Source: a virus
Strand: one strand, 5' to 3'
Virus record (IMG/VR): IMGVR_UViG_3300021964_000015
Length of the DNA stretch: 64,000 nt
The notes under the pieces are model-generated. The model ran no database searches. It was given only the letters and a program-made list of their open reading frames with translations, and had not been told where the DNA came from. A program made the translations under genes and the position numbers. This document shows, piece by piece, positions 1 to 64,000 of this stretch. The first letter of the stretch is position 1. Every line of letters starts with the position of its first letter.

Positions 1-1
1 A

Positions 2-790
2 GCGTTTGCAGACGCCTTAAGTTCTGGAGTAACCATTGCACTGGGTGGAGACGTAAGTGGCTCTGTTGTTTTTGATGGAAGCCAAAATGTTACTTTGACG
101 GGTGTTATTGCCAATAACTCTGTCACCCTGGGAACCGACACCACTGGTAATTACGTTGCAAGTGCTGCAACAGCTGGTAGTGGTATTTCCGGAAGCGTCG
201 ACACTGAAGGTGGTGTCTTCACCGTCACTTCCAACGCTACTCCTGCAAGTATTAGTGGCACAATCGTTTCTCGTGATGCTAGTGGTAGCTTTGCAGCAAA
301 TGTCATCACTGCTTCTTTGTCCGGCAATGCATCTACTGCCAACACTTGGGCAAGTGGAAGGACCATCACTTTAAGTGGCGATGTGTCTGGAAGTGTTTCC
401 ATTGACGGAAGCAGTGATGTTACTCTCAATGGTACGGTAAGCAGCAACATAGCTCGCCTCGCAAATGCACAAACATTTAGCGCACAGCAAACCTTTGTTG
501 AGACTTCCGATACTGTATATGCTCTCACTGGTACAGACTTAGACCCAGCAAATGGTGGTATTCAAACAAAAACATTATCTGGAAGCACTACTTTTACAGA
601 ATCCTTGGAAAGTGGCCAAAGTGTGCTGTTAATGCTGGAAAGCGGCGCCACTTATACAGTGACTTGGCCAACGGTATCTTGGGTGTCGAATATCGGTAAC
701 ATTGCACCCACCTTAACGAATAAGGATGCTATTGTTTTCTGGCAAGTTGGCGCCACTGTTTACGGCAACTACCTTGGGAGCTATGTGTAA
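2..790 (+). CDS. tail fibre protein, 5'-partial (frame open from window start)
   Basis: Repeated 'ITLSGDVSGSVSIDGS' fibre motifs; Ser/Thr/Gly-rich; frame open upstream of the 95 start. Confidence 0.75.
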   Translation, partial: AFADALSSGVTIALGGDVSGSVVFDGSQNVTLTGVIANNSVTLGTDTTGNYVASAATAGSGISGSVDTEGGVFTVTSNATPASISGTIVSRDASGSFAANVITASLSGNASTANTWASGRTITLSGDVSGSVSIDGSSDVTLNGTVSSNIARLANAQTFSAQQTFVETSDTVYALTGTDLDPANGGIQTKTLSGSTTFTESLESGQSVLLMLESGATYTVTWPTVSWVSNIGNIAPTLTNKDAIVFWQVGATVYGNYLGSYV

Positions 791-2169
791 TGTTTACTAA
801 ATTTTTACTTGGCAATACCGAGGAGTCTCAAGCGTGGCTTGCTTTTACTGACTTAAGAGCGGAAGTTGTCGGATTGCCATCTTTTTTTGTTGATAACGAT
901 GGTTCAATTTATATTTCATTTTCCTACCTTGGCGTTAGCTATTTAGCAAAGCTTAGGTTCAATGGAATCGTTGAATGGGCGCGATTGATTAATCCAGCTG
1001 GTAGCTCTGGCTCTTGTTTATTATCAGTAACAGGGGATAGCAATGGCAATATTTATGCTTGCGGTGGTAACGTAACCGGAAGCGGAAGCAAGGGGTTTTT
1101 AGTTAAAGTTAACAGCGCTGACGGCAGCACTATTTGGGCTAGGGAATTCGACAAGGGCAATGGAAATCCTTGTGTTTTTGGTAGTGTTTTTATTAAATCA
1201 AATGGAGGTATTGCAGCTTTTGAAGTAAGAGCTACTGGCTTTAACGTTAGCACGTCATCAGTAGAAAATGCCTATGTTGTTTACACCGCAAGCGGCACCG
1301 TAAGTCAAGCGGGGGTTTTTACGACATTCAATACTTCCAGTCTTGTTCCTGACGGAGTAGAAGCCAAAAACGTAAACGGAACACCTTTGGCCCTGGCTAT
1401 AACAGGATACAATGGCAAGAATGCTGCATATTTGTACCCGCTAGAATCGTTTAGCCCATTTCCGAGCGGCAACAGTTTTTCTTTCGTCTACCAAAATAGC
1501 CTATGCACTCCGCTCAGTTTTGATTTCGTCCCCGCTCCTTCAAATGCTGTTCCTCAAATATGTTATCTAATAGGCAGGGACACTGCCTTTCCAGGTCTTA
1601 GTGAAAATTTTATAGCCAAAGTTAGCCCTAACGCTGCCAATACTGGAGCAAGTCTTTACTGGCTAAAAAGATTTAACAACACATCCGGATCTGACTTTTC
1701 TGTCAACAGTGTAGCTGCAGATAGCAGTGGCAATGCTTATTGCACCGGAATTATCAGTAACACTGCTATTTTATTAATAAAAATAGACACAAATGGCAAT
1801 GTGGTATGGAAAAATTCTATTGACATTGTTTCAGGAAACCCCTCTAGTTCAGTAAATAGTTTTAACACTATTGTAGGCTTAAAAGTTAGCGGAGATTATC
1901 TTATCGTCAGTTTTTCTGCCGTTTATCAGTTTGTACTTAAAGTACCAACTGACGGCAGTTTAAGGGGCACATACACAAACTTGGCTGGCTACACGTTTGA
2001 ATATGGCAATACAACCTTGGAATCATTTGTCACGCTAGTAAATGAAACCACTAATGTATACACATCCATCCCAACTACCAATAGCTTTTCGTTTTCAACG
2101 CAAAATAGTCTTTCCGCGGCAGGCGGCCTTATTCAAAATAATGCGCCAAGGCGAGGTACGATTGGGTGA
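790..2169 (+). CDS. beta-propeller-like tail-associated protein
   Basis: Repeats such as 'SVAADSSGNAYCTG', 'LIKIDTNGNVVW'; tail context. Confidence 0.55.
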   Translation: MFTKFLLGNTEESQAWLAFTDLRAEVVGLPSFFVDNDGSIYISFSYLGVSYLAKLRFNGIVEWARLINPAGSSGSCLLSVTGDSNGNIYACGGNVTGSGSKGFLVKVNSADGSTIWAREFDKGNGNPCVFGSVFIKSNGGIAAFEVRATGFNVSTSSVENAYVVYTASGTVSQAGVFTTFNTSSLVPDGVEAKNVNGTPLALAITGYNGKNAAYLYPLESFSPFPSGNSFSFVYQNSLCTPLSFDFVPAPSNAVPQICYLIGRDTAFPGLSENFIAKVSPNAANTGASLYWLKRFNNTSGSDFSVNSVAADSSGNAYCTGIISNTAILLIKIDTNGNVVWKNSIDIVSGNPSSSVNSFNTIVGLKVSGDYLIVSFSAVYQFVLKVPTDGSLRGTYTNLAGYTFEYGNTTLESFVTLVNETTNVYTSIPTTNSFSFSTQNSLSAAGGLIQNNAPRRGTIG

Positions 2170-2627
2170 TTCTTGTTTTTGCGGAAAATTCAACAGTCAA
2201 ACAATATCCTGCAAGCATTAATGACTTGCGTCGCAAATTTCCAAGTGTAAGCTTTCCTTCTGACATTTCTTCGTTTGATCTTTCCAAGTATGGAGCTTAT
2301 GTTGTAAAAACAACCAGCCCTCCGGATTTTGATTACACAAAGGAAACGCTTAGCGAAGTACTGCCTGTACTAAAAAAAGGGGAATGGGTGCAGCAATGGG
2401 AAGTGACCAGTTTAAGCAGTCGCATTATTGAGGGCCGCAAGAAATCAGAAGAAGGGCAATGTAGAACAAGGCGAAATGAGCTTCTTGAAAAAAGCGACTG
2501 GACTCAATTATCAGACGCTCCAGTAGACAAAGAAGCTTGGGCATCATATCGCCAAAAGCTGCGTGATATTACGCTACAAGAAGGCTTTCCATCCTCCATT
2601 GAATGGCCTGTAGCTCCAGAAAACTAG
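2166..2627 (+). CDS. tail fibre assembly chaperone-like protein
   Basis: C-terminal 'RNELLEKSDWTQLSDAP...WASYRQKLRDIT..EGFP..IEWP' signature. Confidence 0.8.
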   Translation: MILVFAENSTVKQYPASINDLRRKFPSVSFPSDISSFDLSKYGAYVVKTTSPPDFDYTKETLSEVLPVLKKGEWVQQWEVTSLSSRIIEGRKKSEEGQCRTRRNELLEKSDWTQLSDAPVDKEAWASYRQKLRDITLQEGFPSSIEWPVAPEN

Positions 2628-2659
2628 CCCTATACTGAGCAAGACCTTTTCATTTTCTC

Positions 2660-2797
2660 ATGGCCGTCAAAAGCAAAATTGGCATTAGCGGGCAAAAGCT
2701 ACACACGCCAAATAAAGCAAAAAAGACAAAGCAAGGGCAAGGGCGAAATAGTCGCCCTTCACACGGACGAAAGCTTTCACGAGGCCAAGGAAAATAA
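2660..2797 (+). CDS. small basic protein (45 aa, not in ORF track)
   Basis: MAVKSK...KKTKQGQGRNSRPSHGRKLSRGQGK; paralog at 58694-58816; followed by terminator. Confidence 0.7.
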   Translation: MAVKSKIGISGQKLHTPNKAKKTKQGQGRNSRPSHGRKLSRGQGK

Positions 2798-2799
2798 AC

Positions 2800-2829
2800 A
2801 AAAGGGCCGCCCTTAAAGCGGCCCTTTTT
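2800..2829 (+). terminator. Rho-independent terminator
   Basis: aaaagggccgc-ccttaaa-gcggcccttttt hairpin with U tract. Confidence 0.8.
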
Positions 2830-2877
2830 AATGCACCAAACTATTGCTAGATTTAAAACAATAGACACCAAAAGCGA

Positions 2878-3216
2878 ATGATTGAACCAGGAAGGTACGA
2901 TATTACCATTCATCAAGGCGTCACTTTTGAACTGCCCTTGCAATACAAGGACAATGTGGGGCAGCCTGTCAATATGACAAGCTACACCGTTAGTGGCACT
3001 TTATGGGACCGACTTGGCGAAAATAAGCTTGCCAATTTTGCCTCTCCATGGACATCACAAATTAGCGGCATGTTTAAGCTGCGTTTAGAAGCTGCCACTA
3101 CAAGCGGCATCACGGAAGATGGCCAATATGACGTGATGGTAACGCAGCCTGATGGCGACACTTTTTACCTTCTTGAAGGCAATGTTAAATTAAATCCTGG
3201 ACTGTCTTGGCAATGA
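2878..3216 (+). CDS. tail-associated beta-sandwich protein
   Basis: 'YDITIHQGVTF...YDVMVT..DG..FYLLEG'; paralog of 4121-4456. Confidence 0.6.
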   Translation: MIEPGRYDITIHQGVTFELPLQYKDNVGQPVNMTSYTVSGTLWDRLGENKLANFASPWTSQISGMFKLRLEAATTSGITEDGQYDVMVTQPDGDTFYLLEGNVKLNPGLSWQ

Positions 3217-4064
3217 CACAAGTAGTAATTACAAAGCAACAAAATAGTGTTGTCATTCAAGACGGTGATGAAACAATTGTTTCACCATTGCCTAATGTAG
3301 TTGGACTTGAAATTTGGCAGCCAGGCACTCCACCAGGAGGACTTACTGGCGACATTCTTGTTAAAGCATCTGATCAAAACCATCATTCTGAATGGACTGA
3401 TGAGCCAATTGTTGATAAATTGCGTTTTGATTTGACGGCAGCAGAAGATCCAGGCACTGGCGAGATGGCTTGGAATGTTGATGAAGGTACTGTTGCTTTA
3501 GGAAAGAATGGCTTGGACCATTACATTGGCCAAGACAATTTAGTGATGTGCCGAAACAATAGCAACGTAGATGAAATTGCGAAGGGCACTGGCGTGATGT
3601 TTGCTGGCACTTTAGGAGCAAGTGGCAGGTTGAAAGTGGCGCCAATGATTGCTGATGGTAGCGTGCCAGGGTATTTATTTTTTGGCGTTACTGCACAAGC
3701 AATTTCTCCAGCAAGCGATGGCTATGTAGTGACATTTGGCAAAATTCGCGGCATCAATACAGAACTCTATCCCGAAGGAAGTATTTTGTGGTGCAGTCCA
3801 ACAACACCTGGAGGGTTTGTTACAACTGAACCTCAGGCCCCTTCATTGAAACTATCTGTTGCGGCAGTTGTTAGCAGAAAGAGTAATGGCACGATTTTTG
3901 TGCGCTGGGACACTGGACGCAGACTAAAAGATTTACATGATGTGGAAGCCAATGGTAGCGTGACTGACGGAGACATTCTCGTGTGGAGCGATGCAAATAA
4001 TAGATGGGAAGCATCTAATGCATTGTCGTTGTTAGAAGCTCGTGTTGCTGCATTGGAAGCCTGA
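3207..4064 (+). CDS. tail fibre-associated protein
   Basis: 'PPGGLTGDILVKASD', 'LKDLHDV...DGDILVW...RWE' fibre repeats. Confidence 0.6.
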   Translation: MAMTQVVITKQQNSVVIQDGDETIVSPLPNVVGLEIWQPGTPPGGLTGDILVKASDQNHHSEWTDEPIVDKLRFDLTAAEDPGTGEMAWNVDEGTVALGKNGLDHYIGQDNLVMCRNNSNVDEIAKGTGVMFAGTLGASGRLKVAPMIADGSVPGYLFFGVTAQAISPASDGYVVTFGKIRGINTELYPEGSILWCSPTTPGGFVTTEPQAPSLKLSVAAVVSRKSNGTIFVRWDTGRRLKDLHDVEANGSVTDGDILVWSDANNRWEASNALSLLEARVAALEA

Positions 4065-4120
4065 TGATAGTGATCATTGAAAGCCATTCGTGGCTATCAT
4101 GAAAGAAATACAATAAAGTC

Positions 4121-4456
4121 GTGATCTATCCTGCCACTTACGACATTGTGGTGTTGCAAAACTCCACTTTTAAGATGAGGCTTAATGCCTCGTCTAGTGG
4201 TTCGCCTATTAATGTGAGCGGCTATGTTTTTGACGCCGATATTTGCTACACGACTGGTGGTATTATTACAAGCTTTTCTTCTGAAGTGATTTCAGCTGCA
4301 AGTGGCATTGTAGATTTTGAGCTAGTGCCAAGTCAAACTGCTGATTTTACAGAAGGTGAGTATAAATATGATTTAAATGCAACTTCTCCCAATGGCGAAC
4401 GTTACTATTGGCTAAAGGGCGCTCTCACTGTTTCTGGCACTTGTTCTAGGAATTGA
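4121..4456 (+). CDS. tail-associated beta-sandwich protein
   Basis: 'PATYDIVVLQNSTF...YKYDL...GERYYWLKG'; paralog of 2878-3216. Confidence 0.6.
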   Translation: MIYPATYDIVVLQNSTFKMRLNASSSGSPINVSGYVFDADICYTTGGIITSFSSEVISAASGIVDFELVPSQTADFTEGEYKYDLNATSPNGERYYWLKGALTVSGTCSRN

Positions 4457-5835
4457 TTATGTCGAATGTTGAATTAACCGTTATCAGCGGAGAAACGGTA
4501 GAACTTGATCTTTCAATTCCTGGCGTGCAAGGTCCAATTGGTCCTGGCATTGAAAGTGGAGGCACCACTGGTCAAGTGTTGCGCAAGGCTAGTAATGGTG
4601 ATTATGACACCGAATGGGTAGATCTCACCCATTCAATCGTGGGAGGAACTGTTGCTATTGACAATGATGACATTGTTGATGGTGCAGGCATCACTGATAA
4701 TAAGCTTGCCACAATTACGGGCGTTGGGAAAGTGGCCAATAGTGCCACTTCTGCGACAAGCATAGGCGCTGGTTCCACCATTGTTTTAAGAGATGGCACT
4801 GGAAGCTTCTTTGCTGGTGGCATTGTTGCCACTGGACTTACAGTGCATGGTCAAACCACTCTTAGTGGCGTTACTGTAAACGGACCACTGGATGTTAATT
4901 ATTCTGTTGCTTTTAGTGGTCTTACTGTTGAAAATAATGCGACAGTAAGCGGCACTTTAAATGCAAATAATATCATTGCAACTGGCACTACAAATTTCCA
5001 CAGAATTATTTCCACTGGTAATACTGACGTTCATAATATTAGCAGCACTGGCGATGCGCAGTTAAACACTCTTACGGTTAGTGGCGTTGCAACTTTTGCT
5101 AGTGGCGTCACTGCTAGTGGTGAAATTATTGCAAGTGGAATTACTGCCCAAAATAATCTGGTTACTAGCGGCCAAGCTACTGTCGGAAATATTGTTGTTC
5201 AAAGCGGAGCTGTTGTAAGCGGGCAAGCGACACTCGGAAGCGTTGTTTCACAAGGAAATGCAACAATTAGCGGCGAAGCTACGGCTAGCGGAGTTGTAGT
5301 TCAGAATAATGCGACAATTAGCGGACTAAGCACTGTTAGCGGCCTAGCGGTGCAGAATGGTGCCACTATTAGTGGACTGGCGACTGTTAGCGGGCTCATT
5401 GTTCAGAGCAATGCTACTGTTAGCGGTTTAACAACGACAAGCGGCTTGACGGTGCAAAACGATGCCACCGTCGGCGGACTAACAGTCGAAAACGGCGCCG
5501 TAATTAGTGGGCTAACAGTGCAAAATGCCGCAACAATTAGCGGGAATTTGACAGTAAGCGGCACCATGTTGGTTGACAACGTGAATGTCGGTGATTACAT
5601 GACCGGCCTTTCGTTGCCGTCATTTGATTCGGCGCAATTGGTTTATAGCGGAGGGTTGTTGGTATCTGCCACCTATCCAAGTGGAGAGCCGTATGACTAT
5701 GTGGGAATTGTTTATAGCGGAGGATTGCTGACGCAAGTAGATTACAAAACTGGCGGAGCAGGCGGTTCTGATGTTGCTGTTTTTGTGGTTTCTTATAGCG
5801 GCAGTGCTGTGTCTGAAGTGACACGCACTGTGTAG
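4453..5835 (+). CDS. tail fibre protein with beta-helical repeats
   Basis: Many 'VQNNATISGL'-type repeats; 'GGTTGQVLRKASNGDYDTEW'. Confidence 0.7.
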   Translation: MIMSNVELTVISGETVELDLSIPGVQGPIGPGIESGGTTGQVLRKASNGDYDTEWVDLTHSIVGGTVAIDNDDIVDGAGITDNKLATITGVGKVANSATSATSIGAGSTIVLRDGTGSFFAGGIVATGLTVHGQTTLSGVTVNGPLDVNYSVAFSGLTVENNATVSGTLNANNIIATGTTNFHRIISTGNTDVHNISSTGDAQLNTLTVSGVATFASGVTASGEIIASGITAQNNLVTSGQATVGNIVVQSGAVVSGQATLGSVVSQGNATISGEATASGVVVQNNATISGLSTVSGLAVQNGATISGLATVSGLIVQSNATVSGLTTTSGLTVQNDATVGGLTVENGAVISGLTVQNAATISGNLTVSGTMLVDNVNVGDYMTGLSLPSFDSAQLVYSGGLLVSATYPSGEPYDYVGIVYSGGLLTQVDYKTGGAGGSDVAVFVVSYSGSAVSEVTRTV

Positions 5836-5865
5836 TTATAATTAGGGAAAAGCGAGGCTTTAATC

Positions 5866-6195
5866 ATGCAAATGGCGCAGCGTATTTTTAATGAAGAACA
5901 ATACGCTACCGTCTTAGTTCGTGGTGGAATGGACGGTGGTCCTGTTCCTGTTACGTTCGCCAGTGGTGTAACAATTAGCGGCGTCAGCTTAGGGGCGGAA
6001 GTAGAAATCACAAATGATAGCGGCAGTCCTTTACCTATTGTCCAAGGGTTGCAAATTCCAGCCCATGATGAAGTGGAGCTTTCTTATACTGGAGATAACT
6101 TAACTGGAGTGGTTTATAAGGAAAGTAGTGTTACTGTTGCAACGCTCACTTTAAGCTATAGCGGATCCACACTTACTTCCATTGTTAAATCTTAA
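5866..6195 (+). CDS. hypothetical tail-associated protein
   Basis: ORF; 'LSYTGDNLTGVVYK' resembles C-terminus of upstream gene. Confidence 0.55.
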   Translation: MQMAQRIFNEEQYATVLVRGGMDGGPVPVTFASGVTISGVSLGAEVEITNDSGSPLPIVQGLQIPAHDEVELSYTGDNLTGVVYKESSVTVATLTLSYSGSTLTSIVKS

Positions 6196-6203
6196 GAAGA
6201 GCA

Positions 6204-7271
6204 ATGCCTGTTGTTTTTAATCCATTCACTGGAAACCTTGATTTTACGGACACCACCGCAGCGGGCGGCGCCAATACTCAAGTGCAGTTTAATGATGGTG
6301 GCACGTTAGCTGGTGACACTGCGTTTACTTGGGACAAAACCAATGATCAACTTACGATTAGTGGCGATGTAAATCTTGACACTGGCGGTGGATTTTCTAC
6401 TACCATCCAATCAGTTACGCCTACTGCCAACCGCACGATCAGTTTTCCAGACCAAACTGGCACTGTTGGCCTTGTTGCTGGAGCAACCGGAAACATCCAG
6501 TATAATAATGCTGGACAGTTGGCAGGTACGGGTGATCTAAACACTGAGTTGGATTGGGTCAGCCCTACTGGTACTTATACCGCACTTAAAGTTAACGCTG
6601 ATAGTAATAGCGGTAACACCGGAACCCTGCTTGATTTGCAGGTGGATGGGACGAGTCAGGCAAGTATTGCCTCAAACGGGGCAATTACAACAAATACAGG
6701 GGCAAACCAAAGTTGCCTCCGATTTAATAGCGGAGCCTTTGGCGCCGCCACTTGGGCTGGAATCATTGCATGGTCCAACGGAACCGTTGCTAACCATACT
6801 AATTCAAATGTGGTATTTGCTTTAAGACAGGAAAACCTTCACATAAAACAAACTGGTGCATTTGTATTTGGAAGAGCTGGCCTTGAGAATCCAAGAGCAT
6901 ATATTTACAGCGATGCCGACGGTGTAGTTGCCCAACGCAACGGCACCGCCGCCCAAACGTATCGGCTGTATAACACCTACACCGACGCTAGTAATTATGA
7001 GCGTCTGAGTTTTAATTGGGATACAAATGTATTTAAAATCAAATCAGAAGCAGTAGGAACGGGCACTGTTCGAGGTATTCAGCTTGGCTCTACTTCAACA
7101 GAACCTGTTGCATTGTTTGGTGCAACACCAGTAGCTCAACCCACTACAGCGGTTGGCTCTGCAACAGTTGCAGGCGGCGGTGGTACCGCTGTTGATGACG
7201 CAACCACATTTGGTGGTTATACACTTGCACAGGTTGTGCAAGCTCTGCAAAACCTTGGCATCCTTGCATAA
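6204..7271 (+). CDS. tail fibre protein
   Basis: 'FNPFTGNLD', 'GANTQVQFNDGG', 'TPTANRTISFPD' motifs. Confidence 0.7.
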   Translation: MPVVFNPFTGNLDFTDTTAAGGANTQVQFNDGGTLAGDTAFTWDKTNDQLTISGDVNLDTGGGFSTTIQSVTPTANRTISFPDQTGTVGLVAGATGNIQYNNAGQLAGTGDLNTELDWVSPTGTYTALKVNADSNSGNTGTLLDLQVDGTSQASIASNGAITTNTGANQSCLRFNSGAFGAATWAGIIAWSNGTVANHTNSNVVFALRQENLHIKQTGAFVFGRAGLENPRAYIYSDADGVVAQRNGTAAQTYRLYNTYTDASNYERLSFNWDTNVFKIKSEAVGTGTVRGIQLGSTSTEPVALFGATPVAQPTTAVGSATVAGGGGTAVDDATTFGGYTLAQVVQALQNLGILA

Positions 7272-7276
7272 CGACC

Positions 7277-7888
7277 ATGGACACCCTCACCGTTACGATC
7301 ACCGACACCCGCACCATTGACGGCCTGATTTTTGCCGCTAATAGCGCCAAGCTTTTGCCCGAGGATTACGCCACCTGGCTCCTCACGCAAGACGGCAAAC
7401 GCTACGCCGACGCCAACAGCTACGGCGTAGTAACCAGCGCTGGTTTCTTCGCCCGCTTCACTCCCACCGAATACGCCAACATTTTGGCCGCATCAGTAGA
7501 CACCACCGTGGTGCCTGATCCAATTGGTGGCATTCCTACTGCAGCAGAACAGCAGGCATACGACGATGCGGTTGCCAAGTTTATGGCAATCCCGGATCCT
7601 ACGCCTGAGGATATTGCCGAGTACGAAGCAGCAGTTGCCGCTTACAAGGCAGCTTGCACGCCTGATAACGAAGCCGAGATTGAAGCAGCTGAAAAGCAGA
7701 ATGCTGATGCTGCTGAGATTAAAGCGTTGATTGATGAACTTACTGCAGCAGAACGTGTGGCACTTGATGACCAGCGCGTGACTGATGCATTGGCTCTCTT
7801 GGTACAACGCAATTTACTTGCTCCTGATCGTCCTGCAGAGATCGTGAAGTATGACCGCCCGTTTCCTGAAGTGAATGGAGATGCGTGA
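7277..7888 (+). CDS. hypothetical protein (tail module)
   Basis: 203-aa ORF in tight operon. Confidence 0.6.
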   Translation: MDTLTVTITDTRTIDGLIFAANSAKLLPEDYATWLLTQDGKRYADANSYGVVTSAGFFARFTPTEYANILAASVDTTVVPDPIGGIPTAAEQQAYDDAVAKFMAIPDPTPEDIAEYEAAVAAYKAACTPDNEAEIEAAEKQNADAAEIKALIDELTAAERVALDDQRVTDALALLVQRNLLAPDRPAEIVKYDRPFPEVNGDA

Positions 7889-9342
7889 TGAGTTTGGTCT
7901 GGAGCCCTGATTACGCACCAGTAGACGGCGATTTTGCTGATGTGTCCTTGCTTCTAAAGGGTGAGGGCACCAATGGCAGCACGACCATTTTGGATAGTAG
8001 TAGCAATAATTTGAGTGTTACTGCAAATGGTGACGCTCAGATTAGTACAGCGGTGAATACACCGTTCGGCACTGGTGATGGCGTGCTGGCGTTTGATGGG
8101 ACGGGTGATTACCTGCAAGCTGCTGAAAGTAATTCAAATTTAACTTTTGATACTGGTGATTTTACGGTAGAATTTTTTATCTACTACAACAGTACAAATA
8201 CTGACGATTTGCTTTTAGATTGGAGAAACTCGGTAGGCGGACAAGATCGAATTGTTTTATTTCAGACTGGAGGTAATTTAACCCTATTTAATCCCAACAA
8301 CACCACCACTACTATTTTTACACCCAGTACAAATATATGGTATCATGTATCTTTGTGCAGAAGCAGCGGAACTTTAAGGGCTTATGTTGATGGTATTCAG
8401 GTTTTTAGTGTTGCAAATGCTGTAAATTATTTACCTCCCGGATCCACGAATGGCATATACATAGGCGGTATTGCATTTGCTTCCGGATATGACTTTAACG
8501 GCTACCTCTCCAACATTCGCATCACCAAAGGCGTAGCACGTTACACCGAAAACTTCACACCTCCCACCGCACCGTTCCCGATCCTTTCTCCTTCTACTCG
8601 CATCGAAGTGGGCGACGGCTTTGACGTAGAAGCCGCCAACTACATCCTTGCCGTGGAAGCAGCTGACACAGCCGTTCTCGAGCCTGCTGTACGCACTGCA
8701 ATCAACGACTTCGTGGTTGGCTGCAAGAGCGATGGCATCTGGAACGCTATTAAGGCAAGCTGCCTGTTGTGTGGCGCTCGTACTTTGGAGGGTGCGTTGG
8801 TGCCGTTGAAAGGCAGTGCTCCTACTAACTTTAACTTTACGTTGTCTGATTACGATAGGGAGCTTGGCTTGAAAGGTGATGGCAGCACAAAGTATCTGGA
8901 CAGTAATCGAAATAACAATACTGATTTACAGGACAGCAGACATTTGGCAGTTTGGCGATCTGCAGATGGCGATGGAGGATTACTAGGTAGCAATGGCACA
9001 AGCACAGGCGATAGCCACCTTTACAATGGTTTTGGTAATTTTATTACCAGAAATAGCTCTAGTGTGGCATCAAACCAGCTTCTATCTTTATCACCCAGTC
9101 CGACTTTTTATGGAACATCGCGAGCATCTTCCTCTAGTTTTACAGTTAGACACGGCGGAGTAGACTACATAGCATTAATCAACAGTGAAATCCCGGCGAA
9201 CCGTAATATTAGGGTATTTGAAACAGCAGGAAAATCTACTGCCCGCATCGCCTTCTACTCAATCGGTGAATCCCTAGACCTCGCCAAGCTTGACACCCGA
9301 GTGACCGACCTTATCACCGCCATTGGAGCTGCTATCCCATGA
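7885..9342 (+). CDS. LamG/concanavalin A-like domain tail protein plus second domain
   Basis: 'VSLLLKGEGTNGSTTILDSS...GDFTVEF...WYHV...FNGYLSNIRITKGVARYT'. Confidence 0.75.
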   Translation: MMSLVWSPDYAPVDGDFADVSLLLKGEGTNGSTTILDSSSNNLSVTANGDAQISTAVNTPFGTGDGVLAFDGTGDYLQAAESNSNLTFDTGDFTVEFFIYYNSTNTDDLLLDWRNSVGGQDRIVLFQTGGNLTLFNPNNTTTTIFTPSTNIWYHVSLCRSSGTLRAYVDGIQVFSVANAVNYLPPGSTNGIYIGGIAFASGYDFNGYLSNIRITKGVARYTENFTPPTAPFPILSPSTRIEVGDGFDVEAANYILAVEAADTAVLEPAVRTAINDFVVGCKSDGIWNAIKASCLLCGARTLEGALVPLKGSAPTNFNFTLSDYDRELGLKGDGSTKYLDSNRNNNTDLQDSRHLAVWRSADGDGGLLGSNGTSTGDSHLYNGFGNFITRNSSSVASNQLLSLSPSPTFYGTSRASSSSFTVRHGGVDYIALINSEIPANRNIRVFETAGKSTARIAFYSIGESLDLAKLDTRVTDLITAIGAAIP

Positions 9343-10130
9343 CACTACAACCTGGAAAACTAGTCCTGGCGAAGGACTACATCCACGGTCCTGCTGACCC
9401 TGATGTTGCTGCATACATTGCTGCGGTTGAAACGGCAGATGATCAAGGGCTTGAAGAAGAAGTAAAAGCTGCCTATTCAAACTTTATTACTGGCTGCAAA
9501 GCTGACGGTATCTGGGACGCTATCAAAGCATCTTGTATCCTTGCAGGTGCTAGGACGTTAGATGGAGCGTTGGTTCCACTTGCTGGTACGGCGCCTACTA
9601 ACTTTAACTTTGTGGCGGCGGATTACGATCGGAAGACGGGTTTGGTTGGTGATGCTAGCACAAAGTATTTAGATAGCAATAGAGATAACAATGCCGACCC
9701 TCAAAATAACCAGCATTTATCGGTTTATCTAAGCAAATTAGTTGGCACCGAAGGGCAATTCTATATTGCCAGTGATTACACCGTGCAAGGAATTTCTGGT
9801 ATCAGCGATGTAAATGTTAGATCAAGAAATACATCGCTTAACAATATAAACAGTAATTTTATAGGTTTCACAGGAATAAGCCGTTCTCCTGCTACGGACC
9901 TTTCAAATGAATTTGTTCATAGATCCAATGGTTCTGATACGACTTTAGCAAAAGCATCACAAACACCTGGCTCTTCTAATATTTATGTTTTTGGCAGCGT
10001 CACTTTAAGTAATCCTTACCGCACTGACGCCCGCCTAGCCTTCTACTCCATCGGCGAATCCCTAGACCTTGCCCTACTTGACGCCCGCGTATCTACCCTT
10101 ATCTCAGACCTTGGAGCTGCTATCCCATGA
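9339..10130 (+). CDS. tail protein, paralog of C-terminal half of 7885-9342
   Basis: Shared 'GCK.DGIW.AIKASC...GAAIP' frame. Confidence 0.7.
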   Translation: MTLQPGKLVLAKDYIHGPADPDVAAYIAAVETADDQGLEEEVKAAYSNFITGCKADGIWDAIKASCILAGARTLDGALVPLAGTAPTNFNFVAADYDRKTGLVGDASTKYLDSNRDNNADPQNNQHLSVYLSKLVGTEGQFYIASDYTVQGISGISDVNVRSRNTSLNNINSNFIGFTGISRSPATDLSNEFVHRSNGSDTTLAKASQTPGSSNIYVFGSVTLSNPYRTDARLAFYSIGESLDLALLDARVSTLISDLGAAIP

Positions 10131-12001
10131 CCTGGAAAACAACCAACACCGCCAAAGGTGAAAACAAGCTGTATTCAGATGCTAAGGGCGTGGTGCCGAG
10201 CCTGGACCTACGCTTTGCATCACAGAAGAATCTGAATGATTATATGACGGCTACACCGTTGGTTGACCACCAGCGGAGTATGAATGGTAGTAATTTGAGT
10301 CCTGGTACGTTTGTTAATAGTAGTGGGTTGATTGAAAAATCAAAAACAAATCTTATTTTATACTCTGAGCTACAAGTCGGATGGTTTTTTAGAAACACTA
10401 CTTCAGCGCCTGATCAAAGCTCACCAGACGGACTCTCTAGTGCTGTTTTGATTGCTGAAACTACATCTACAACTAATCATTACCTAAACAGGGATGATGT
10501 TTCTGTCACTGCAGGCAACACTTATTGTCTTAGTGTTTATCTAAAAAAAGGCACTGGAGCTACAGCGCCCCAATGGATGACGCTTTTTACCAATGTATCT
10601 GGTTTTGGTGGTGGTGATGCTTATATGGCATCATTCGATATTCAAAACGGAGTAAAGGGTTCGGCTGGAGTTTCAATTATTGATTTTGATATTATCGATG
10701 CCGGAGGTGGTTGGTATAGATGCTGGATAACAGCAACCGCGACTGCGACAGTTTCTGATTCTAGCATAGCTGTTGTATTTAACAATAATCAATCAGCTGT
10801 ACTGCCAGTTCAAACTTACACAGGCCAAACCACAAGCAATGTTTTTGTTTTTGGCGCTCAAGTAGAAGAAGGATCTTTTCCAAGCACCTACATCCCAACC
10901 ACCACCGTACCATCAGCAGCACCACGCTTCGATCACGACCCAACGACGGGTGAGAGCCTTGGGTTGTTGATTGAGGAGAGTAGGGAGAATATACAAACGA
11001 ACAGTGAAGACTCTACGGGATACTCCACCCTTGAAATAGCCTCTACTGTTCCCAGCAACATTAGCAGCCCTGATGGACAACTAAATGCTAATGTACTTAC
11101 GCCTACTGCTACTTCTAGCAACCATCACTTAAACCTTGTCAATTCAAACACCACTAACCTTACTGTTTCTGTTTACGCCAAAGCCAATACTTATAGATAT
11201 TTGATTATGGGGGGACGTGGATCAAATAATGCCAGTACAAGTCCTGTATTTGATCTTCAATCTGGCACGGTAGCAGAAGTAGGAGGCAGCGTATGGTCGG
11301 CTAGTATCACTCCTGCAGGTGACAACTGGTATAGGTGTAGCATTACAGCTACTTTGGGCACTGGTGGTGTCGTTGTAGGTGTGGTAGATACCGCAACTAG
11401 ACATGATGGCCAATTTCTTGCTGACGGCACTTCAAACCTTTATGTTTGGGGATTTCAGGTTGAAGAGTCAGCTACATTCCCAACCTCCTACATCCCAACC
11501 GCTGGTACAGCGTTGACTAGGAACGCGGATGTGGCGAGTATTACTGGTACAAACTTCTCTGATTTTTACAACCAAAAAGAGGGAACGGTATTTGCTGACA
11601 TTACTCCAGTAGATGTAGAAACAATTGCTCTTCTTGCTTACTTTAACACTACATCATTTTTTGAGTCACACGGTATAATTAAAACCAATGCTACAAGCAA
11701 TGGACCGGGTTTGTACATTAATGCGGACAATTACAGCGGAGGTTCAGGAACAATTAACCTTGACTCAAACAATACTGGACAAAGATTTAAAGCTGCTTAT
11801 TCTTACAAGGATTCTGATTTCAAAGCATCTTACGAGGGTGGTGCGGTCCTTACTGGTGTATGGCGCAGCCCATCACCAACCAATTTTTGGCTGGGGCAAC
11901 GTGATGCAGGAGTTTTTGCCAGCCGCACTCACATCTTCCGCTTCACCTACTTCCCGGAACGCCTCCCTGACGCAACTCTTCAAGCCATCACCGCATCGTA
12001 A
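10127..12001 (+). CDS. spike/fibre protein with tandem carbohydrate-binding-like domains
   Basis: Two 'WYRC.IT...G.QVEE..FP..YIPT' units; 'PRFDHDPTTGESLGLLIEE'. Confidence 0.7.
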   Translation: MTWKTTNTAKGENKLYSDAKGVVPSLDLRFASQKNLNDYMTATPLVDHQRSMNGSNLSPGTFVNSSGLIEKSKTNLILYSELQVGWFFRNTTSAPDQSSPDGLSSAVLIAETTSTTNHYLNRDDVSVTAGNTYCLSVYLKKGTGATAPQWMTLFTNVSGFGGGDAYMASFDIQNGVKGSAGVSIIDFDIIDAGGGWYRCWITATATATVSDSSIAVVFNNNQSAVLPVQTYTGQTTSNVFVFGAQVEEGSFPSTYIPTTTVPSAAPRFDHDPTTGESLGLLIEESRENIQTNSEDSTGYSTLEIASTVPSNISSPDGQLNANVLTPTATSSNHHLNLVNSNTTNLTVSVYAKANTYRYLIMGGRGSNNASTSPVFDLQSGTVAEVGGSVWSASITPAGDNWYRCSITATLGTGGVVVGVVDTATRHDGQFLADGTSNLYVWGFQVEESATFPTSYIPTAGTALTRNADVASITGTNFSDFYNQKEGTVFADITPVDVETIALLAYFNTTSFFESHGIIKTNATSNGPGLYINADNYSGGSGTINLDSNNTGQRFKAAYSYKDSDFKASYEGGAVLTGVWRSPSPTNFWLGQRDAGVFASRTHIFRFTYFPERLPDATLQAITAS

Positions 12002-12269
12002 CCATAAGTATCAACTTTCCCGAACGGTAACAATCAACCAATAAATCCGCAAACATCCAACTTTTATCCCGAACGGTAACACCCATGACGAGCAACGCAA
12101 TCCAACGAAAGCAAGCGGCGTCCCCTGGCCCGACTGATCCGCTAATATATACAAGCAATTTTTCACCGGAGAGATCACAAGCGTTCCGTAGCGTCCGGCT
12201 GCGGCAAGGTTGGCACCGCGTGAGGACCAGCTACCGGACACCAAATTAATTTTTTGTTTCTTGGGTAAG

Positions 12270-12629
12270 ATGACTATTCCTAATTTTAAAACCCAAGAAG
12301 ATTGGGAAGAATTTGCCAGCATGTTTGATGCACGCTGGCATTGCAAGAAAGCATTGTTGGATCGTGTGAAGGATGATCTATATCCTAAGTATGAATGGTT
12401 TGAACTCACTGCAGGAGCACTTGAAACTATCAATGACATCGTGCAATCCATGCTATATGACACAGAGTTTGAATTTGAGCAGAAGTATCCTGAATACAAA
12501 CGTGATATGGATGATATCTTTGTTCCCCGTGGTTCTTTTAAGCAAGAAGTAACAGAAGCATTGCTGGAGGCAAATCAAAAGTTCTGGAACAAATCCAATG
12601 AACCTTTTGATTTACCTACCAAGGATTAA
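12270..12629 (+). CDS. hypothetical protein
   Basis: ATG at 12270 within the 12210-12629 ORF. Confidence 0.55.
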   Translation: MTIPNFKTQEDWEEFASMFDARWHCKKALLDRVKDDLYPKYEWFELTAGALETINDIVQSMLYDTEFEFEQKYPEYKRDMDDIFVPRGSFKQEVTEALLEANQKFWNKSNEPFDLPTKD

Positions 12630-12632
12630 TAG

Positions 12633-12857
12633 TTAGGAATAATATTGCTCTTTCCACTTGGCATGGAGATGACCGTAGTCCCTGGGCTCAGTAACAGGGA
12701 CTTTTTCTTGCTTACATAAATCACACGATCCTTCATGGTAGGTAGCGTAGTGATGTGGTGGACCAACGTAAGTACCTTTTGTGTACCAGGTACCAAAGTT
12801 CTGACCGCATGCATCACATATCCATTGTGGATAAGTAGGATCTTTAGTTCTTGTCAT
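12633..12857 (-). CDS. small Cys-containing (Zn-binding) hypothetical protein
   Basis: CDAC and CDLC pairs. Confidence 0.55.
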   Translation of the reverse strand: MTRTKDPTYPQWICDACGQNFGTWYTKGTYVGPPHHYATYHEGSCDLCKQEKVPVTEPRDYGHLHAKWKEQYYS

Positions 12858-13182
12858 TGTTCAATGCCTTGATGCAATCAATAATTTGCTTTGCTTTTTT
12901 ATATTCCTTATCAAAGTAATCAAGGTTTTCCTGGGCAGCAGCATAGAAAGCTTTAAAGATCTGTTGACCAGATAGTTCTTCGTTGAATTCACAGATTGTA
13001 TCAAGAAAATATTCTTTTGCTTTATCAAAATGTGTCTTTTGATTTAAGCTTTGGACAGCATCTTTTGTGTTGTGCATTTTTTCCCTGGAGGATTTAGTAA
13101 CAAGAGGCTGGTCTAATTCAGCAACCAACTTGTTGTGTTTGTACCACTTTTGCCATTGTTCAATGCTTTGTTGAGAATCCAT
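12844..13182 (-). CDS. hypothetical protein
   Basis: ORF in tightly packed minus-strand operon. Confidence 0.55.
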   Translation of the reverse strand: MDSQQSIEQWQKWYKHNKLVAELDQPLVTKSSREKMHNTKDAVQSLNQKTHFDKAKEYFLDTICEFNEELSGQQIFKAFYAAAQENLDYFDKEYKKAKQIIDCIKALNNDKN

Positions 13183-13251
13183 TTTTTCTTTAAAATAAAT
13201 AGACGCATCACTAGTGTGATACGTCTTTGTACAATTAAAATTACAAGAAAA

Positions 13252-13554
13252 TTAAGAAACGGTTTCCATTTCTAATTGCCCTGCTTCATAGAGGCGAATT
13301 GCTTCAAGCATTTCAAAATAACGTTGGCGCATAGCAGCACCTGCTTCGTTGACGCAGAAGTCAAACCATAAACCAGTGTATGTTCCCTTAACACCAGGGG
13401 GTGCATCCTTACGGCCACTGCACTGGTACATGTGCTCCATGAAGTCAGCTTTCTTTTGCTCAGCGCTTACATCCCATGTTTCAAGTTGGTTTTTTAACCA
13501 TGGGGAATCAAAAGCACCAGTGGTCCGGAGCTTTGTTGCAAGATCGTCAGTCAT
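13252..13554 (-). CDS. hypothetical protein
   Basis: ORF, operon context. Confidence 0.6.
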   Translation of the reverse strand: MTDDLATKLRTTGAFDSPWLKNQLETWDVSAEQKKADFMEHMYQCSGRKDAPPGVKGTYTGLWFDFCVNEAGAAMRQRYFEMLEAIRLYEAGQLEMETVS

Positions 13555-13741
13555 CAGAAGAAATGGATGTGCAGCTAGTATAAACGCCAGTGACCTGATC
13601 TAGTTCAAACAACAGGTCATGAAGTTCATCTTGTAATGATTCAGATAATTCATCTGCAGTTTTACCATTGAAGGAGTTGTAAGCAACTTCAACATCAACT
13701 GCAAAAGATATGGTGAGCTTTGGTACCGGAACAGTTTCCAT
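13547..13741 (-). CDS. hypothetical protein
   Basis: ORF overlapping next start. Confidence 0.55.
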   Translation of the reverse strand: METVPVPKLTISFAVDVEVAYNSFNGKTADELSESLQDELHDLLFELDQVTGVYTSCTSISSDD

Positions 13742-13775
13742 CTGCTAGTAATAGACCTGTTTACTTTAACAGGAT

Positions 13776-14039
13776 TTATTTTTCTAGCAAACGCTCCAGG
13801 GAATTTGTTTGATGAGCTTGGTAGTAACCAAGACGTTCTTGAATTAAGTTGTAGTAATTAATGGCAGCATCAACCATTTCTTCTGCATCCATTGAAGCTG
13901 CAAGGTTTTCATTAGAAAGCATGGCTGCTGTCAAGATGACAACACCATGCTCAATCTTTGAACCAATCGTTGCAGAAAGAGGAGTTCCATCACTGGTAAA
14001 TCCAGCAATTAATTTATTTAGTACTGAATCACCGCCCAT
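13776..14039 (-). CDS. hypothetical protein
   Basis: ORF, operon context. Confidence 0.6.
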   Translation of the reverse strand: MGGDSVLNKLIAGFTSDGTPLSATIGSKIEHGVVILTAAMLSNENLAASMDAEEMVDAAINYYNLIQERLGYYQAHQTNSLERLLEK

Positions 14040-14073
14040 GGAACTCCTGCTGCTTTATCTATTGTATGCGACT

Positions 14074-14691
14074 TTATTTATCTAAACGTTCACGTTCCAG
14101 CCAGTACCAGTATGCATGAGCAGAGTTCTGGTGGTAACGCTTACTAGTAAGTAATTTAAACTTCTTGTATTCCAATGCATCATAATCCATATCCTTACCC
14201 TTATCGCGGCCAACGATAAGGGGGTTATTTGCTTTTACCATCTCCATTGTTAGATCATTGATCTCTAGCTGGAGATTAAAATCAGTAATTGCTTGGTTAT
14301 GTGCATTCATCAAGAAGCGTGCATCATCAGCATCCTTCGGTGCTGGAATCTTCTCGTAGAAGCTCTCTTGGATATTCGGATGGAACCAAGTCCACGTTTG
14401 ATTCTGAGAAGATTCGTTTTGAACGGACACTGTATTCTTGGGTGACTTTGACTCCGAGCGGAAGTTGTTTACCATCTTTGTAGGCACTGCGTATTGCGTC
14501 AAGGTTTGGTACGACTGTTGTTGTGGTTTTAGGTTCTGTTCTTTCGGAAAGAACTTCTCCTGACATTGAACGTAACACAGTTCTTTTTGTTGTGGTGACT
14601 TCTTGTTCAATGCAATAAGTTGCTCTTTCTTCAGTGTGCCAAAACTGTGGATCCGAGGTGATTTCGACACTAAGTTCTTTTTTTCTTGCAA
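14074..14691 (-). CDS. hypothetical protein; true start uncertain, 5' part overlaps Gp157-like gene
   Basis: C-terminal ~110 aa fills the gap to 14074; upstream part overlaps another frame. Confidence 0.45.
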   Translation of the reverse strand: MQEKKNLVSKSPRIHSFGTLKKEQLIALNKKSPQQKELCYVQCQEKFFPKEQNLKPQQQSYQTLTQYAVPTKMVNNFRSESKSPKNTVSVQNESSQNQTWTWFHPNIQESFYEKIPAPKDADDARFLMNAHNQAITDFNLQLEINDLTMEMVKANNPLIVGRDKGKDMDYDALEYKKFKLLTSKRYHQNSAHAYWYWLERERLDK

Positions 14692-15046
14692 GAGTAAACT
14701 CGTAATTACGACCAGTGATTTTATTCGAGTCCTTTGGTAGGACTCGACGTAGATAATTTAACAAGCCCTTGAGGGACCGCAGCTGGGATTCGTGGTGACG
14801 CTTGGCTTCTGTGACAAGCGTTGCTTCTTTCTTGATACGTTCAATAGCATCTTCATGGGAAGCCATTGCGTAATAGATGCGATCAATCTTTTCTGAGCGA
14901 AGGTTGGCGCAAGCTTCCAACTCCGCTTTAGCCATTTCCTGGGACTCAGGAGTGAGTAAAGGAAGAGAGCGTTCCAGGGCACCATAGTGCTCGTAGAGTT
15001 TGATGACGTTAAGCTCTTTTAGTTTAGCTTGAGTAATTTGTGTCAT
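14327..15046 (-). CDS. siphovirus Gp157-like protein
   Basis: 'KIDRIYY...IERIKKE...LRSLKGLLNYL...PNLDAIRSAYKDGKQLPLGVKV'. Confidence 0.7.
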   Translation of the reverse strand: MTQITQAKLKELNVIKLYEHYGALERSLPLLTPESQEMAKAELEACANLRSEKIDRIYYAMASHEDAIERIKKEATLVTEAKRHHESQLRSLKGLLNYLRRVLPKDSNKITGRNYEFTLARKKELSVEITSDPQFWHTEERATYCIEQEVTTTKRTVLRSMSGEVLSERTEPKTTTTVVPNLDAIRSAYKDGKQLPLGVKVTQEYSVRSKRIFSESNVDLVPSEYPRELLREDSSTEGC

Positions 15047-15048
15047 GA

Positions 15049-15162
15049 CTAGTTGAATTGAGTTTGGAATTTGTTGAGTGCATAGGTCAGCAGCATGCCT
15101 GCTGCTGCCCAAAGCAAATCTTTAATTACTGGAACACAAAAAGAAATGAATGATTCAAACAT
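15049..15162 (-). CDS. 37-aa hydrophobic peptide (not in ORF track)
   Basis: MFESFISFCVPVIKDLLWAAAGMLLTYALNKFQTQFN; follows motif A copy, stops 2 nt before Gp157 ATG. Confidence 0.5.
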   Translation of the reverse strand: MFESFISFCVPVIKDLLWAAAGMLLTYALNKFQTQFN

Positions 15163-15182
15163 GAAATTAAAGTTGTTTTGGA

Positions 15183-15210
15183 TAAGCAGTTTATCGTCAT
15201 GCTTAGGACG
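15183..15210 (-). repeat. motif A copy 1 (putative RNA pseudoknot)
   Basis: CGTC-ctaagcat-GACG-ataaac-tgctta on minus strand. Confidence 0.75.
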
Positions 15211-15215
15211 CCTCG

Positions 15216-15482
15216 TCAGAGCTTGATGTCCTTGGCGGACAGTGCTAGCTTACCAGGCTCGTCAACCCTTGGTTCAACTATTTTGTAAAGAAGTGCTTCA
15301 AACAATTCACATTTCTTTTTCTTTGACATCTTGTCCCAACGCTTTAGATCTGGATCATTGTCATCCCAGTTCAGTTTAATTTCAATGCCATCACCATCTT
15401 CTTTGTCGGTGATCTCAGCAATGAGTTTATTGCTGGCAAGCAGAAGATTAAGTTCAGAAAGTTCCATTGGTTTGGTTGTCAT
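15216..15482 (-). CDS. hypothetical protein
   Basis: ORF, ATGA overlap with upstream gene. Confidence 0.55.
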   Translation of the reverse strand: MTTKPMELSELNLLLASNKLIAEITDKEDGDGIEIKLNWDDNDPDLKRWDKMSKKKKCELFEALLYKIVEPRVDEPGKLALSAKDIKL

Positions 15483-16423
15483 TGCTTTTTAACAACAGAT
15501 TGAAGTTGTGGAAGTGAGCGACCAGGGAATGGTACGTATCCCGCCTCCATCATATTGAAGAACAAATCCCATGCATGGTTTTGTGTGAAATGCTCATCTG
15601 GTTTGTAGTTACGCCAGTGGCTTACAGGTGCTTGAGCACCATATGTTGTGTAGAGCACCTTGAATAAACCATCAGATAGATGGTCAGAAGGCGGCTGGTA
15701 CCACCATGCAACACACTTACTTGGTGTGCCGTTAGGCGCTTGGTTACGTGCTTCGGTACGTTTGCATAGCATCTCACGGTACTTATTGAACCAGGACAGA
15801 TGGATGCACCATGGCTTGAAGCCTTCAATCTCCTGGGAGAAAGAAGAGATGTTATTAAGTTGTTGTTGATACGAACCACAAGAACACCATGGCTCACCAA
15901 AGATTGGCTTGACATCTTCAACAGTATCTAGGCTGCTGTTGAAATCAATTGGCATATCTTGTGCACGCAAACCATCTGGTGCAATTAGATGACCAAGGTC
16001 TGCTTGATCTGATTGCAATAGAGCAGTTACCTTTTGTACATCGTTCAGATGAATAAAACGATCTGCCCATGCAGCTTGCAATCTTGCGTTAGGCGTGAGG
16101 TGACCTAACGCATGGGAGTAGTACCATCCTTTAAAAAGAACATAAGCATTGTTATGCCATACACTAGGACCGCGATAGTTAGGACCAAGGTAAGAAAAGA
16201 AATCTTTTAAGCGATGAGTATAGCTGGTATATGCAACCTTGATGGGTTCTCTGTTGTATGTTTGCTGGCTACCATCACGACGTAAGATCAAACAATCTTC
16301 GCCTTGAAGATAGATGTCAGCAATGTCAGTGTCATCAAAATCATTGAAGGCACGACGTATGTTGGTACGTGTGTAAATAAATTTTTGCGCAGCATCAAGC
16401 TCGGTTACCTGTTGGTTTGACAT
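15479..16423 (-). CDS. SWIM-like Zn-finger protein
   Basis: 'WCSCGSY...PWCIHL' CxC...CxH pattern. Confidence 0.55.
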   Translation of the reverse strand: MSNQQVTELDAAQKFIYTRTNIRRAFNDFDDTDIADIYLQGEDCLILRRDGSQQTYNREPIKVAYTSYTHRLKDFFSYLGPNYRGPSVWHNNAYVLFKGWYYSHALGHLTPNARLQAAWADRFIHLNDVQKVTALLQSDQADLGHLIAPDGLRAQDMPIDFNSSLDTVEDVKPIFGEPWCSCGSYQQQLNNISSFSQEIEGFKPWCIHLSWFNKYREMLCKRTEARNQAPNGTPSKCVAWWYQPPSDHLSDGLFKVLYTTYGAQAPVSHWRNYKPDEHFTQNHAWDLFFNMMEAGYVPFPGRSLPQLQSVVKKQ

Positions 16424-16453
16424 GAGTTGGAGTTGGGTTGGGTTGAAGTTGGA

Positions 16454-16669
16454 TCAGTTGTCCAGCCAGTAGTCCTGCTGGAGCCGGTCTTCCTTAGCGC
16501 GTTGGTAGGCGCCTTTTGCCATTCTATACGATCCGTAGATCACTGCAGCCCAAGCAGCAGGAGAAGGCAACAGAAGAGCAATGCCAGCAGTAACCAAAGC
16601 TGTGGTACCACCAACCTTGACAGCAGCTTTTTGTTCGGGTTTCATGTGAGTAATCCTTAACAGAAACAA
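16454..16669 (-). CDS. small membrane protein
   Basis: Hydrophobic stretch 'VGGTTALVTAGIALLLPSPAAWAAVIYG'. Confidence 0.5.
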   Translation of the reverse strand: MFLLRITHMKPEQKAAVKVGGTTALVTAGIALLLPSPAAWAAVIYGSYRMAKGAYQRAKEDRLQQDYWLDN

Positions 16670-16727
16670 AAGATTTAGTGTGAGTTTAATGCATTGGTTA
16701 GAATGTTTTGTAACAACTTAATACTTT

Positions 16728-16997
16728 ATGGAAGAGATAAAGTACGTGCCTCTAACCAAATTCCAAATTGAGCCAACGCTTGATGATAAGTTTTGGCTTG
16801 AGAAGATTAAACGTTCCATTGAAGAGTGTAATTCAGTTAGTGCTTTAAAAGAAATGGCGACCTTGCTTGCGCAGATCGCCACTCAACGTCAAGGTATAAT
16901 TCGTGGGTTAGTACAAGACATGTTTATCTTCAACAATATTTCTATTGATGGAGATGACTTGGCTAACCCAGAAGTTAAACCTAAATCAGAGGAATGA
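16728..16997 (+). CDS. NblA-like phycobilisome degradation protein (divergent)
   Basis: 'EPTLDDKF...SIEECNSVSALKEMATLL...RQGIIRGLV' fits NblA two-helix spacing; own TAGAAT at 16699. Confidence 0.5.
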   Translation: MEEIKYVPLTKFQIEPTLDDKFWLEKIKRSIEECNSVSALKEMATLLAQIATQRQGIIRGLVQDMFIFNNISIDGDDLANPEVKPKSEE

Positions 16998-18002
16998 ATC
17001 TTCCCCTGTCATTTCATCACGTGCTGGAAGCACCTTCACATCAACTGTGTCGTTGCTACGTGAGACAGGAAGAATGTTCAATCCTTCTTTGATACCATAA
17101 GAACCATTGAGTTTCTTGGCATCTTGCTTTGCATGTTGATTGATGTAATCATCAAACAACTCTTGGAACTTCCAAGTAGATGCACGATCTTCATCTGGAA
17201 TTGAAAGATTATTCAACGATTCAATTGCAGCTTCTTGCGTTGAATAATCTGGAATCGAAAAGGATTCAATTGCACAGATCTCAACGTTATTTGCACCACG
17301 CATTTCATTTGCAAGCACAGGTGTAAACACTGTGGTTGCATAGAACTTTTCGTTGAATGCAAGTGGGATCTCAGAGTCCAGTGCTTTGCTTAAGCACTTA
17401 GACATCTCTTTCTCATAAAGCTTTACTTTATCTGATACATCAGTACCATTCAATCCTTTAAGTGTAAGCACAATAGGATTCTTGTGAGCACGCTTATTAT
17501 CCTTGGTGAGGATAAAGATCAGATACTTTGTACGTACACTGTACTTACGCTTGTACATCTCGCCTTTACTATTGGCAAGATCAGAAGCAACCTTATCATT
17601 ATCAAAGATTGCTTTTACTTCTTCATCTTCAAACGTACCAATCACTTGGCGCATACCAGTAGTTTCTTCCACCATCAAAGGTGAACGCAACAATACTTGA
17701 ATGCGAGGCTCAGTAAAATTCAATCCCTCTTCAATAGAAGTATTGGGAGCCATACCAAAGGTTTGCTTGTAATTCCAGATGACAGAACCTGGGGTAAAGT
17801 CATCTTCCGTTGCTGTCCATCCACAGACATCAAGATCTGATTTACGTACAAACCAACCACGTACTTTTGATTTATTCAGTGGTTGAATTGTTACCAAGTT
17901 CTGGTAACCAGAAATAAACTCTTTGCTTCCAAAAAGTTTAAATGAATCAAGGCTACGAGTAGCCAGTGCATCTTTCTTGGTTTTGGTCGGAGAAGAAGTC
18001 AT
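16986..18002 (-). CDS. DUF5895-like protein (cyanobacterial/cyanophage family)
   Basis: 'KYLIFILTKDNKRAHKNPIVLTLKG' recognised from memory; adjacent to SSB-like gene. Confidence 0.45.
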   Translation of the reverse strand: MTSSPTKTKKDALATRSLDSFKLFGSKEFISGYQNLVTIQPLNKSKVRGWFVRKSDLDVCGWTATEDDFTPGSVIWNYKQTFGMAPNTSIEEGLNFTEPRIQVLLRSPLMVEETTGMRQVIGTFEDEEVKAIFDNDKVASDLANSKGEMYKRKYSVRTKYLIFILTKDNKRAHKNPIVLTLKGLNGTDVSDKVKLYEKEMSKCLSKALDSEIPLAFNEKFYATTVFTPVLANEMRGANNVEICAIESFSIPDYSTQEAAIESLNNLSIPDEDRASTWKFQELFDDYINQHAKQDAKKLNGSYGIKEGLNILPVSRSNDTVDVKVLPARDEMTGEDSFL

Positions 18003-18023
18003 GGTTTGTTCTTAGTGAAAAGT

Positions 18024-18050
18024 GGATGAGTTTAACGTCATCCCAGGACG
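18024..18050 (-). repeat. motif A copy 2
   Basis: cgtcctgggatgacgttaaactcatcc; identical to 21836-21862. Confidence 0.8.
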
Positions 18051-18071
18051 GGTACTTATTGTACCAAGAGA

Positions 18072-18893
18072 TCAGAAGGGTTCGTCCGATGCAAAGACAG
18101 GAGCTGTGGTGTATTGACCTGGGAGTTCAGGCAAGCCACCACCAGATGCTTCGTTCCATGCATCCTGGGAATCCTCAACCGTTTTGCCTCCCCATAGGCT
18201 AGCTACATTCCCTTCTGCAGCCACAGTTGTTTGTGAAACCACAGGTTTATCTTTGGACTCATCACGAGTCCGTACAATATTTACCTTATTGATTTGAATC
18301 TTGGTTGCTGTACGGCGCTCATTGGTTTGCTTATCATTCCATGCATCTGTTACAAGGCGACCACGAAGAGTCATCTCTGTTCCTTTCTTGGTCATGTTGC
18401 AGATAAGTTCTGCAAGATTCAAACGATCATTAGCATTATTGATTGCATAGAAATTAAATAGATCACACTGGTTTCTACCAGTGGAAACACTTAATGTTTG
18501 CGAGCAAATCATTGTGCCATCAGCAGTTGTCTTGAAAGCACGTGGATCTTCCTTATCAATATCTTTGATACAACGTCCTGCAAGAATTACATCATTGAAG
18601 ATCGGGAATGATTCAGTAACTTCTGCAAGAGAACCTGCATGTAAGGAGTGGGTCTTGGTCTGAACATCAAATCGTAAGGTGGCACCATGGATATAGATGA
18701 GGGAGTTCTGCTTGAGTCGCAGGAATCTTTCTGCTGCTTTGCCATAGACGTGATACTTGATTCGAGTTTCAGATTTGTTTTGATTTACCCTGGGAAGAAT
18801 TACTTCCGCACAGTAAGAAGAAGAAGTTGCAGATGTGTATACTTCCCGCGGTGTTTCAGCGAGAGATGCACAGACAAAAGCGCAGTTCATCAT
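18072..18893 (-). CDS. ssb: single-stranded DNA-binding protein-like (probably tandem OB folds)
   Basis: 'KKGTEMTLRGRLVTDAWNDKQTNERRTATKI' and acidic-aromatic tail 'SDEPF'. Confidence 0.7.
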   Translation of the reverse strand: MMNCAFVCASLAETPREVYTSATSSSYCAEVILPRVNQNKSETRIKYHVYGKAAERFLRLKQNSLIYIHGATLRFDVQTKTHSLHAGSLAEVTESFPIFNDVILAGRCIKDIDKEDPRAFKTTADGTMICSQTLSVSTGRNQCDLFNFYAINNANDRLNLAELICNMTKKGTEMTLRGRLVTDAWNDKQTNERRTATKIQINKVNIVRTRDESKDKPVVSQTTVAAEGNVASLWGGKTVEDSQDAWNEASGGGLPELPGQYTTAPVFASDEPF

Positions 18894-18912
18894 TGCGTAA
18901 AAGAGCAGTGTT

Positions 18913-18940
18913 AAAGCAGTTTAACGTCATACTTAGGACG
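18913..18940 (-). repeat. motif A copy 3
   Basis: cgtcctaagtatgacgttaaactgcttt. Confidence 0.8.
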
Positions 18941-18945
18941 GGCAA

Positions 18946-20769
18946 TCAATGGGTTTCAGACCAGTTGGTCCCAACACGAGAATCACCTTCAATGTCGCAC
19001 TGGAATCCAAAGAACTCCTGTGCCTGTGGGAAAGCAAGCATTGCTTGTTCCCTGATTTGTTCTGTGTACTTGGGTGCACATACGAGTTGAATCTCGTCAT
19101 GCACCATTAAAACTTGTTCCCATCCATTGCCGTGCTCAAGACCAAGCACTTGTTTGATATTGTTATGTACATTAATGACAACTTGTTTCATTAAAATTGC
19201 ACCTGCTGATTGCAGGAGCACATTCAATCCCTTGAAAGCTGAGCGACAATAAAGAACGCGACGATCAAGACCAATGAGATAACCCCTGTGTGTAATGTTG
19301 TCATCAATTTTTTCCTTTAATTTTTTAAGAGCTGGTACACCTTGCATAAATGAATTGATTGCAGTTCTTCCTGCTTTACGCAGAACATCTTCATCCTTTT
19401 CATTCGGATCTACAATCGTTCCAGCTTTAAGGTGACCTGCACCATATAGAACAGCGTATAGTAAACGCTTGCTAATGTCCCTGGTAGCCACACCAAATCT
19501 TTCTTGATTATAAACATGAATATCAATATCAGGATTCGTTACAACACGCGCATATTCACCGCCATCATATAAGGCAAGATAACCTGCAAGGCAACGTAAC
19601 TCCAATGCCTTGGCATCAATACCAATCATGTCCCATCCTTGTGGCGCATGAAACAATGAACGACATTCCTTGCCATAAGCTGAATAACCCGCTGGCACCT
19701 GGCCCATGTTTGGGTACCGATGAGCGCAGCGACCAGTGACGCAGCCGTTAGTAACAACGTCACCGTGCATGCGACCGCTGTCATGATTAACCAGCTTGAG
19801 CCAAGCGTTGTTCCCATCAGCGATTTGACCAAGGCGTTTCTTGACGAGCATGTACTCTGCCAGAGGTTTTGCTTCTGGATAGGGGAGCTTTTCTAAAACT
19901 TCATCATCAAGGATTGGATTTCCTTTTTCAGTTGTTTTCTCTGGCTGCCATCCGTACTTTTGCTTAAGTCGATCAACAATCTGTTGACGAGATCCAGGAT
20001 TGAATTGTTCAGTTCGGATCTTTTCAAAAGGAACTCCTTTTACATAACCACGATTCTTGTTGTTTACCCTGGGGGTAAACCAAGTGTGGTGTTGAATAGG
20101 TGGAAATACCTCCTTTAATTCTGCTTCAAGTTTGCTTTGTTTTGTTCTGAGATCATCCACCAAATCAAGACATGCATCCACATCAAATGGAACACCTGCT
20201 CTAATTTGTTTATTAATTGCGAGCGCAAAATCATGTTCAACTTTAAGCGCAGATGGTGGATAGGATTGCTTGGCGATATGATCCCAAAGTTTTGTAGTAA
20301 CAGCAACGTCTTGTTTGCAGTATGCAAGCATTTCGCTGGAGTATTCAGAGAAATCTTTGAATTCGATTTTATGATCGGCCAATCGCCATCCCCATGTCTT
20401 AAGCGATGCGGATCCACGTAAGTTCGGTGGAACTTCCGGATATTGTTCAAGGTCAAGCTCGTAGAGTTTTTCCTTGGGCCAGATGAGTCGTGTGCAGATG
20501 AGTGTGTCAATGATCTCTGAAGTAGTGGTGAATGAGTAAAGTTTGTTTAGTACTGGGATGTCATAGAAGATGATGTTGTGACCAATCAAAACATCAGCGG
20601 TTGCCAGATGAGCAATAGCATCAGCAATGCAATCAGGCCCATAAGAAAAAGTTTGGTTGGATCCAATATCATGGATGACAATGCAATGTACTTTAGTTAC
20701 TTTGTCATAAAGTCCATCGCTTTCCAAATCAAAGACAAGATACTTTTCATTTGCGGAAGCGGGACTCAT
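18946..20769 (-). CDS. polA: family A (T7-like) DNA polymerase with 3'-5' exonuclease
   Basis: ExoI 'FDLESDG', motif A 'DAKALELR', motif B 'KRLLYAVLYG', motif C 'VHDEIQ'; start could be further upstream (ORF to 20841). Confidence 0.95.
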   Translation of the reverse strand: MSPASANEKYLVFDLESDGLYDKVTKVHCIVIHDIGSNQTFSYGPDCIADAIAHLATADVLIGHNIIFYDIPVLNKLYSFTTTSEIIDTLICTRLIWPKEKLYELDLEQYPEVPPNLRGSASLKTWGWRLADHKIEFKDFSEYSSEMLAYCKQDVAVTTKLWDHIAKQSYPPSALKVEHDFALAINKQIRAGVPFDVDACLDLVDDLRTKQSKLEAELKEVFPPIQHHTWFTPRVNNKNRGYVKGVPFEKIRTEQFNPGSRQQIVDRLKQKYGWQPEKTTEKGNPILDDEVLEKLPYPEAKPLAEYMLVKKRLGQIADGNNAWLKLVNHDSGRMHGDVVTNGCVTGRCAHRYPNMGQVPAGYSAYGKECRSLFHAPQGWDMIGIDAKALELRCLAGYLALYDGGEYARVVTNPDIDIHVYNQERFGVATRDISKRLLYAVLYGAGHLKAGTIVDPNEKDEDVLRKAGRTAINSFMQGVPALKKLKEKIDDNITHRGYLIGLDRRVLYCRSAFKGLNVLLQSAGAILMKQVVINVHNNIKQVLGLEHGNGWEQVLMVHDEIQLVCAPKYTEQIREQAMLAFPQAQEFFGFQCDIEGDSRVGTNWSETH

Positions 20770-20980
20770 CTTGAATTGAGAGTTCTTTACTTGCAAGTTC
20801 ACTGTCATTGTTGTTAATCCAGGACAAGATTTGTTGCGCACCTGCGCGATAAGGATGCGAGAAAATCCTGTTCAATGCCACGTCAGATTCTAGTGGAATT
20901 AAATCAAATCGATTCGTTTCACTATTGGCAGTAATGGCATGTGGTGCATCATTCAGCCAACAAGCAATGACGTAACTCAT
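20747..20980 (-). CDS. hypothetical protein
   Basis: ORF, operon context. Confidence 0.55.
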   Translation of the reverse strand: MSYVIACWLNDAPHAITANSETNRFDLIPLESDVALNRIFSHPYRAGAQQILSWINNNDSELASKELSIQDESRFRK

Positions 20981-21042
20981 AAATCAGATGGAAGACGGTT
21001 GCATACTACCGAATTCCATCTGATGTGCAAGTAAATCAGGCG

Positions 21043-21813
21043 TTATTTCATTTTGTTCTTGTTGTAACCAACAAACTTACCCGCCTTCTTGCGTGCACTG
21101 ATCGCTTTGCTTGCGTCAGAGCCAGCCCTCTGGGAGCCATGGACAAGCAATGCAAAGGGCTTATCACCCAGGCAATGGCTGTCATCATGGTCAATCTCAA
21201 GGCCAAGCTCAGCTGCTTGTTCTTCTGTGTAGACAACGTATGAGATACGTTGGAATACATCCTTATGGTTAGGGATGAGGTAATCAAGTGTCCCACCATG
21301 AGATGCAGTGAGCTTCATGTTGTCAGGAATCTCATCCTGCAAGTTGAGCCACATACCAAGTGACTTGGTGTAAGCATAGAACGTTTGGTATGGGCGCATC
21401 ATGGCAACCATTGCCCAAGCACGCATGTAGTTCTCTGTCCAGAAATCACCTGACTCATGGATGCGTACCAATTTTTTAGGTGCACACATGGTTAGTGATT
21501 CGTCAATGAGATCACGCAATGCATAGGCTTGTGCATCACCAGATTGATTGGCAATACATTCACGGATCAGATTCCAGTTATGCCAACGCAGGTTGCGTAC
21601 GTTGGGATACTTCTCTGATAATGCAGCAAAGCAACGAAACTCATACGCTGCTTCAACACCTGTGTACTGGGGCAGGTCACGAATCTTACCAGTATTTGGA
21701 TCAGCAAATGTTTTGCAGACACCAGCGTGAGGACAGGTGTAACCAGCAGGCAGAGAAAAGATAAGGCGATCGGTCAGCTTGCTGTTGCCGTTGGAGAACT
21801 TGAGAAATTGCAT
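21043..21813 (-). CDS. Gp88-like phage protein
   Basis: 'GNSKL...FSLPAGYTCP...CFA...RIHESGDF...FYAYTKS'. Confidence 0.65.
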   Translation of the reverse strand: MQFLKFSNGNSKLTDRLIFSLPAGYTCPHAGVCKTFADPNTGKIRDLPQYTGVEAAYEFRCFAALSEKYPNVRNLRWHNWNLIRECIANQSGDAQAYALRDLIDESLTMCAPKKLVRIHESGDFWTENYMRAWAMVAMMRPYQTFYAYTKSLGMWLNLQDEIPDNMKLTASHGGTLDYLIPNHKDVFQRISYVVYTEEQAAELGLEIDHDDSHCLGDKPFALLVHGSQRAGSDASKAISARKKAGKFVGYNKNKMK

Positions 21814-21835
21814 GGTTGAAATTGAGTTGGAATAC

Positions 21836-21862
21836 GGATGAGTTTAACGTCATCCCAGGACG
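21836..21862 (-). repeat. motif A copy 4
   Basis: Identical 27-mer to 18024-18050. Confidence 0.8.
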
Positions 21863-22358
21863 TAACGAGTAGAATGTAACAGGACCGAAGAAGAGCTACG
21901 TCAGGTCCAGAGGGAACCGAAGTTTTTGTAGCTTCCTTCGGTTAGTAAACGAATGGCTCTGCGACGTGATTACCGTGGAGCCACACCCTCTATCCATAAG
22001 ATTTACTTATGTAGAAGTTTGTGTTACAGCACGAACAGCTTCATATACATCAATGATCATATACTTTCAGTATCAATAGATACCAAATCAAATGACATTG
22101 ACATACAGGGGCTGCTCTTACAACAAAGATCAACAAGTACAACAAGATAAAGCCTGGTGGAACCTAGCCCACCGTCCATGGCTCTGCTTGAAGTACCGTA
22201 ACGCTTGCTACTTTCCTTTTGTAACCGGAGGTCAGATCAAGTGAACCAGGCATTCATCATTTACTTGGTAAACAAAAAGAAAAAGATGACACGCTCAGAT
22301 GTTGAGTCCAAGCGTGCCATGAAAGAACTGAAGAAAGAATCAGTATCTACTTTTTAAT

Positions 22359-23024
22359 TCATCCATTAAGCCCTTGATCAACAAGGGCTTTTTCATTGAA
22401 TGCTGCTTCACTAATCAAAGGGAATTCTTTAGTGAATACTTTCTTTGCTTCACGTGCAAGCTGAGCATGCTCCATCTGCGTACCATTGGAGCAACGTAGA
22501 TCAATGTAATGTATCCACGATCTAAGTGTTCCATTCATAAACAAACGTGTTTGAGTTGATAAGGGTAAGATTGAACGTGCACATTCCTTTGCAACACCAT
22601 TGCTAATCATCTCGTTATAGAGATGTTCGCTTTCTTCGTACAGCTGACTGATCCTCCTGTAGTAGGAGCCAACAAGTTCAACTGGTAAATCATCAATACT
22701 ATTTTGACGATTCTTGTGATCCTGTCTACGTAGGTGTGGGATTACTGCAGAGCCAAGCTGATTGGTATCAGCATAACGCTGACTGAATTCTTGGAAGGAG
22801 AAGGATCGATGACGTAAGATCTGAGCTGAGATAGCACGTGTTGTGTTGATTTCAACACATAAGTTAGCCATTTCAAATGGTGACCAGTGTTTGTGGTTGA
22901 TCAAGTAACGGATCAACCTTGGTGCAGTGTCCATGTTGTTCTCGTTTTTTGGTGCAGAGACACGTGCCATCTTGACAATCATCTCTTCTGCGTTTGGCGT
23001 TGACCAAACAAGGTTTACATTCAT
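22359..23024 (-). CDS. thyX: flavin-dependent thymidylate synthase
   Basis: ThyX motif 'RHRSFSFQEFSQRY', 'HWSPFE', 'AKECARSILP'. Confidence 0.95.
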   Translation of the reverse strand: MNVNLVWSTPNAEEMIVKMARVSAPKNENNMDTAPRLIRYLINHKHWSPFEMANLCVEINTTRAISAQILRHRSFSFQEFSQRYADTNQLGSAVIPHLRRQDHKNRQNSIDDLPVELVGSYYRRISQLYEESEHLYNEMISNGVAKECARSILPLSTQTRLFMNGTLRSWIHYIDLRCSNGTQMEHAQLAREAKKVFTKEFPLISEAAFNEKALVDQGLNG

Positions 23025-23030
23025 GTTCTT

Positions 23031-23333
23031 TTATTCAACAGAGCAACCATAGCCAGTTGCAGTCAACTGTTCAATAGCATCTGCAGGACAGATACGCATT
23101 TGTGCATGTTGCATTGGTGTTTTGAGATGATCCCATTGAATGATTAGGTACTTTTGCTTACGTCCATTCTTGTTTGGTTTGTTAACCATACCAATTACTG
23201 TGCCATATCTTTGGAAGATATTCTTCTTAATCCAATCCTTTGTTTCTTTCTTTACACCAAACATTGCGCGTTGCTTGGGGCGTTCAGCAACACGATCACC
23301 AATCTTGTAGATGTACTGGGAGTTGCTTGTCAT
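23031..23333 (-). CDS. hypothetical protein
   Basis: ORF, operon context. Confidence 0.55.
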   Translation of the reverse strand: MTSNSQYIYKIGDRVAERPKQRAMFGVKKETKDWIKKNIFQRYGTVIGMVNKPNKNGRKQKYLIIQWDHLKTPMQHAQMRICPADAIEQLTATGYGCSVE

Positions 23334-23647
23334 TGGATGATACTGCGACGTTGTTTGTTAATGATTTTGCGAATGGAACCAGAGTTGCGTTTGTACTTCA
23401 AAGCGATTTGGCCACTGCTCAAACCAAGTGCATGCAACTCTCGTATCCCTTTGATCTCTTCTTCTGTGAAGGGTTGACCAGGAGTTTTGGGTGGTAGTTC
23501 ATGAACTTCAAGTGTGCGAAAGCGTGCATCGCAATCAAAACATTTGCAATACCTTTTGATAAGGTAAGGATTGATGTGATCAGTTGAAACAACCTTTGTG
23601 TTTTGACCATCACATTTGATGCATGGTCGTTTAAGTTTGTAAGGCAT
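23330..23647 (-). CDS. NrdR-like Zn ribbon fused to HTH
   Basis: 'CIKC...TKVVST...RYCKCFDCDARFRTLE' then 'GLSSGQIALKYKRNSGSIRKII'. Confidence 0.6.
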   Translation of the reverse strand: MPYKLKRPCIKCDGQNTKVVSTDHINPYLIKRYCKCFDCDARFRTLEVHELPPKTPGQPFTEEEIKGIRELHALGLSSGQIALKYKRNSGSIRKIINKQRRSIIQ

Positions 23648-23967
23648 TAGAGAAGGCGGTTTGCAATCAGTACAAGAACTTGTTGTTGACCAAGGATCTG
23701 GAATGAATCTTCCAGTAGTTCCTTCCTCTTATCAGGAAGTTCATAGCAATCAAACATGATGTCTTGAAGAAGATCAAAGTCATCTGCTTTGCCAGTAATC
23801 TTTTCAATTACCAGGCCAGGCATTGCATCAATGATGCCTTCAATTAATACTTCTTTGATTGCAATCCATGCATCAGCTGGTGCTTCATCCAGGATTGTTT
23901 CAATAACTTGTTCATTTGCTAAGTTGTTTACATCTTGTTGGATAGTGGATTGATCTGATTCAGACAT
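23647..23967 (-). CDS. hypothetical protein
   Basis: ATG at 23967. Confidence 0.55.
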   Translation of the reverse strand: MSESDQSTIQQDVNNLANEQVIETILDEAPADAWIAIKEVLIEGIIDAMPGLVIEKITGKADDFDLLQDIMFDCYELPDKRKELLEDSFQILGQQQVLVLIANRLL

Positions 23968-23993
23968 GAAAGAAACCCCCGCAAAAGCGGGGG
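23968..23993 (-). terminator. putative Rho-independent terminator
   Basis: cccccgc-tttt-gcggggg followed by tttctttc on minus strand. Confidence 0.55.
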
Positions 23994-24015
23994 ATAACAA
24001 ATGTGCAGGAGAAGT

Positions 24016-24378
24016 TTAAGCGCTTTGTGCTTGGGTGTCGATGATATTGTCACCAAGACCAGCATCACGTAACTTTTCCAGCATGGATACCATGATGGTT
24101 GCTTGCGCCTGAGTGCGATCTAGGAACTCGCTAGCACGCTCTGGAGAGATCGTATGGACCGAACCATTAGGTTCTACGTAGCGCCAGCTTCCATCGGGTT
24201 GTGGGTCCCCCTGGAGGGCAAGACGTTCGGAGTTATGGACATACCTGAACTCAACGTTGTGGTAGTCCTTAAGACCATCTTGTCCTGTCCATGTGGCACC
24301 AAGGTTGTACCGTGCATCCTGATCAGCGAATGCATGGAACTCAGGAACGAGATGCTTGAAAGCAGCGAAGATAGACAT
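24016..24378 (-). CDS. hypothetical protein
   Basis: ORF preceded by motif B and C/A-rich leader. Confidence 0.65.
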   Translation of the reverse strand: MSIFAAFKHLVPEFHAFADQDARYNLGATWTGQDGLKDYHNVEFRYVHNSERLALQGDPQPDGSWRYVEPNGSVHTISPERASEFLDRTQAQATIMVSMLEKLRDAGLGDNIIDTQAQSA

Positions 24379-24403
24379 GATTGAAGTTGGAGTTGGGTTG
24401 GTA

Positions 24404-24433
24404 GCTGGGACTTACACCTTAAGGATGCCCAGC
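24404..24433 (-). repeat. motif B copy 1 (stem/internal-loop RNA)
   Basis: gctggg-cat-cc-ttaa-gg-tgtaagt-cccagc. Confidence 0.8.
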
Positions 24434-24434
24434 A

Positions 24435-24941
24435 TTAAGTTACATATTGTGAATTCAAAATGTAATGCAAAGTCCCCTTTGAGCTTATCTTAAACTTTTC
24501 CATCAAAGCTTTATAGCCCAGCCCTTGTAAATGATCATCTTTAATTTGCTTAACTTGTTCATTGCTAAATTTTCTTATAGAACTAGATGCTTTTATTGCA
24601 TGCTGCAATCTGTCTTTAGAAGGCCGATCAAGCATATTGTCTTTGTTTGTTCCAATACAAATGTTTTCAAAAGAGTTATCCTTTTGATTGCCGTTTAAAT
24701 GTCTAACAACTATACCGGGTTCAAACAACTTATCTTGGTATTTTTCATAAGCAACTAAACGATGCAAAAATACTTTGATTGATTTGCGTTGTATTCTTAT
24801 ATTGAAATAAAAATAACCTGCTCTAGAAGATAATAATTTTAAAGGTTGCTTTTTGTGTAAACCTAGTACACAATTATCTCTTACTCGATAACCTTTTTCA
24901 TAAGCAAGAGTTAAAGCTGTTTGTGATTCGTTCATTTGCAA
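24435..24941 (-). CDS. free-standing HNH homing endonuclease with C-terminal HTH
   Basis: 'LHRLVA...VRHLNGNQKDNSFENICIGTNKDN'; AT-richer than neighbours; next to tRNA. Confidence 0.85.
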   Translation of the reverse strand: MQMNESQTALTLAYEKGYRVRDNCVLGLHKKQPLKLLSSRAGYFYFNIRIQRKSIKVFLHRLVAYEKYQDKLFEPGIVVRHLNGNQKDNSFENICIGTNKDNMLDRPSKDRLQHAIKASSSIRKFSNEQVKQIKDDHLQGLGYKALMEKFKISSKGTLHYILNSQYVT

Positions 24942-24951
24942 AATTAAAAAT

Positions 24952-25038
24952 TGGTGCAGACGGCGGGAGTCGAACCCGCAAGGGCAAAAGCCCGACGCAT
25001 TTTAAGTGCGTTACGTAGACCTATTCCGTCACGTCTGC
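24952..25038 (-). tRNA. trnL: tRNA-Leu(UAA), intron-less, encoded CCA
   Basis: Acceptor GCAGACG/CGTCTGC-ACCA, anticodon arm ACGCA-CTTAAAA-TGCGT, long variable arm, GGTTCGACTCC T arm. Confidence 0.95.
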
Positions 25039-25245
25039 ATCACTTGGGCTTACGTCCACATCAATTGATGTGGACTGCCAAGTGTGATCTTGGGGTAATG
25101 GTTCAGTACCATATTCCCAAGTATCGTAATCTTCCTCGTTACGTGGATCATCCTCAATCAAAATGTATTGAGGTGAATTGTCATCAATGTACTCACCAAG
25201 ATTAGCTAGTGCCATAGCAAGTAGCTGAGCATCAGTGTGTTCCAT
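25021..25245 (-). CDS. acidic hypothetical protein overlapping tRNA 5' end
   Basis: 74-aa ORF; stop lies inside tRNA D arm. Confidence 0.5.
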   Translation of the reverse strand: MEHTDAQLLAMALANLGEYIDDNSPQYILIEDDPRNEEDYDTWEYGTEPLPQDHTWQSTSIDVDVSPSDADVTE

Positions 25246-25335
25246 AGTTGATAAGGGCGCCCTTTAACGAGGATAGGACGCCCCAGCTGAAGATCAGCTA
25301 ACAGATACTAGCGGATCCAGAAAGGATGTCAAATG

Positions 25336-25578
25336 CTAGTAAGCATCGACAAGTTGCCATTGAGGATCGAGCTGATCAAGATAGCTGCAGAAGCTGTCTT
25401 CATCAAGAGGGATGGGATCCCCTGGATCAATTGCGATAGTAACTTCGCACAATGCTGGAGCCCACTCCTCAGGTTCGAAGTGAGTTGCGCGATAGAGGAG
25501 GCGCATCTCATCAACAATTGCTGTAACTTTGACATGGGTGTCAGATACGATTGTTTCTTCAATTGAAAGTACAGTCAT
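25336..25578 (-). CDS. hypothetical protein
   Basis: ORF coupled to upstream stop. Confidence 0.6.
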   Translation of the reverse strand: MTVLSIEETIVSDTHVKVTAIVDEMRLLYRATHFEPEEWAPALCEVTIAIDPGDPIPLDEDSFCSYLDQLDPQWQLVDAY

Positions 25579-25745
25579 CAGTCACACTCCACGAATTGAC
25601 AATTGGGTGAGATGTAGCAACGATACCTAGTCCAGGCACGAGCAGTTTCCCACTCACCCTGGAAGGTATCTTCTCTAACGATTGCTTTCTCTGCGCGTTT
25701 AACAGCGCAGGAAGCAAGATTGATACGATCAAACAGATTAAGCAT
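25578..25745 (-). CDS. 55-aa hypothetical protein (not in ORF track)
   Basis: MLNLFDRINLASCAVKRAEK...; preceded by motif B; TGATG overlap with next gene. Confidence 0.6.
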   Translation of the reverse strand: MLNLFDRINLASCAVKRAEKAIVREDTFQGEWETARAWTRYRCYISPNCQFVECD

Positions 25746-25771
25746 GATTGAAGTTGCAGTTGGGTTGAAAG

Positions 25772-25798
25772 CTGGGACTTACACCAAAGGATGCCCAG
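25772..25798 (-). repeat. motif B copy 2
   Basis: ctggg-cat-cc-ttt-gg-tgtaagt-cccag. Confidence 0.8.
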
Positions 25799-25823
25799 TG
25801 CTTTAGATTCTCTTAATGTTTGG

Positions 25824-26024
25824 TTAGAACAACTTGATGTTCCGTTTGCTCAGGCCTGTGCCAGGAATACTAATTGATCCACGGACACCTGAGCCACGAG
25901 CATTAATAGTTAGTTGTAAAGGACCAAGCTTGATTGATTTGGAATACGATTGAACACCATGTTCTGTAACATTGAATCCAGCAATGGTCCTATCAAAGTT
26001 GATAGAGGATTTAGGTTTAGTCAT
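25824..26024 (-). CDS. DUF4236-like small protein
   Basis: 'KSIKLGPLQLTIN...SIPGTGLS'. Confidence 0.5.
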   Translation of the reverse strand: MTKPKSSINFDRTIAGFNVTEHGVQSYSKSIKLGPLQLTINARGSGVRGSISIPGTGLSKRNIKLF

Positions 26025-26130
26025 GATTAAAGATTAGTTGAAGGTTGATTAAAGGTTAATTAAAGTAATTAACTAATACTAATAAAAGATTCCCCCCTGG
26101 TTCTCTTCCAGGGGGGTTTGGGGGGAAAGC

Positions 26131-26466
26131 TTACGACCAGGCGATACGCTTTTCCTCGACTGCTTTCTTATACATCTCATCCATTGTCATAGGTGGTTCA
26201 CTACCGTAACCAAGATCTGCATCACTTGGTTCGTAGTCCAGTTCATTCTCTAGCATTGGAATGATCTCATCATCAATCATTGCATACATACTTGGCGTGA
26301 GATATTGATCCATCTCATGCCTCTTGGATTCACGTGCAATGACATCTTTCAATAATGTCAAAGCTTGTTGAACGTAGTAGTACTCGTTCTTGACCCAGTT
26401 CACTTTAAGAACTGCGTCAGAGGGAACACCAGTGGGAGGCACTTCAGGAAAGCTTTGGTTGGTCAT
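26131..26466 (-). CDS. hypothetical protein
   Basis: ORF preceded by motif B. Confidence 0.6.
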   Translation of the reverse strand: MTNQSFPEVPPTGVPSDAVLKVNWVKNEYYYVQQALTLLKDVIARESKRHEMDQYLTPSMYAMIDDEIIPMLENELDYEPSDADLGYGSEPPMTMDEMYKKAVEEKRIAWS

Positions 26467-26494
26467 GAGCTGTGTTGTGAAAGGTGTACGGTTG

Positions 26495-26547
26495 GTATGG
26501 GACTTATACCACAGATGAGAATAGTTCTCAATAGTGGATGCCCATGC
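26495..26547 (-). repeat. motif B copy 3 with palindromic insert
   Basis: gcatggg-cat-ccac...gtgg-tataagt-cccatac. Confidence 0.8.
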
Positions 26548-26549
26548 AT

Positions 26550-26777
26550 TTACTCAGGCTTCTTTAAGATCCACCTGGTGTAATGCTCAGCAGTGCGATC
26601 GACTGCTACCAGTTTATGCTCCTCCAGTCGTTGGATAGCAATCATGTAATACTTCAACCTACTTGGGTTTGGAAGCATCGGGACATAACATGGTTCGTCA
26701 GGACGTTTCTTCATGTGATTTAAGTAATACATGTAGAGATTACGTTGATTGACAGTTAATCCAATTGGAGGTTGCAT
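26550..26777 (-). CDS. winged-helix-like hypothetical protein
   Basis: 'LTVNQRNLYMYY...IQRLEEHKLV'. Confidence 0.5.
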   Translation of the reverse strand: MQPPIGLTVNQRNLYMYYLNHMKKRPDEPCYVPMLPNPSRLKYYMIAIQRLEEHKLVAVDRTAEHYTRWILKKPE

Positions 26778-26793
26778 AAGTTCAGTTGATTAG

Positions 26794-27165
26794 TTAGATG
26801 AGTCCGAGCAACGATAGCCAGCTGTCTGGATGATCGGGTTCAACCTCATCATCACCTGGAGTAAAGCATACGCTATCCATTGTCCATTCCTCTATGTCTT
26901 CGTTGCACGGGATGTCGTACCATCCTTGGAGCGCATCCTTGTCTTCTTGCGAGTAGTTGCCTCCGGTTGGTTTCCAGTAGAGGCTAAGGGTTCCTTTGGT
27001 GCGGTACACTGATCCATTCTTGGGGTAGGTGTCAAGCTTTCCGAGGACAACTCCTTTGGGATCGAAGTTGATTTCAGCTTGGTACTGCTCAAGGCATTCG
27101 TCGCCTTCGAATGGTTCGTAACCAGTGATTGCTTTGGCGACTGCTTGGGTTTCTGGATGAAGCAT
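26794..27165 (-). CDS. hypothetical protein
   Basis: Ends 'VEPDHPDSWLSLLGLI'. Confidence 0.6.
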   Translation of the reverse strand: MLHPETQAVAKAITGYEPFEGDECLEQYQAEINFDPKGVVLGKLDTYPKNGSVYRTKGTLSLYWKPTGGNYSQEDKDALQGWYDIPCNEDIEEWTMDSVCFTPGDDEVEPDHPDSWLSLLGLI

Positions 27166-27256
27166 GACAGTAGTTCCGTAATGATGAGTGAAGTGATTGC
27201 AATAAAAAGGATGACGATATCACCGTCATCCCAGCATTGTTTCCAAGATGATTGAT

Positions 27257-27532
27257 TCATTTGGTCTTCTCCCAATCTTCGCAACGCTTGGTGTAGTAGA
27301 TGTCAAAGTTTGGGTGAAGCTTACGACAGATATCTTCTGCTTGTAATGCAGTATCTGCCATGTAACCCAATGCATCATTCCTCATCTGGAGTGTGTCATA
27401 ACCGACACATACCCAATGGATTTCAGTAAGCTCTGCTTCACGCATTGCTTCTTCTAGTTCGAATGCATAATCTGCCATGGTATCCATGAGATCAGCATTG
27501 CGTTGTGCATCGATGAAGGTAGGGTCCTGCAT
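27257..27532 (-). CDS. hypothetical protein
   Basis: ORF preceded by motif B. Confidence 0.6.
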   Translation of the reverse strand: MQDPTFIDAQRNADLMDTMADYAFELEEAMREAELTEIHWVCVGYDTLQMRNDALGYMADTALQAEDICRKLHPNFDIYYTKRCEDWEKTK

Positions 27533-27560
27533 GGTTTGAATTGAGGTAGGGTTTGGGAAG

Positions 27561-27613
27561 CACTAGGACTTACACCACAGATGAGAATAGTTCTCAATAG
27601 TGGATGCCTAGTG
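27561..27613 (-). repeat. motif B copy 4 with palindromic insert
   Basis: cactagg-cat-ccac...gtgg-tgtaagt-cctagtg (compensatory outer stem). Confidence 0.8.
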
Positions 27614-27680
27614 TTTGCTGAAGCATTGGCATGTATTGGCAAATCTTACGTGCCAACCAATACTTCAGATATAACAGGGT

Positions 27681-28172
27681 TTAGATCGTAATATTATTCC
27701 ATGAAATACCACGATCAATATTGGATATGGAAGTGCTTGTCACTCCATAAATCTTAGCTAGTTCTTTGAAGCCTTCATTGCGAGTTGTATACTCATTCAT
27801 GAATGCTTGATCGGCTAATAGTTGTTTGATTTCACGCACCTCCTTACCTCCTAACTTGGCATTACCGTTGACATAATGCCTGGATCTAGCCATACGCTTC
27901 CTTAGGCTAATGTTTGGAGGATCTACCTTAACAGCTTTTGCCTGTGGTGTCGGCTGTTTCGGGGGTGTGGGGGAAGAGAACAAGTCGAGTAGATCAACCT
28001 TCTCAACAGGTTGCTTACTTTGATTACCAACTGATTTCAACAGTTGGAAACCTAGGGTAACTGATTGCCCATCCTTTGTAACTGAGATGGTCACCTTGTT
28101 ATCCCTGGTAATCACACTGACGTGATCTGGTTTTGAAACATCAACTTGACTGAGTGCTTCCATGGGATGCAT
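27681..28172 (-). CDS. HTH-domain protein
   Basis: 'NAKL...VREIK...ELAKIYGVTSTSISNIDRGISW'. Confidence 0.6.
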   Translation of the reverse strand: MHPMEALSQVDVSKPDHVSVITRDNKVTISVTKDGQSVTLGFQLLKSVGNQSKQPVEKVDLLDLFSSPTPPKQPTPQAKAVKVDPPNISLRKRMARSRHYVNGNAKLGGKEVREIKQLLADQAFMNEYTTRNEGFKELAKIYGVTSTSISNIDRGISWNNITI

Positions 28173-28247
28173 TAGGTGCGTTGAAATAATACCTAGTACT
28201 CATCCAAAGACAAGTACTAGGTATAGAGTCTGAGGTCAGGTCACACG

Positions 28248-28475
28248 CTACATATGTGGTGTGAACCTAGGATCAGCGAGGAGTTGTGCAATGGAACACG
28301 CATCCTCCTCTACTTCTTCCTTGGTGCATCCCTCCCATTCATCCGATTGATTCTCGATGACCTGGCAACCCAGGTCTTCGAGTTGACATGCGAACATACC
28401 AAAGCTTTGTGCTTCGCCATAGACATGCCAAATACCGGAACCGTAGTCAGAGATTAACGCTACGTGAATGCTCAT
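28248..28475 (-). CDS. hypothetical protein
   Basis: ATG at 28475. Confidence 0.5.
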   Translation of the reverse strand: MSIHVALISDYGSGIWHVYGEAQSFGMFACQLEDLGCQVIENQSDEWEGCTKEEVEEDACSIAQLLADPRFTPHM

Positions 28476-28662
28476 GATGACAAGAAGTGTGTTGTGGGTT
28501 GGGATTGGTGATATCAATACCTAACAATGCAGGTACTGATAGTGCAGCAAGGATGATTGCAAGTGCTCCCACTGCAATATCATCCCATCGAGTCTTATTG
28601 GACTCGGGATAAGAATCAATGGTCACGAAGAGGTTCCTCCGCAGGCGTACGATCTGTTTCAT
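28447..28662 (-). CDS. small membrane protein
   Basis: 'IAVGALAIILAALSVPALLGI'; preceded by motif B. Confidence 0.55.
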   Translation of the reverse strand: MKQIVRLRRNLFVTIDSYPESNKTRWDDIAVGALAIILAALSVPALLGIDITNPNPQHTSCHHEHSRSVNL

Positions 28663-28680
28663 TGAGGTGATTTGGAATCC

Positions 28681-28717
28681 CTGGGACTTACACCACACAT
28701 ATTATGTGGATGCCCAG
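28681..28717 (-). repeat. motif B copy 5
   Basis: ctggg-cat-ccacataatatgtgtgg-tgtaagt-cccag. Confidence 0.8.
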
Positions 28718-28720
28718 TGA

Positions 28721-29083
28721 TTAGTTGATGAGGTAACGATATGCAAACAACATACCAATGTCATTCCTGATATCGTTAACTACCTTGTAATACTTCTGTC
28801 TGTTCTGGTACATGTAGATGCAACCTTCCCAGAACATCTGGATGATCAACACAATGAGTGCTACCAAGTGGATTGCTACCCACTTACAGTGTTGATGTAA
28901 ATACTGACGATAGAAGCTACCAATGGCATAACCTGCCTGGTATGTCTTCTTAATCATTGAAGCAATGATGTTCAAGCACCACAGCATCGCTGTGATGCTA
29001 AAGATTTCTCCACCTAGTGCATACAACTTACTTGCCAGTTGTACTGCTGTGTCGAGGTGGTGGATGAGAGTGAGATAATTCAT
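28721..29083 (-). CDS. membrane protein, hypothetical
   Basis: Two hydrophobic segments. Confidence 0.55.
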   Translation of the reverse strand: MNYLTLIHHLDTAVQLASKLYALGGEIFSITAMLWCLNIIASMIKKTYQAGYAIGSFYRQYLHQHCKWVAIHLVALIVLIIQMFWEGCIYMYQNRQKYYKVVNDIRNDIGMLFAYRYLIN

Positions 29084-29173
29084 GGTTCTCCATGTGAATT
29101 GATTTGGTTGATGCAGGATGTGAATCCTGCAGAAAACCCACTCACTTACGTAAGTAGGGTTAAGTGCAGGAAT

Positions 29174-29437
29174 CTAGTGGATAAGAGATTGGATGTATTC
29201 CATCTCCATGATGATGCCGTAGTTGTAGTAGTCCTCCATCTCCTGGTGAAGTTCTTTGGCACCAGTAGGCAAGCCTTCCATTAATGTACGAGTGTCAACG
29301 GCTATCCACTCGTATGGGCCATCAAAGTTAGGTGTTGCTATTAGGCACCACTTCTCGAAATGGATTTGATTCTTACTGCCGTACCATGTGACACGATACG
29401 TTTTCTCAGCCAAGGGTTGATAGATGAGGGGCTCCAT
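29174..29437 (-). CDS. hypothetical protein
   Basis: ATG at 29437 after motif C. Confidence 0.55.
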   Translation of the reverse strand: MEPLIYQPLAEKTYRVTWYGSKNQIHFEKWCLIATPNFDGPYEWIAVDTRTLMEGLPTGAKELHQEMEDYYNYGIIMEMEYIQSLIH

Positions 29438-29451
29438 GATCTTTAGTTGAA

Positions 29452-29760
29452 TAGATGCCACGGGATTGTGGCAATAACTGGGCAGGGGATTGCACCCTGC
29501 CTCCCGCTTTAACGGATCAGTTGATGAAATCTTCAGGATCCATGAGGTAAAGAAAACACATAGCTGTGTAGATCTTATGCTCATCCCAAGCTTCCGCTTC
29601 GGGATGAAGCCTGATCACCTCCTGGAACTGGTTAACAAACCATTGAGCATCGGCACCGTACACAGGTACGGAACCAAGCTCATCGTTTGCCATAACCTTG
29701 TTAGCGATTTCGAGTAGTGTCATGATGGTGTAAAGTAGATGCCACGGGATTGTGGCAATA
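29452..29760 (-). repeat. motif C: identical 25-nt hairpin repeat at 29452-29476 and 29736-29760
   Basis: tattgccac-aatccc-gtggcatcta (minus strand) twice. Confidence 0.8.
29517..29723 (-). CDS. hypothetical protein
   Basis: ATG at 29723 after motif C. Confidence 0.55.
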   Translation of the reverse strand: MTLLEIANKVMANDELGSVPVYGADAQWFVNQFQEVIRLHPEAEAWDEHKIYTAMCFLYLMDPEDFIN

Positions 29761-29800
29761 CCTGACCAGGGGATTTGATCCCCCGGCATCACGCTTGTGG

Positions 29801-29947
29801 TCAGATGAAATCGTAGTTGTCTTCGTTGCCCATGTAATTAATCAGTTCATCAAATAAATACGTCAGTTGAGAATCATCAACTTCACGTACAAGATCTGCA
29901 AACTGAAGCATGAGCTGTTCCAAACGATTAGCTTGGTCGATGTTCAT
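29801..29947 (-). CDS. 48-aa acidic protein, first early ORF (not in ORF track)
   Basis: MNIDQANRLEQLMLQFADLVREVDD...; preceded by motif A variant. Confidence 0.55.
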   Translation of the reverse strand: MNIDQANRLEQLMLQFADLVREVDDSQLTYLFDELINYMGNEDNYDFI

Positions 29948-29969
29948 TGGTGAAATGCGATTGAATTGT

Positions 29970-29994
29970 GCTACGTTTAACGTCCAGCTCGACG
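29970..29994 (-). repeat. motif A copy 5 (divergent)
   Basis: cgtc-gagctg-gacg-ttaaac-gtagc. Confidence 0.65.
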
Positions 29995-30451
29995 TAATAC
30001 CTAACTAAAAACAGTATTAACTCTGGTATAATTCACTGCTTGTTGCAGTGATTAAACAACAAACTGTTCTTTCTGGCGAAAGGTGTAGCGCGGAGATGTC
30101 CAATAATGAGCGCAAGTCAGGAAATGCTGACATTTCAAGGGTAAATTAACGTCAGCAGGTTACTTTCATCTAAATTCTCCTATAAACCCGCCCTCTCATT
30201 CATTAAACTAACCATTTATACTCACCACACCCTCTCTTTCTTTTTTTCTATACACATCTCGCGGCATACGGGGTATTACAGAAGCGTCAGAAAATTTTTT
30301 ATCCTTTTTTGACCTATAAGGAGCCGCCGCCCGCAACAAAGGATGGGTCCCTGGAGCTACGTGACACGAATTAATAATTAAAATTGTCTAAAATACGAAT
30401 TAATAACGAAAAATTGTAGTCATACCAAGGGATTTGCCCAACTTAATAGAC

Positions 30452-30482
30452 AAAAAAGCCGGGGTCTTTTTCCCCGGCCTTT
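30452..30482 (-). terminator. Rho-independent terminator after 30515-30724
   Basis: gccgggg...ccccggc stem with A6 tract on plus strand. Confidence 0.7.
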
Positions 30483-30514
30483 AACTAAGTTTTAATTAAG
30501 TTCTAATTAAACTC

Positions 30515-30724
30515 TCATCTACGGGAATCTTTTGATTTTTTTGCAGCAACAGCTGCTTCAAAATAAGATTCTTTATCAGGACGTTGCCTTACTAGCTCTT
30601 CGCGTGCGCCAGAGATAAAATTACGTACATCAATCTCATCACCACCGCTATCTGCAAGCTTTTTCGCTTCATTTTCAATTGCTTCTAACGCAATAATGCG
30701 CTCAGCCCGGTTCTTTGGGTTCAT
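30515..30724 (-). CDS. hypothetical protein
   Basis: 69-aa ORF followed by terminator. Confidence 0.55.
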   Translation of the reverse strand: MNPKNRAERIIALEAIENEAKKLADSGGDEIDVRNFISGAREELVRQRPDKESYFEAAVAAKKSKDSRR

Positions 30725-30836
30725 CGTAACGCAATCTACGGATATTTCTTGTGTTATTACTACTTTACCGCATATCTTTTTGCGTTATTGCCTTAAAATA
30801 CAAATATCAGGTTAATCGATAGCAAATAATCTACTC

Positions 30837-32981
30837 ATGGCCCTATCTCCTGCTGATTTTGCTGCATATAGTCGTGCTACTGGTGCTCCATACCCAGAAT
30901 CACCGCAGGAACGGGCCGAATTAGCTCCTGAGGTACTTGCATTCCGTCGTGGGCAACTTACACAACCCGAACAACAGTCAAATCTTCCTGCAATTCTTGG
31001 CGGTACGGTATTAGGCCTTGGTGCATTAGGTGCTGCACTCGCAGGAACAAGAAGATTTGCCCGTGGTACCAAGACCCAAAGTACACCTCAACGTGATTTA
31101 GGTATCGTTCGTCAGGCGGCCACTGGTCGGACTTCTGGTACTACTGCGCCTAGGACACCTGCGCCGCCCACCCCCGGCACCCCACCCTCTAGTGAGGGCG
31201 TAGCGCCTTCAAAAGTAACTGCAATCCCACAAGCAACGGTTGATTTAACTGACCTTACTCAAACTGATAGACCGCTTCCCTTTGGTGATCCATGGACTGG
31301 AGAAGCTGGCCCCCCTACTCCACTTATTCAAGGACCTATCTCTGCCCAGCAAAATCTTCAAAACTTTCTTGGTGAACCAACGCTGCCTTATAAAAGGACT
31401 GACTTATCAGTAGCACGAACCCCTGGATCTTTCCTAGATTTTAGTAAAACTGCTAGCGGTGAAGCCGCTGTCGAAAATTTAATTAACGACGTAGAGCTTA
31501 AAAAACTTGTATCTCAACAACGCCGTCAAGAGGGCGCTGAACTAGGCCGTGAAGCACAACGTCAAATGCGTATTGCTTCTGCTATTGAAACAGAAGCTGA
31601 TGAATATCTCGCGCAATTACGTCAAGAATCCCTTTCTCAACAGGCATTTGGTGCCTTGCAATCTGGTGAAGATCAGATGATAGGTCGCACGATGCGTGGC
31701 GTTCAACGCAATGAAGATCTTGATTCTTCTCAAGTAAATAGCGTTGTTCGTCAACTTGGCAGTGCAGATGCAGCTACATCTATCACTGCAGATGGTATTC
31801 CTGTCGATCAAACAGAAGGCTTCCGTGAGTTTAGCCAACGTGCAACTCAAAGAAAAAATCTTTTAGATGCACAATCTCAAATGTGGGCATTTGAAGAAGA
31901 GCTAGAAAATCAAGGACAAAAAGCACAAGCTTGGCTTAGAAAAATACAACAAAAACGGGAACCTCTTTTAGATATTGACTATCAAGTATATGATTTAATT
32001 GGTAGCGCTGCTGAAAAAGGAGTTCAACTTGAGCCCTCGCGTGCTCTTTCTTTACTAAAAGATCCGACAATTGAATTAACAGGCACAGAACAACGTCTGT
32101 TTGGTGTTGATCCTTTAATCGGTAAATTCGCTCTTAAAGGACAGACATTTGAGCCAAGGCAACAACAAACAGGTGCCTTTCTTGGTGTTCAGGGAGAATC
32201 TTTAAAATCGATTCAAAACGTAGGAGAAACACCTGGGTCCGGCGTAAGTCAAGCAGCTTCTGGTACCAGTATCCGAGGTCGTTCACGCATACCAAATGTG
32301 CCTGATGACTCAAGGCCAAGATTAAGTTCTCTTGGGGCTCCTGTAACAGAAGATGTTGTTTTTATTGATGAAGGAGGAACTGTAACAGTTTCTCCTGGCG
32401 AAGAACTTACCGAAATAGTTTTTGAATCAAAAGAACCTACTTATACGCGTTTTATTCGAGATCCTCAAGCCTCTCAACCACGACCTAAATTTTTTGCCCC
32501 CGGCCTTGCAAGTGCCGAACAGTTAAAACAAGGTTTAAAAGAAGAGTATGCTCCGAAAGGAATGCGAGCAGTTCAAACAGCAGAAGGAGGAACTTACTTT
32601 GTACCGATTGGAGACCCAGGGGGCATCGGTATATATGGAGAAGAACGAAGTTTTGCGTCTGGTCCAATCGTGAAATTTGATGATCCAGAACAAGAAAGAG
32701 TTGCCGGTGCATATACAAAAACTGCAATGCGTGCACCTACTGAGATGCCTTTCAAACAAAAACAAAAGGGAGGCGCTAATTTTAATGAGCTTTCTTCTCA
32801 GCAATTACAATCTTTTATTGAAAAAGCACCGCAAGGTACAATGCGCGTTGCTGGACAAAAAGAACAAGCACGGCGCGAAAGAGTAAAACAATCTTTACTG
32901 GCTTCTGAGTTATCTCGTAGGGCTACAATTGAAGGAAGAGATCCGCAAATGATTTTACGCGAACGCGGTTTTAATGTTTAA
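30837..32981 (+). CDS. large hypothetical (probable virion) protein
   Basis: 714 aa; one N-terminal hydrophobic segment; first late-region gene. Confidence 0.65.
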   Translation: MALSPADFAAYSRATGAPYPESPQERAELAPEVLAFRRGQLTQPEQQSNLPAILGGTVLGLGALGAALAGTRRFARGTKTQSTPQRDLGIVRQAATGRTSGTTAPRTPAPPTPGTPPSSEGVAPSKVTAIPQATVDLTDLTQTDRPLPFGDPWTGEAGPPTPLIQGPISAQQNLQNFLGEPTLPYKRTDLSVARTPGSFLDFSKTASGEAAVENLINDVELKKLVSQQRRQEGAELGREAQRQMRIASAIETEADEYLAQLRQESLSQQAFGALQSGEDQMIGRTMRGVQRNEDLDSSQVNSVVRQLGSADAATSITADGIPVDQTEGFREFSQRATQRKNLLDAQSQMWAFEEELENQGQKAQAWLRKIQQKREPLLDIDYQVYDLIGSAAEKGVQLEPSRALSLLKDPTIELTGTEQRLFGVDPLIGKFALKGQTFEPRQQQTGAFLGVQGESLKSIQNVGETPGSGVSQAASGTSIRGRSRIPNVPDDSRPRLSSLGAPVTEDVVFIDEGGTVTVSPGEELTEIVFESKEPTYTRFIRDPQASQPRPKFFAPGLASAEQLKQGLKEEYAPKGMRAVQTAEGGTYFVPIGDPGGIGIYGEERSFASGPIVKFDDPEQERVAGAYTKTAMRAPTEMPFKQKQKGGANFNELSSQQLQSFIEKAPQGTMRVAGQKEQARRERVKQSLLASELSRRATIEGRDPQMILRERGFNV

Positions 32982-32983
32982 TC

Positions 32984-33211
32984 ATGGCTGATAAAAAGAA
33001 AAAGAAAGATAAAAAGTGGATTCAAGGCATGGAGATGAAGGAAGGTGCCTTCACTGCTAAAGCCAAACGTAAAGGGATTACCACTGCCCAGTTACAAGAA
33101 AATGTACTATCAAATCCTGATAAGTACGATGATAAAACTGTGAAACAAGCACGGCTACGCAAAACACTGGTAGGGTTAAAGCAACGCAAGAAAGCTAAAG
33201 ACAATGGCTAA
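32984..33211 (+). CDS. small basic protein
   Basis: 'KKWIQGMEMKEGAFTAKAKR...KQARLRKTL'. Confidence 0.65.
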   Translation: MADKKKKKDKKWIQGMEMKEGAFTAKAKRKGITTAQLQENVLSNPDKYDDKTVKQARLRKTLVGLKQRKKAKDNG

Positions 33212-33764
33212 AGATCATCGGCTTGCATTAGATCGTTACATTGATTTCACTAAGGATCCTTTTGTCAAAAAAAGGAACGTTAATTTCAATGACTCCTTTG
33301 CAGTTAAAGCATCCACTGGTGCACCACCCTGGGTACCAAGCCGATTTGAACAATCTGATTTATTAAATCGTTTACAAACACGTAAGTTAAAACATAACCC
33401 CTCCCTTCAATTCGTTGGTGATGTACCAGAGGAGTATGAGGCTTTTGCTAATATCGGTCGCTTTGTTCGTAAGGAAAGCTATGACTTTAACGAAGGACGT
33501 GCATTAACTCCTTTACGTCCAGAGGATCAACCTGGTTTCTCTCCCGTTTGGGTGGAAGCATATCGCATTAGTCCGACCGTAGCTCCTGATAAGAGAAGTT
33601 CAAGTCCTATGCCACGTATGCGTAATCCTGATCCTAAGGGTTACATGATGGCTGCAGCAGAGAAGCGTGCATTAAACGAAGCAGAGGGTAATCAATCTGT
33701 TGCTTCTCTTCTTAGTGAAGAACCAAAAGATGGTGAAGACATCAAAAAAGATGAGGAAGCCTAA
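33204..33764 (+). CDS. hypothetical protein
   Basis: ORF, operon context. Confidence 0.6.
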   Translation: MAKDHRLALDRYIDFTKDPFVKKRNVNFNDSFAVKASTGAPPWVPSRFEQSDLLNRLQTRKLKHNPSLQFVGDVPEEYEAFANIGRFVRKESYDFNEGRALTPLRPEDQPGFSPVWVEAYRISPTVAPDKRSSSPMPRMRNPDPKGYMMAAAEKRALNEAEGNQSVASLLSEEPKDGEDIKKDEEA

Positions 33765-33795
33765 CGGCTTATAATACTAATAAAAGATAAATATC

Positions 33796-34374
33796 ATGGG
33801 TAAAGGTAAGTTATTTTCTAGTTTACTTAATGCGGCAAAAAGTTCTGCAGGACCTGCTTTGACCAGTGGTGCCCTTACGGGTGGACTTTCTTTATTAACA
33901 GGATCTAGTCCGCTAGCTGCTTTAGGTTATGGCTTGGCCGATACCCTTGCTTCCGGTGCCTCTGTTGCTGGAGTCAGAGCATTACGCCCTGGTTCTTATT
34001 CATCTAAAAAAGTAAGAAATCTAGATACTGGCAAGATTGAAACGATTAATAAAACTAGTCGTGCAGAAACGCCCGTCAACATCCTTGCTTCGATTGGCAC
34101 TGGCGCACTGGTATCAAATGTATTAGAACCTTCTCAAAGCCTACAAATTGCGCAACAGGTTGAACAGCGTTCTTTAATGAACAGGCTTCCGTTGTATGAC
34201 CAAGAGATGATGTTATCTCCTGGTACGCAATACCAGATGGCTGGGTTACCTACACAAGAAAGTTTTCAGCAATTATTGAATGACCAGTTGTCAAGTGCAA
34301 TGTCACCTAATACCAGCTGGATGGATTATTTAAATCCACAAGATCGTCAGTTAATTCAACAAGCACTTGGGTGA
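33796..34374 (+). CDS. Gly/Ala-rich hypothetical virion protein
   Basis: Hydrophobic GxxxG helices. Confidence 0.6.
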   Translation: MGKGKLFSSLLNAAKSSAGPALTSGALTGGLSLLTGSSPLAALGYGLADTLASGASVAGVRALRPGSYSSKKVRNLDTGKIETINKTSRAETPVNILASIGTGALVSNVLEPSQSLQIAQQVEQRSLMNRLPLYDQEMMLSPGTQYQMAGLPTQESFQQLLNDQLSSAMSPNTSWMDYLNPQDRQLIQQALG

Positions 34375-35306
34375 TCGACATGTTTCAACAATTTCAAAAC
34401 TTATTAACTGACCTAAAAACTGGCGCACGTAAAAGCGCAGAAGCAAGTAAAGCTGCGTATCAAAAAGGCGAGTACTATCCAAGCGTCTTAAAGATGCGTG
34501 GGTTGTATCAAGATGAATTAAATAAACTTGGTGTCAGCTTAAAAGAAACGCCAGTACAAGCAGTTGGCGCTGCTGGTGCAAGATTACTTACCGACTTAAC
34601 AAACGATGGAACGCGTGGTATCTATTGGCGTTATAACCATCCCCTAGCAATTCTTGGTGCAGGTGCTGAACTTGCTATTGGTAAAGAAGCTTATAGAGAA
34701 CTTGGCCCCACTAAAACTGGATTAATTGGCGCAGCAATCTCTGTACCGGCAACTGCATTGGCTGGTGCATATGACATCACTAATCCAGGTGAAATGTTTA
34801 GGCCAAAGGGTTATGCGCAGAGTTATGCTGAACCTGGATCAGAAGATCGCAGGGAAACAACTCAACCTGTGCCAGAGTTATTTGAGCGTTTCTTCCTGGG
34901 ACGTACTGGTAGACCCTTGAAGTATGAAACGGCAAAACAAGATATCCCTTCTTTGACGCCTGAGCGTTACGGTAACTACCTAAGAAACTATTATCAAGAT
35001 AAAGGTATTCTTGCTGGTTTAGTTAAAGGAACATCTGAAAACTTAGAAGGTGTACCAGAGGCAAGGGTCGTTGGCTATCCTGTAACTATTCCTTCTGTTA
35101 CTACAGCGGTTGGTGGTATTGCTGGCGCAGCTGCAGGTATACGTAGTGCACCAATACTTAAGCAATCATTCCGTCGTGGTTTAGCAGGCGCTGTACTTGG
35201 TGGTGGTGCAGGTGTAATTGCAGGTAATATTGCAAATGCAACGCTAGCAGCTAAACCAGTTGAGCAAAAGTTACCAACAACTGCTCAATATGAAATGATG
35301 CAATGA
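34371..35306 (+). CDS. Gly/Ala-rich hypothetical virion protein
   Basis: Glycine-zipper segments. Confidence 0.6.
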   Translation: MIDMFQQFQNLLTDLKTGARKSAEASKAAYQKGEYYPSVLKMRGLYQDELNKLGVSLKETPVQAVGAAGARLLTDLTNDGTRGIYWRYNHPLAILGAGAELAIGKEAYRELGPTKTGLIGAAISVPATALAGAYDITNPGEMFRPKGYAQSYAEPGSEDRRETTQPVPELFERFFLGRTGRPLKYETAKQDIPSLTPERYGNYLRNYYQDKGILAGLVKGTSENLEGVPEARVVGYPVTIPSVTTAVGGIAGAAAGIRSAPILKQSFRRGLAGAVLGGGAGVIAGNIANATLAAKPVEQKLPTTAQYEMMQ

Positions 35307-35337
35307 TAGAATTTATTTTATAGAAAGTTAGAATGTA

Positions 35338-36159
35338 ATGGCACGTGAACGTATCCCGCAAGGCGGACAATTAGCTGTATGGGATCCTTTGACGGCAGGT
35401 TTTGCTACCTTGCGGGATCCACGTGCTGCAGCTTCGTATTACGAACAACCTTTACAAAGAGCAAGAGTAGGAGCACAAGATTTCTTAAATAAATATGGCC
35501 GAGGCGCTTTAATTGCCGGTGCCGCCTTACCAGCTGTAGGTACTTCACTTGAAGAGCTGCAAGAAGGTCGCCCCCTGGGCGCAGTAGCTGCACTTGCACC
35601 AGCTGGTCTATCTGCACTTGGTACTGGCATGATTGGCCGTACGGGTCAGGCCATGATCGGCAAAGGAGGTGTTGCTGGCACTGCAGTTGGTTTAGGTTTG
35701 ATGGGATTAGGCGCTATCCTTCCCGGTGCTGCTGCCAAGGGCGCAGAAGCTGTACGCCAAAAGGTCACAGGTGAACCAACAACTGGTGGCGAAAGTTTAA
35801 GTACGGAACTTGCAAGAGCACGTAAACGTGCACAGTTTGAAAATGAGCTTGCGCAAGAGCGCATGGGTGTTAACCTTAGCGGAACGACTGATCTTCTGGC
35901 AGCAATAAGCAATCAACAGTTTACTGATCTCCAAAGGAATATTCCCTTAATTAATAAACTTAACGATGCAGCGCTTGTTCGTCAGCAAGCTTTACTTAAT
36001 ACACAAAATCAAGGTTATCTCCAGCAGGGCATGCTTGCAAATGCAGGCGCACTTGCCCGTGGAGCCCAAGCCGAAACAGGTGCAACTGTACGGACTGCTT
36101 TAACTAGTAACCCGTACTCAAATGTTGTAATGCAAGCTCCTCAAATTAGGTTTGGTTGA
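35338..36159 (+). CDS. Gly/Ala-rich hypothetical virion protein
   Basis: Glycine-zipper segments then Gln-rich coiled region. Confidence 0.6.
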   Translation: MARERIPQGGQLAVWDPLTAGFATLRDPRAAASYYEQPLQRARVGAQDFLNKYGRGALIAGAALPAVGTSLEELQEGRPLGAVAALAPAGLSALGTGMIGRTGQAMIGKGGVAGTAVGLGLMGLGAILPGAAAKGAEAVRQKVTGEPTTGGESLSTELARARKRAQFENELAQERMGVNLSGTTDLLAAISNQQFTDLQRNIPLINKLNDAALVRQQALLNTQNQGYLQQGMLANAGALARGAQAETGATVRTALTSNPYSNVVMQAPQIRFG

Positions 36160-36701
36160 TTATGGCAGGATTAGTTTCTCAAGGCCCGCTTATCCGGGAG
36201 CAAGTATTTAGAAATCCCTATCTCAATAGGGGCGTTTCTTTTGGTGAATTAGTGGACTTTCCATCTTTTCCACAAACGCGTACACCTGGCATTTTACCTG
36301 AACAAGGCACTTTGGCAGGTAGTTACATGGACGTACTGGCCAAGTATGGCCTAGAAGATGACACCGAAGCCAAACGTGATTTACTTAATATTTCTCTCTT
36401 TGGTGATTTAATGAAAAATCAAAAACAAAGTCCAGAAGAAATTAAAGAAATATTAGGGGCAGTTAGCGACTTCCGCAGGGCAGAAGGTGCAGAATTAGCA
36501 AAAGCTGCGGTTGGTCAAAACTTGGCCGCTCAGGGTATTGCCTCCCTTGGTAAAATGGGGGAAGCTGTAAATAGATTTAGAGAGATTCCTTTATTAGCGC
36601 TTGCGGGTCAAACACAACAGCTGCCAACAACTTTTGGTAATTACGGCAGCCAGCGCCCAGCGTTTGGTTCTAGTATTCGTACAAGATTAGGGAGGGCTTG
36701 A
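36156..36701 (+). CDS. hypothetical protein
   Basis: ORF, operon context. Confidence 0.55.
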   Translation: MIMAGLVSQGPLIREQVFRNPYLNRGVSFGELVDFPSFPQTRTPGILPEQGTLAGSYMDVLAKYGLEDDTEAKRDLLNISLFGDLMKNQKQSPEEIKEILGAVSDFRRAEGAELAKAAVGQNLAAQGIASLGKMGEAVNRFREIPLLALAGQTQQLPTTFGNYGSQRPAFGSSIRTRLGRA

Positions 36702-37150
36702 TCATGGCGGCACCATTAGCGGCTGCAAGTTTTTTAGCGCCAACTACAAATGCTTTTGCCTTAGGTACCGGTGCAGCCGCAGGTGCTACAGGTGCAGCAG
36801 GTGGCCTAGCTGGTTTAGGCGCAGCTTTAGGTGGTCCAATTGGCTGGGCAGGATTAGGTTTAACCGCCCTTGGTACTGCAGGGCAATTATTTGGTGGTTC
36901 TCGTGCTGCTAGTGCAGCCCGTGAACAAATGGAGAAAGATAGGGAATATGCATTTGGTAGCCAGCTTTTTGCTCAGGAGTTTCCTCGTTATCTTGATTTC
37001 AAAGACACTAAGCGTGAAATTGCTTTAATGAATTCTCCTGCTTACAAACAAGCAAGAGGTTTTGAAGGAAGGATGGATACGTTTGACAAGATGGCAGGTA
37101 AATACGGCCCTGCAATGGCACGACTTACTTCTGGTTCTTTCTACGGGTAA
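36698..37150 (+). CDS. glycine-zipper protein (pilot/ejection-like)
   Basis: 'AAGGLAGLGAALGGPIGWAGLGLTALG'. Confidence 0.55.
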   Translation: MIMAAPLAAASFLAPTTNAFALGTGAAAGATGAAGGLAGLGAALGGPIGWAGLGLTALGTAGQLFGGSRAASAAREQMEKDREYAFGSQLFAQEFPRYLDFKDTKREIALMNSPAYKQARGFEGRMDTFDKMAGKYGPAMARLTSGSFYG

Positions 37151-37155
37151 TTAAA

Positions 37156-37725
37156 ATGTACGGTGATGAATCTATTATTGAAGGTATCTTAGGTCGTTAT
37201 CAAGGCGGCAGAAAGAGGCCTTTTATTAAAGGTTACAAACAAGCTATCAAATTAGGCCAAGAATCTCCTGAATCTGCAGCTGCTTCTTTCCTTGCTGAAG
37301 CGGATGTATATGGCTGGAAATCAGGTAAGGCACAAAAAGCGGCACGTAAACTTGCAGGCAAAAAAGTTCGTGGAGTTAAACCAGGACGCTATCGCTCTCT
37401 TGATCCTTTAATTGAAAGCGGCTACGAAACGCTCTTAGGCCGTACACCAACCTTTGATGAGATTGAAAGCTTTAAAGGTCTTGCTGGAGCACGCCGCATT
37501 AGTCCTAGTGATCCAGGTGCATTTTCTGCATTCCTTAGTGATACTCTTATGGCATCACCGGAAGGCATGGGTAAAATTAAAACAGAGCAAGATTACTTGT
37601 TTGAATCAATGTATGGACCCATGGGGCGCGATGAAGAGGGTTATCTCAAGCGTGGCACCTTTAAGTTTGACACTGGCGCCATGACTCAAATTGCAAATGC
37701 AATGAATGCTGCAATAGGTAATTAA
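37156..37725 (+). CDS. hypothetical protein
   Basis: ORF, operon context. Confidence 0.55.
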   Translation: MYGDESIIEGILGRYQGGRKRPFIKGYKQAIKLGQESPESAAASFLAEADVYGWKSGKAQKAARKLAGKKVRGVKPGRYRSLDPLIESGYETLLGRTPTFDEIESFKGLAGARRISPSDPGAFSAFLSDTLMASPEGMGKIKTEQDYLFESMYGPMGRDEEGYLKRGTFKFDTGAMTQIANAMNAAIGN

Positions 37726-37755
37726 CCTAGAATAGTTTAATTAACAGGAGTAGAA

Positions 37756-38289
37756 ATGGCCGGAAGAGGTATTGGTAAAGCCTTAAGAGGCGTAGGCAAG
37801 CAGCTTGGTGCCGCAGAAATCAATCGTATTGCAAAAGATTTAGGCGTTCCGATTTCTGATGTTTATGACAAAGCAGTAAGCCAAAATATAAATCTTTCAC
37901 GAAAAGTTGAACAGAATGCGGCAGCTGATAGATACGTACCAACTCCAGTAGAGCCTATTCAGGATACATCTTCTACTACAGGAGGAGGTGGAGGTGGCAG
38001 TAACTTTGGAGGAGTCAATGCCCCTGGAGTAGATGCAACTGGACCTACATTGGATGCTGCCGAGACTGTTGCAGAGTGGACATCGCGTAAAGCAATTGCA
38101 AAATTACAGGAAGATAGTGCAACCGAACGTTTAAAGTACGAAGTTGACAACCGTATCCCTTTAACAGAAGCTGAATACAAGGGAAAAATTGACTTACAGA
38201 AGATTGTTAACGCGGGTAATAGAAGAGTTGCTAACATCCAACGTGGTTCCCAAATGTTTGCAAGCATGATGGGTGCATTTAATTTCTAA
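37756..38289 (+). CDS. hypothetical protein
   Basis: AGGAG RBS; ends 'MMGAFNF'. Confidence 0.6.
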   Translation: MAGRGIGKALRGVGKQLGAAEINRIAKDLGVPISDVYDKAVSQNINLSRKVEQNAAADRYVPTPVEPIQDTSSTTGGGGGGSNFGGVNAPGVDATGPTLDAAETVAEWTSRKAIAKLQEDSATERLKYEVDNRIPLTEAEYKGKIDLQKIVNAGNRRVANIQRGSQMFASMMGAFNF

Positions 38290-38319
38290 CGTTAAAATAT
38301 AAATAGTTGTTTTAGGCTA

Positions 38320-38769
38320 ATGCGTATTAATCCGTTTGCATCTTCGCAAGCTAGTTCTGTGTGGGACAGGGGCAGCAACGTTAGAGGTGGCCGCAGGCCT
38401 CCCTCTAGTGTATCTTCAGGCGGTGGTCGTGGTTCTATGACTGCCGCTGATTTACAAAATGTACGTGGTCCCATTGTGGATGATCGCGGTCCTATGGGAG
38501 GAGGTGCTTATACGGGTGGTCGTGGTTCTATGACCGCAGCCGACTTACAAAATGTACGTGGTCCCATTGTGGATGACCGTGGTCCTGTGGGTGGTCGTGG
38601 TTCTATGACTGCCGCTGATTTACAAAATGTACGTGGTCCCATTGTGGATGACCGTGGTCCTATGGGAGGCCGTGGCCGTGGTGGCTCCAAGCCTAGAAAC
38701 CGTGCAAACAGGAGCCGCGATTTAAAAAGTCGTCGTTTCCAAGAGTTTCTAACATCTTTTTATAGGTGA
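38320..38769 (+). CDS. RG-rich disordered protein with 3 tandem repeats
   Basis: 'GGRGSMTAADLQNVRGPIVDDRGP' x3. Confidence 0.55.
   Translation: MRINPFASSQASSVWDRGSNVRGGRRPPSSVSSGGGRGSMTAADLQNVRGPIVDDRGPMGGGAYTGGRGSMTAADLQNVRGPIVDDRGPVGGRGSMTAADLQNVRGPIVDDRGPMGGRGRGGSKPRNRANRSRDLKSRRFQEFLTSFYR
38422..38668 (+). repeat. three ~75-nt coding tandem repeats
   Basis: Units begin at 38422, 38515, 38590. Confidence 0.9.
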
Positions 38770-38815
38770 ATTAAAAATAGTGCATTAAAATTAATCTGTA
38801 GAGCTTGTAATTTTT

Positions 38816-39097
38816 ATGTCTTACTCTATTAACCTTCCTCAGGCAGCCAATCGCAAACGTGCTTCCTTTGGGCAACTTCGTGCACAGGGCCTGGACGAAG
38901 CAGAGGCAAAACAACTTCTTGGCCAACAGGCAGAGCGTGAATACGGCGGTGGTATGAGCCGTGCCGAACTGCAGGATTTTGAAACTCTCCTTGGCCGCCT
39001 GGAAGGTTCTAAAATGCGTCAGGCTGCTCAATCGAACCGTGCACGTCAGCGCGACACCTTTGCCGCAGGTCTTGCTGGCATGATGGGCAATTTCTGA
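38816..39097 (+). CDS. hypothetical protein
   Basis: Highly expressed codon style; ends 'GLAGMMGNF'. Confidence 0.65.
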   Translation: MSYSINLPQAANRKRASFGQLRAQGLDEAEAKQLLGQQAEREYGGGMSRAELQDFETLLGRLEGSKMRQAAQSNRARQRDTFAAGLAGMMGNF

Positions 39098-39128
39098 TCT
39101 AAAATAAATCAATAGCTCTACGTAGATA

Positions 39129-39314
39129 ATGCCAGTAGACAATAAAGATTCAGGTGCAGAATTTGATCTAAATCGTTATCGGCAAGCAGCTGATGTTGCT
39201 TACCGTTACGCTAAGGATAAGATTAACCGTGAACGATCTACTGGCACTACGGACAGCAAAGATCCTTTTGGTGAAGAACCCAAAAAGAAAACAGATAAAC
39301 AGAAGGAAAATTAA
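39129..39314 (+). CDS. hypothetical protein
   Basis: ORF, operon context. Confidence 0.55.
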   Translation: MPVDNKDSGAEFDLNRYRQAADVAYRYAKDKINRERSTGTTDSKDPFGEEPKKKTDKQKEN

Positions 39315-39316
39315 CC

Positions 39317-39601
39317 ATGCAAGAAGAGCCGTTTTATTTTGAAAGCGCGGAAAATCCTGATCCGTATGATTTATTCTTCGATGAGGATAAAGCGCGTAAA
39401 GCTGCTTCAGCTGTTAAGATCTTCCAAGATGTATCTGTTGGCTCATCTAAAGAAAAGATGAGGGAAGCTGGTACCCAAGAAAGGGAAACTATTGGTAAAT
39501 CAGGTGAAGAACAAAGAAAGTCTGCAGAGCAATCACAGCGTTTCGGCGAAAGCGACGAAGCCCGTGACTACGGCCAAGCACAACGAGCATATCGATATTG
39601 A
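39317..39601 (+). CDS. hypothetical protein
   Basis: ORF, operon context. Confidence 0.55.
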   Translation: MQEEPFYFESAENPDPYDLFFDEDKARKAASAVKIFQDVSVGSSKEKMREAGTQERETIGKSGEEQRKSAEQSQRFGESDEARDYGQAQRAYRY

Positions 39602-40088
39602 GATATTCGATCGTTGGCTAGACAATTTAGATTCACCAACTGAAGAAGCATTTAAATCTTTTTGCGCAGAGAACTTTTCTGTAATTGAATGTTATCTTTA
39701 TGCCAGGTTTTTGCGTTACAACGGAAGCATCACTGGTTGTGACCACTGGTTAAATAAAAATTATCCAAAACCTGACCATAGGAAGGTTTTGTTGTATGAA
39801 ATTGATGAGATGCAAGAAGACATCCGTAAGCTAAGGCAGGATGTTGATAATGGTCTTGTCAAACGTGATGCTGGTGTAGCACGTATTGCATCAATGCAAA
39901 AAGAATTACGTGGCACTATTGCTCAAGTTGAGCTTTCTACTTCTATCAAGGATAGAAAAGGTTTATTGATGGCGGGTGCTGATCGTGCCATCCGTGAACT
40001 AATTACTATCTTCAAAGATGATCCAATTGAAATTCCACTGGAAGAAGCATCAATGAGTGTTTGGTCCCATATGCAGCTAGAAGAATAA
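39564..40088 (+). CDS. hypothetical protein; terminase small subunit candidate
   Basis: Helical/coiled-coil protein upstream of TerL; start uncertain (ORF open from 39492). Confidence 0.45.
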   Translation: MTTAKHNEHIDIEIFDRWLDNLDSPTEEAFKSFCAENFSVIECYLYARFLRYNGSITGCDHWLNKNYPKPDHRKVLLYEIDEMQEDIRKLRQDVDNGLVKRDAGVARIASMQKELRGTIAQVELSTSIKDRKGLLMAGADRAIRELITIFKDDPIEIPLEEASMSVWSHMQLEE

Positions 40089-40106
40089 TTCACGTAGACT
40101 GGTAAC

Positions 40107-40484
40107 ATGAGAAAACCACCTCCGCAACCTCCAGAATATGGAGAAAATATTGCCGGACGTTTATTCGAAGTTGTTCGTCAATTAAATAAAAACCGCGAAC
40201 AATCTGCTGGTATCAAGAAACCTACTCCTCTTGATCCCAAGGTTTCTCGTGGTCAAGAGGTAATGAATGCCTTATTAGATAACAAAGAAAATGAGCAAGA
40301 ACAAAATGCCGCCTCAGCTTCTGGAGTACTTCAAGAAGAAGGAGGCCAAGAAAGAGGACGGCAGCGAGATGTCGGACAAGGAGAAGCGGAAGGCCGCTTT
40401 AGAGAAAGCGAAGAAGTACAAGGAGCAGAAGAAGAATCGCAAGGGCAAGGACGAGAAAGAGGACGAGGACGACGAATGAGTTAG
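40107..40484 (+). CDS. hypothetical protein
   Basis: ORF; contains nested ORF in another frame. Confidence 0.5.
   Translation: MRKPPPQPPEYGENIAGRLFEVVRQLNKNREQSAGIKKPTPLDPKVSRGQEVMNALLDNKENEQEQNAASASGVLQEEGGQERGRQRDVGQGEAEGRFRESEEVQGAEEESQGQGRERGRGRRMS
40291..40479 (+). CDS. small Lys/Glu-rich protein nested in 40107-40484
   Basis: 'MSKNKMPPQLLEYFKKKE'; biased codon use. Confidence 0.55.
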   Translation: MSKNKMPPQLLEYFKKKEAKKEDGSEMSDKEKRKAALEKAKKYKEQKKNRKGKDEKEDEDDE

Positions 40485-40513
40485 TATTTATTTATAACGA
40501 ATGAATACTAACT

Positions 40514-42040
40514 GTGCCTGCTTATCAACATCTTGCTTATAGACGTAATGCACAAGCTGCTGCACGCAGGCAACAAATTAGAGTTCCACGAAACCTTGAA
40601 TCCCTGGAAAAAGCAAGGGATGATTTTGGTTTCTTTTGTGAGTATGTAGCAGATAAACCACCTGCCGAACATCATAAAGAATGGCATCGGCACTTTGTAA
40701 CGCAAGAAGATAGTAGTTGTTTAGTAAAGATTGCTGGACCCAATATTGATCTATTGGCTCCACGAGGTTCAGCTAAATCAACCATCCTTGGATTATTTAC
40801 TGCATGGGCCATTGGTGTACACACCATGGCAAAGAAACCACTACAAATTCTTTACCTTTCTTATACGGTTGATATTGCTCGTTCCAAGTCAGCAACCATC
40901 AAACGAATCATTGAAAGCAAAAGATATCAAGAAGTTTTCCCCAAAGTACGCCTTCTCAAAAACGTAACCAGTAACGAGTACTGGTCTATTGACCATAAGT
41001 TTGCTGGTATTGATACCACAGGTGAAGAGCAATTTACTTTATGCGCAGCGGGCCTCAAAGGTTCGGTGACATCAAAACGTTCTCACCTGGTAATCATTGA
41101 TGACGCAATTAAATCAGCAGCTGATATTGCTAATCCAGATATCCGTAAACAGATGCAGGATAACTGGAATGCAGTGATTGCACCAACCATGTTTGAAGGA
41201 GCACGTGCCATCTGCCTTGGTACACGCTTCCGACATGACGATATTCATTCAACTACTTTTAACCCACAAAACAATTGGATGCAGATCGTGTTATCTGCAA
41301 TCCTTACTGATCCCAAAACAGGGGATGAAGTTTCATACTGGCCAGATATGTGGTCGTTGGATTATTTAAAGGAAAAGAAACGACAAGCACCTATTGCTTT
41401 TTCTTTCCAGTACATGAATCAAATCGTCAGGCAGAATGAATTGTCGCTGGCGCCAGAACTTATTGTTAAAGCTGAGATCTCTACGGAGTTTGACACGCTT
41501 GCTGTAGGGGTTGACCTATCTGCTGGTACGAAAGAGAAAAATGATTATACCGTTATGGTTCTGGGTGGTCGCATCGAGGATCGCATTCACGTTATTGATT
41601 ACCGCAGATTGCGAGTAATGGGTAACCTTGAAAAACTTGATGCCCTCAAGGAACTACTTAATGATTGGTCCATCCTTGGACGCGATGAACAAGGTAATTA
41701 CTTTCCTACTTATTCCACCTGTGATATTTACTCGGAAGCTGTGCAGTACCAGGCATCACTGGAGGCCGACTTCAAACGCGTTTGTTTAAACAATGAAAAT
41801 CTTTATAACTTAAATTGGCATCCTGTCAAAGGATTCCGTGCAGATAAGTTGGCACGTTTCCGTGGTTGCATGGGGTTGTTTGAAGATCGCAAGATTATCT
41901 TCAATCGTTACCGCAACTTCACTGCAATGTTTGAAGAGCTTACCAACTTTGGTGTTAGCAGTCATGATGACTGTGTTGATGCGTTGGTTTGGATGATTAA
42001 CGGATTAATGCGGAAAGGTAAGCTTCAGGTTGATTACTAA
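40514..42040 (+). CDS. terL: terminase large subunit
   Basis: Walker A 'APRGSAKST', Walker B 'LVIIDD', 'GTR' motif, nuclease 'GVDLS'...'HDDCVDAL'. Confidence 0.93.
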   Translation: MPAYQHLAYRRNAQAAARRQQIRVPRNLESLEKARDDFGFFCEYVADKPPAEHHKEWHRHFVTQEDSSCLVKIAGPNIDLLAPRGSAKSTILGLFTAWAIGVHTMAKKPLQILYLSYTVDIARSKSATIKRIIESKRYQEVFPKVRLLKNVTSNEYWSIDHKFAGIDTTGEEQFTLCAAGLKGSVTSKRSHLVIIDDAIKSAADIANPDIRKQMQDNWNAVIAPTMFEGARAICLGTRFRHDDIHSTTFNPQNNWMQIVLSAILTDPKTGDEVSYWPDMWSLDYLKEKKRQAPIAFSFQYMNQIVRQNELSLAPELIVKAEISTEFDTLAVGVDLSAGTKEKNDYTVMVLGGRIEDRIHVIDYRRLRVMGNLEKLDALKELLNDWSILGRDEQGNYFPTYSTCDIYSEAVQYQASLEADFKRVCLNNENLYNLNWHPVKGFRADKLARFRGCMGLFEDRKIIFNRYRNFTAMFEELTNFGVSSHDDCVDALVWMINGLMRKGKLQVDY

Positions 42041-42072
42041 CTTTTAGAATAGAAAAAAATACCAATATTATT

Positions 42073-42369
42073 GTGGGACCTGAATATATTGCAATCGGCA
42101 TTACAGCTGTTGTTTCTGCTGTAACTGGCGGTGGATGGATGGCAACTAAAATACTTGGCCGTCAATCAGAACAGATCCAACAAGTATTTAATTATGTTGG
42201 CTCGCAAAAAAGAAGGATTGACATTTTGGAAAATGACGTGAAGCGTATGCCCCTGGAATACGTATTAAAAGTTGATTTTCTTAGAGAAATCCAACAGATG
42301 CATGACAATCTTAGTCAAATCAACACAAAGCTTGATAAACTAATTGAAAAACTACTGGAAGTAAAATGA
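42073..42369 (+). CDS. membrane-anchored coiled-coil protein (possible lysis accessory)
   Basis: N-terminal TM helix; 'YVLKVDFLREIQQM...KLDKLIEKL'. Confidence 0.5.
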   Translation: MGPEYIAIGITAVVSAVTGGGWMATKILGRQSEQIQQVFNYVGSQKRRIDILENDVKRMPLEYVLKVDFLREIQQMHDNLSQINTKLDKLIEKLLEVK

Positions 42370-42548
42370 CTTACGTCATCGAAGTACAAGAAGATGATAA
42401 CGGTGATTGTTTCATCACGCTTCCCGATGAGGTATTAGAAGACCTTGGCTGGCAAGAAGGCGATGTTTTAAATTATGATTTTCGTGGTGAAGGCATTGTC
42501 ATTACTAAATTGAATGACATCAATGCATATGAAGTTATAGAGGATTAG
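42366..42548 (+). CDS. AbrB/MazE/SpoVT-type DNA-binding protein
   Basis: 'FITLPDEVLEDLGWQEGDVL...GIVITKL'. Confidence 0.75.
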   Translation: MTYVIEVQEDDNGDCFITLPDEVLEDLGWQEGDVLNYDFRGEGIVITKLNDINAYEVIED

Positions 42549-42574
42549 AATAAAAAAATTGGAGATGATTAAAA

Positions 42575-42919
42575 ATGCGTTTTAGTGGATATCAAAATGT
42601 GCCGGGTGCTCCAGGCCAAGTAGCATACCCTGGCATGAACCCAATGATGATGGCTGGTAACCCTAGCTTTGATATCAACCGTGGCGCAGGTGCCCTTGGT
42701 GGACGCTCTGGTGAGCAGCTGAAAAGATTATATGAAGGCGGCACACAACAGAATCAACAACTAAATGAAGAACTACGTCGCCGTGGAATCATGCCCGGTG
42801 GACCGCAACTTCCTTTAGCTTTTGGCATGGGGGGCATGGCACCTATGGGCAACGCTGGTTCGATGACCATGCCAATGACACAAATGCCGATGGGATTCCA
42901 GAATAAAACTGTCTCCTGA
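42575..42919 (+). CDS. Gly/Met/Pro-rich hypothetical protein
   Basis: ORF with upstream TAGAAT and GGAG. Confidence 0.55.
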   Translation: MRFSGYQNVPGAPGQVAYPGMNPMMMAGNPSFDINRGAGALGGRSGEQLKRLYEGGTQQNQQLNEELRRRGIMPGGPQLPLAFGMGGMAPMGNAGSMTMPMTQMPMGFQNKTVS

Positions 42920-42951
42920 AACTGCTACTATTTAAAAAAGGAGAATAATTA

Positions 42952-45228
42952 ATGGCGGACGCTAGAGCCCGGCTTCAAGAAATTATCAATGCCTATCTGG
43001 ATAAAGATAGCAACATTGTTGTTGATACGGGCATTGTTGCGTCCCACGTAGCACAAATGAAACTTTTTGGCATTCGCCAAGGAGTTGAATTCTTTGCAGG
43101 CCAGGATAACTTTGGTGCCCAACGAAAGGACTTTATCGATCGCGTACTAAAGTACAACAAGCTTGATACCCGTTTGGATTCCATCTGGGAATACTTTTTA
43201 TGTGATGGAAAAGGTCTTTTTTACATTCGGCCAACCAAACAGAACTATCGGCTTTACTATTTTCGTGATCACGAATATCGTGCCTATTACAACGTTGATG
43301 GCGAACTTGATGAGGTTGTAATCATCTATAGCTATAAGGTACGTAAAGGCAACGGTTTCGGCGAAGCAATTAATACGACGAGTATTTCAGGTACACAAAG
43401 TACTTATAGCCCTGGAGCAAAACGCTATATTCGTTTATCCATTAAAGGAAGAGAAATTGAAGAAACTCATTCTGATGCAGAGTTAAATTTTGATATGCCC
43501 ACTTATGCCCTAACGGGCAATACAAAGAAGTTAAAAAATAGTCTTGGTTTTATTCCATGCGTTGAGATCATCAACAATGCCCAAGGCTTCTCCAATGAAG
43601 GGGTGGGTGAATTTGACCACATGGCAAATCACATCTGCACCCATGATGATTTAATGCGCACGATGCGCAAGAACATTACCTTCTTTGGTAATCCAACATT
43701 GCTTTCTTCTCGGCCTAAAACCGATTTGATGGAAGCAGGTGGTGATATGTCCGTTCAACGGCCCTCTATTGCTGCTAACTCAGGTTTCATGAGCCCTTCG
43801 CCCATGAGCCGTTCCATGTTTAAAGCTGATCCAGTCAGCCGTGGCATGGATGGTCAGATCAGGGTTCCAAGAGTTATTGCAAACCTGGAACCAAACGATC
43901 GTGTTGGTTATATTGTTCCAGATGCTATTACAGGTGATCAAAACGCATTTGCCCGTCAGTATCGGGAAGAGATCCGTACCGCTCTTGGTGGCGTGGATGA
44001 GTTGTCAATTTCTGCAGGTGTTACTGCAACTGAATACAAATCATTGTTTGGCCGCGTTGCCGCCACATCAAAGAAGAAAGCAAACGCCATTTACACCCAC
44101 GGTATTTGTCGTTGTCTAGAACTTATTATTTATCAAGAAGAGCAACTGTTTAAAACAACACTTGCGGCTGCTGCTGGTATGGAGAAACCAGTTGAATTAC
44201 CTGATGATGCACCACCTGAACAACAGGCTGCATACGAAGATGCATTAAGTCAATATAACGAACAATTGAAGAAACTTATGTTAGCTTGTGTGGAAACTCA
44301 ACAAATACCACCAAGTGTTGTTGGGTTAATTCCTGATGGGGATCTAACTGTTTTATGGCGTTGGCTTGGTCCCGTCTATGAAGATTCCACGCAAGATATT
44401 CTTAACAACTCTATTGTTGTAAGAAACCTTCAGGAATTAGGTGTTGATAGCATTGAAGCACTGAAGTACCTCTTCCCTTCTAAAACGGATGAGGAAAGAG
44501 CCGAGATGCTATCTGGGTTCCCATTCAGGATGGTGAACGAATTGCAGGGTGCTTACTCTCAATTTGCTCGTCTAGTGGGGGGAATGATGCAGACTCCTCA
44601 CCCGCAAGCACCGGATCTACCGATGGCTGCGGATCCCAGATTGGATCTAACACCATATCTGTATCGAACATTAGAAGCCTTACAAAAGGAGATGAGTTAT
44701 GCAGGACGCTACCGTCCAATCGATCCCACAGACGAGCCAAGTTCCGGCAGCGGTGGCTCCGAGCAGCTACGTGGCTCCGGCTCCGGCGCAAGCTCCAGTG
44801 GCAGCACCAGTCCAGTATCAGGTGGGTACCAGTTACCCTCAGGCGGTACCACAGGCAGCCCCCAGCTACCAATCAGCCCCTACGCAGTACGCCCCCCAAT
44901 CCCAACCGGAAGCCCAGGGCAACCCATGGGAATCGGCGTTCAACAAGGTGGTGAATCTGCTGAGCGCACCAGTTCAATCCCCGTTCCAGGGTCAACCGTC
45001 TCAGACGACGCAATACAGTCCAGCCAACTACGGCCAGCTGCCCAGCAACCTGGGTACGCAACAATCGGCTCCGCAGACCTCATTACCCAACCAGGCCTAC
45101 TCGCCCAACTCTTCCCAAACTTCCTCGATTCAATCATTGGAGGACGTAGCGGATCTCCTGGATTGGAGCCCGGAAAGCCGGAACGTGGTAAGCGCGTACG
45201 GAACAGAAGCTCCCGCAATTCTAAATAA
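42952..45228 (+). CDS. portal protein (with long overlapping C-terminal extension)
   Basis: Size and position between TerL and capsid; 'LGFIPCVEI.N', 'SAGVTATE'; AAGGAG RBS. Confidence 0.7.
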   Translation: MADARARLQEIINAYLDKDSNIVVDTGIVASHVAQMKLFGIRQGVEFFAGQDNFGAQRKDFIDRVLKYNKLDTRLDSIWEYFLCDGKGLFYIRPTKQNYRLYYFRDHEYRAYYNVDGELDEVVIIYSYKVRKGNGFGEAINTTSISGTQSTYSPGAKRYIRLSIKGREIEETHSDAELNFDMPTYALTGNTKKLKNSLGFIPCVEIINNAQGFSNEGVGEFDHMANHICTHDDLMRTMRKNITFFGNPTLLSSRPKTDLMEAGGDMSVQRPSIAANSGFMSPSPMSRSMFKADPVSRGMDGQIRVPRVIANLEPNDRVGYIVPDAITGDQNAFARQYREEIRTALGGVDELSISAGVTATEYKSLFGRVAATSKKKANAIYTHGICRCLELIIYQEEQLFKTTLAAAAGMEKPVELPDDAPPEQQAAYEDALSQYNEQLKKLMLACVETQQIPPSVVGLIPDGDLTVLWRWLGPVYEDSTQDILNNSIVVRNLQELGVDSIEALKYLFPSKTDEERAEMLSGFPFRMVNELQGAYSQFARLVGGMMQTPHPQAPDLPMAADPRLDLTPYLYRTLEALQKEMSYAGRYRPIDPTDEPSSGSGGSEQLRGSGSGASSSGSTSPVSGGYQLPSGGTTGSPQLPISPYAVRPPIPTGSPGQPMGIGVQQGGESAERTSSIPVPGSTVSDDAIQSSQLRPAAQQPGYATIGSADLITQPGLLAQLFPNFLDSIIGGRSGSPGLEPGKPERGKRVRNRSSRNSK

Positions 45229-45652
45229 TTATGCTCTCCAGCTGGAAGATATGCTGGATAGTGCTGTTGCCTGGGGTGGCAAAGCACAAGAACTGCTGAA
45301 TGGCTATGCCGAATTCAGTGTTAATGAGCACCAGGAGAACCTGGCATATAACGAGATCCTGACCAATCCCGATGTACTTAGCGATTACACGCTGAAGTTC
45401 TTTGGTCCTGAAGGTCCCTATCCTGTGTATGAGGATGAGGCACAATTGGAAACCCGTGGTTATCCAACCGCACCGATTGATTCTGCCCTGGGTCAATTCC
45501 CTGCTCCTCCTACTGCAGCAGCTCCTCAGCAACCTGAAAACTTCTGGGGCAGCTTTAAGCAACAAATGGATGTGGATCCCAGCCAGGCATGGCGTCTCCT
45601 GAATAACGCTCAGCCTCAAGTGGTTTCCAACAAACTGTTTGTAATGGAGTGA
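44699..45652 (+). CDS. putative scaffolding protein
   Basis: Pro/Gln-rich N-terminus, helical C-terminus; between portal and capsid; strong codon bias. Confidence 0.55.
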   Translation: MQDATVQSIPQTSQVPAAVAPSSYVAPAPAQAPVAAPVQYQVGTSYPQAVPQAAPSYQSAPTQYAPQSQPEAQGNPWESAFNKVVNLLSAPVQSPFQGQPSQTTQYSPANYGQLPSNLGTQQSAPQTSLPNQAYSPNSSQTSSIQSLEDVADLLDWSPESRNVVSAYGTEAPAILNNYALQLEDMLDSAVAWGGKAQELLNGYAEFSVNEHQENLAYNEILTNPDVLSDYTLKFFGPEGPYPVYEDEAQLETRGYPTAPIDSALGQFPAPPTAAAPQQPENFWGSFKQQMDVDPSQAWRLLNNAQPQVVSNKLFVME

Positions 45653-45656
45653 TGCC

Positions 45657-46112
45657 ATGATTCCCGCCCTTTTAGGTGGGCTGGGTGCATTAGGAGGTGG
45701 CGTAGGCGGCTTTAAGCTTGCTGGCCGCTACCTCCAGGATGTACCAGCTCAATTAACAAAAGCAGGTAAAAAAGGCACTCAAAAATTATCAGATGCACTG
45801 CTTAGTGGCGCAGCAGGATTAGATCGCTATGAAGGGCCAGGTGCTGTTGGTACTATGGCAGGAGATCTTCAGAATGTCTTGCTTAAAGGTGCAGATGCAG
45901 CTGCAAACATTCCTGTAGAGCAAATTGCTAAAGGAGCAACCAAAGTTGGTCAAGTCGGCTTAGGAGCCCTTGGTGGAATTGGTGCAGGTCAAGGCTTATA
46001 TAGCATTGGTAATGCATTAATGCCGCAACAACAAGCACTTGATCCTGAATCCTACGGGTCTAGCAACTCCCCTGGTGCACGCTATAAAGCACCTACTATG
46101 CAGTATATGTAA
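45657..46112 (+). CDS. Gly/Ala-rich hypothetical protein
   Basis: Glycine zippers; ends 'DPESYGSSNSPGARYK'. Confidence 0.55.
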   Translation: MIPALLGGLGALGGGVGGFKLAGRYLQDVPAQLTKAGKKGTQKLSDALLSGAAGLDRYEGPGAVGTMAGDLQNVLLKGADAAANIPVEQIAKGATKVGQVGLGALGGIGAGQGLYSIGNALMPQQQALDPESYGSSNSPGARYKAPTMQYM

Positions 46113-46210
46113 GCTTAAAGCTTATTACCTGCTAGAATTTGTTTTAGATAAGACACATGTGTCTTTATCTTTCACCCGATAAAAACACTGACACTGGAGG
46201 ATAAACTAAA

Positions 46211-48200
46211 GTGTTCATTGATAGCTAGTTCAGATCCTGGTAGGTATGTCCCTTCAAGATTTGGTAAATAGCTCCGTGATTACAGTTAAATTTTTCAGCA
46301 ATTTTTCTATAAGAAAGACCTGCTTCTTTTAAAGATTTAATTTGTTTCACGTCATCCGAAGAAAATTTTCTCAAAGATTTCTTCGGCTTTCCTTTACTGG
46401 CAAAACCATTGTTTTTGTAACAACCGTTTTCCCAGGCTCTTGTTAAATTTTCTTGTTTGGTAACGATCTCAAGATTAGCAAGTTGATTATTTCTCTTGTT
46501 GTTATCTTTGTGATCAATCTGTAGGGAAAAGTTACTGGTTCCATGAGAACGCAGATCTAATCCTAAAAAAGCAATTGCCATCAAGACGTGAAGATGAAAT
46601 CTTTTTCTCTTTCCATCTACAAGAACTGAAATACGGTCGTAAACACTGGTGGAACTAATAGGAATCTCTAGAAAATATTCTTGATTATCGGGATCAAGTT
46701 GTTTTTCAAAAGCTTTCCCTTCTTCCGTTAAGTAAAGATTACCAAATCCTGGAACAAGTTTTGGATTCATGTTGTTTATAAACAGGTTTCCAGACTGTAG
46801 CACGCCTCAACTGAACGCTCAACGTTGTCACCTCACCAAGCAATTGATGAGTGCAAACCGGATGAATTCAGGGAAGCCCTAACGTAAAGACGAGGGTAAT
46901 CCTGAGCCAAGCCAATCAAGAACGTGATTGGAAGGTGCAGAGACTACTGGGGGTAACACGATCTTGTTACGTAATACCAGATTCAGCGTCCGGCATCCCA
47001 CAGGGATGAAGAGATAGTCCACCCCTCTAAGAAACTAGAGACCAGGAGAACGATTTTCCAAAGATTTTAGGTGCGGAACTTTATCGTCCTCACCCTGCTT
47101 ATGTCACCGAAATGGCTGTGGAGCCCGTGGTTGTCCACGACTTCACTCGTCAGCCCGGTCAAACTGTTCAGTTAGATCGCTATAAGTTCTGGGGTACCCC
47201 TGGTACGAAGGATAGCCGCGAGCGTATCTCTGACCAGACCATTGGTACTGCCAACAGCCGCAACATCACCAAGGAAAAGGTGCTTGTTGTGCTGAAAGAA
47301 TACACCGGCCCTGCTGATCCGGGTGATCCCACTCAGCCCAGCACCTTCAAAATTGCTCGTGAAACCCTGATTACCGCCCAGCGTCTGCTGCTGGATACCG
47401 GTAACCTGAACATGTTCCACCAGAGCATTGGTTCGCTGACCCTGCTCGATGATTATCGCCGGTGGCGTGATCGTGTGTTCATTGATGAACTTGCCAAAGC
47501 AGAAGCAAACGGTGCTGCCTCCACCACACAAGGCGGTTACTACTTCGCTGGTGCCAAGGAAAAGAATGCTTCCGGTCAAATCACCTATAGCGTTGCTGAG
47601 TACCAAAGCCAAACTCAGCAGTTCCAGGTGCGTACTGACCTTCTGACCGTTGTTAAGGATCTGCGTAAGCGTAACGTTCCTACCTTCGCTGATGGTCTGT
47701 ATCGTTGCATTTGCGATCCCGTCTTCATGATGCATCTGCGTCGTGATCCTGACTTCCGTGAGATCGCTCGTTACGCTGGTACCCCTGGCCAAGGCATGTA
47801 CATGGGTAATCCCATGATGCCTAACAACGCCAGCTTCTACATGGGTCCCCAGGCTGGTCAAGGTTACTTCCTTGCCGGTGAGCCGGTGATGCCTACTGGT
47901 GTTCAGTTTGAAGGTGTGAAGTTCTTCGAATCGACCAACTTCCCCATCAAGAACGTCAACGCTTCGTTCGATGCTGGTTCCACCTACACTTCCCAGGAAG
48001 TTGCCCAAGGTTACTTCTTTGGTCCTCAGTCGATTGGTGTTGGTATCGGCGGCCCGAACGCTCAGGTGCTCATCAACAACAACGACGACTTCAGCCGCTT
48101 CATCATCCTGATCTGGCAACTGTATGCTGGTTTTGAAATCCTGAACAAGGACTTCGTTACCACCGCGTTCAGCTTCATCCAAGACGATGGTACCGTCTGA
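46211..48200 (+). CDS. major capsid protein, spliced: exon 1 46211-46222 (GTG TTC ATT GAT), exon 2 47049-48200; 387 aa, MFIDNDFPKILGAELYRPHPAY...
   Basis: GGAGG at 46196-46200; exons join in frame; strong highly-expressed codon bias; position after portal/scaffold. Confidence 0.85.
46223..47048 (+). mobile_element. group I self-splicing intron (826 nt) with HNH ORF in L1
   Basis: 5' exon ends in U, intron ends in G; P aattcagggaa 46865, Q aatcctgagc 46898, R gtgcagagacta 46935, S aagagatagtcc 47009; P1, P3, P7, P8, P9, P10 pairings all form. Confidence 0.93.
46225..46770 (-). CDS. intron-encoded HNH homing endonuclease (antisense to host gene)
   Basis: 'HLHVLMAIAF...IDHKDNNKRNNQLANLEIVTKQEN' plus C-terminal HTH. 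Confidence 0.88.
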   Translation of the reverse strand: MNPKLVPGFGNLYLTEEGKAFEKQLDPDNQEYFLEIPISSTSVYDRISVLVDGKRKRFHLHVLMAIAFLGLDLRSHGTSNFSLQIDHKDNNKRNNQLANLEIVTKQENLTRAWENGCYKNNGFASKGKPKKSLRKFSSDDVKQIKSLKEAGLSYRKIAEKFNCNHGAIYQILKGHTYQDLN

Positions 48201-48237
48201 TAATTAATCCATACATTTAAATTACTGGAAAAGATAA

Positions 48238-49032
48238 ATGACCTATTTGTCCGCTAAGAAAATCTACCCAGGTAACTGGGCAGAGCCCCTCAACGGTTGG
48301 TACAAGAACATTGATACCAACGATGACGGCAGCAACAATAACTCCAAGGGTGGCCCCACTTGCGTGCTGGCAACTCCTGGCTACCGTTACTTCCAGCAGC
48401 GTGGTTACGTTCCTGTCACCAACACTTCTGGTGGCGGTGCTATCTCCTCCGGCAGTGTTATCGTTCCTTCCCCTTATCGGAATGACGATACCCGCACTGA
48501 CATCACCGGTATGGTGATCTCCGGCAGCAGCACCCTTCCTGCCTATGTGTATCGCGCAACTGTTTCCGTTGCTTCTGGCTGGGGTGATGGCCGTGTTGCT
48601 TCTGGTGTGTATGCCGCAACCGGTAACATCATTACCTTCGGTCCTGGCCTGGAATCCAACGCAGGTGTTGGCGCAGCTGTTTCCCAAGCAAACCTGCAGT
48701 CCACCACCTCTGGCAGCCAGCCCGGTGAGATTTATTTCGCTGGTGGTTCCGCTGCTTACAGCGCTGTTCCTCTCCTGACTGCTACCGGTGCTGCTGGTAA
48801 TAGCGCAGGTAAGGTTTACCGCGAAGTGACTGCCGCTACTACTTACAACGTTCAGTCCCGTACTACCCTGACCGGCACCACTGCAGGCGGCGGTTGGTAC
48901 ATCTCCAGCGCTGATTCCACTGCTGGTCGCACTGGTTATCTGATCGTTGAAGTGTGCTACATCCAACCTGATGTTGCTCCTGGTTACGAAGACATCGACG
49001 GCTACCTGCTTGGCCGTGTTGTCTCCCCGTAA
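48238..49032 (+). CDS. abundant structural protein (capsid decoration/minor capsid candidate)
   Basis: Directly after MCP, same strong codon bias. Confidence 0.6.
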   Translation: MTYLSAKKIYPGNWAEPLNGWYKNIDTNDDGSNNNSKGGPTCVLATPGYRYFQQRGYVPVTNTSGGGAISSGSVIVPSPYRNDDTRTDITGMVISGSSTLPAYVYRATVSVASGWGDGRVASGVYAATGNIITFGPGLESNAGVGAAVSQANLQSTTSGSQPGEIYFAGGSAAYSAVPLLTATGAAGNSAGKVYREVTAATTYNVQSRTTLTGTTAGGGWYISSADSTAGRTGYLIVEVCYIQPDVAPGYEDIDGYLLGRVVSP

Positions 49033-49075
49033 TTAAAGAGATAAGTTAAACTAAGACCAGTAAATTACTGGTCTT

Positions 49076-49504
49076 ATGACAACTACTCCTTCGATGCTTT
49101 ATCAGCACAAAAAAACAGGTGCACGTGTCAAGGTTGTAAGCGAATGGGATAATGGCGATTGGTTTATGGTCGAAGATCAGGATGGTCGCCTTTTCACTGC
49201 TTATAAAACTGAAATTACACCTGACGAGGCTGCAACAAAAACTGTTAAAACTCTTCAGGTAAAAGATAAAGCAGCAAAAGAAGAACCTCGCACTTTTCCC
49301 CCTGATAATCGGTTAAACATTAATGGTGCAACACCTCAAATGATCGCTGATCATATTAAAGGTATTGGACTTAAAACAGCTAGAGAGATTAAAGATCTTC
49401 AGATGTCCTTATCGGGTGAAAGGTTTAATAATCTCGAACAGTTAAAACAGATTAAAAGGGTTGATTGGGACGCAGTTCTTGCAGCTGATTTAATCAGAGT
49501 TTGA
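49076..49504 (+). CDS. helix-hairpin-helix (ComEA-like) domain protein
   Basis: 'RLNINGATPQMIADHIKGIGLKTAREI...RFNNLEQL'. Confidence 0.75.
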   Translation: MTTTPSMLYQHKKTGARVKVVSEWDNGDWFMVEDQDGRLFTAYKTEITPDEAATKTVKTLQVKDKAAKEEPRTFPPDNRLNINGATPQMIADHIKGIGLKTAREIKDLQMSLSGERFNNLEQLKQIKRVDWDAVLAADLIRV

Positions 49505-49514
49505 GGATATTAAT

Positions 49515-49536
49515 CCCCTGGGCAACCAGGGGTTTT
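49515..49536 (+). terminator. Rho-independent terminator
   Basis: cccctgg-gcaa-ccagggg-tttt. Confidence 0.8.
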
Positions 49537-49594
49537 ATCTTGCAAATTCTTTTAATTCAGTGCATTTATAATAAAAAACAAACGGAAATAAACG

Positions 49595-50056
49595 GTGCAG
49601 CTATCTGATTTTGATAAGAGTAGAGTCCGGTATCACCTGGGCTACTTCACGGTTTCTGTTCCAGCAGGTGATTATGCCAGGCTGGAAGAAGCAATGAATA
49701 CAATTCCTGATTCGTATTTTTACGATAAGGTAGCTATTCAAATTGGTCGTTGTGATACGGCTGAAAAGAAAACAGAAGTTGCAACCTCACCTTCCACCCG
49801 TTTGGAAAGTATTGCTGGTGACGTTGATCGTACGATTAGATCTAGCAATGCAAAGGAAGCTTTAAAGGTTTGGGACGAGATCTATCTCTACGAAACCAAT
49901 CGTTTGGCACAAATTCTTTACGTACCAAACTACAAAGATCCGTTCCAAGCCAGATATCGTTATGAAAGATCTGGTGCTGAATTTATCCAGGCATTACCTG
50001 GTCCTGCCGACACCGCCGTTGGCTCCCGCATGTATTTAATGGAGAATTGGAGGTAA
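49595..50056 (+). CDS. head-tail adaptor candidate
   Basis: Small helical protein after capsid block, 'RVRYHLGY'. Confidence 0.45.
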   Translation: MQLSDFDKSRVRYHLGYFTVSVPAGDYARLEEAMNTIPDSYFYDKVAIQIGRCDTAEKKTEVATSPSTRLESIAGDVDRTIRSSNAKEALKVWDEIYLYETNRLAQILYVPNYKDPFQARYRYERSGAEFIQALPGPADTAVGSRMYLMENWR

Positions 50057-50058
50057 TC

Positions 50059-50922
50059 ATGCCTAGTTTTACTGGTGCACGTGAATTAGCAGGCCTGTTT
50101 GGTTTGGGGGGAAATTTAGCCACGGGCGCGGGTTTATTTGCAGGTCCTCAACTTTTCATGCAAGGTCAATCCGGTTCGTTATTAGATCGTAGTGTTCAAA
50201 ACTTACCTGGAATTATCCCAGACCAACGGAATGATCTAGGAAGGAAAACTGGAAATGCAATTAGCAATGAACTTCAATACATTACCAATCAACTAGGCCA
50301 GGGCTCCATGCCTTACGGCGGAGGCCTTGGTATCAACATGCCCAGGGGAAAAGGCAAAGGTGGACAAGGCCGAGGGTTGCGTTTCAATAGAGGCCAGTCA
50401 TCACCTGATGTAGCAGCACCAGGTAGTGCACAAGAAACCGGCATGTATGGTCGTTACATCCCAGGTAGTGCACAAGATCGTGCGTACATGCAAGAAGCAT
50501 CACGTGTTGCTCAGTTGACCGCACAGGATCCTGAACTAAAGCGTTACGCTGATAAACGTCAACTTGCTGTTGCACCTGGCGCAACACCTGCACAAATTCA
50601 ATCTGCAGAAGATATCGGGATGGCAATCTGGGCTCAAAAGTATGGTCAACCTGGTGGTCTTGCACGTGCTGTAAAACCTGGTCAGGCAGGATATGATGTC
50701 ATTCAACAAACCTTGATTGGCCAAGATGCAGGTAATGCAGCACGTCAAGGAATGGGTTATCAAGCACAATCACAAATGATTCCAACCCCACCTCCTGGTT
50801 TAGGTGGTCCGCAAGGCCTTCCTTCTGTCAACATGCAGCCTACTTACGGTGCAGGCGGGCTAGAAGTTGATCCAGAAAGATTGAAAAAATTCCAGGCATT
50901 AATTAATCAAGCAAAAGAATAA
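50059..50922 (+). CDS. hypothetical virion protein
   Basis: GGAGG RBS before ATG 50059. Confidence 0.6.
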   Translation: MPSFTGARELAGLFGLGGNLATGAGLFAGPQLFMQGQSGSLLDRSVQNLPGIIPDQRNDLGRKTGNAISNELQYITNQLGQGSMPYGGGLGINMPRGKGKGGQGRGLRFNRGQSSPDVAAPGSAQETGMYGRYIPGSAQDRAYMQEASRVAQLTAQDPELKRYADKRQLAVAPGATPAQIQSAEDIGMAIWAQKYGQPGGLARAVKPGQAGYDVIQQTLIGQDAGNAARQGMGYQAQSQMIPTPPPGLGGPQGLPSVNMQPTYGAGGLEVDPERLKKFQALINQAKE

Positions 50923-51007
50923 TATCTTGGCATTGCGTAGCATGTAAGACCAGCCTGCTGGACAAGAATCTTTGATTCACGGGAGCCAGTGTTGTTGCTT
51001 TATCACA

Positions 51008-51124
51008 ATGATTCTCTGCCCTAATTTTGTTAAACGCTTAGCAGCCACTGTATCCCTGGTTGCAATTACGCAAACAGTATTTACACCTGGTCTCAAAGCA
51101 CAGTCAAATTGGGTAGCTGAATGA
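51008..51124 (+). CDS. 38-aa signal-peptide-like ORF (not in ORF track)
   Basis: MILCPNFVKRLAATVSLVAITQTVFTPGLKAQSNWVAE. Confidence 0.4.
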   Translation: MILCPNFVKRLAATVSLVAITQTVFTPGLKAQSNWVAE

Positions 51125-51134
51125 GGCAATAAAA

Positions 51135-51863
51135 ATGACAGAACGCGAATTACTACAAAGCTACGTTTCAAGACCTGCCATCCAGAACGCATTGCGAGTT
51201 ATTCGTTTTGCGGAAGGTACTGAACGTGGCGGACCCGATTCCTATCGCGTCATGTTTGGCGGTGGCTTGGCACCTGATCTAAAGCGGCATCCAGACAAAG
51301 TTATTGATGGAGGACGCTATAAAAGTGCAGCTGCTGGTGCATACCAATTCATGCCCTTTACCTGGGAGCGACAAGCAAAAGCACTAGGCTTATCTGATTT
51401 TGGTCCACAGAATCAAGATCTTGCTGCTACACGTTTGTTGCGTAATCGCTTGATGCCTATCGGTGGTTTATCAACCCTTGAAAAAGAAGGTTTTAGCCAG
51501 CGTGTATCCTCTGCACTAGCACCAGAATGGGCTTCTCTTCCCACCGAAAGTGGTGAGAGTTTCTACGGCCAACCTGTTAAAAAACTTGCTGATCTCCAGA
51601 AAGTTTTTGGTCAGCCACAAGAAACACAAACGTTTGGGGCCACAACTCAACTTACAAAAAAACAAGAAAGAAAATTAAAGAAACAGCTTCAAAATCCCCT
51701 GGGTTTACCTGTCAGTATCAACATTAATTTATCTGGTGAAGAAGAGGCAAAACCTGAAGCCCGTTCTTTTCTTGATACAATGAAAGGACAAGTGATGCAA
51801 TCACTATTCCAGCAACGTCAACCGTTTGGCCTACAAGAAGTATTAGGCTTGCTTGGTCAATAA
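51135..51863 (+). CDS. lambda R-type lysozyme/transglycosylase
   Basis: 'IRFAEGT...SAAAGAYQFM..TW...DFGPQNQD...EWASLP...YGQP'. Confidence 0.88.
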   Translation: MTERELLQSYVSRPAIQNALRVIRFAEGTERGGPDSYRVMFGGGLAPDLKRHPDKVIDGGRYKSAAAGAYQFMPFTWERQAKALGLSDFGPQNQDLAATRLLRNRLMPIGGLSTLEKEGFSQRVSSALAPEWASLPTESGESFYGQPVKKLADLQKVFGQPQETQTFGATTQLTKKQERKLKKQLQNPLGLPVSININLSGEEEAKPEARSFLDTMKGQVMQSLFQQRQPFGLQEVLGLLGQ

Positions 51864-51926
51864 CCTTTATAATGTCTATAAAAAGGAAGTAGAACATTGT
51901 CTTCAAGTTCTCTTGTATTTTTTGTT

Positions 51927-52517
51927 TTATTTGGGTTTTACGTGGCTACCTCCTTTGCCATCATGCCGTTCTTTTGAAAATGCTTTGTCAAGGGGCCATT
52001 CATTATTAAGGCGTTTTTGCATTGATTGAGGAGATATTCCAACTTCTTTAGCCCAGTCGGCAATGCACATTGTCTTACCTTCAAAGGTATAAAGTCTAGT
52101 AGCACGCTTCCCTCCTCGGTTGCGTGTCTGCTCTTTTCTTGTAGCCCATCGACAATTTTCTTTGCAGTAGTTTTTATCGTTTTCAATACGCTCTAGTTCC
52201 ATCTTGGGATCTGGTTTTTTACCCATGTCTGCTAGGAACACCGTAAAGTCTTCCCAAGAAGGGTCGTAGGTTATACCACGGGCGCCATAACGTTCATAAT
52301 GGGTTGTGCCAATACAATTGCAACGGTTTTTCATTGCGCACCATGAACCGTATTCTGGTGTTTTATCTCTGTTCCCACCATGTTTGAAGGAAGCGCAGTT
52401 TTTTGAGCAATAGACATACCCTCTATCTCGCAAACGCTTACGATGCCAAGCTGCGGTATTCCCTTGGCGCTCATAAAACTTGCCACAGCAAGCGCACTGA
52501 AAAATTGTTTGTGCCAT
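51927..52517 (-). CDS. free-standing HNH-type homing endonuclease
   Basis: 'EYGSWCAMKNRC...YGARGI...W..F..F..DMG..P....LERIENDKNY..ENCRWAT..EQ..N'. Confidence 0.85.
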   Translation of the reverse strand: MAQTIFQCACCGKFYERQGNTAAWHRKRLRDRGYVYCSKNCASFKHGGNRDKTPEYGSWCAMKNRCNCIGTTHYERYGARGITYDPSWEDFTVFLADMGKKPDPKMELERIENDKNYCKENCRWATRKEQTRNRGGKRATRLYTFEGKTMCIADWAKEVGISPQSMQKRLNNEWPLDKAFSKERHDGKGGSHVKPK

Positions 52518-52566
52518 TAGAATAAGAGAAGTTTTCGGAGGCCCCTGTCAAATTAGCAGAGACAGG

Positions 52567-53358
52567 GTGTTTAGTCAAATATCCAGTACTAGCACGAACA
52601 AGCAACCGCTCCTGGTTGATAGGCCGCTTTTTGATTCGGTTCGTGTAACCACTCAAACTGTTGGTAGTTCTACTGCCAATACACTTTTTGTGCAAGGTGG
52701 ACAAGCACCCTCTATCCTCGTGGATATGGATGCTGCACTACAAGAAGATAACAACAGTGGTGGCGTGGTTGATTCAATTACCATTACTCGTAATGACTTC
52801 TATCGTCCTGCTGATTACACCGTAAATACAGTCACATCTGGCAGTGTAATTTCTCTTGTTAGCGGTCAAGTTGTTTTTGTTGCTGAAACAGGTGTTGTTA
52901 CTCCAGCTCCTGCAAGTGGCTACGGCTATTACACCTATACAGGTGCAACTACCCTGACAGGTGTTAATACATCTTTTGAGTACTCAGGCGGATCTTCTTC
53001 AGGTTTCCTCTATAACGGTGTAGCCTGGGGAGATCAACCCAACGTTACCTTTGTCTTCTACCACACCCGTGGTACGACAACACCTATCCCTGCATCGGGT
53101 GACTACCGTGTACTCTTTGCAAAAACAGTGCCAGCAGGTAGTGGTACTGTTGATTGCTCTGATCTCCTTCCTCAGCTTGCAACACCTGTTGTTGGCGCAG
53201 GTAACACAAATGGCCTTGGTCCCACTGCGCCTCTACGCAACAAAGGCATCTACCTGGAGCGTGGTGATCGCATTTACGTTGGTGTGTTCCCTGATGGTTT
53301 GAATATTTCTGGTTACACACCAGGTGCTCACGTAACCGCACAAGGCGGATTCTTCTGA
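52567..53358 (+). CDS. structural (tail) protein with relocated start
   Basis: 'SSTSTNKQPLLVDRP...GIYLERGDRIYVG...AQGGFF'; Thr/Ser/Gly-rich. Confidence 0.6.
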   Translation: MFSQISSTSTNKQPLLVDRPLFDSVRVTTQTVGSSTANTLFVQGGQAPSILVDMDAALQEDNNSGGVVDSITITRNDFYRPADYTVNTVTSGSVISLVSGQVVFVAETGVVTPAPASGYGYYTYTGATTLTGVNTSFEYSGGSSSGFLYNGVAWGDQPNVTFVFYHTRGTTTPIPASGDYRVLFAKTVPAGSGTVDCSDLLPQLATPVVGAGNTNGLGPTAPLRNKGIYLERGDRIYVGVFPDGLNISGYTPGAHVTAQGGFF

Positions 53359-54908
53359 TGCCAAAGAAGAGTGGAAGCTCTTTTGGTAATTTTGACCGGG
53401 CGAAGAAATTTGATCCTCGTCCGGTTAAACCTATTACGACAGAATTTTCCAGAGGATCAGTACCTGATTCACTCTATGCAGTAAATAGAGAATCGGCCTG
53501 GTCTCGTTGGCGTAGAGGATATGAACTTGCTACGGCAACTTTTTATAATAACGACTATACATATCGTTTTCGTTACGAAATACCTAACACCATATCCAGT
53601 GGCAACCCTGCGACTACAATCTCAGGCGCTTTCGTTGGTTATCCCACAAGCAACAAAGAGCTTGGGATGCAGTGGGCTATTTGGAGATTCGCTGGCTCTA
53701 TTCGTACCGATCAACTTACTGATCCAGTAAGTAGTCAAAACTTATTCATTGAATCAGTTACAGAAGATGCAAACTTCTGGTATGTAAAGCTAGCGGGCAC
53801 CTGGAGCGCATCTAATCCATTACCTTCTCCTTTTTACATTCCTGTTGCAGGAGAACCCAATGGATTAAAACCAGCTAATACAGAAATCTTTGAAGACCGT
53901 ATTCTTACGGTTAGTGGTGAAATTATTGATCAAGATACAATCAACCCAGCCACACAAACGCGCTACGGCTACGTACAAGCCGTTGTAGTGGCCATTAACC
54001 AGGACACAGGTATCCTTACCTTCAAGAAGGCTGGATCCGTGCAGGTAAGCCCTGACGGGGCTTTTATAACACCTTCTCCAATCGGCTTTACTCCAGGGAG
54101 ATTTCTTAATTCTGGTTCGCGTTACTCTTGCACCTGCCAAGATTTCACACGTAGGGAATATGCATATCTAAGTTCAAAAGGTGATTCAAATAGGCGGCAG
54201 TTTCCACGCACAAGTTTGTCCACCCTGAAACCAGGACGTTTTGAAATAACCAAACGTGATGGAATTATTGATAACTCCAGCATGACTAAATCAAATCAAA
54301 ATAGATCCTTGGAAGTTACATCGCCTGATAACTTTGGTTTGAACTATGAAGTAACGGATAATGCTCCTACCGATCGAAGGTCAACAAGAGATAATCCAGG
54401 GGTATATGCAGATTTTGGTGCAACGTATGTAAGAAGCACAAGCAATATTTCTATCCGTGGATCAACTCCAGAAGGTTTACCTGTTTTTGAAGATTACGCA
54501 TCAGTCACGCAAACAACTGACGCAAACTCTATTGAACAAATTACGGTTACAGCAGTTAACGACACCTGGACCCCACTCCTAGATGAGTTGCGTTACTGCA
54601 AACATATCTATGCATTGAAATTTAGAGATAATGTATTCCCACCTGAACCATCCGATTTCCCAGTAGGGATTGAAAGCATGGCTGAATGGGAGCAAAAGTT
54701 AGTTTCAAAATCAGAGAAGGAACAGGAAAGCATTAAAGATTTCATGCAGACCAGGAATGCTTTATCAAAAATGGATGTTCCTCCTTATAACTGTCAATCG
54801 CCAATGATTTTTCCGATGATACAAAGGTTGTTTAACTTTGCAACCGATCGTATCTTGCTTGAAAACTTCGTTATGTTTGACAAGAACGGAAATGAATATT
54901 CACCTTAA
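53358..54908 (+). CDS. hypothetical protein with split SWIM-like Zn finger
   Basis: 'YSCTCQDF' ... 'YCKHIYA'. Confidence 0.55.
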   Translation: MPKKSGSSFGNFDRAKKFDPRPVKPITTEFSRGSVPDSLYAVNRESAWSRWRRGYELATATFYNNDYTYRFRYEIPNTISSGNPATTISGAFVGYPTSNKELGMQWAIWRFAGSIRTDQLTDPVSSQNLFIESVTEDANFWYVKLAGTWSASNPLPSPFYIPVAGEPNGLKPANTEIFEDRILTVSGEIIDQDTINPATQTRYGYVQAVVVAINQDTGILTFKKAGSVQVSPDGAFITPSPIGFTPGRFLNSGSRYSCTCQDFTRREYAYLSSKGDSNRRQFPRTSLSTLKPGRFEITKRDGIIDNSSMTKSNQNRSLEVTSPDNFGLNYEVTDNAPTDRRSTRDNPGVYADFGATYVRSTSNISIRGSTPEGLPVFEDYASVTQTTDANSIEQITVTAVNDTWTPLLDELRYCKHIYALKFRDNVFPPEPSDFPVGIESMAEWEQKLVSKSEKEQESIKDFMQTRNALSKMDVPPYNCQSPMIFPMIQRLFNFATDRILLENFVMFDKNGNEYSP

Positions 54909-55018
54909 TTAATAATGTATACTTATATTAAGTCCCTCTGGACTTATTAAGCTTTTATTTAACCCTTGCGAGTTGGTCCCACCATTGGATATGGTTCGGT
55001 TACTCAGCTCATTTGGAC

Positions 55019-55441
55019 ATGACCTATCAACCGCCCCTGGATCAGCGGATTGTAGATGAGTACTTCCGTTTAGCATCCACGAAAAAAACAAAAGATGTTG
55101 CTTGGCTCTATGGCATGGTTGCTGCCTATGGCCTTAAGCCTGAACAACTGAAAAATCTTACATGGAATCAAGATTACTCAATATCATTACCATCCAAAAA
55201 ACGATCGATTAAACCAGTCCATCCTCAGTGGGCTTTTCTTTTTTCCCTAAAAGAAAAACAGCCCTGTGACCTACAGAGCTGCCTTGGTTCCCTTTGTTTG
55301 TCCCTTTATGAAGCAATGGCTTTTCAGAATGTTGAATTAAACATTACTGACTTGCTTCTTGCTCACAATCTCCGTAAGAAGCACTATAGGCAAGTTAAGC
55401 GGCCAGCGGCATCATACCCTGCTTTTGCAGGTGTTTCCTGA
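55019..55441 (+). CDS. degenerate tyrosine-recombinase-like protein
   Basis: 'WLYGMVAAYGLKPEQL..L.W' resembles box I (GLR..E); 'HNLR'; only 140 aa. Confidence 0.45.
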   Translation: MTYQPPLDQRIVDEYFRLASTKKTKDVAWLYGMVAAYGLKPEQLKNLTWNQDYSISLPSKKRSIKPVHPQWAFLFSLKEKQPCDLQSCLGSLCLSLYEAMAFQNVELNITDLLLAHNLRKKHYRQVKRPAASYPAFAGVS

Positions 55442-55613
55442 CTGCTGTTACATTCCAACGAAAGCTGTCCCTGGAACGGGTTTCAGAGAACGCTGCATAA
55501 TGAGGACCAAGCTTTAGCGTGCCGTTGTCACGATAGCGATGGAGCGTTTTGCGGTCGATGCCCAAAAGTTTTTCGGCTTGTTGACCTGAAACCCAGCCCG
55601 GATGCTTAGCCAT
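55395..55613 (-). CDS. excisionase/MerR-like HTH protein
   Basis: 'WVSGQQAEKLLGIDRKTLHRYRDNG.LK.G.HY'. Confidence 0.7.
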   Translation of the reverse strand: MAKHPGWVSGQQAEKLLGIDRKTLHRYRDNGTLKLGPHYAAFSETRSRDSFRWNVTAVRKHLQKQGMMPLAA

Positions 55614-55755
55614 TGATGCGGTAATGAGGCTTTGAGTACAGGCACAAATTAACCTGGCACAGCAGTGTGTCAAGCAATTTAAGCAAAGCTTTATCTGTTT
55701 ATCTTGTTACCTTACATATGTGGGCAAACTAAAATAAATTAACAGCAAGAAAAGT

Positions 55756-56112
55756 ATGTTTTGCAACCAGCATGAGCCGCTTGCCCTGCTAGTTGAATTA
55801 ACACCTAAACTTGCCAAAAAACGTTTCCGACAAAGTATATACCAAGCTTGGGATAATAAGTGTGGGTATTGTGAAGGAGTTGCTACAAGCCTTGATCATA
55901 TTATTCCTCGCTTTAAATCTGGTTGTTCTAACCGGAACAACCTTGTTCCTGCTTGTTGCCGATGCAATGCTAACAAGGCATCAGCCGACATGGAAACCTG
56001 GTACAAACAACAAGATTTCTTTAGTGAAGAAAAGTTGAATAGAATAAAAACCTGGATGAAACCAGATGAGTTTAGCCTCGTCGATTTTAACGCATATAGA
56101 AAAGCATCATGA
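55756..56112 (+). CDS. HNH endonuclease (CxxC...HNH...CxxC type)
   Basis: 'CGYC...SLDHIIPRFKSG...NNLVPACCRCNANK'. Confidence 0.88.
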   Translation: MFCNQHEPLALLVELTPKLAKKRFRQSIYQAWDNKCGYCEGVATSLDHIIPRFKSGCSNRNNLVPACCRCNANKASADMETWYKQQDFFSEEKLNRIKTWMKPDEFSLVDFNAYRKAS

Positions 56113-58337
56113 TCCGGTTTAACGTAAAGGCTGGTGTACTTACTCCTGTATTACCAGCTGACGCAACAGAAGATGAGAAGGCTGTTGCTGGTCAGATTGC
56201 GCAGCGTTTTAATGGAATACAAGCTGGAGATACAAACTACAAGCAGTTGATGGAATCCCTGGATCAATCGCTCCAGGGTAATTATACAAATCCAAATGAT
56301 TACATTGATCAGCAAACAGTACAGGAACTAGAAAATTTTTACGCTACTGCTTCAGGCATTTCCCAGTGGGATCCGACTAAACAAGGCGCTGATCTATCTA
56401 ACTTTGATGCCAAGTTTTATTCAAAGCAAGTACCAGATGAAGTTGCTAGCTGGAATAACGCATCAACTTCTGTTTCTTTTGGTGGACAAAAAATTGCTGA
56501 CGTTGATATTACAAAGAAGTACGCTGATTTAGATTCTTTTTTGCATGCAAATTACACCCTGGTTGGTGCACCAAGTGGCAGGCTAGGTAAACCAAGAGAT
56601 CTTGAAGTGTATACAGAAGTTGGTAGAGCACCTACCGATAGAGAGCGTCAGATCTTAAGGGAAACAATCACTGGTACAAGCGAAGCAAGGCCGGATTCAC
56701 TTGCAGCGCTTGCCACCCAAAGCCTTGTTGATAAACAAGGTGAACAAGCATTTGGCGCCTTATCAGCAGACGTATTAAAACAAACTCTTAATGAGTACAG
56801 TAAGGCATTAAAGAAAGAACAAATGGCTAATATTTTCCAGGGAATGGGAATGCCATCTGTTAATTCTTTAAAACAAGATATTAAAAATTCAATATTAGGC
56901 GATTCAGGATTTGGTGGTTTTCTTGGGTTCAATGCTGGTTCTGATGTTGAAAAAGGATTATCTGCGACGTTAGACAGAAGCCTTGGTATTGGATCTTCTG
57001 TTGCTTACAACTGGCAAGATTGGTTTGACAAAACATTAACAGAAAGATATCGCAACATGAGCGAGATCACCAACCCAGAAGATGCAAATATTAAATACAA
57101 ACTGGAACAAGAATTTGTCAATAGTTTCATCAATGATTATTTAAAACCGCGTTTTGATACTTCTAAATCTATTTCTGAATTTGTTAGTTATATTGACGTT
57201 ACAAAAGATGAGCAAAACGCCCTGCAGACACAGCTTGCGTCTAGCGCGTTAAAAGATTACGCTAATAAACAAGCAAATACATATATTGATAGCCTTGGTT
57301 CAAACCAGGTTACACGTGGCTTTGATGCCAATTTTTACTTTAATCCTGAAACAATTACAGGCACTGATGTAACTGCAAAACAAGCAACCTACGCTGAACA
57401 AAAAACAGCTGTTGATGCAGCCTGGAACGCACGCAACAGTGACGCTGCTATTGTTGATGGTAAATCCTGGAGTCAACTAGCTTATGAATATGGTTTAGAT
57501 CTAGAAAACAAAGCTGATTTTGCTCGCCTTCATTACGAAGTTATTGGTAAAGGCAAAGGATATGATCCTGCCCCTGATACTTACACCAGGCAAGATCTTG
57601 CAAAATACATTCAAGGTGACCTTGCGACCGCGTTGGAGGCGCAAAAAGCTTCTTTGCCAAGTCCTGTATTTGCTGATTTTGTATCAGCAGAAGCTAAGGC
57701 AGCTGATTTAGTAGATAAGTTAAATATTGCAGCTTTACCTGCTGAGTTACAAGATCGCTTGCGAGTACTTGGTGTTAATGAAAAGACAGATCCAGCTGGA
57801 GAAGTAAAAGATGCCTTGGCTCAGATCTTACGTACAGATCCTGCTTTACAAATTCGAGAAGACATTAGACAGCTAAACGAACAAAAGGTTAAGCCAACGC
57901 AAGAACAACTTGGTTATGGTTACATTCAAAGAGATACTGATGAACAAGTAGCTGCTCCAGCTGGTGGCAGTGCATTGTATAAAGTATTTAAGAACGCAGG
58001 ATTTGGCGGCAGTGAAGCAGATTTTTATAAAGAATTTCTTCCTGATGCAACGGAAGAAGATAAAAGTTTGAGTGCAATTGACGTTGGGCAGGCTACTTCT
58101 TCCAAAGGATTAACTGGTTTATTAGGATTTGAATTACCTGATTTCTCTGATCCTTTTGCTGCAATGTCATCGATTGATCGAGCACTTGGTTCAGATACGG
58201 ACGTACCAGAACTTGGTAAAACACCCAGTCAACTTAAATTAAAATACTTTGATATGTTTGGTGATGAGAAAGATGAAAATGCACCTTCCTATTTTAATAT
58301 GAGTAGAGGCGGTGGATTTGGTTCGCTATTCGGTTAA
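56109..58337 (+). CDS. large hypothetical virion protein
   Basis: 742-aa ORF in late region. Confidence 0.6.
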   Translation: MIRFNVKAGVLTPVLPADATEDEKAVAGQIAQRFNGIQAGDTNYKQLMESLDQSLQGNYTNPNDYIDQQTVQELENFYATASGISQWDPTKQGADLSNFDAKFYSKQVPDEVASWNNASTSVSFGGQKIADVDITKKYADLDSFLHANYTLVGAPSGRLGKPRDLEVYTEVGRAPTDRERQILRETITGTSEARPDSLAALATQSLVDKQGEQAFGALSADVLKQTLNEYSKALKKEQMANIFQGMGMPSVNSLKQDIKNSILGDSGFGGFLGFNAGSDVEKGLSATLDRSLGIGSSVAYNWQDWFDKTLTERYRNMSEITNPEDANIKYKLEQEFVNSFINDYLKPRFDTSKSISEFVSYIDVTKDEQNALQTQLASSALKDYANKQANTYIDSLGSNQVTRGFDANFYFNPETITGTDVTAKQATYAEQKTAVDAAWNARNSDAAIVDGKSWSQLAYEYGLDLENKADFARLHYEVIGKGKGYDPAPDTYTRQDLAKYIQGDLATALEAQKASLPSPVFADFVSAEAKAADLVDKLNIAALPAELQDRLRVLGVNEKTDPAGEVKDALAQILRTDPALQIREDIRQLNEQKVKPTQEQLGYGYIQRDTDEQVAAPAGGSALYKVFKNAGFGGSEADFYKEFLPDATEEDKSLSAIDVGQATSSKGLTGLLGFELPDFSDPFAAMSSIDRALGSDTDVPELGKTPSQLKLKYFDMFGDEKDENAPSYFNMSRGGGFGSLFG

Positions 58338-58342
58338 TACTT

Positions 58343-58642
58343 ATGTCAGATAAAAGGAAGAAAGCAGCTAAAGCTGCAAAATTAGCCAAGGATTCAATGC
58401 CTTGTAATAAACCAAAACGTACCCCTGGACATGCTACCAAGAGCCATGTGGTTAAAGCGTGTGAAGGAGGTAAGGAAAAGATTGTACGCTTTGGTCAACA
58501 AGGCGTAGAAGGCGCTGGTAAAAACCCAAAGAGTGAAAAAGATAAAGCAAGAAAGAAGTCGTATTACGCTAGACACAATGCCCAGGATCCTAATCCTGAT
58601 AAAATGTCAGCACGTTACTGGAGTCATCGCGTTAAGTGGTGA
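58343..58642 (+). CDS. basic hypothetical phage protein
   Basis: 'KIVRFGQQG...RKKSYYARH...SARYWS'. Confidence 0.65.
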   Translation: MSDKRKKAAKAAKLAKDSMPCNKPKRTPGHATKSHVVKACEGGKEKIVRFGQQGVEGAGKNPKSEKDKARKKSYYARHNAQDPNPDKMSARYWSHRVKW

Positions 58643-58693
58643 GTAAAGTAACGGTTAAATGCGTTAAGCTTTAGAAGCTACTCATTTGACACG

Positions 58694-58816
58694 ATGGCTA
58701 AGCCCAAGTCCAATGCCCTGTTGATTGTTTCTAAGCCCAAGAAAACTAAGCAAGGTAACGGCCAGCATTCCAAGGCAAGTCATGGACGTAAGTTGCGTCG
58801 AGGGCAAGGTAAATAA
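58694..58816 (+). CDS. small basic protein (40 aa, not in ORF track)
   Basis: 'KPKKTKQGNGQHSKASHGRKLRRGQGK'; paralog of 2660-2797. Confidence 0.7.
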   Translation: MAKPKSNALLIVSKPKKTKQGNGQHSKASHGRKLRRGQGK

Positions 58817-58851
58817 ATTGTGTATGATTGGAAGTAATAGTAGTTACTTCC

Positions 58852-59517
58852 ATGGCGGATCTTTCGCATGCCGTTAATCTAATTCGTAAATACGAAGGGT
58901 TTAACGAAAAGGCATACCCTGATCCCCATACAGGTGGTGAACCTTATACCATCGGGTATGGGACACAGTTCTATCCCGATGGTTCTCCCGTCAAAAAAGG
59001 CCAGTGCTGTACAAAAGAAAAAGCACTGGAATACCTTTTCCATGAATTATCAGTCATTGAAAATCAACTGTTAAAACTCAACCTTGGTCTTGATGGATCC
59101 ATGCATCAAGCCCTGGTATCATTTGTCCATTCCGTAGGCTGGGACGCTTTTCTGTACAGCAGTGTGATTGATTGCATTGAAGCAGAAGATTTCTCTGGTG
59201 CTACAGAGGAAATAGGTAAATGGATCTTTGATGAATACCACAAAGTAATTGGTGGACTCCTGGATCGCAGAAGGGAAGAAATCAACTTGTTCCTACAAGA
59301 AGTTGAAGCAAACCCCTGGTCATCAACGGAAATCTTATTGAAAGCATTCCGTAATTACTGCGCATCTCCGCATCAGGTCAGAGCAATACGCAATCTTGAA
59401 GAAAAGTTAAATCCTTATTTACTTTCTGAATTTGCCAACGATTTTTGCATTGATGAGGATCCCTGGCTTGACTTTTGTGATTCCGCCCTGGATTCTATCT
59501 TTAACAGCTACGATTAG
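58852..59517 (+). CDS. GH24 (T4/P21-type) lysozyme
   Basis: 'IRKYEGF...AYPDP.TG..PYTIGYGT...GLLDRRREE'. Confidence 0.88.
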   Translation: MADLSHAVNLIRKYEGFNEKAYPDPHTGGEPYTIGYGTQFYPDGSPVKKGQCCTKEKALEYLFHELSVIENQLLKLNLGLDGSMHQALVSFVHSVGWDAFLYSSVIDCIEAEDFSGATEEIGKWIFDEYHKVIGGLLDRRREEINLFLQEVEANPWSSTEILLKAFRNYCASPHQVRAIRNLEEKLNPYLLSEFANDFCIDEDPWLDFCDSALDSIFNSYD

Positions 59518-59535
59518 AATAATTTCATCAAAAGC

Positions 59536-59835
59536 ATGAAGACCGGAATGGAGCATTCAGTAGAACCACGGGAGTTCGCACTGCCCCTGGAACTTCAATT
59601 TGCAATGCGCAAAGCTGAGGTGGAGTCCCAGGAAATGACGTGGGAAGAGTTACGGTGTGCACTTCTTAATCTGTACCATCAACGAATGATGGAATGGCAC
59701 GCCATTAAAAACATCATGGCAGAAGAAGAAATTGAAATTGATTGGGATCATCCAACTGATATTGAATTAGCAGAACTCGCCGCCGCCTGTTTGCAAGACG
59801 ACGACGACGAAGATGATGATCTACAACCTTTCTAG
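59536..59835 (+). CDS. nblA: NblA-like phycobilisome degradation protein with acidic tail
   Basis: 'LPLELQFAMR......MTWEEL...LLNLYHQRM' matches NblA pattern L.LEQQF..R......MS.EQ....L..LY.QM. Confidence 0.65.
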   Translation: MKTGMEHSVEPREFALPLELQFAMRKAEVESQEMTWEELRCALLNLYHQRMMEWHAIKNIMAEEEIEIDWDHPTDIELAELAAACLQDDDDEDDDLQPF

Positions 59836-60380
59836 TCCTTATCGAATCCAATAAGGCGTTCTAAATACCAGGACGCTTTCCTAAGGGATTCAGTACCACC
59901 TTTATGTTTCTCACGCCAAACATACTTGGCAATATTACCTTTTAGATAACCACGATATTCCTCTGGTGTAAGTTGGGCTTCAATTGCTTCAATGCATTCA
60001 AGCCCGCCTTCTGTGTAATGAGGAGGATGGTTTACGTAATCGGTGTCAGCAAGTTTTTTAATTGTATTTTCTTCAGGGAAGTTTGAATCCCGATCACTGG
60101 ACAAAAACTCTGAACTTGAAAGGAGTTCTTTTGCTTTAGCCCAGGGGACAGGACACACACCATCCTTACATTCCATACTTTCATCTACCGCAGCAAACCA
60201 CGTCTTTTGGCTGACAGCATCATCTCCTTCTCGTCCGGCTCCTCCAGCTCCATTACCAGCGTCTTGGACTTCGGTGATGCTCCCATTTCCATCCCCTCCT
60301 CCATCGTTGGAATGTAACCCGTCGTTCCCAGGCGTGCTCCCTCTAAGTTCAATTGTTTCCGTTCCAAGCCACTCTCGCAT
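59832..60380 (-). CDS. DUF3310 (T7 gp1.7-like nucleotide kinase) domain protein; start uncertain
   Basis: 'VNHPPHY...ECIEAI...GYLKGNIAKYVWR..HKGG.ESLRKA.WYL'. Confidence 0.8.
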   Translation of the reverse strand: MREWLGTETIELRGSTPGNDGLHSNDGGGDGNGSITEVQDAGNGAGGAGREGDDAVSQKTWFAAVDESMECKDGVCPVPWAKAKELLSSSEFLSSDRDSNFPEENTIKKLADTDYVNHPPHYTEGGLECIEAIEAQLTPEEYRGYLKGNIAKYVWREKHKGGTESLRKASWYLERLIGFDKD

Positions 60381-60529
60381 GCCACTAAACCTCGATTGTA
60401 CATGTCATACAATGGTACGTCATTTTCTTCATTGGCGAGAGGTTGACCGAATGTTTCATCAGTCAAACAACGGCAACTAACTTCATCTTTGACAAAGTTA
60501 TCCAGAAAGCTTGCAGCAGAATGCATCAC
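60185..60529 (-). CDS. hypothetical protein overlapping DUF3310 ORF
   Basis: 114-aa ORF. Confidence 0.5.
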   Translation of the reverse strand: MMHSAASFLDNFVKDEVSCRCLTDETFGQPLANEENDVPLYDMYNRGLVACESGLERKQLNLEGARLGTTGYIPTMEEGMEMGASPKSKTLVMELEEPDEKEMMLSAKRRGLLR

Positions 60530-60565
60530 AGCAATTAGTTGATTTACTTCTTTTACAATAATAAG

Positions 60566-60940
60566 ATGGCAAACATATTAAGACCTACATACGATCCTCG
60601 TCAGGATTCAGGTACTTCTGGAGCTGAAGTATCTGACCTACGGCCTGAACAGGCATATGACACTGATCTAAGAAGGCTGGATGAAGATAAAAGAGATGCG
60701 GCTGAATCGGTTAATCGTAAACAAAATCGTGTAGCTAAATTTTTCAAAGCGGCACGCACTGCTGGTAGATATCGCCAACGTGCTGGCATTGCAGAGCCCA
60801 CAATCGATGGAGAGACACCACGCTCACGTTTGGAGATCGATGGTGTGGAATTACCTTCTCTTGGGGACTCAGGCGGGCGTGCCGGTGGTATGAGCTACGC
60901 CCGTAAGCCTTCGATTCAATTCGGCAAACCCTTTGGTTAA
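60566..60940 (+). CDS. hypothetical protein
   Basis: ATG at 60566 after TACAAT. Confidence 0.55.
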   Translation: MANILRPTYDPRQDSGTSGAEVSDLRPEQAYDTDLRRLDEDKRDAAESVNRKQNRVAKFFKAARTAGRYRQRAGIAEPTIDGETPRSRLEIDGVELPSLGDSGGRAGGMSYARKPSIQFGKPFG

Positions 60941-61524
60941 ACCTGAGAGAACACTACGTTATTAGGTTGATCTTGATACTTACCTTTTCGATCCTGGTAA
61001 GTAGTGTGGCAAGGATTACCACGATAGAAAAGTAATTGAGTAATCCCTTCATTCGCATAGATGCGATTGAACAAACCAGTGCAATTACTAATTTCAAGCG
61101 TCAGATAACCTTCCCAACCACTTTCCGCTGGCGTAATGTTTACCAAGATACCAGAGCGTGCATAGGTAGATTTACCTACAGCAACAACAGTAACGTCACG
61201 AGGTAACTTCAAACGTTCTTGTGCAACGCCAAGGCAATAGCCATATGGAGGCAACAAGAAGTACTTACCGCGTTCATCCTCCAGGAGATCAGCGGGCTTT
61301 AAAATGTCGGGATCAAAATCTTTTGGATCACAATCACCAGCTTGTACCTTACCGAAGATCAAGCATTGTTTTGGGGAAAGGCGGATATCGTAACCATAAG
61401 AGCTAAGGCCATAGCTAAGTAACTTACGGTCATCCTCACGACTGATCAGATGATCAACAAAAGGTTGAATCATCTCCTCTTCTTCAGCGAGTTTTTTGAT
61501 TTCCCAGTCGGCAAGGACGCTCAT
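60937..61524 (-). CDS. dcd: dCTP deaminase
   Basis: 'SYGLSSYGYDIRL', 'GKSTYARSG', 'GWEGYLTLE', 'YANEG..Q', 'RKGKYQ'. Confidence 0.93.
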   Translation of the reverse strand: MSVLADWEIKKLAEEEEMIQPFVDHLISREDDRKLLSYGLSSYGYDIRLSPKQCLIFGKVQAGDCDPKDFDPDILKPADLLEDERGKYFLLPPYGYCLGVAQERLKLPRDVTVVAVGKSTYARSGILVNITPAESGWEGYLTLEISNCTGLFNRIYANEGITQLLFYRGNPCHTTYQDRKGKYQDQPNNVVFSQV

Positions 61525-61556
61525 AAATCCCTGTAATCGCTCTTTAGTATACTAAA

Positions 61557-62153
61557 TCAAACAAGGAGATGGCCACGTTCTCCATACACTTTGACGAACG
61601 TATCCACAGCATCAGTGGAAGCATCCTGTGGCGGCAAGTATACAAGGAATGAGGTGCACGTTTGTTTTCTTTTTACCTCTCCATCTTTATTGCACAATAG
61701 ATAAGGTGCAGTTCGCAAGATGCACATTGGAAACTTGAAGATTTTTGGCTCGTAACGAATCATGTCAGGACAGTTGGAGAAATACAAACCTTGTTTAATC
61801 TCTCTCGCTAACCACGCATGGTACATCCGACGAAACCACACTGCATGAGATGAAGTCAATGAAATAGAAGATGCCCTTGTCATCTTCCAACGTTCATTCT
61901 TTTTATCCCAGAAGTATGCACCCGCTGGCGGAAACAGGTAAGCACTTCCGTACCACTGTTGGCTATTCAAACCATCATCCGATGGTGTGTAATATTCTGT
62001 AGCTTGTACATATTCGTTAGCAACTTTTGAACTTGCAACATCAAGATCAATGCCACCCATTAGTTCATTTGCAGCCATTACAAGGTCAGATGACGTGATA
62101 AGTTCAGCGCCTTCATTACGTGCTGTTACGCTACGTACCTTATGTTCACTCAT
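61557..62153 (-). CDS. phage Dam-like N6-adenine methyltransferase homolog, catalytic motif degenerate
   Basis: 'IDLDVASS..AN.......YYT..DDGL..QQWYG..YLFPP'. Confidence 0.65.
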   Translation of the reverse strand: MSEHKVRSVTARNEGAELITSSDLVMAANELMGGIDLDVASSKVANEYVQATEYYTPSDDGLNSQQWYGSAYLFPPAGAYFWDKKNERWKMTRASSISLTSSHAVWFRRMYHAWLAREIKQGLYFSNCPDMIRYEPKIFKFPMCILRTAPYLLCNKDGEVKRKQTCTSFLVYLPPQDASTDAVDTFVKVYGERGHLLV

Positions 62154-62536
62154 TTGTCAGACACCTGGTTGTAGTCAATTTCAAGGTAACGCAAGCCCTC
62201 ATTATCGTTGATTACATAACCAGCTTTTTCCGTTGGATCAATCTTCTGTGCAGCTGCCAGGATTCGACGGAATGTTTCTGCTAGATCACCTTCGTTGCTA
62301 CGTTCACAATCTTCTTGTGCAGCATGCAGTTCTTTTAGCGTCCAAAAAAACATCGAACGTTCTTTGTTCTTTGGTTGGAAAACCATCACACCTGGACCTT
62401 CCAGCTCCCACATCTTGCAGTATTGCTGGCCCATATCACCTAGCACCAACTTGATTGTTGCATCAAGCATCTTTGCTTTTGTTTCGTCCATCTCTGGACC
62501 AATAACAGAAGCAATTAATTTTTCTCGGCGGTCCAT
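62150..62536 (-). CDS. hypothetical protein
   Basis: ORF, operon context. Confidence 0.6.
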   Translation of the reverse strand: MDRREKLIASVIGPEMDETKAKMLDATIKLVLGDMGQQYCKMWELEGPGVMVFQPKNKERSMFFWTLKELHAAQEDCERSNEGDLAETFRRILAAAQKIDPTEKAGYVINDNEGLRYLEIDYNQVSDK

Positions 62537-62991
62537 TCTTCTAATAATCCTTGTTTATGAAGTGATTCTATAAGTTTTTGTGTTGGTTGGTATAGTACAA
62601 CCAATTTGCCTAACACTCCTCTTTTCTTAAGAAGTTTTCCGTTTTCATCCCTTACTTTATTAAATTCCCCCGAACGTATCAGATACTCTGCAACGCAACG
62701 CAACCTTCTTTTTAAAGGCAATTCAGCCTGGGGGAATTTACCACAAATTGTATCGGGTTTTAAATCTAAGAAAGCAAGACGCAATCTATTGGCAAGTGTC
62801 ATGCCAGAGTTAGCATCCTCTTCTTCGTAGCTTTTTAAATTTTGCAGGTACCTCCTAAGGCACCCATCATCAAATGAGCCTTCCGGCGGCAAGAACATTT
62901 CAATCTGGAGCACCAAAGATTCAGGTAATTCCTGCACATGGTTTTTGATTGTGATTGAATCTATATCGATCCCTTTAAAGCGATGTGCCAT
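62515..62991 (-). CDS. hypothetical protein
   Basis: ORF, operon context. Confidence 0.6.
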   Translation of the reverse strand: MAHRFKGIDIDSITIKNHVQELPESLVLQIEMFLPPEGSFDDGCLRRYLQNLKSYEEEDANSGMTLANRLRLAFLDLKPDTICGKFPQAELPLKRRLRCVAEYLIRSGEFNKVRDENGKLLKKRGVLGKLVVLYQPTQKLIESLHKQGLLEEWTAEKN

Positions 62992-63401
62992 TACTTAAGA
63001 AATTCTTTGTCTGGTTTGTATAAGTTGTATGTACCTCTTAAGTTCTTCTCATCTGTTTTTTCATTACGTGCAAATGATTGGACAAGGTAGTTCCAGGGGA
63101 CACGTATAACTGCTTTTCGTTTTACGTCAGGTGATACGTTGACGTAATGGATTCCTTCGGTCCACCCTTTTGACGGATCTTTTCTTCCAATTGAAATCCA
63201 GTTACGTATCGTTTGATCAGATACGCCAAGCCTTTTGCCACACTCTTCTGTAGAGATGTATTCATCAGCAAAAGCCTGTGGATTCAATCCATCAGTTTCT
63301 CCTGATGCATAGCGGCTTTGCCACATGGAAGAAAGGACATTCCTGATACCTTTCAACTCATGCGCAATTTCGGACAGGCTTTTTCTTAAACCGTACTGCA
63401 T
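62991..63401 (-). CDS. excisionase-like HTH DNA-binding protein
   Basis: 'YISTEECGKRLGVSDQTIRNWI...WTEGIHY'. Confidence 0.7.
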   Translation of the reverse strand: MQYGLRKSLSEIAHELKGIRNVLSSMWQSRYASGETDGLNPQAFADEYISTEECGKRLGVSDQTIRNWISIGRKDPSKGWTEGIHYVNVSPDVKRKAVIRVPWNYLVQSFARNEKTDEKNLRGTYNLYKPDKEFLK

Positions 63402-63452
63402 AATTTCAACAACCTCTTTTAGGTGCTAATCTGTGAAAAACCAACCTGGAAC

Positions 63453-63761
63453 ATGGAAGAACAAATTCCCCCTAGTCAACCACCTGCTCCCCAGCAATCA
63501 CAACCGCCAATTACTCCAGAGATGCTGGAGATGCTGAAAGCCAGGGCACGTCAGGCAGCAGTACAACAAACACTGGGTCAAAGAGAAGGGGGTGCATCTA
63601 TTCCTCCTCAACCGCAACGTGTTGTTTACGTTCGACGTAATTTAACGGTTGCAGAAATCCTCATTGTTATTTTGCTTTCTTGCGGAATTGTAACAGGAAT
63701 TCAATGGACTTGGAACTTTGCAACCAATGTGTTGCCACGTATTGAAATTAAGGTAAACTAA
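63453..63761 (+). CDS. membrane protein, hypothetical
   Basis: C-terminal TM 'ILIVILLSCGIVTGIQW'. Confidence 0.55.
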   Translation: MEEQIPPSQPPAPQQSQPPITPEMLEMLKARARQAAVQQTLGQREGGASIPPQPQRVVYVRRNLTVAEILIVILLSCGIVTGIQWTWNFATNVLPRIEIKVN

Positions 63762-63805
63762 ATAATCAGCTCTATAATAAAAAGAGAATAGTTAGCAGTG
63801 GATAG

Positions 63806-64000
63806 GTGTCAAATCGACGTATTACCGATTTTCCATCAATTAATGGGGCCGACATTCAAGAACTAGACCTTTTAACTTTGGTCTCAGTTTTTGAAGTTGA
63901 CCCCACACTGCGCAACAAAAAAATTACCTTTACCGAATTCAAGCAATATTTAAGCAGTTTTTATGCCAGCCTTCTTCCTTCTTCTTATCTGTTTAGCGAG
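63806..64000 (+). CDS. probable tail fibre/structural protein, 3'-partial (not in ORF track)
   Basis: GTG start, 'SNRRITDFPSI...DLL.LV...D.....KKITF' typical fibre N-terminus; open to window end. Confidence 0.6.
   Translation, partial: MSNRRITDFPSINGADIQELDLLTLVSVFEVDPTLRNKKITFTEFKQYLSSFYASLLPSSYLFSE

Follow-up and report, generated by a model that had tools for sequence, protein, structure and literature searches.

In an S-EIV1-like cyanophage, the major capsid gene is very probably interrupted by a mobile, IA-like group I intron, inserted 12 nt after the GTG start codon of a gene predicted to encode an HK97-fold protein. The analysis covered a window of 64,000 nucleotides, i.e. the whole stretch of DNA from IMG/VR record IMGVR_UViG_3300021964_000015, together with a comparison set of 80 related IMG/VR loci (viral contigs) and phage S-EIV1. 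Record G001, the nearest one, and L003 are one and the same contig.

An insertion after the fourth capsid codon

The initial annotation had proposed that the capsid gene is split after codon 4 by a group I intron, and each feature that it listed lies where it had been placed. The parts of the gene are as follows (here and below, a bar marks the exon boundary).

46196-46200, plus strand: Shine-Dalgarno sequence GGAGG of the capsid gene, read from the sequence; window-type relatives and S-EIV1 carry it as GGAGGAT ahead of the GTG
46211-46222, plus strand: exon 1, GTG TTC ATT GAT (MFID, four codons), the same or synonymous in intron-less alleles, where it is directly joined to AAC GAT
46223-47048, plus strand: group I intron of 826 nt whose last base is omega-G 47048, defined by its absence from S-EIV1 and 58 intron-less contigs and by Rfam model RF00028
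46226-46228, plus strand: in-frame TAG two codons into the intron, read from the sequence
47049-48200, plus strand: exon 2 of the major capsid gene, 383 codons plus stop, with 87% identity to the uninterrupted S-EIV1 ORF and a match to PHROG 1357

Exon 1 is directly followed by AGC TAG (46223-46228), so the product of the unspliced reading frame is MFIDS*. An early in-frame stop is kept in every intron form: L088 shares the TAG of the window-type HNH-bearing copies, L085 and L089 have TAA instead, and in the form of the intron that carries no ORF a TAA follows seven codons. Removal of 46223-47048 joins GTG TTC ATT GAT to AAC GAT TTT and gives a predicted spliced product of 387 aa, a length at which a cluster representative (P0108) exists. 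Intron-less homologues were expected to run from MFID straight into NDFPK, and the uninterrupted homologues bear this out. S-EIV1 reads MFIDTDFPKILGAELYRPHPAY without interruption, its DNA around the intron-less site being GTGTTCATTGAT|ACCGAC, while the intron-less L004, whose capsid is 99% identical to that of the window, reads GGAGGATAAACTAAAGTGTTCATTGAT|AACGATTTTCC and shares the exact ...ATTGAT|AACGAT... junction with many other contigs.

RNA structure and subgroup of the intron

The insertion is, judged by its sequence, a genuine group I intron. The kind of search that the initial annotation had put forward as a check, here with the group I model RF00028, matched 46770-47041 at 91.2 bits (E 4.4e-22; the gathering score is 50 bits), and the relatives L005, L007, L085, L088, L089 and L090 score 82.6-94.5 bits. 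A lax-threshold Rfam scan of the window found no second intron. The structural elements, all on the plus strand, are listed below.

46219-46225, plus strand: P1 5' strand UGAU|AGC, with U46222 at the splice site, pairing with 46824-46830 (GUUGUCA)
46228-46233, plus strand: P1a 5' strand GUUCAG, pairing with 46811-46816 (CUGAAC)
46823-46830, plus strand: internal guide sequence CGUUGUCA, comprising the P1 3' strand (46824-46830) and the P10 strand (46823-46826)
46832-46851, plus strand: P2 hairpin of 8 bp with a GCAA tetraloop, two pairs showing compensatory change among close copies
46858-47020, plus strand: catalytic core, from the cmscan alignment, the minimum free energy (MFE) fold and the count of paired cells
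46858-64/46987-93, plus strand: P3, CCGGAUG/CGUCCGG
46868-73/46900-05, plus strand: P4, from the cmscan alignment
46876-80/46893-97, plus strand: P5, from the cmscan alignment
46906-08/46934-36, plus strand: P6, from the cmscan alignment
46912-18/46925-31, plus strand: P6a, from the cmscan alignment
46940-46/47015-20, plus strand: P7, GACUA/UAGUC, invariant, with bulged A41
46947-46980, plus strand: P7.1-7.2, a stem-loop between P7 and P3'
46994-47008, plus strand: P8, from the cmscan alignment
47025-47040, plus strand: P9 hairpin, CUCUA/UAGAG, from the cmscan alignment and covariation

In the structure alignment, which comprises 71 pairs, 98% of cells are paired and eight pairs are changed on both sides, against 0-1 such pairs in slid controls. 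Compensatory changes fall in P1, P1a, P2, P6, P6a, P7.2, P8 and P9, and the L085 copy illustrates them: its P1a is ACUCAG/CUGAGU, with two compensatory pairs, its P2 has a wholly different sequence yet an unchanged 8 bp stem and GCAA loop, and its P9, CUUCA/UGGAG, differs by a compensatory change and a wobble change. The 5' splice site is marked by a U-G pair (U46222-G46827), and P1 covaries with the exon, position -4 pairing with the last guide base as U-A in the window and L089 and as C-G in L085 and L088. On the 3' side, 46823-46826 (CGUU) pairs with exon-2 47049-47052 (AACG) as P10, a pairing that is invariant across 14 distinct copies and is 3 bp in L088; the ligated exons would pair with an unbroken stretch of eight guide bases. 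P2-P9 are all recovered in the MFE fold, which, as is usual with such folding, misses P1; that helix rests on the comparative evidence.

The initial annotation had likened the Q/R words to those of cyanobacterial trnL(UAA) introns, a comparison that needs to be revised. A P7.1/P7.2-type insert, a mark of the phage-type subgroup IA, is present as one extended hairpin and recurs in L005 with a different sequence and the same shape; both this insert and the protein-coding location are at odds with the IC3 tRNA-Leu(UAA) type. At the DNA level the intron comes closest to phage introns, which lie in terminase, DNA polymerase and psbA genes and in tRNA regions of jumbo phages. Judged by insert, gene context and DNA matches, the intron thus appears to group with the phage IA-type introns (IA-like) and not with IC3.

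Allelic states and mobility

Three states occur at this one site. The capsid junction is uninterrupted in 58 of the 80 contigs and in S-EIV1; 15 full introns of 824-826 nt, 89-100% identical, carry an HNH gene; two introns of 276 nt (L007 and L074) are ORF-less; and the remaining five copies are cut by contig ends. Well-supported branches of the capsid tree force at least 11 gains or losses of the intron, and near-identical pairs differ in intron state (the window and L004, L005 and L006, L033 and L034). The intron is thus apparently still mobile, the scattered states fitting ongoing homing, and recombination between phages, as opposed to homing driven by an endonuclease, could partly lie behind them. 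The existence of intron-less alleles as DNA also makes the junction sequence ambiguous by itself when it is met in metatranscriptomes.

The antisense HNH gene

The initial annotation had also placed an antisense HNH gene in L1, and this can be made more precise: the gene occupies the apical loop of the P1 extension (P1a), a helix common to HNH-bearing and ORF-less introns.

46225-46770, minus strand: putative HNH homing-endonuclease gene, 181 aa plus stop at 46225-46227 (HNH_3, HTH_38, PHROG 59, I-HmuI)
46242-46807, no strand assigned: HNH cassette, a 566-nt insertion delimited by aligning the window against L007 and L074, whose introns are of 276 nt

The cassette stands in place of a 16-nt apical hairpin of the ORF-less intron, and the last six HNH codons and the stop are shared intron sequence, the stop always lying at intron nt 3-5. 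Searches with the minus-strand ORF 46225-46803 matched HNH_3 (PF13392, E 9e-9), HTH_38 (PF13936, E 3e-5) and the PHROG 59 HNH endonuclease (E 3e-26), and the protein aligns with I-HmuI (PDB 1U3E, E 8.6e-7) over residues 43-176, the C-terminal helix-turn-helix included. GTG 46803 was rejected as the start codon, as the residues upstream vary and the conserved start is the ATG at 46770. The gene is intact in 15 of 15 full copies, with its ATG conserved and a dN/dS of about 0.11, and the same layout of intron and HNH gene is found in lineages whose HNH proteins are only 51-66% identical. The gene is under constraint and, from these matches, encodes a putative I-HmuI-like homing endonuclease.

A scan of the minus strand turned up neither a convincing promoter nor a convincing ribosome-binding site for the antisense gene; the best promoter candidate, TTGAGC-17-TACAGT upstream of the ATG, has 8/12 matches and is under the scan threshold. 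A promoter-like site in exon 2 (47107-47078, minus strand) was discarded, the same codon variants being present in intron-less alleles. Within the window there is no close paralogue of the HNH gene, only a region of 27% identity at 24456-24833, and an antisense HNH at 51868-52600 has no detectable similarity to that of the intron.

Proposed mechanism

The insertion, its exact boundaries and the ribozyme structure with its covariation are observed, and from the sequence we infer splicing activity as follows. In the folded late transcript, the guide CGUUGUCA would pair with exon 1 to begin with (P1, including its U-G pair) and with exon 2 thereafter (P10), and guanosine-initiated self-splicing would take out 46223-47048, leaving an mRNA for the 387-aa capsid protein with the start MFIDNDFPK. 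Unspliced RNA would yield the pentapeptide MFIDS at most, and capsid synthesis would depend wholly on splicing. A point against this scheme is that, with a four-codon exon 1, the ribosome-binding site directly adjoins P1, which might hinder splicing. At its tip, the extended P1 stem holds an I-HmuI-like HNH gene in opposite orientation, which has borrowed its last six codons and stop from the intron. As the gene faces backwards, it would not be translated from the capsid pre-mRNA and would need its own transcription. The HNH gene and the three allelic states with their distribution are likewise observed, and for expression, cleavage and target we propose that the HNH product nicks or cuts the capsid gene of co-infecting relatives that lack the intron, at its conserved start region, and that repair of the cut allele copies the intron in (homing).

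It is also possible, though we consider it unlikely, that the intron splices and the HNH protein serves mainly as a weapon against the capsid gene of co-infecting intron-less phages, spread of the intron being a by-product. The strong purifying selection on the HNH gene, its target in an essential, highly conserved late gene and the intron-plus and intron-less alleles found side by side in very close relatives would all suit such a role, and there is a precedent in phage PhiPA3, whose intron endonuclease has been shown to act as a weapon between co-infecting phages (PMC11620839). Against this, the observations fit plain homing as well, with which a weapon is compatible, and the persistence of ORF-less introns in L007 and L074 indicates that the nuclease is not always kept.

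Considering the placement of the intron, a regulatory role that goes beyond mere parasitism is more doubtful still. Since the 5' splice site is 12 nt past the start codon, an initiating ribosome on unspliced RNA would cover the P1 strand, so that splicing and translation initiation would compete on each transcript, and HNH transcription that ran on past its gene would yield RNA complementary to the Shine-Dalgarno sequence, the start codon and the 5' splice site of the capsid gene. Competition and antisense HNH RNA together might then time or throttle capsid synthesis.

The capsid protein and its start

The capsid protein is matched by the PHROG 1357 major head protein (E 2.6e-16), and because Pfam and PDB sequence searches with it gave no match, a fold search was needed. 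In a Foldseek search of the PDB, a structure model of the capsid protein (pLDDT 75, pTM 0.76) matched the capsids of cyanophage P-SCSP1u, Pan3, GP4, N4 and T7 with probability 1.0, those of P-SCSP1u and Pan3 being the top fold matches. The gene follows portal and scaffold-like genes, as an HK97-fold capsid gene should, and by this model the host gene is predicted to encode an HK97-fold major capsid protein.

Exon 2 starts at 47049 and reaches, 63 nt on and in the same frame, an internal ATG at 47112, and it is very improbable that the intron is a dead, non-splicing relic with the capsid protein made from this ATG (MAVEP...), minus its N-terminal 25 residues. What speaks for a relic is that splicing is predicted from sequence and that gene callers pick ATG 47112 on intron-bearing contigs: the JGI calls begin there and give 355 aa, not 380, a shortening by 25 aa that the initial annotation had foreseen. 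Yet ATG 47112 has no Shine-Dalgarno sequence ahead of it, exon 1 and GGAGG are present in every window-type intron-bearing copy, the 21 codons preceding the ATG show synonymous evolution, and compensatory changes preserve the ribozyme core while P1 covaries with the exon. The initial annotation had named a start at MAVEP in homologues as one result that would speak against its reading; distant homologues instead retain the N-terminal arm, M-x(3-6)-D-x-x-FP-x-LL-G being conserved at 28-53% identity, and its retention down to 28% identity refutes that start. Least credible of all is that the HNH protein is a packaging-associated protein, such as lies beside terminase or portal genes in some phages, and not a homing endonuclease: it does sit among the head genes, with a portal-like 758-aa gene a few kb away, but it is missing from S-EIV1 and about 70% of close relatives, a pattern that already contradicts such a role, always lies within the intron on the opposite strand, and matches I-HmuI in architecture and sequence, C-terminal helix-turn-helix included.

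Significance and comparison with known systems

The cyanophage lineage concerned is widespread, freshwater and polar, and these results put right the annotation of its major capsid gene, which is mis-called even in the S-EIV1 reference genome. They also provide, for a single site in near-identical genomes, a natural series of unusual completeness, i.e. empty, ORF-less intron, and intron with nuclease gene, which is suited to study of the homing cycle and of the invasion of a ribozyme loop by a nuclease gene, and the four-codon exon 1 offers a simple system for the interplay of translation initiation and P1 formation.

The layout has a forerunner, and the present intron is a new clear example of it, not a new kind of element. 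In mycobacteriophage LittleE (Cluster J), Pope et al. 2013 (PMC3706429) described an intron in the capsid gene with a leftward endonuclease gene, gene 14, and demonstrated its splicing by RT-PCR and N-terminal sequencing. The two systems have in common a group I-type intron (about 820 nt in LittleE) that splits the major capsid gene of a tailed phage, an endonuclease gene on the opposite strand, an exon 1 that ends in U and an intron that ends in G, together with intron-less related phages and a related ORF-less intron (theirs in BAKA). They differ in that splicing was seen experimentally there and is deduced from sequence here, and in that the LittleE ORF, called LAGLIDADG-like in the text and HNH in the legend (PMC3706429), compares with a clear I-HmuI-like HNH in the present case. 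LittleE is an actinophage, whereas here a cyanophage is concerned, with the intron after codon 4, the nuclease gene in the P1 loop, its stop common to intron nt 3-5, and three allelic states at one site in natural populations.

With I-HmuI of SPO1 (PDB 1U3E) and I-PfoP3I of Pf-WMP3 (PMC3428280) the present system shares a phage group I intron and an HNH protein with a C-terminal DNA-binding domain; the Pf-WMP3 intron (IA2, DNA polymerase gene) likewise comes from a freshwater cyanophage (PMC3428280). Their endonuclease genes have the sense orientation, sit in different peripheral loops and belong to introns of DNA polymerase genes, and nicking has been demonstrated for both, whereas the HNH protein described here is known from sequence alone. 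Nuclease genes antisense to the ribozyme and placed in a peripheral loop also occur in group I introns of nuclear rDNA, e.g. at position L2066 (PMC9548176), where they are of the His-Cys box type, in eukaryotic rRNA genes, and are expressed through RNA polymerase II and with spliceosomal introns, in contrast to the bacterial-type HNH gene found here in a protein-coding gene of a phage.

Capsid gene and its start

A scan of the window against Rfam places a match to the group I intron model RF00028 at 46770-47041 on the plus strand (91.2 bits, E 4.4e-22; gathering score 50), and a lax scan allowing E up to 0.1 gave no second intron match anywhere in the window. All the pairings named in the initial annotation (P1, P10, P3, P7 and the terminal G47048) were found in the sequence.

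46196-46200, plus: Shine-Dalgarno GGAGG, 10 nt spacer to GTG
46211-46222, plus: exon 1, GTG TTC ATT GAT, with AGC TAG next
46219-46225 with 46824-46830, plus: P1, splice-site pair U46222-G46827
46823-46826 with 47049-47052, plus: P10, guide with exon 2
P3, plus: CCGGAUG/CGUCCGG
P7, plus: GACUA/UAGUC
47048, plus: G, final intron base
47112-48200, plus: capsid ORF from ATG
46225-46803, minus: HNH ORF; HNH_3 (E 9e-9), HTH_38, PHROG 59 (E 3e-26)

The capsid protein matches PHROG 1357 'major head protein' (E 2.6e-16), and its AlphaFold model, for which 18 homologs served as input (pLDDT 75, pTM 0.76), matches HK97-fold capsid proteins with probability 1.0, those of cyanophage P-SCSP1u and Pan3 being the top hits. 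The frame of ATG 47112 stays open through the 63 nt ahead of it (from 47049). An exhaustive profile-free search recovered full-length homologs down to 28-53% identity, all of which have 4-7 residues ahead of the point where exon 2 sets in and share the motif D-x-x-FP-x-LL-G-x-x-L-x-R-P-x-P-x-Y. At 387 aa, the representative of the 90%-identity cluster is as long as the spliced product is predicted to be, and across 80 loci (the best of ~600) only synonymous changes occur in the first 24 nt of exon 2. Judged from these sequences, the GTG is therefore the start of the protein, and gene callers are wrong to pick MAVEP at 47112; the initial annotation had named a MAVEP start as an outcome that would refute the split gene, and the homologs' N-terminal arm and the synonymous-only exon 2 start contradict that outcome. 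The shortening by gene callers that it expected is borne out by the JGI call of 355 aa on two more distant loci, L085 and L089.

Three alleles at one site

Matches to the nearest phage genome, Synechococcus phage S-EIV1 (KJ410740), flank the insertion on both sides, with none spanning it. S-EIV1 has an unbroken 383-aa ORF, beginning GTG TTC ATT GAT ACC GAC TTT CC (MFIDTDFPKILGAELYRPHPAY...); it and the product of exon 2 in the window share 87% identity, and the GGAGGATAAAC leader is common to both. The major capsid gene is unannotated in the S-EIV1 reference (L001:3018-4244, record 60784-62010), where the ORF (3093-4244) is replaced by calls for an antisense 'hypothetical protein' (3018-3779, minus) and a 3' fragment (3774-4244).

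An IMG/VR scan for the capsid protein gave ~600 encoding contigs, and alleles were counted in the best 80. Fifty-eight of these are intron-less, reading ...GTGTTCATTGAT joined directly to AACGA(T/C)TTTCC; the junction predicted in the initial annotation is matched exactly in many of them, including L004, which has the same leader as the window and a 99% identical capsid gene. In fifteen loci the insertion measures 824-826 nt and is 89-100% identical to that in the window, two (L007 and L074) have a 276-nt intron without any ORF at the same site, and a further five are interrupted by contig ends. Aligned with the short intron, window 46242-46807 (566 nt) stands in place of a 16-nt apical hairpin, and P1 with a 6-bp extension, P1a (46228-46233 with 46811-46816), is common to both forms below the swapped tip. 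The HNH cassette therefore occupies the apical loop of an extended P1, so that its original placement in the loop of P1 stands, refined by P1a.

Ribozyme structure

Pairs P2 to P10, taken from the cmscan alignment and the sequence, were counted across 18 copies, 14 of them distinct; bases pair in 98% of cells, and eight pairs, in P2, P6, P6a, P7.2 and P8, are changed on both sides, compared with 0-1 in controls with the partners shifted by 1-3 columns. For the short intron, MFE folding returns P2-P9 (z = -3.0). L085 represents a more distant lineage (HNH 63% identical, RF00028 at 93 bits), in which P2 has an entirely different sequence yet keeps 8 bp and a GCAA loop, P1a is ACUCAG/CUGAGU and P9 is CUUCA/UGGAG. 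Most tellingly, a change at exon position -4 goes with a change in the last base of the guide, ATT GAT accompanying ...GUCA (window, L089) and ATC GAT accompanying ...GUCG (L085, L088).

Between P7 and P3' the window has a stem-loop (46947-46980), at the place where P7.1/P7.2 mark subgroup IA, and the closest matches at DNA level are introns of phages (Vibrio phage terminase, Ralstonia T7-like and Bacillus SPO1-like DNA polymerase), with S-CBWM1 psbA and jumbo-phage tRNA regions also among them. Judged from these two observations, the suggested resemblance to the tRNA-Leu introns of cyanobacteria finds no support.

In Klebsiella phage phiKp_21 (L083:1501-1683) the ribozyme core matches, at 76-77% identity, an unannotated stretch between tRNA genes, as it does in other Klebsiella and Escherichia jumbo phages; this stretch is probably an intron-split tRNA gene. 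The terminase large subunit of Vibrio phage vB_VpaM_R16F (L082:712-3202) is annotated in five pieces with gaps of ~230 nt, and probably has several group I introns, because the gaps match the window's ribozyme core.

The antisense HNH gene

From a conserved ATG (46770) the product has 181 aa and aligns with I-HmuI, the SPO1 intron endonuclease (PDB 1U3E, E 8.6e-7), the alignment covering the stretch between the HNH motif and the C-terminal helix-turn-helix, both included. The ORF is intact in 15/15 full copies, all with a TAG stop at intron nt 3-5. To judge by a mean dN/dS of 0.11 over 55 pairs, this minus-strand ORF is a functional protein-coding gene. The final six codons (YQDLN plus stop) fall in sequence common to the ORF-less intron, which has CAG at the place of the stop. 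This fits a nuclease cassette that would have invaded an existing intron, its frame running on into the ribozyme; alternatively, the short intron may have arisen by cassette loss from the longer form.

Homologs of the HNH protein form ~100 protein clusters in public metagenomes, one group being 76-96% identical and another 50-66%; every examined member of the latter is antisense in the same capsid-gene intron. No convincing promoter was found for the gene; ahead of the ATG, the sequence TTGAGC, 17 nt, TACAGT comes closest, matching at 8/12 positions. A hairpin at 46146-46170 (AGATAAGACA...TGTCTTTATCT), between a 151-aa gene and the capsid Shine-Dalgarno, is retained with altered bases in S-EIV1; the region is flagged as terminator-like on the minus strand and would fall just past the HNH stop. 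Elsewhere, a tRNA with a long variable arm (24955-25038, minus; anticodon loop CUUAAAA, 58 bits) directly adjoins an ORF (24456-24833, minus) weakly similar to the intron HNH (27% identity).

Apparent mobility and proposed mechanism

On a maximum-likelihood capsid-gene tree (82 rows, first 150 nt of exon 2 excluded) the HNH-intron state requires 12 changes, at least 11 of them forced by well-supported branches, and three pairs less than 1% divergent differ in state (window/L004, L005/L006, L033/L034). Active homing or frequent loss would produce such scatter, and recombination between phages could contribute.

In the more distant loci L088 (877-1483) and L090 (713-1323; both minus strand) the capsid gene has two RF00028 matches, the first being the same intron with antisense HNH and the second an ORF-less intron lying ~93 nt past it, behind ...VVVHDF. 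The gene's 5' end is an intron hotspot. Just upstream of the capsid start, on the HNH strand and antisense to the capsid gene, lies a LAGLIDADG_2 gene (L088:2093-2845, L090:1983-2735), which may be a free-standing homing endonuclease.

With the boundaries, structure, constrained nuclease gene and polymorphism established, splicing would follow the group I mechanism: exogenous G would attack after U46222, the guide would then align exon 2 via P10 and omega-G47048 would be released. The HNH protein would nick or cut intron-less alleles near the capsid start, and repair would copy the intron into the cut allele. Every form has an early in-frame stop (TAG in window-type HNH copies and L088, TAA in L085 and L089, TAA after 7 codons in the short form), which would limit translation into the ribozyme, as stops do in T4 introns. 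A ribosome-binding site so near P1 is unusual and, speculatively, initiation and splicing may compete through this closeness.

Comparison with known introns

Pope et al. 2013 (PMC3706429) used RT-PCR and N-terminal sequencing to demonstrate a capsid-gene intron of ~820 nt in mycobacteriophage LittleE, and describe the intron's endonuclease gene as 'transcribed in the leftwards direction'; the window's intron shares both the capsid location and the leftward nuclease gene, although its splicing is inferred. Lactococcal phage Tuc2009 also has a capsid-gene intron (cited by Pope et al. 2013, PMC3706429), nuclear rDNA introns too have antisense nuclease genes (PMC9548176), and HNH-bearing IA2 introns occur in a freshwater cyanophage DNA polymerase gene (PMC3428280). 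This kind of element is therefore already known; our literature search found no paper tying S-EIV1-type phages to an intron. What is special to the window's intron is the four-codon exon, the P1-loop nuclease sharing its stop with the intron, and the natural series of three alleles.

Follow-up and report, generated by a model that had tools for sequence, protein, structure and literature searches.

A homing-endonuclease-like cassette that probably entered the 5' end of a conserved cyanophage gene and supplies it with a new start

Fungal mitochondrial mORFs make gene hybrids, as in atp6 of Allomyces macrogynus and in atp6, atp9, cox2 and nad3 of Glomus (PMC3630166). A mORF brings in a foreign C-terminus and leaves the native one as an orphan; it is the 3' end of the gene that is replaced (PMC3630166). 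T4-like phages harbor free-standing endonucleases with intronless homing, among them SegF, SegG and MobE (reviewed in PMC2988022). Genes in pieces have also been described, with mobE in nrdA of Aeh1, mobA in gene 60/39 of T4, and a seg-like gene in gene 43 of phage 25 (PMC2988022). In the literature searched, we found no published phage case of 5'-end replacement.

We analyzed a 64,000-nt stretch of viral DNA (the window; IMG/VR record IMGVR_UViG_3300021964_000015), which represents a relative of Synechococcus phage S-EIVl. Sequence comparisons make it highly probable that, in this S-EIV1-like cyanophage, a gene for a 263-aa protein was invaded at its 5' end by a homing-endonuclease cassette that is free-standing and faces backwards. 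The features of the locus, in window coordinates, are as follows.

51868-51873, plus strand: native -10 element TATAAT, orphan; same element and register in empty-site alleles and S-EIVl
51883-51889, plus strand: SD-like AAGGAAG in the native leader, orphan; leader conserved among 48 empty-site alleles
51897-51906, plus strand: native TTG start and first 3 1/3 codons, orphan; blastn homology to relative L004 stops at 51906
51897..51977, plus strand: 26-aa read-on ORF from the orphan start (ORF listing); overlaps the endonuclease ORF at its 3' end, in antisense
51907-52587: inserted cassette, 681 nt; missing from L004; junction ambiguity 1 nt
51927..52517, minus strand: 196-aa HNH-like putative homing endonuclease ORF; phrog_3377, 1.7e-43
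52518-52523, plus strand: cassette -10-like TAGAAT; abuts the endonuclease ATG; near-invariant across all cassette types
52537-52541, plus strand: SD-like GGAGG, directly 5' of the hairpin
52543-52567, plus strand: 7-bp hairpin with 11-nt loop; arms 52543-52549 and 52561-52567; covariation
52550-52558, minus strand: candidate extended -10 TGCTAATTT within the hairpin loop, assigned to the endonuclease gene
52567..53358, plus strand: 263-aa conserved virion-module gene with cassette-supplied GTG and a 4-residue N-terminal extension (ORF listing)
52573-52578, minus strand: -35-like TTGACT, 17 nt upstream of the minus-strand -10
52579-52596, plus strand: donor-derived copy of native codons 1-6, with ATA replacing the start; 52588-52607 matches relative L008
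52597-52607: interval with the right-hand recombination breakpoint, from comparison of identity to L008 and to L004

On reading nt 51500-53200 together with the ORF listing, we found each element at both starts where the preliminary description had placed it. The arrangement of an orphan start followed by a cassette start is more than chance.

In layout, mORFs are the closest published analogue of this cassette. In both cases, an endonuclease gene occupies the terminal part of a host gene along with foreign, largely synonymous terminal codons, and the native terminus persists next to the element as an orphan that is not expressed (PMC3630166). Here the in-frame foreign copy lies at 52579-52596 and the orphan at 51868-51906. 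The phage cassette is a mirror image, replacing the 5' rather than the 3' end, and because of this it must also bring signals for the start of transcription and translation. Its ORF is antisense to the host gene and has a candidate promoter of its own, whereas a mORF is in phase or co-oriented with its host gene. The host here is a phage and the protein HNH-like, whereas mORFs are mitochondrial and of the LAGLIDADG or GIY-YIG families; moreover, the duplication here amounts to only 3-6 codons.

The cassette resembles the free-standing elements of T4-like phages in lying between or inside phage genes with a patchy distribution in relatives, in its inferred spread through a double-strand break and co-conversion of flanks, and in having its own promoter, here a candidate one, and an RNA structure near the gene start (PMC2988022). 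At this locus we found sporadic presence among close relatives, an uncoupled history, and no intron or intein. In contrast, T4 elements usually lie between genes, use natural polymorphism at a distant cut site, and have not been reported to carry a replacement start for the neighboring gene (PMC2988022). As in the genes in pieces, the endonuclease gene lies within a coding region and the insert supplies start signals for what lies downstream; there, however, both pieces are translated and reassemble (PMC2988022). The upstream piece here comprises 3 1/3 codons, can be dispensed with and is absent from many occupied alleles; what the cassette restores is a protein of full length.

A further comparison comes from the window itself. 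A group I intron (Rfam RF00028, 91 bits) lies at 46770-47041, just before the major head gene (region 46225-47111), with a 192-aa minus-strand ORF (46225..46803) beside it. This capsid intron and that of mycobacteriophage LittleE share with the cassette a backwards-facing endonuclease with its own promoter, about four codons into a late gene (PMC3706429). The intron restores the reading frame by splicing, whereas the cassette is without a ribozyme and uses a new start. The two elements also carry unrelated endonuclease ORFs.

The host gene encodes a protein 69% identical to AHV82236 of S-EIVl. Searches of Pfam, PHROG and NCBIfam for its function gave no match, and its matches in the ESM Atlas are all hypothetical viral proteins. 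Its AlphaFold model, of poor quality (pLDDT 57), resembles only generic beta-sandwich or jelly-roll folds (Z ≤ 6.8). The label 'structural gene' comes from position alone, downstream of the terminase and capsid genes. The gene is probably essential. Upstream of the insertion site, the neighboring gene (51135-51863; compare nt 7034-7941 of L001) is not conserved. In the window it encodes a 242-aa lysozyme-like protein (phrog_90); S-EIVl has instead an unrelated 219-aa protein and an 83-aa ORF, and many IMG/VR relatives have neither the window's nor S-EIVl's upstream gene. A hot spot of gene replacement directly adjoins the homing site.

The boundaries of the insert were defined by comparison with L004, a relative that lacks the HNH gene and whose 263-aa homolog is 97% identical. 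In blastn alignments, window positions 51906 and 52588 both map to position 3010 of L004, and hence the insert is 51907-52587, or 681 nt. As the preliminary description had anticipated, TTG TCT TCA runs continuously into AAC AAG CAA CC in L004. The upstream start is likewise continuous with the gene in 48 distinct empty-site alleles and in isolate S-EIVl, where the endonuclease is absent, the gene opens with ATG and codons for SSTSTGK, and the TATAAT and leader resemble window nt 51868-51896 rather than 52518-52566. The insertion point, earlier put at about five codons, is 10 nt (3 1/3 codons) inside the native ORF. On the left, nt 51867-51906 correspond to the native promoter, leader and start of L004, with 100% identity over the last 40 nt before the junction. 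On the right, ATA at 52579 is followed by codons that keep the conserved SSTSTNK N-terminus. The similar peptide in different codons noted earlier is indeed there: in codons 1-6, 7 of 18 nt differ from L004, all of them synonymous except at the start. Nucleotides 52588-52607 are identical to cassette-bearing L008 at 20/20 positions and to L004 at 18/20; from 52608 on, the window is 100% L004-like and identity to L008 falls to 13/20. This switch places the right breakpoint within 52597-52607, and codons 1-6 therefore arrived with the cassette. Overall, the cassette shares 85% nt identity with that of L008, and the rest of the gene 76%.

Consistent with the earlier statement that no ribozyme core is present, an Rfam search of nt 51700-52800 at E ≤ 1 returned nothing but a chance miRNA match. 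The capsid group I intron was readily detected in the same window. With this negative result, and an ORF antisense to the host gene, the insert does not lie inside an intron or intein.

Most plus-strand copies of the motif YTAKAAT in the morphogenesis region (33769-52517) lie within ∼10-30 nt of plus-strand ORF starts, often with a spacing of 27-30 nt, and the orphan copy has the same spacing. Across the window the motif is depleted, with 19 matches versus 37 expected. This pattern suggests that YTAKAAT is a late-promoter element of the phage itself. The 26-aa read-on ORF is probably accidental; it is not conserved, as its start or the entire orphan is gone in other lineages.

The cassette carries a control region that faces both ways. 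TAGAAT is nearly unchanged in all four leader types, though the leaders otherwise differ. Downstream, the last paired base of the hairpin is the G of the GTG start. Covariation supports the hairpin, with 96.7% of cells paired versus 27-56% when the partner is slid. Double changes occur at two pairs (G-C to A-U and U-A to C-G), and G-U intermediates pair in the plus-strand RNA only. The hairpin is present in both the MFE and the centroid fold, although the 5' UTR as a whole folds no better than shuffled sequence (z-score, -0.55). Conserved positions in the loop are those of TGnTAnnTT on the minus strand. This putative minus-strand -10 scores under the threshold of the simple scan, and a consensus sigma-70 scan of nt 51000-53500 called no promoter at all; consequently, promoters were assigned here from conservation among relatives.

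Window-type cassettes have ATA where the old start codon was (ACG in L101), and in every one of them the 12-nt interval between GTG and this position is in frame and free of stops. Type B has a leader 2 nt longer, which puts GTG out of frame, and retains the native TTG, while type C has an ATG start with GAGGAG. These differences, together with loss of the old start in the window type, support GTG at 52567 as the start codon. The cassette had been proposed to bring its own promoter, RBS and N-terminus. The layout bears this out, as do the scar alleles described below; the promoter is a candidate called from conservation.

We surveyed alleles of the locus in IMG/VR. A scan with the 263-aa protein yielded more than 510 relatives, 80 of which were fetched, and a second scan with the endonuclease as query yielded 61 loci. 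Combined, they gave 90 distinct 5' regions, a set enriched for occupied sites. Among these, 48 are of the empty-site type, 31 have the full ORF (occupied), 4 have a partial ORF (partly deleted), 2 are scars, and 5 are too short to class. In the first scan, which is unbiased, 15 of 80 loci have a cassette or its remnant. The relatives are metagenomic contigs, and their viability is assumed. Even among close relatives with 97-99% protein identity, the site is empty (L004), occupied (the window) or scarred (L002/L003).

The scar alleles are informative. In L002/L003, whose protein is 99% identical to that of the window, the endonuclease ORF is gone except for its first six codons, and the whole leader (TAGAAT, GGAGG, hairpin and GTG) is kept. 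The deletion measures 624 nt, and its end points, 51874 and 52498, meet at a 2-nt microhomology. A leader of the 52518-52567 type, which the preliminary description had regarded as a potential problem if present in relatives lacking the HNH gene, occurs in a few endonuclease-less relatives (L002/L003, L071 and L037). All of these retain the first 6-17 endonuclease codons, which identifies them as deletion scars rather than refutations of the insertion. In these scars, as well as in partly deleted L010 and L013, the cassette leader is the sole start. Hence, the cassette start must work.

Left junctions vary among occupied alleles. In the window, what survives of the native start reaches 10 nt into the ORF; the corresponding lengths are 11 nt for L005 and the L008/L012/L014 group, 14 nt for L095/L096 and 7 nt for L112/L113. 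In L098/L099 and L086 the -10 element alone remains, in L121 the orphan is decaying, and in L049, L068, L077 and others no remnant of the native start is left. Instead of separate repair events, deletions at a later time could account for these different end points. The orphans have the codons of their local background, as seen in empty alleles from the same lineage (L024 for L008, L025/L026 for L013, and L040/L052 for L112); the codon copy carried on the right, unlike the orphan, is cassette-specific. In L103, a longer apparent orphan start (ATG and about a dozen in-frame codons) lies ∼50 nt beyond the endonuclease stop. The gene of L103 is only 43% identical to that of the window, yet its cassette leader is of the window type.

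The cassette is both site-specific and mobile. In the endonuclease-query scan, the endonuclease divergently adjoins the 5' end of the 263-aa gene in 47 of 61 loci, and several of the others are cut by the contig end. The association holds where the gene is only 35-43% identical. Although the two genes are ∼50 nt apart, their pairwise identities are uncorrelated (rho 0.045, 378 pairs). For example, L093 and L116 have genes 99% identical and endonucleases 72% identical, the latter belonging to different cassette types with different leaders. In this pair, either one endonuclease was replaced by another or a single background was invaded twice. With identities of the endonuclease uncoupled from those of the gene, we conclude that the cassette moves horizontally between backgrounds. 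Collectively, these comparisons establish insertion, orphaning of the native start, a cassette-supplied start, site specificity and horizontal spread.

How the cassette moves can be proposed from its layout. Expression of the endonuclease would be driven by the extended -10 promoter that lies in the hairpin loop, and the protein would cleave empty alleles at about codons 3-5. On its right side, the broken end would then invade a cassette-bearing genome in the first codons and produce a short co-conversion tract ending within 52597-52607. Indirect signs of such cleavage and copying are the mosaic breakpoint in this interval and the orphan ends, which lie 7-14 nt into the ORF. Repair of the left end may depend on the neighboring gene. 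With a shared upstream gene, the end would be repaired by homology, leaving no orphan; with an unrelated one, end joining would seal the break and the orphan would extend as far as the cut. Among the surveyed loci, the upstream gene indeed varies greatly. In the simplest view, the occupied allele would be immune through its split site and replaced conserved leader, and not through synonymous changes.

This last point bears on an idea in the preliminary description, that the carried N-terminal codons were recoded specifically for resistance to the cassette's own endonuclease. The 7 of 18 changed nucleotides, silent except at the start codon, would fit, as would conversion of the start codon itself to ATA in window-type cassettes. 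However, the same codon choices occur in empty alleles such as L051 (GTG TCC AGT ACT) and L059, and in cassette types B and C the first codons are the same as in empty alleles such as L006, L027 and L070. Moreover, insertion alone already splits the site and replaces the conserved leader. We therefore regard specific recoding as unlikely, and favor immunity through the insertion itself.

What the ORF encodes is pertinent to a second alternative. From the alignment and the model, the 196-aa protein has an N-terminal Cys-rich finger, a central PacI-like core and a small C-terminal HTH. PHROG families annotated as HNH endonuclease match it at 1.7e-43 and 1.2e-34. The HNH models of Pfam and NCBIfam gave no match to the protein or to 25 homologues, PDB searches by sequence (single sequence and profile) gave none, and Foldseek with the model returned nothing at E ≤ 0.001. 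The model has a pLDDT of 79, and its top VIA-align match is the HNH enzyme PacI (3m7k_A), albeit a weak one (Z 5.8, rmsd 3.1, 79 residues); the DNA-binding domain fold of I-TevI matches with Z 2.9. In the homologue alignment, N113, N121 and N133 are invariant, as is R110. The latter occupies what we take to be the position of the canonical catalytic (general-base) His, in a tentative register versus I-HmuI that serves as a lead only. The tentative 'HNH' label is drawn from PHROG models and a weak PacI-like predicted fold. Elsewhere in the window, a second HNH gene (55756-56112; PF01844, 5.5e-07) is co-oriented with a 742-aa gene and overlaps its start. That gene looks core rather than mobile, since S-EIVl has an HNH nuclease gene, AHV82240, at the same relative position.

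Could the ORF instead encode a small accessory protein that binds DNA and has zinc-finger and HTH domains, the gene having spread by ordinary recombination with the duplicated start as a by-product? The lack of a Pfam HNH match in 26 of 26 homologues, which show only weak zinc-finger and HTH matches, and the apparent absence of the canonical His (by the tentative I-HmuI register) point that way. Against this, the ORF keeps strictly to a single site even among phages that are very divergent, it occurs sporadically and some copies are decayed, and its history is uncoupled from that of a gene 50 nt away. The strength of the PHROG HNH-endonuclease matches, the 927 phage homologues, several of them annotated as HNH endonuclease, and PacI as the top fold match also argue for an endonuclease. 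We consider the accessory-gene explanation quite improbable and retain that of a homing endonuclease.

Alternatively, the cassette might be ancestral at the locus, and the empty alleles products of repeated precise loss. The orphan and carried copies form short direct repeats, which could support deletion, and deletion derivatives exist. But the deletions seen are imprecise and retain the cassette leader, whereas the native leader and start are conserved in all empty alleles and in S-EIVl. Furthermore, native starts recur as orphans beside the cassette with lineage-specific codons, and the endonuclease tree is uncoupled from the gene. Ancestry of the cassette is thus very improbable, and we continue to read the locus as one of insertion.

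That the orphan is the real start, with the insert removed or bypassed at the RNA level by looping out through pairing of its ends, is scarcely credible: a 10-nt, 90% complementary pair does bracket the insert (51905-51914 with 52524-52533) and the insert length is a multiple of three, but the ribozyme search was negative, the pairing is missing in relatives with other left junctions, eight pairs of such size occur within these 800 nt, and the orphan is wholly absent in many occupied alleles and in all scars. We rejected looping out by long-range RNA pairing, as the pairing is not conserved and its size is that expected by chance.

These data indicate that a selfish endonuclease needs neither intron nor intein to colonize the extreme 5' end of a phage gene that is probably essential; it rebuilds the start signals. 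The allele series is unusually complete, with empty, occupied, decaying and scar alleles to represent every stage of a homing cycle. As the scars show, a visit leaves the gene with a promoter, leader and start codon that are permanently exchanged, and start replacement is thereby a concrete way in which phage late operons can undergo regulatory turnover and become mosaic. With its many natural target variants and its four cassette types, the series also offers a data set for the specificity of an HNH-like family that is widespread among phages (927 records). More tentatively, and with the odds somewhat against it, the cassette may be a self-contained start-replacement module that needs homology on one side only and can home to an essential late gene, at its 5' end, regardless of the upstream neighbor. 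In this proposal, one-sided homology would suffice because the first codons, a structured leader and a promoter facing both ways all come with the cassette. If this is true, such cassettes would be general agents of promoter and leader turnover, and of upstream-gene shuffling, in phage late operons.
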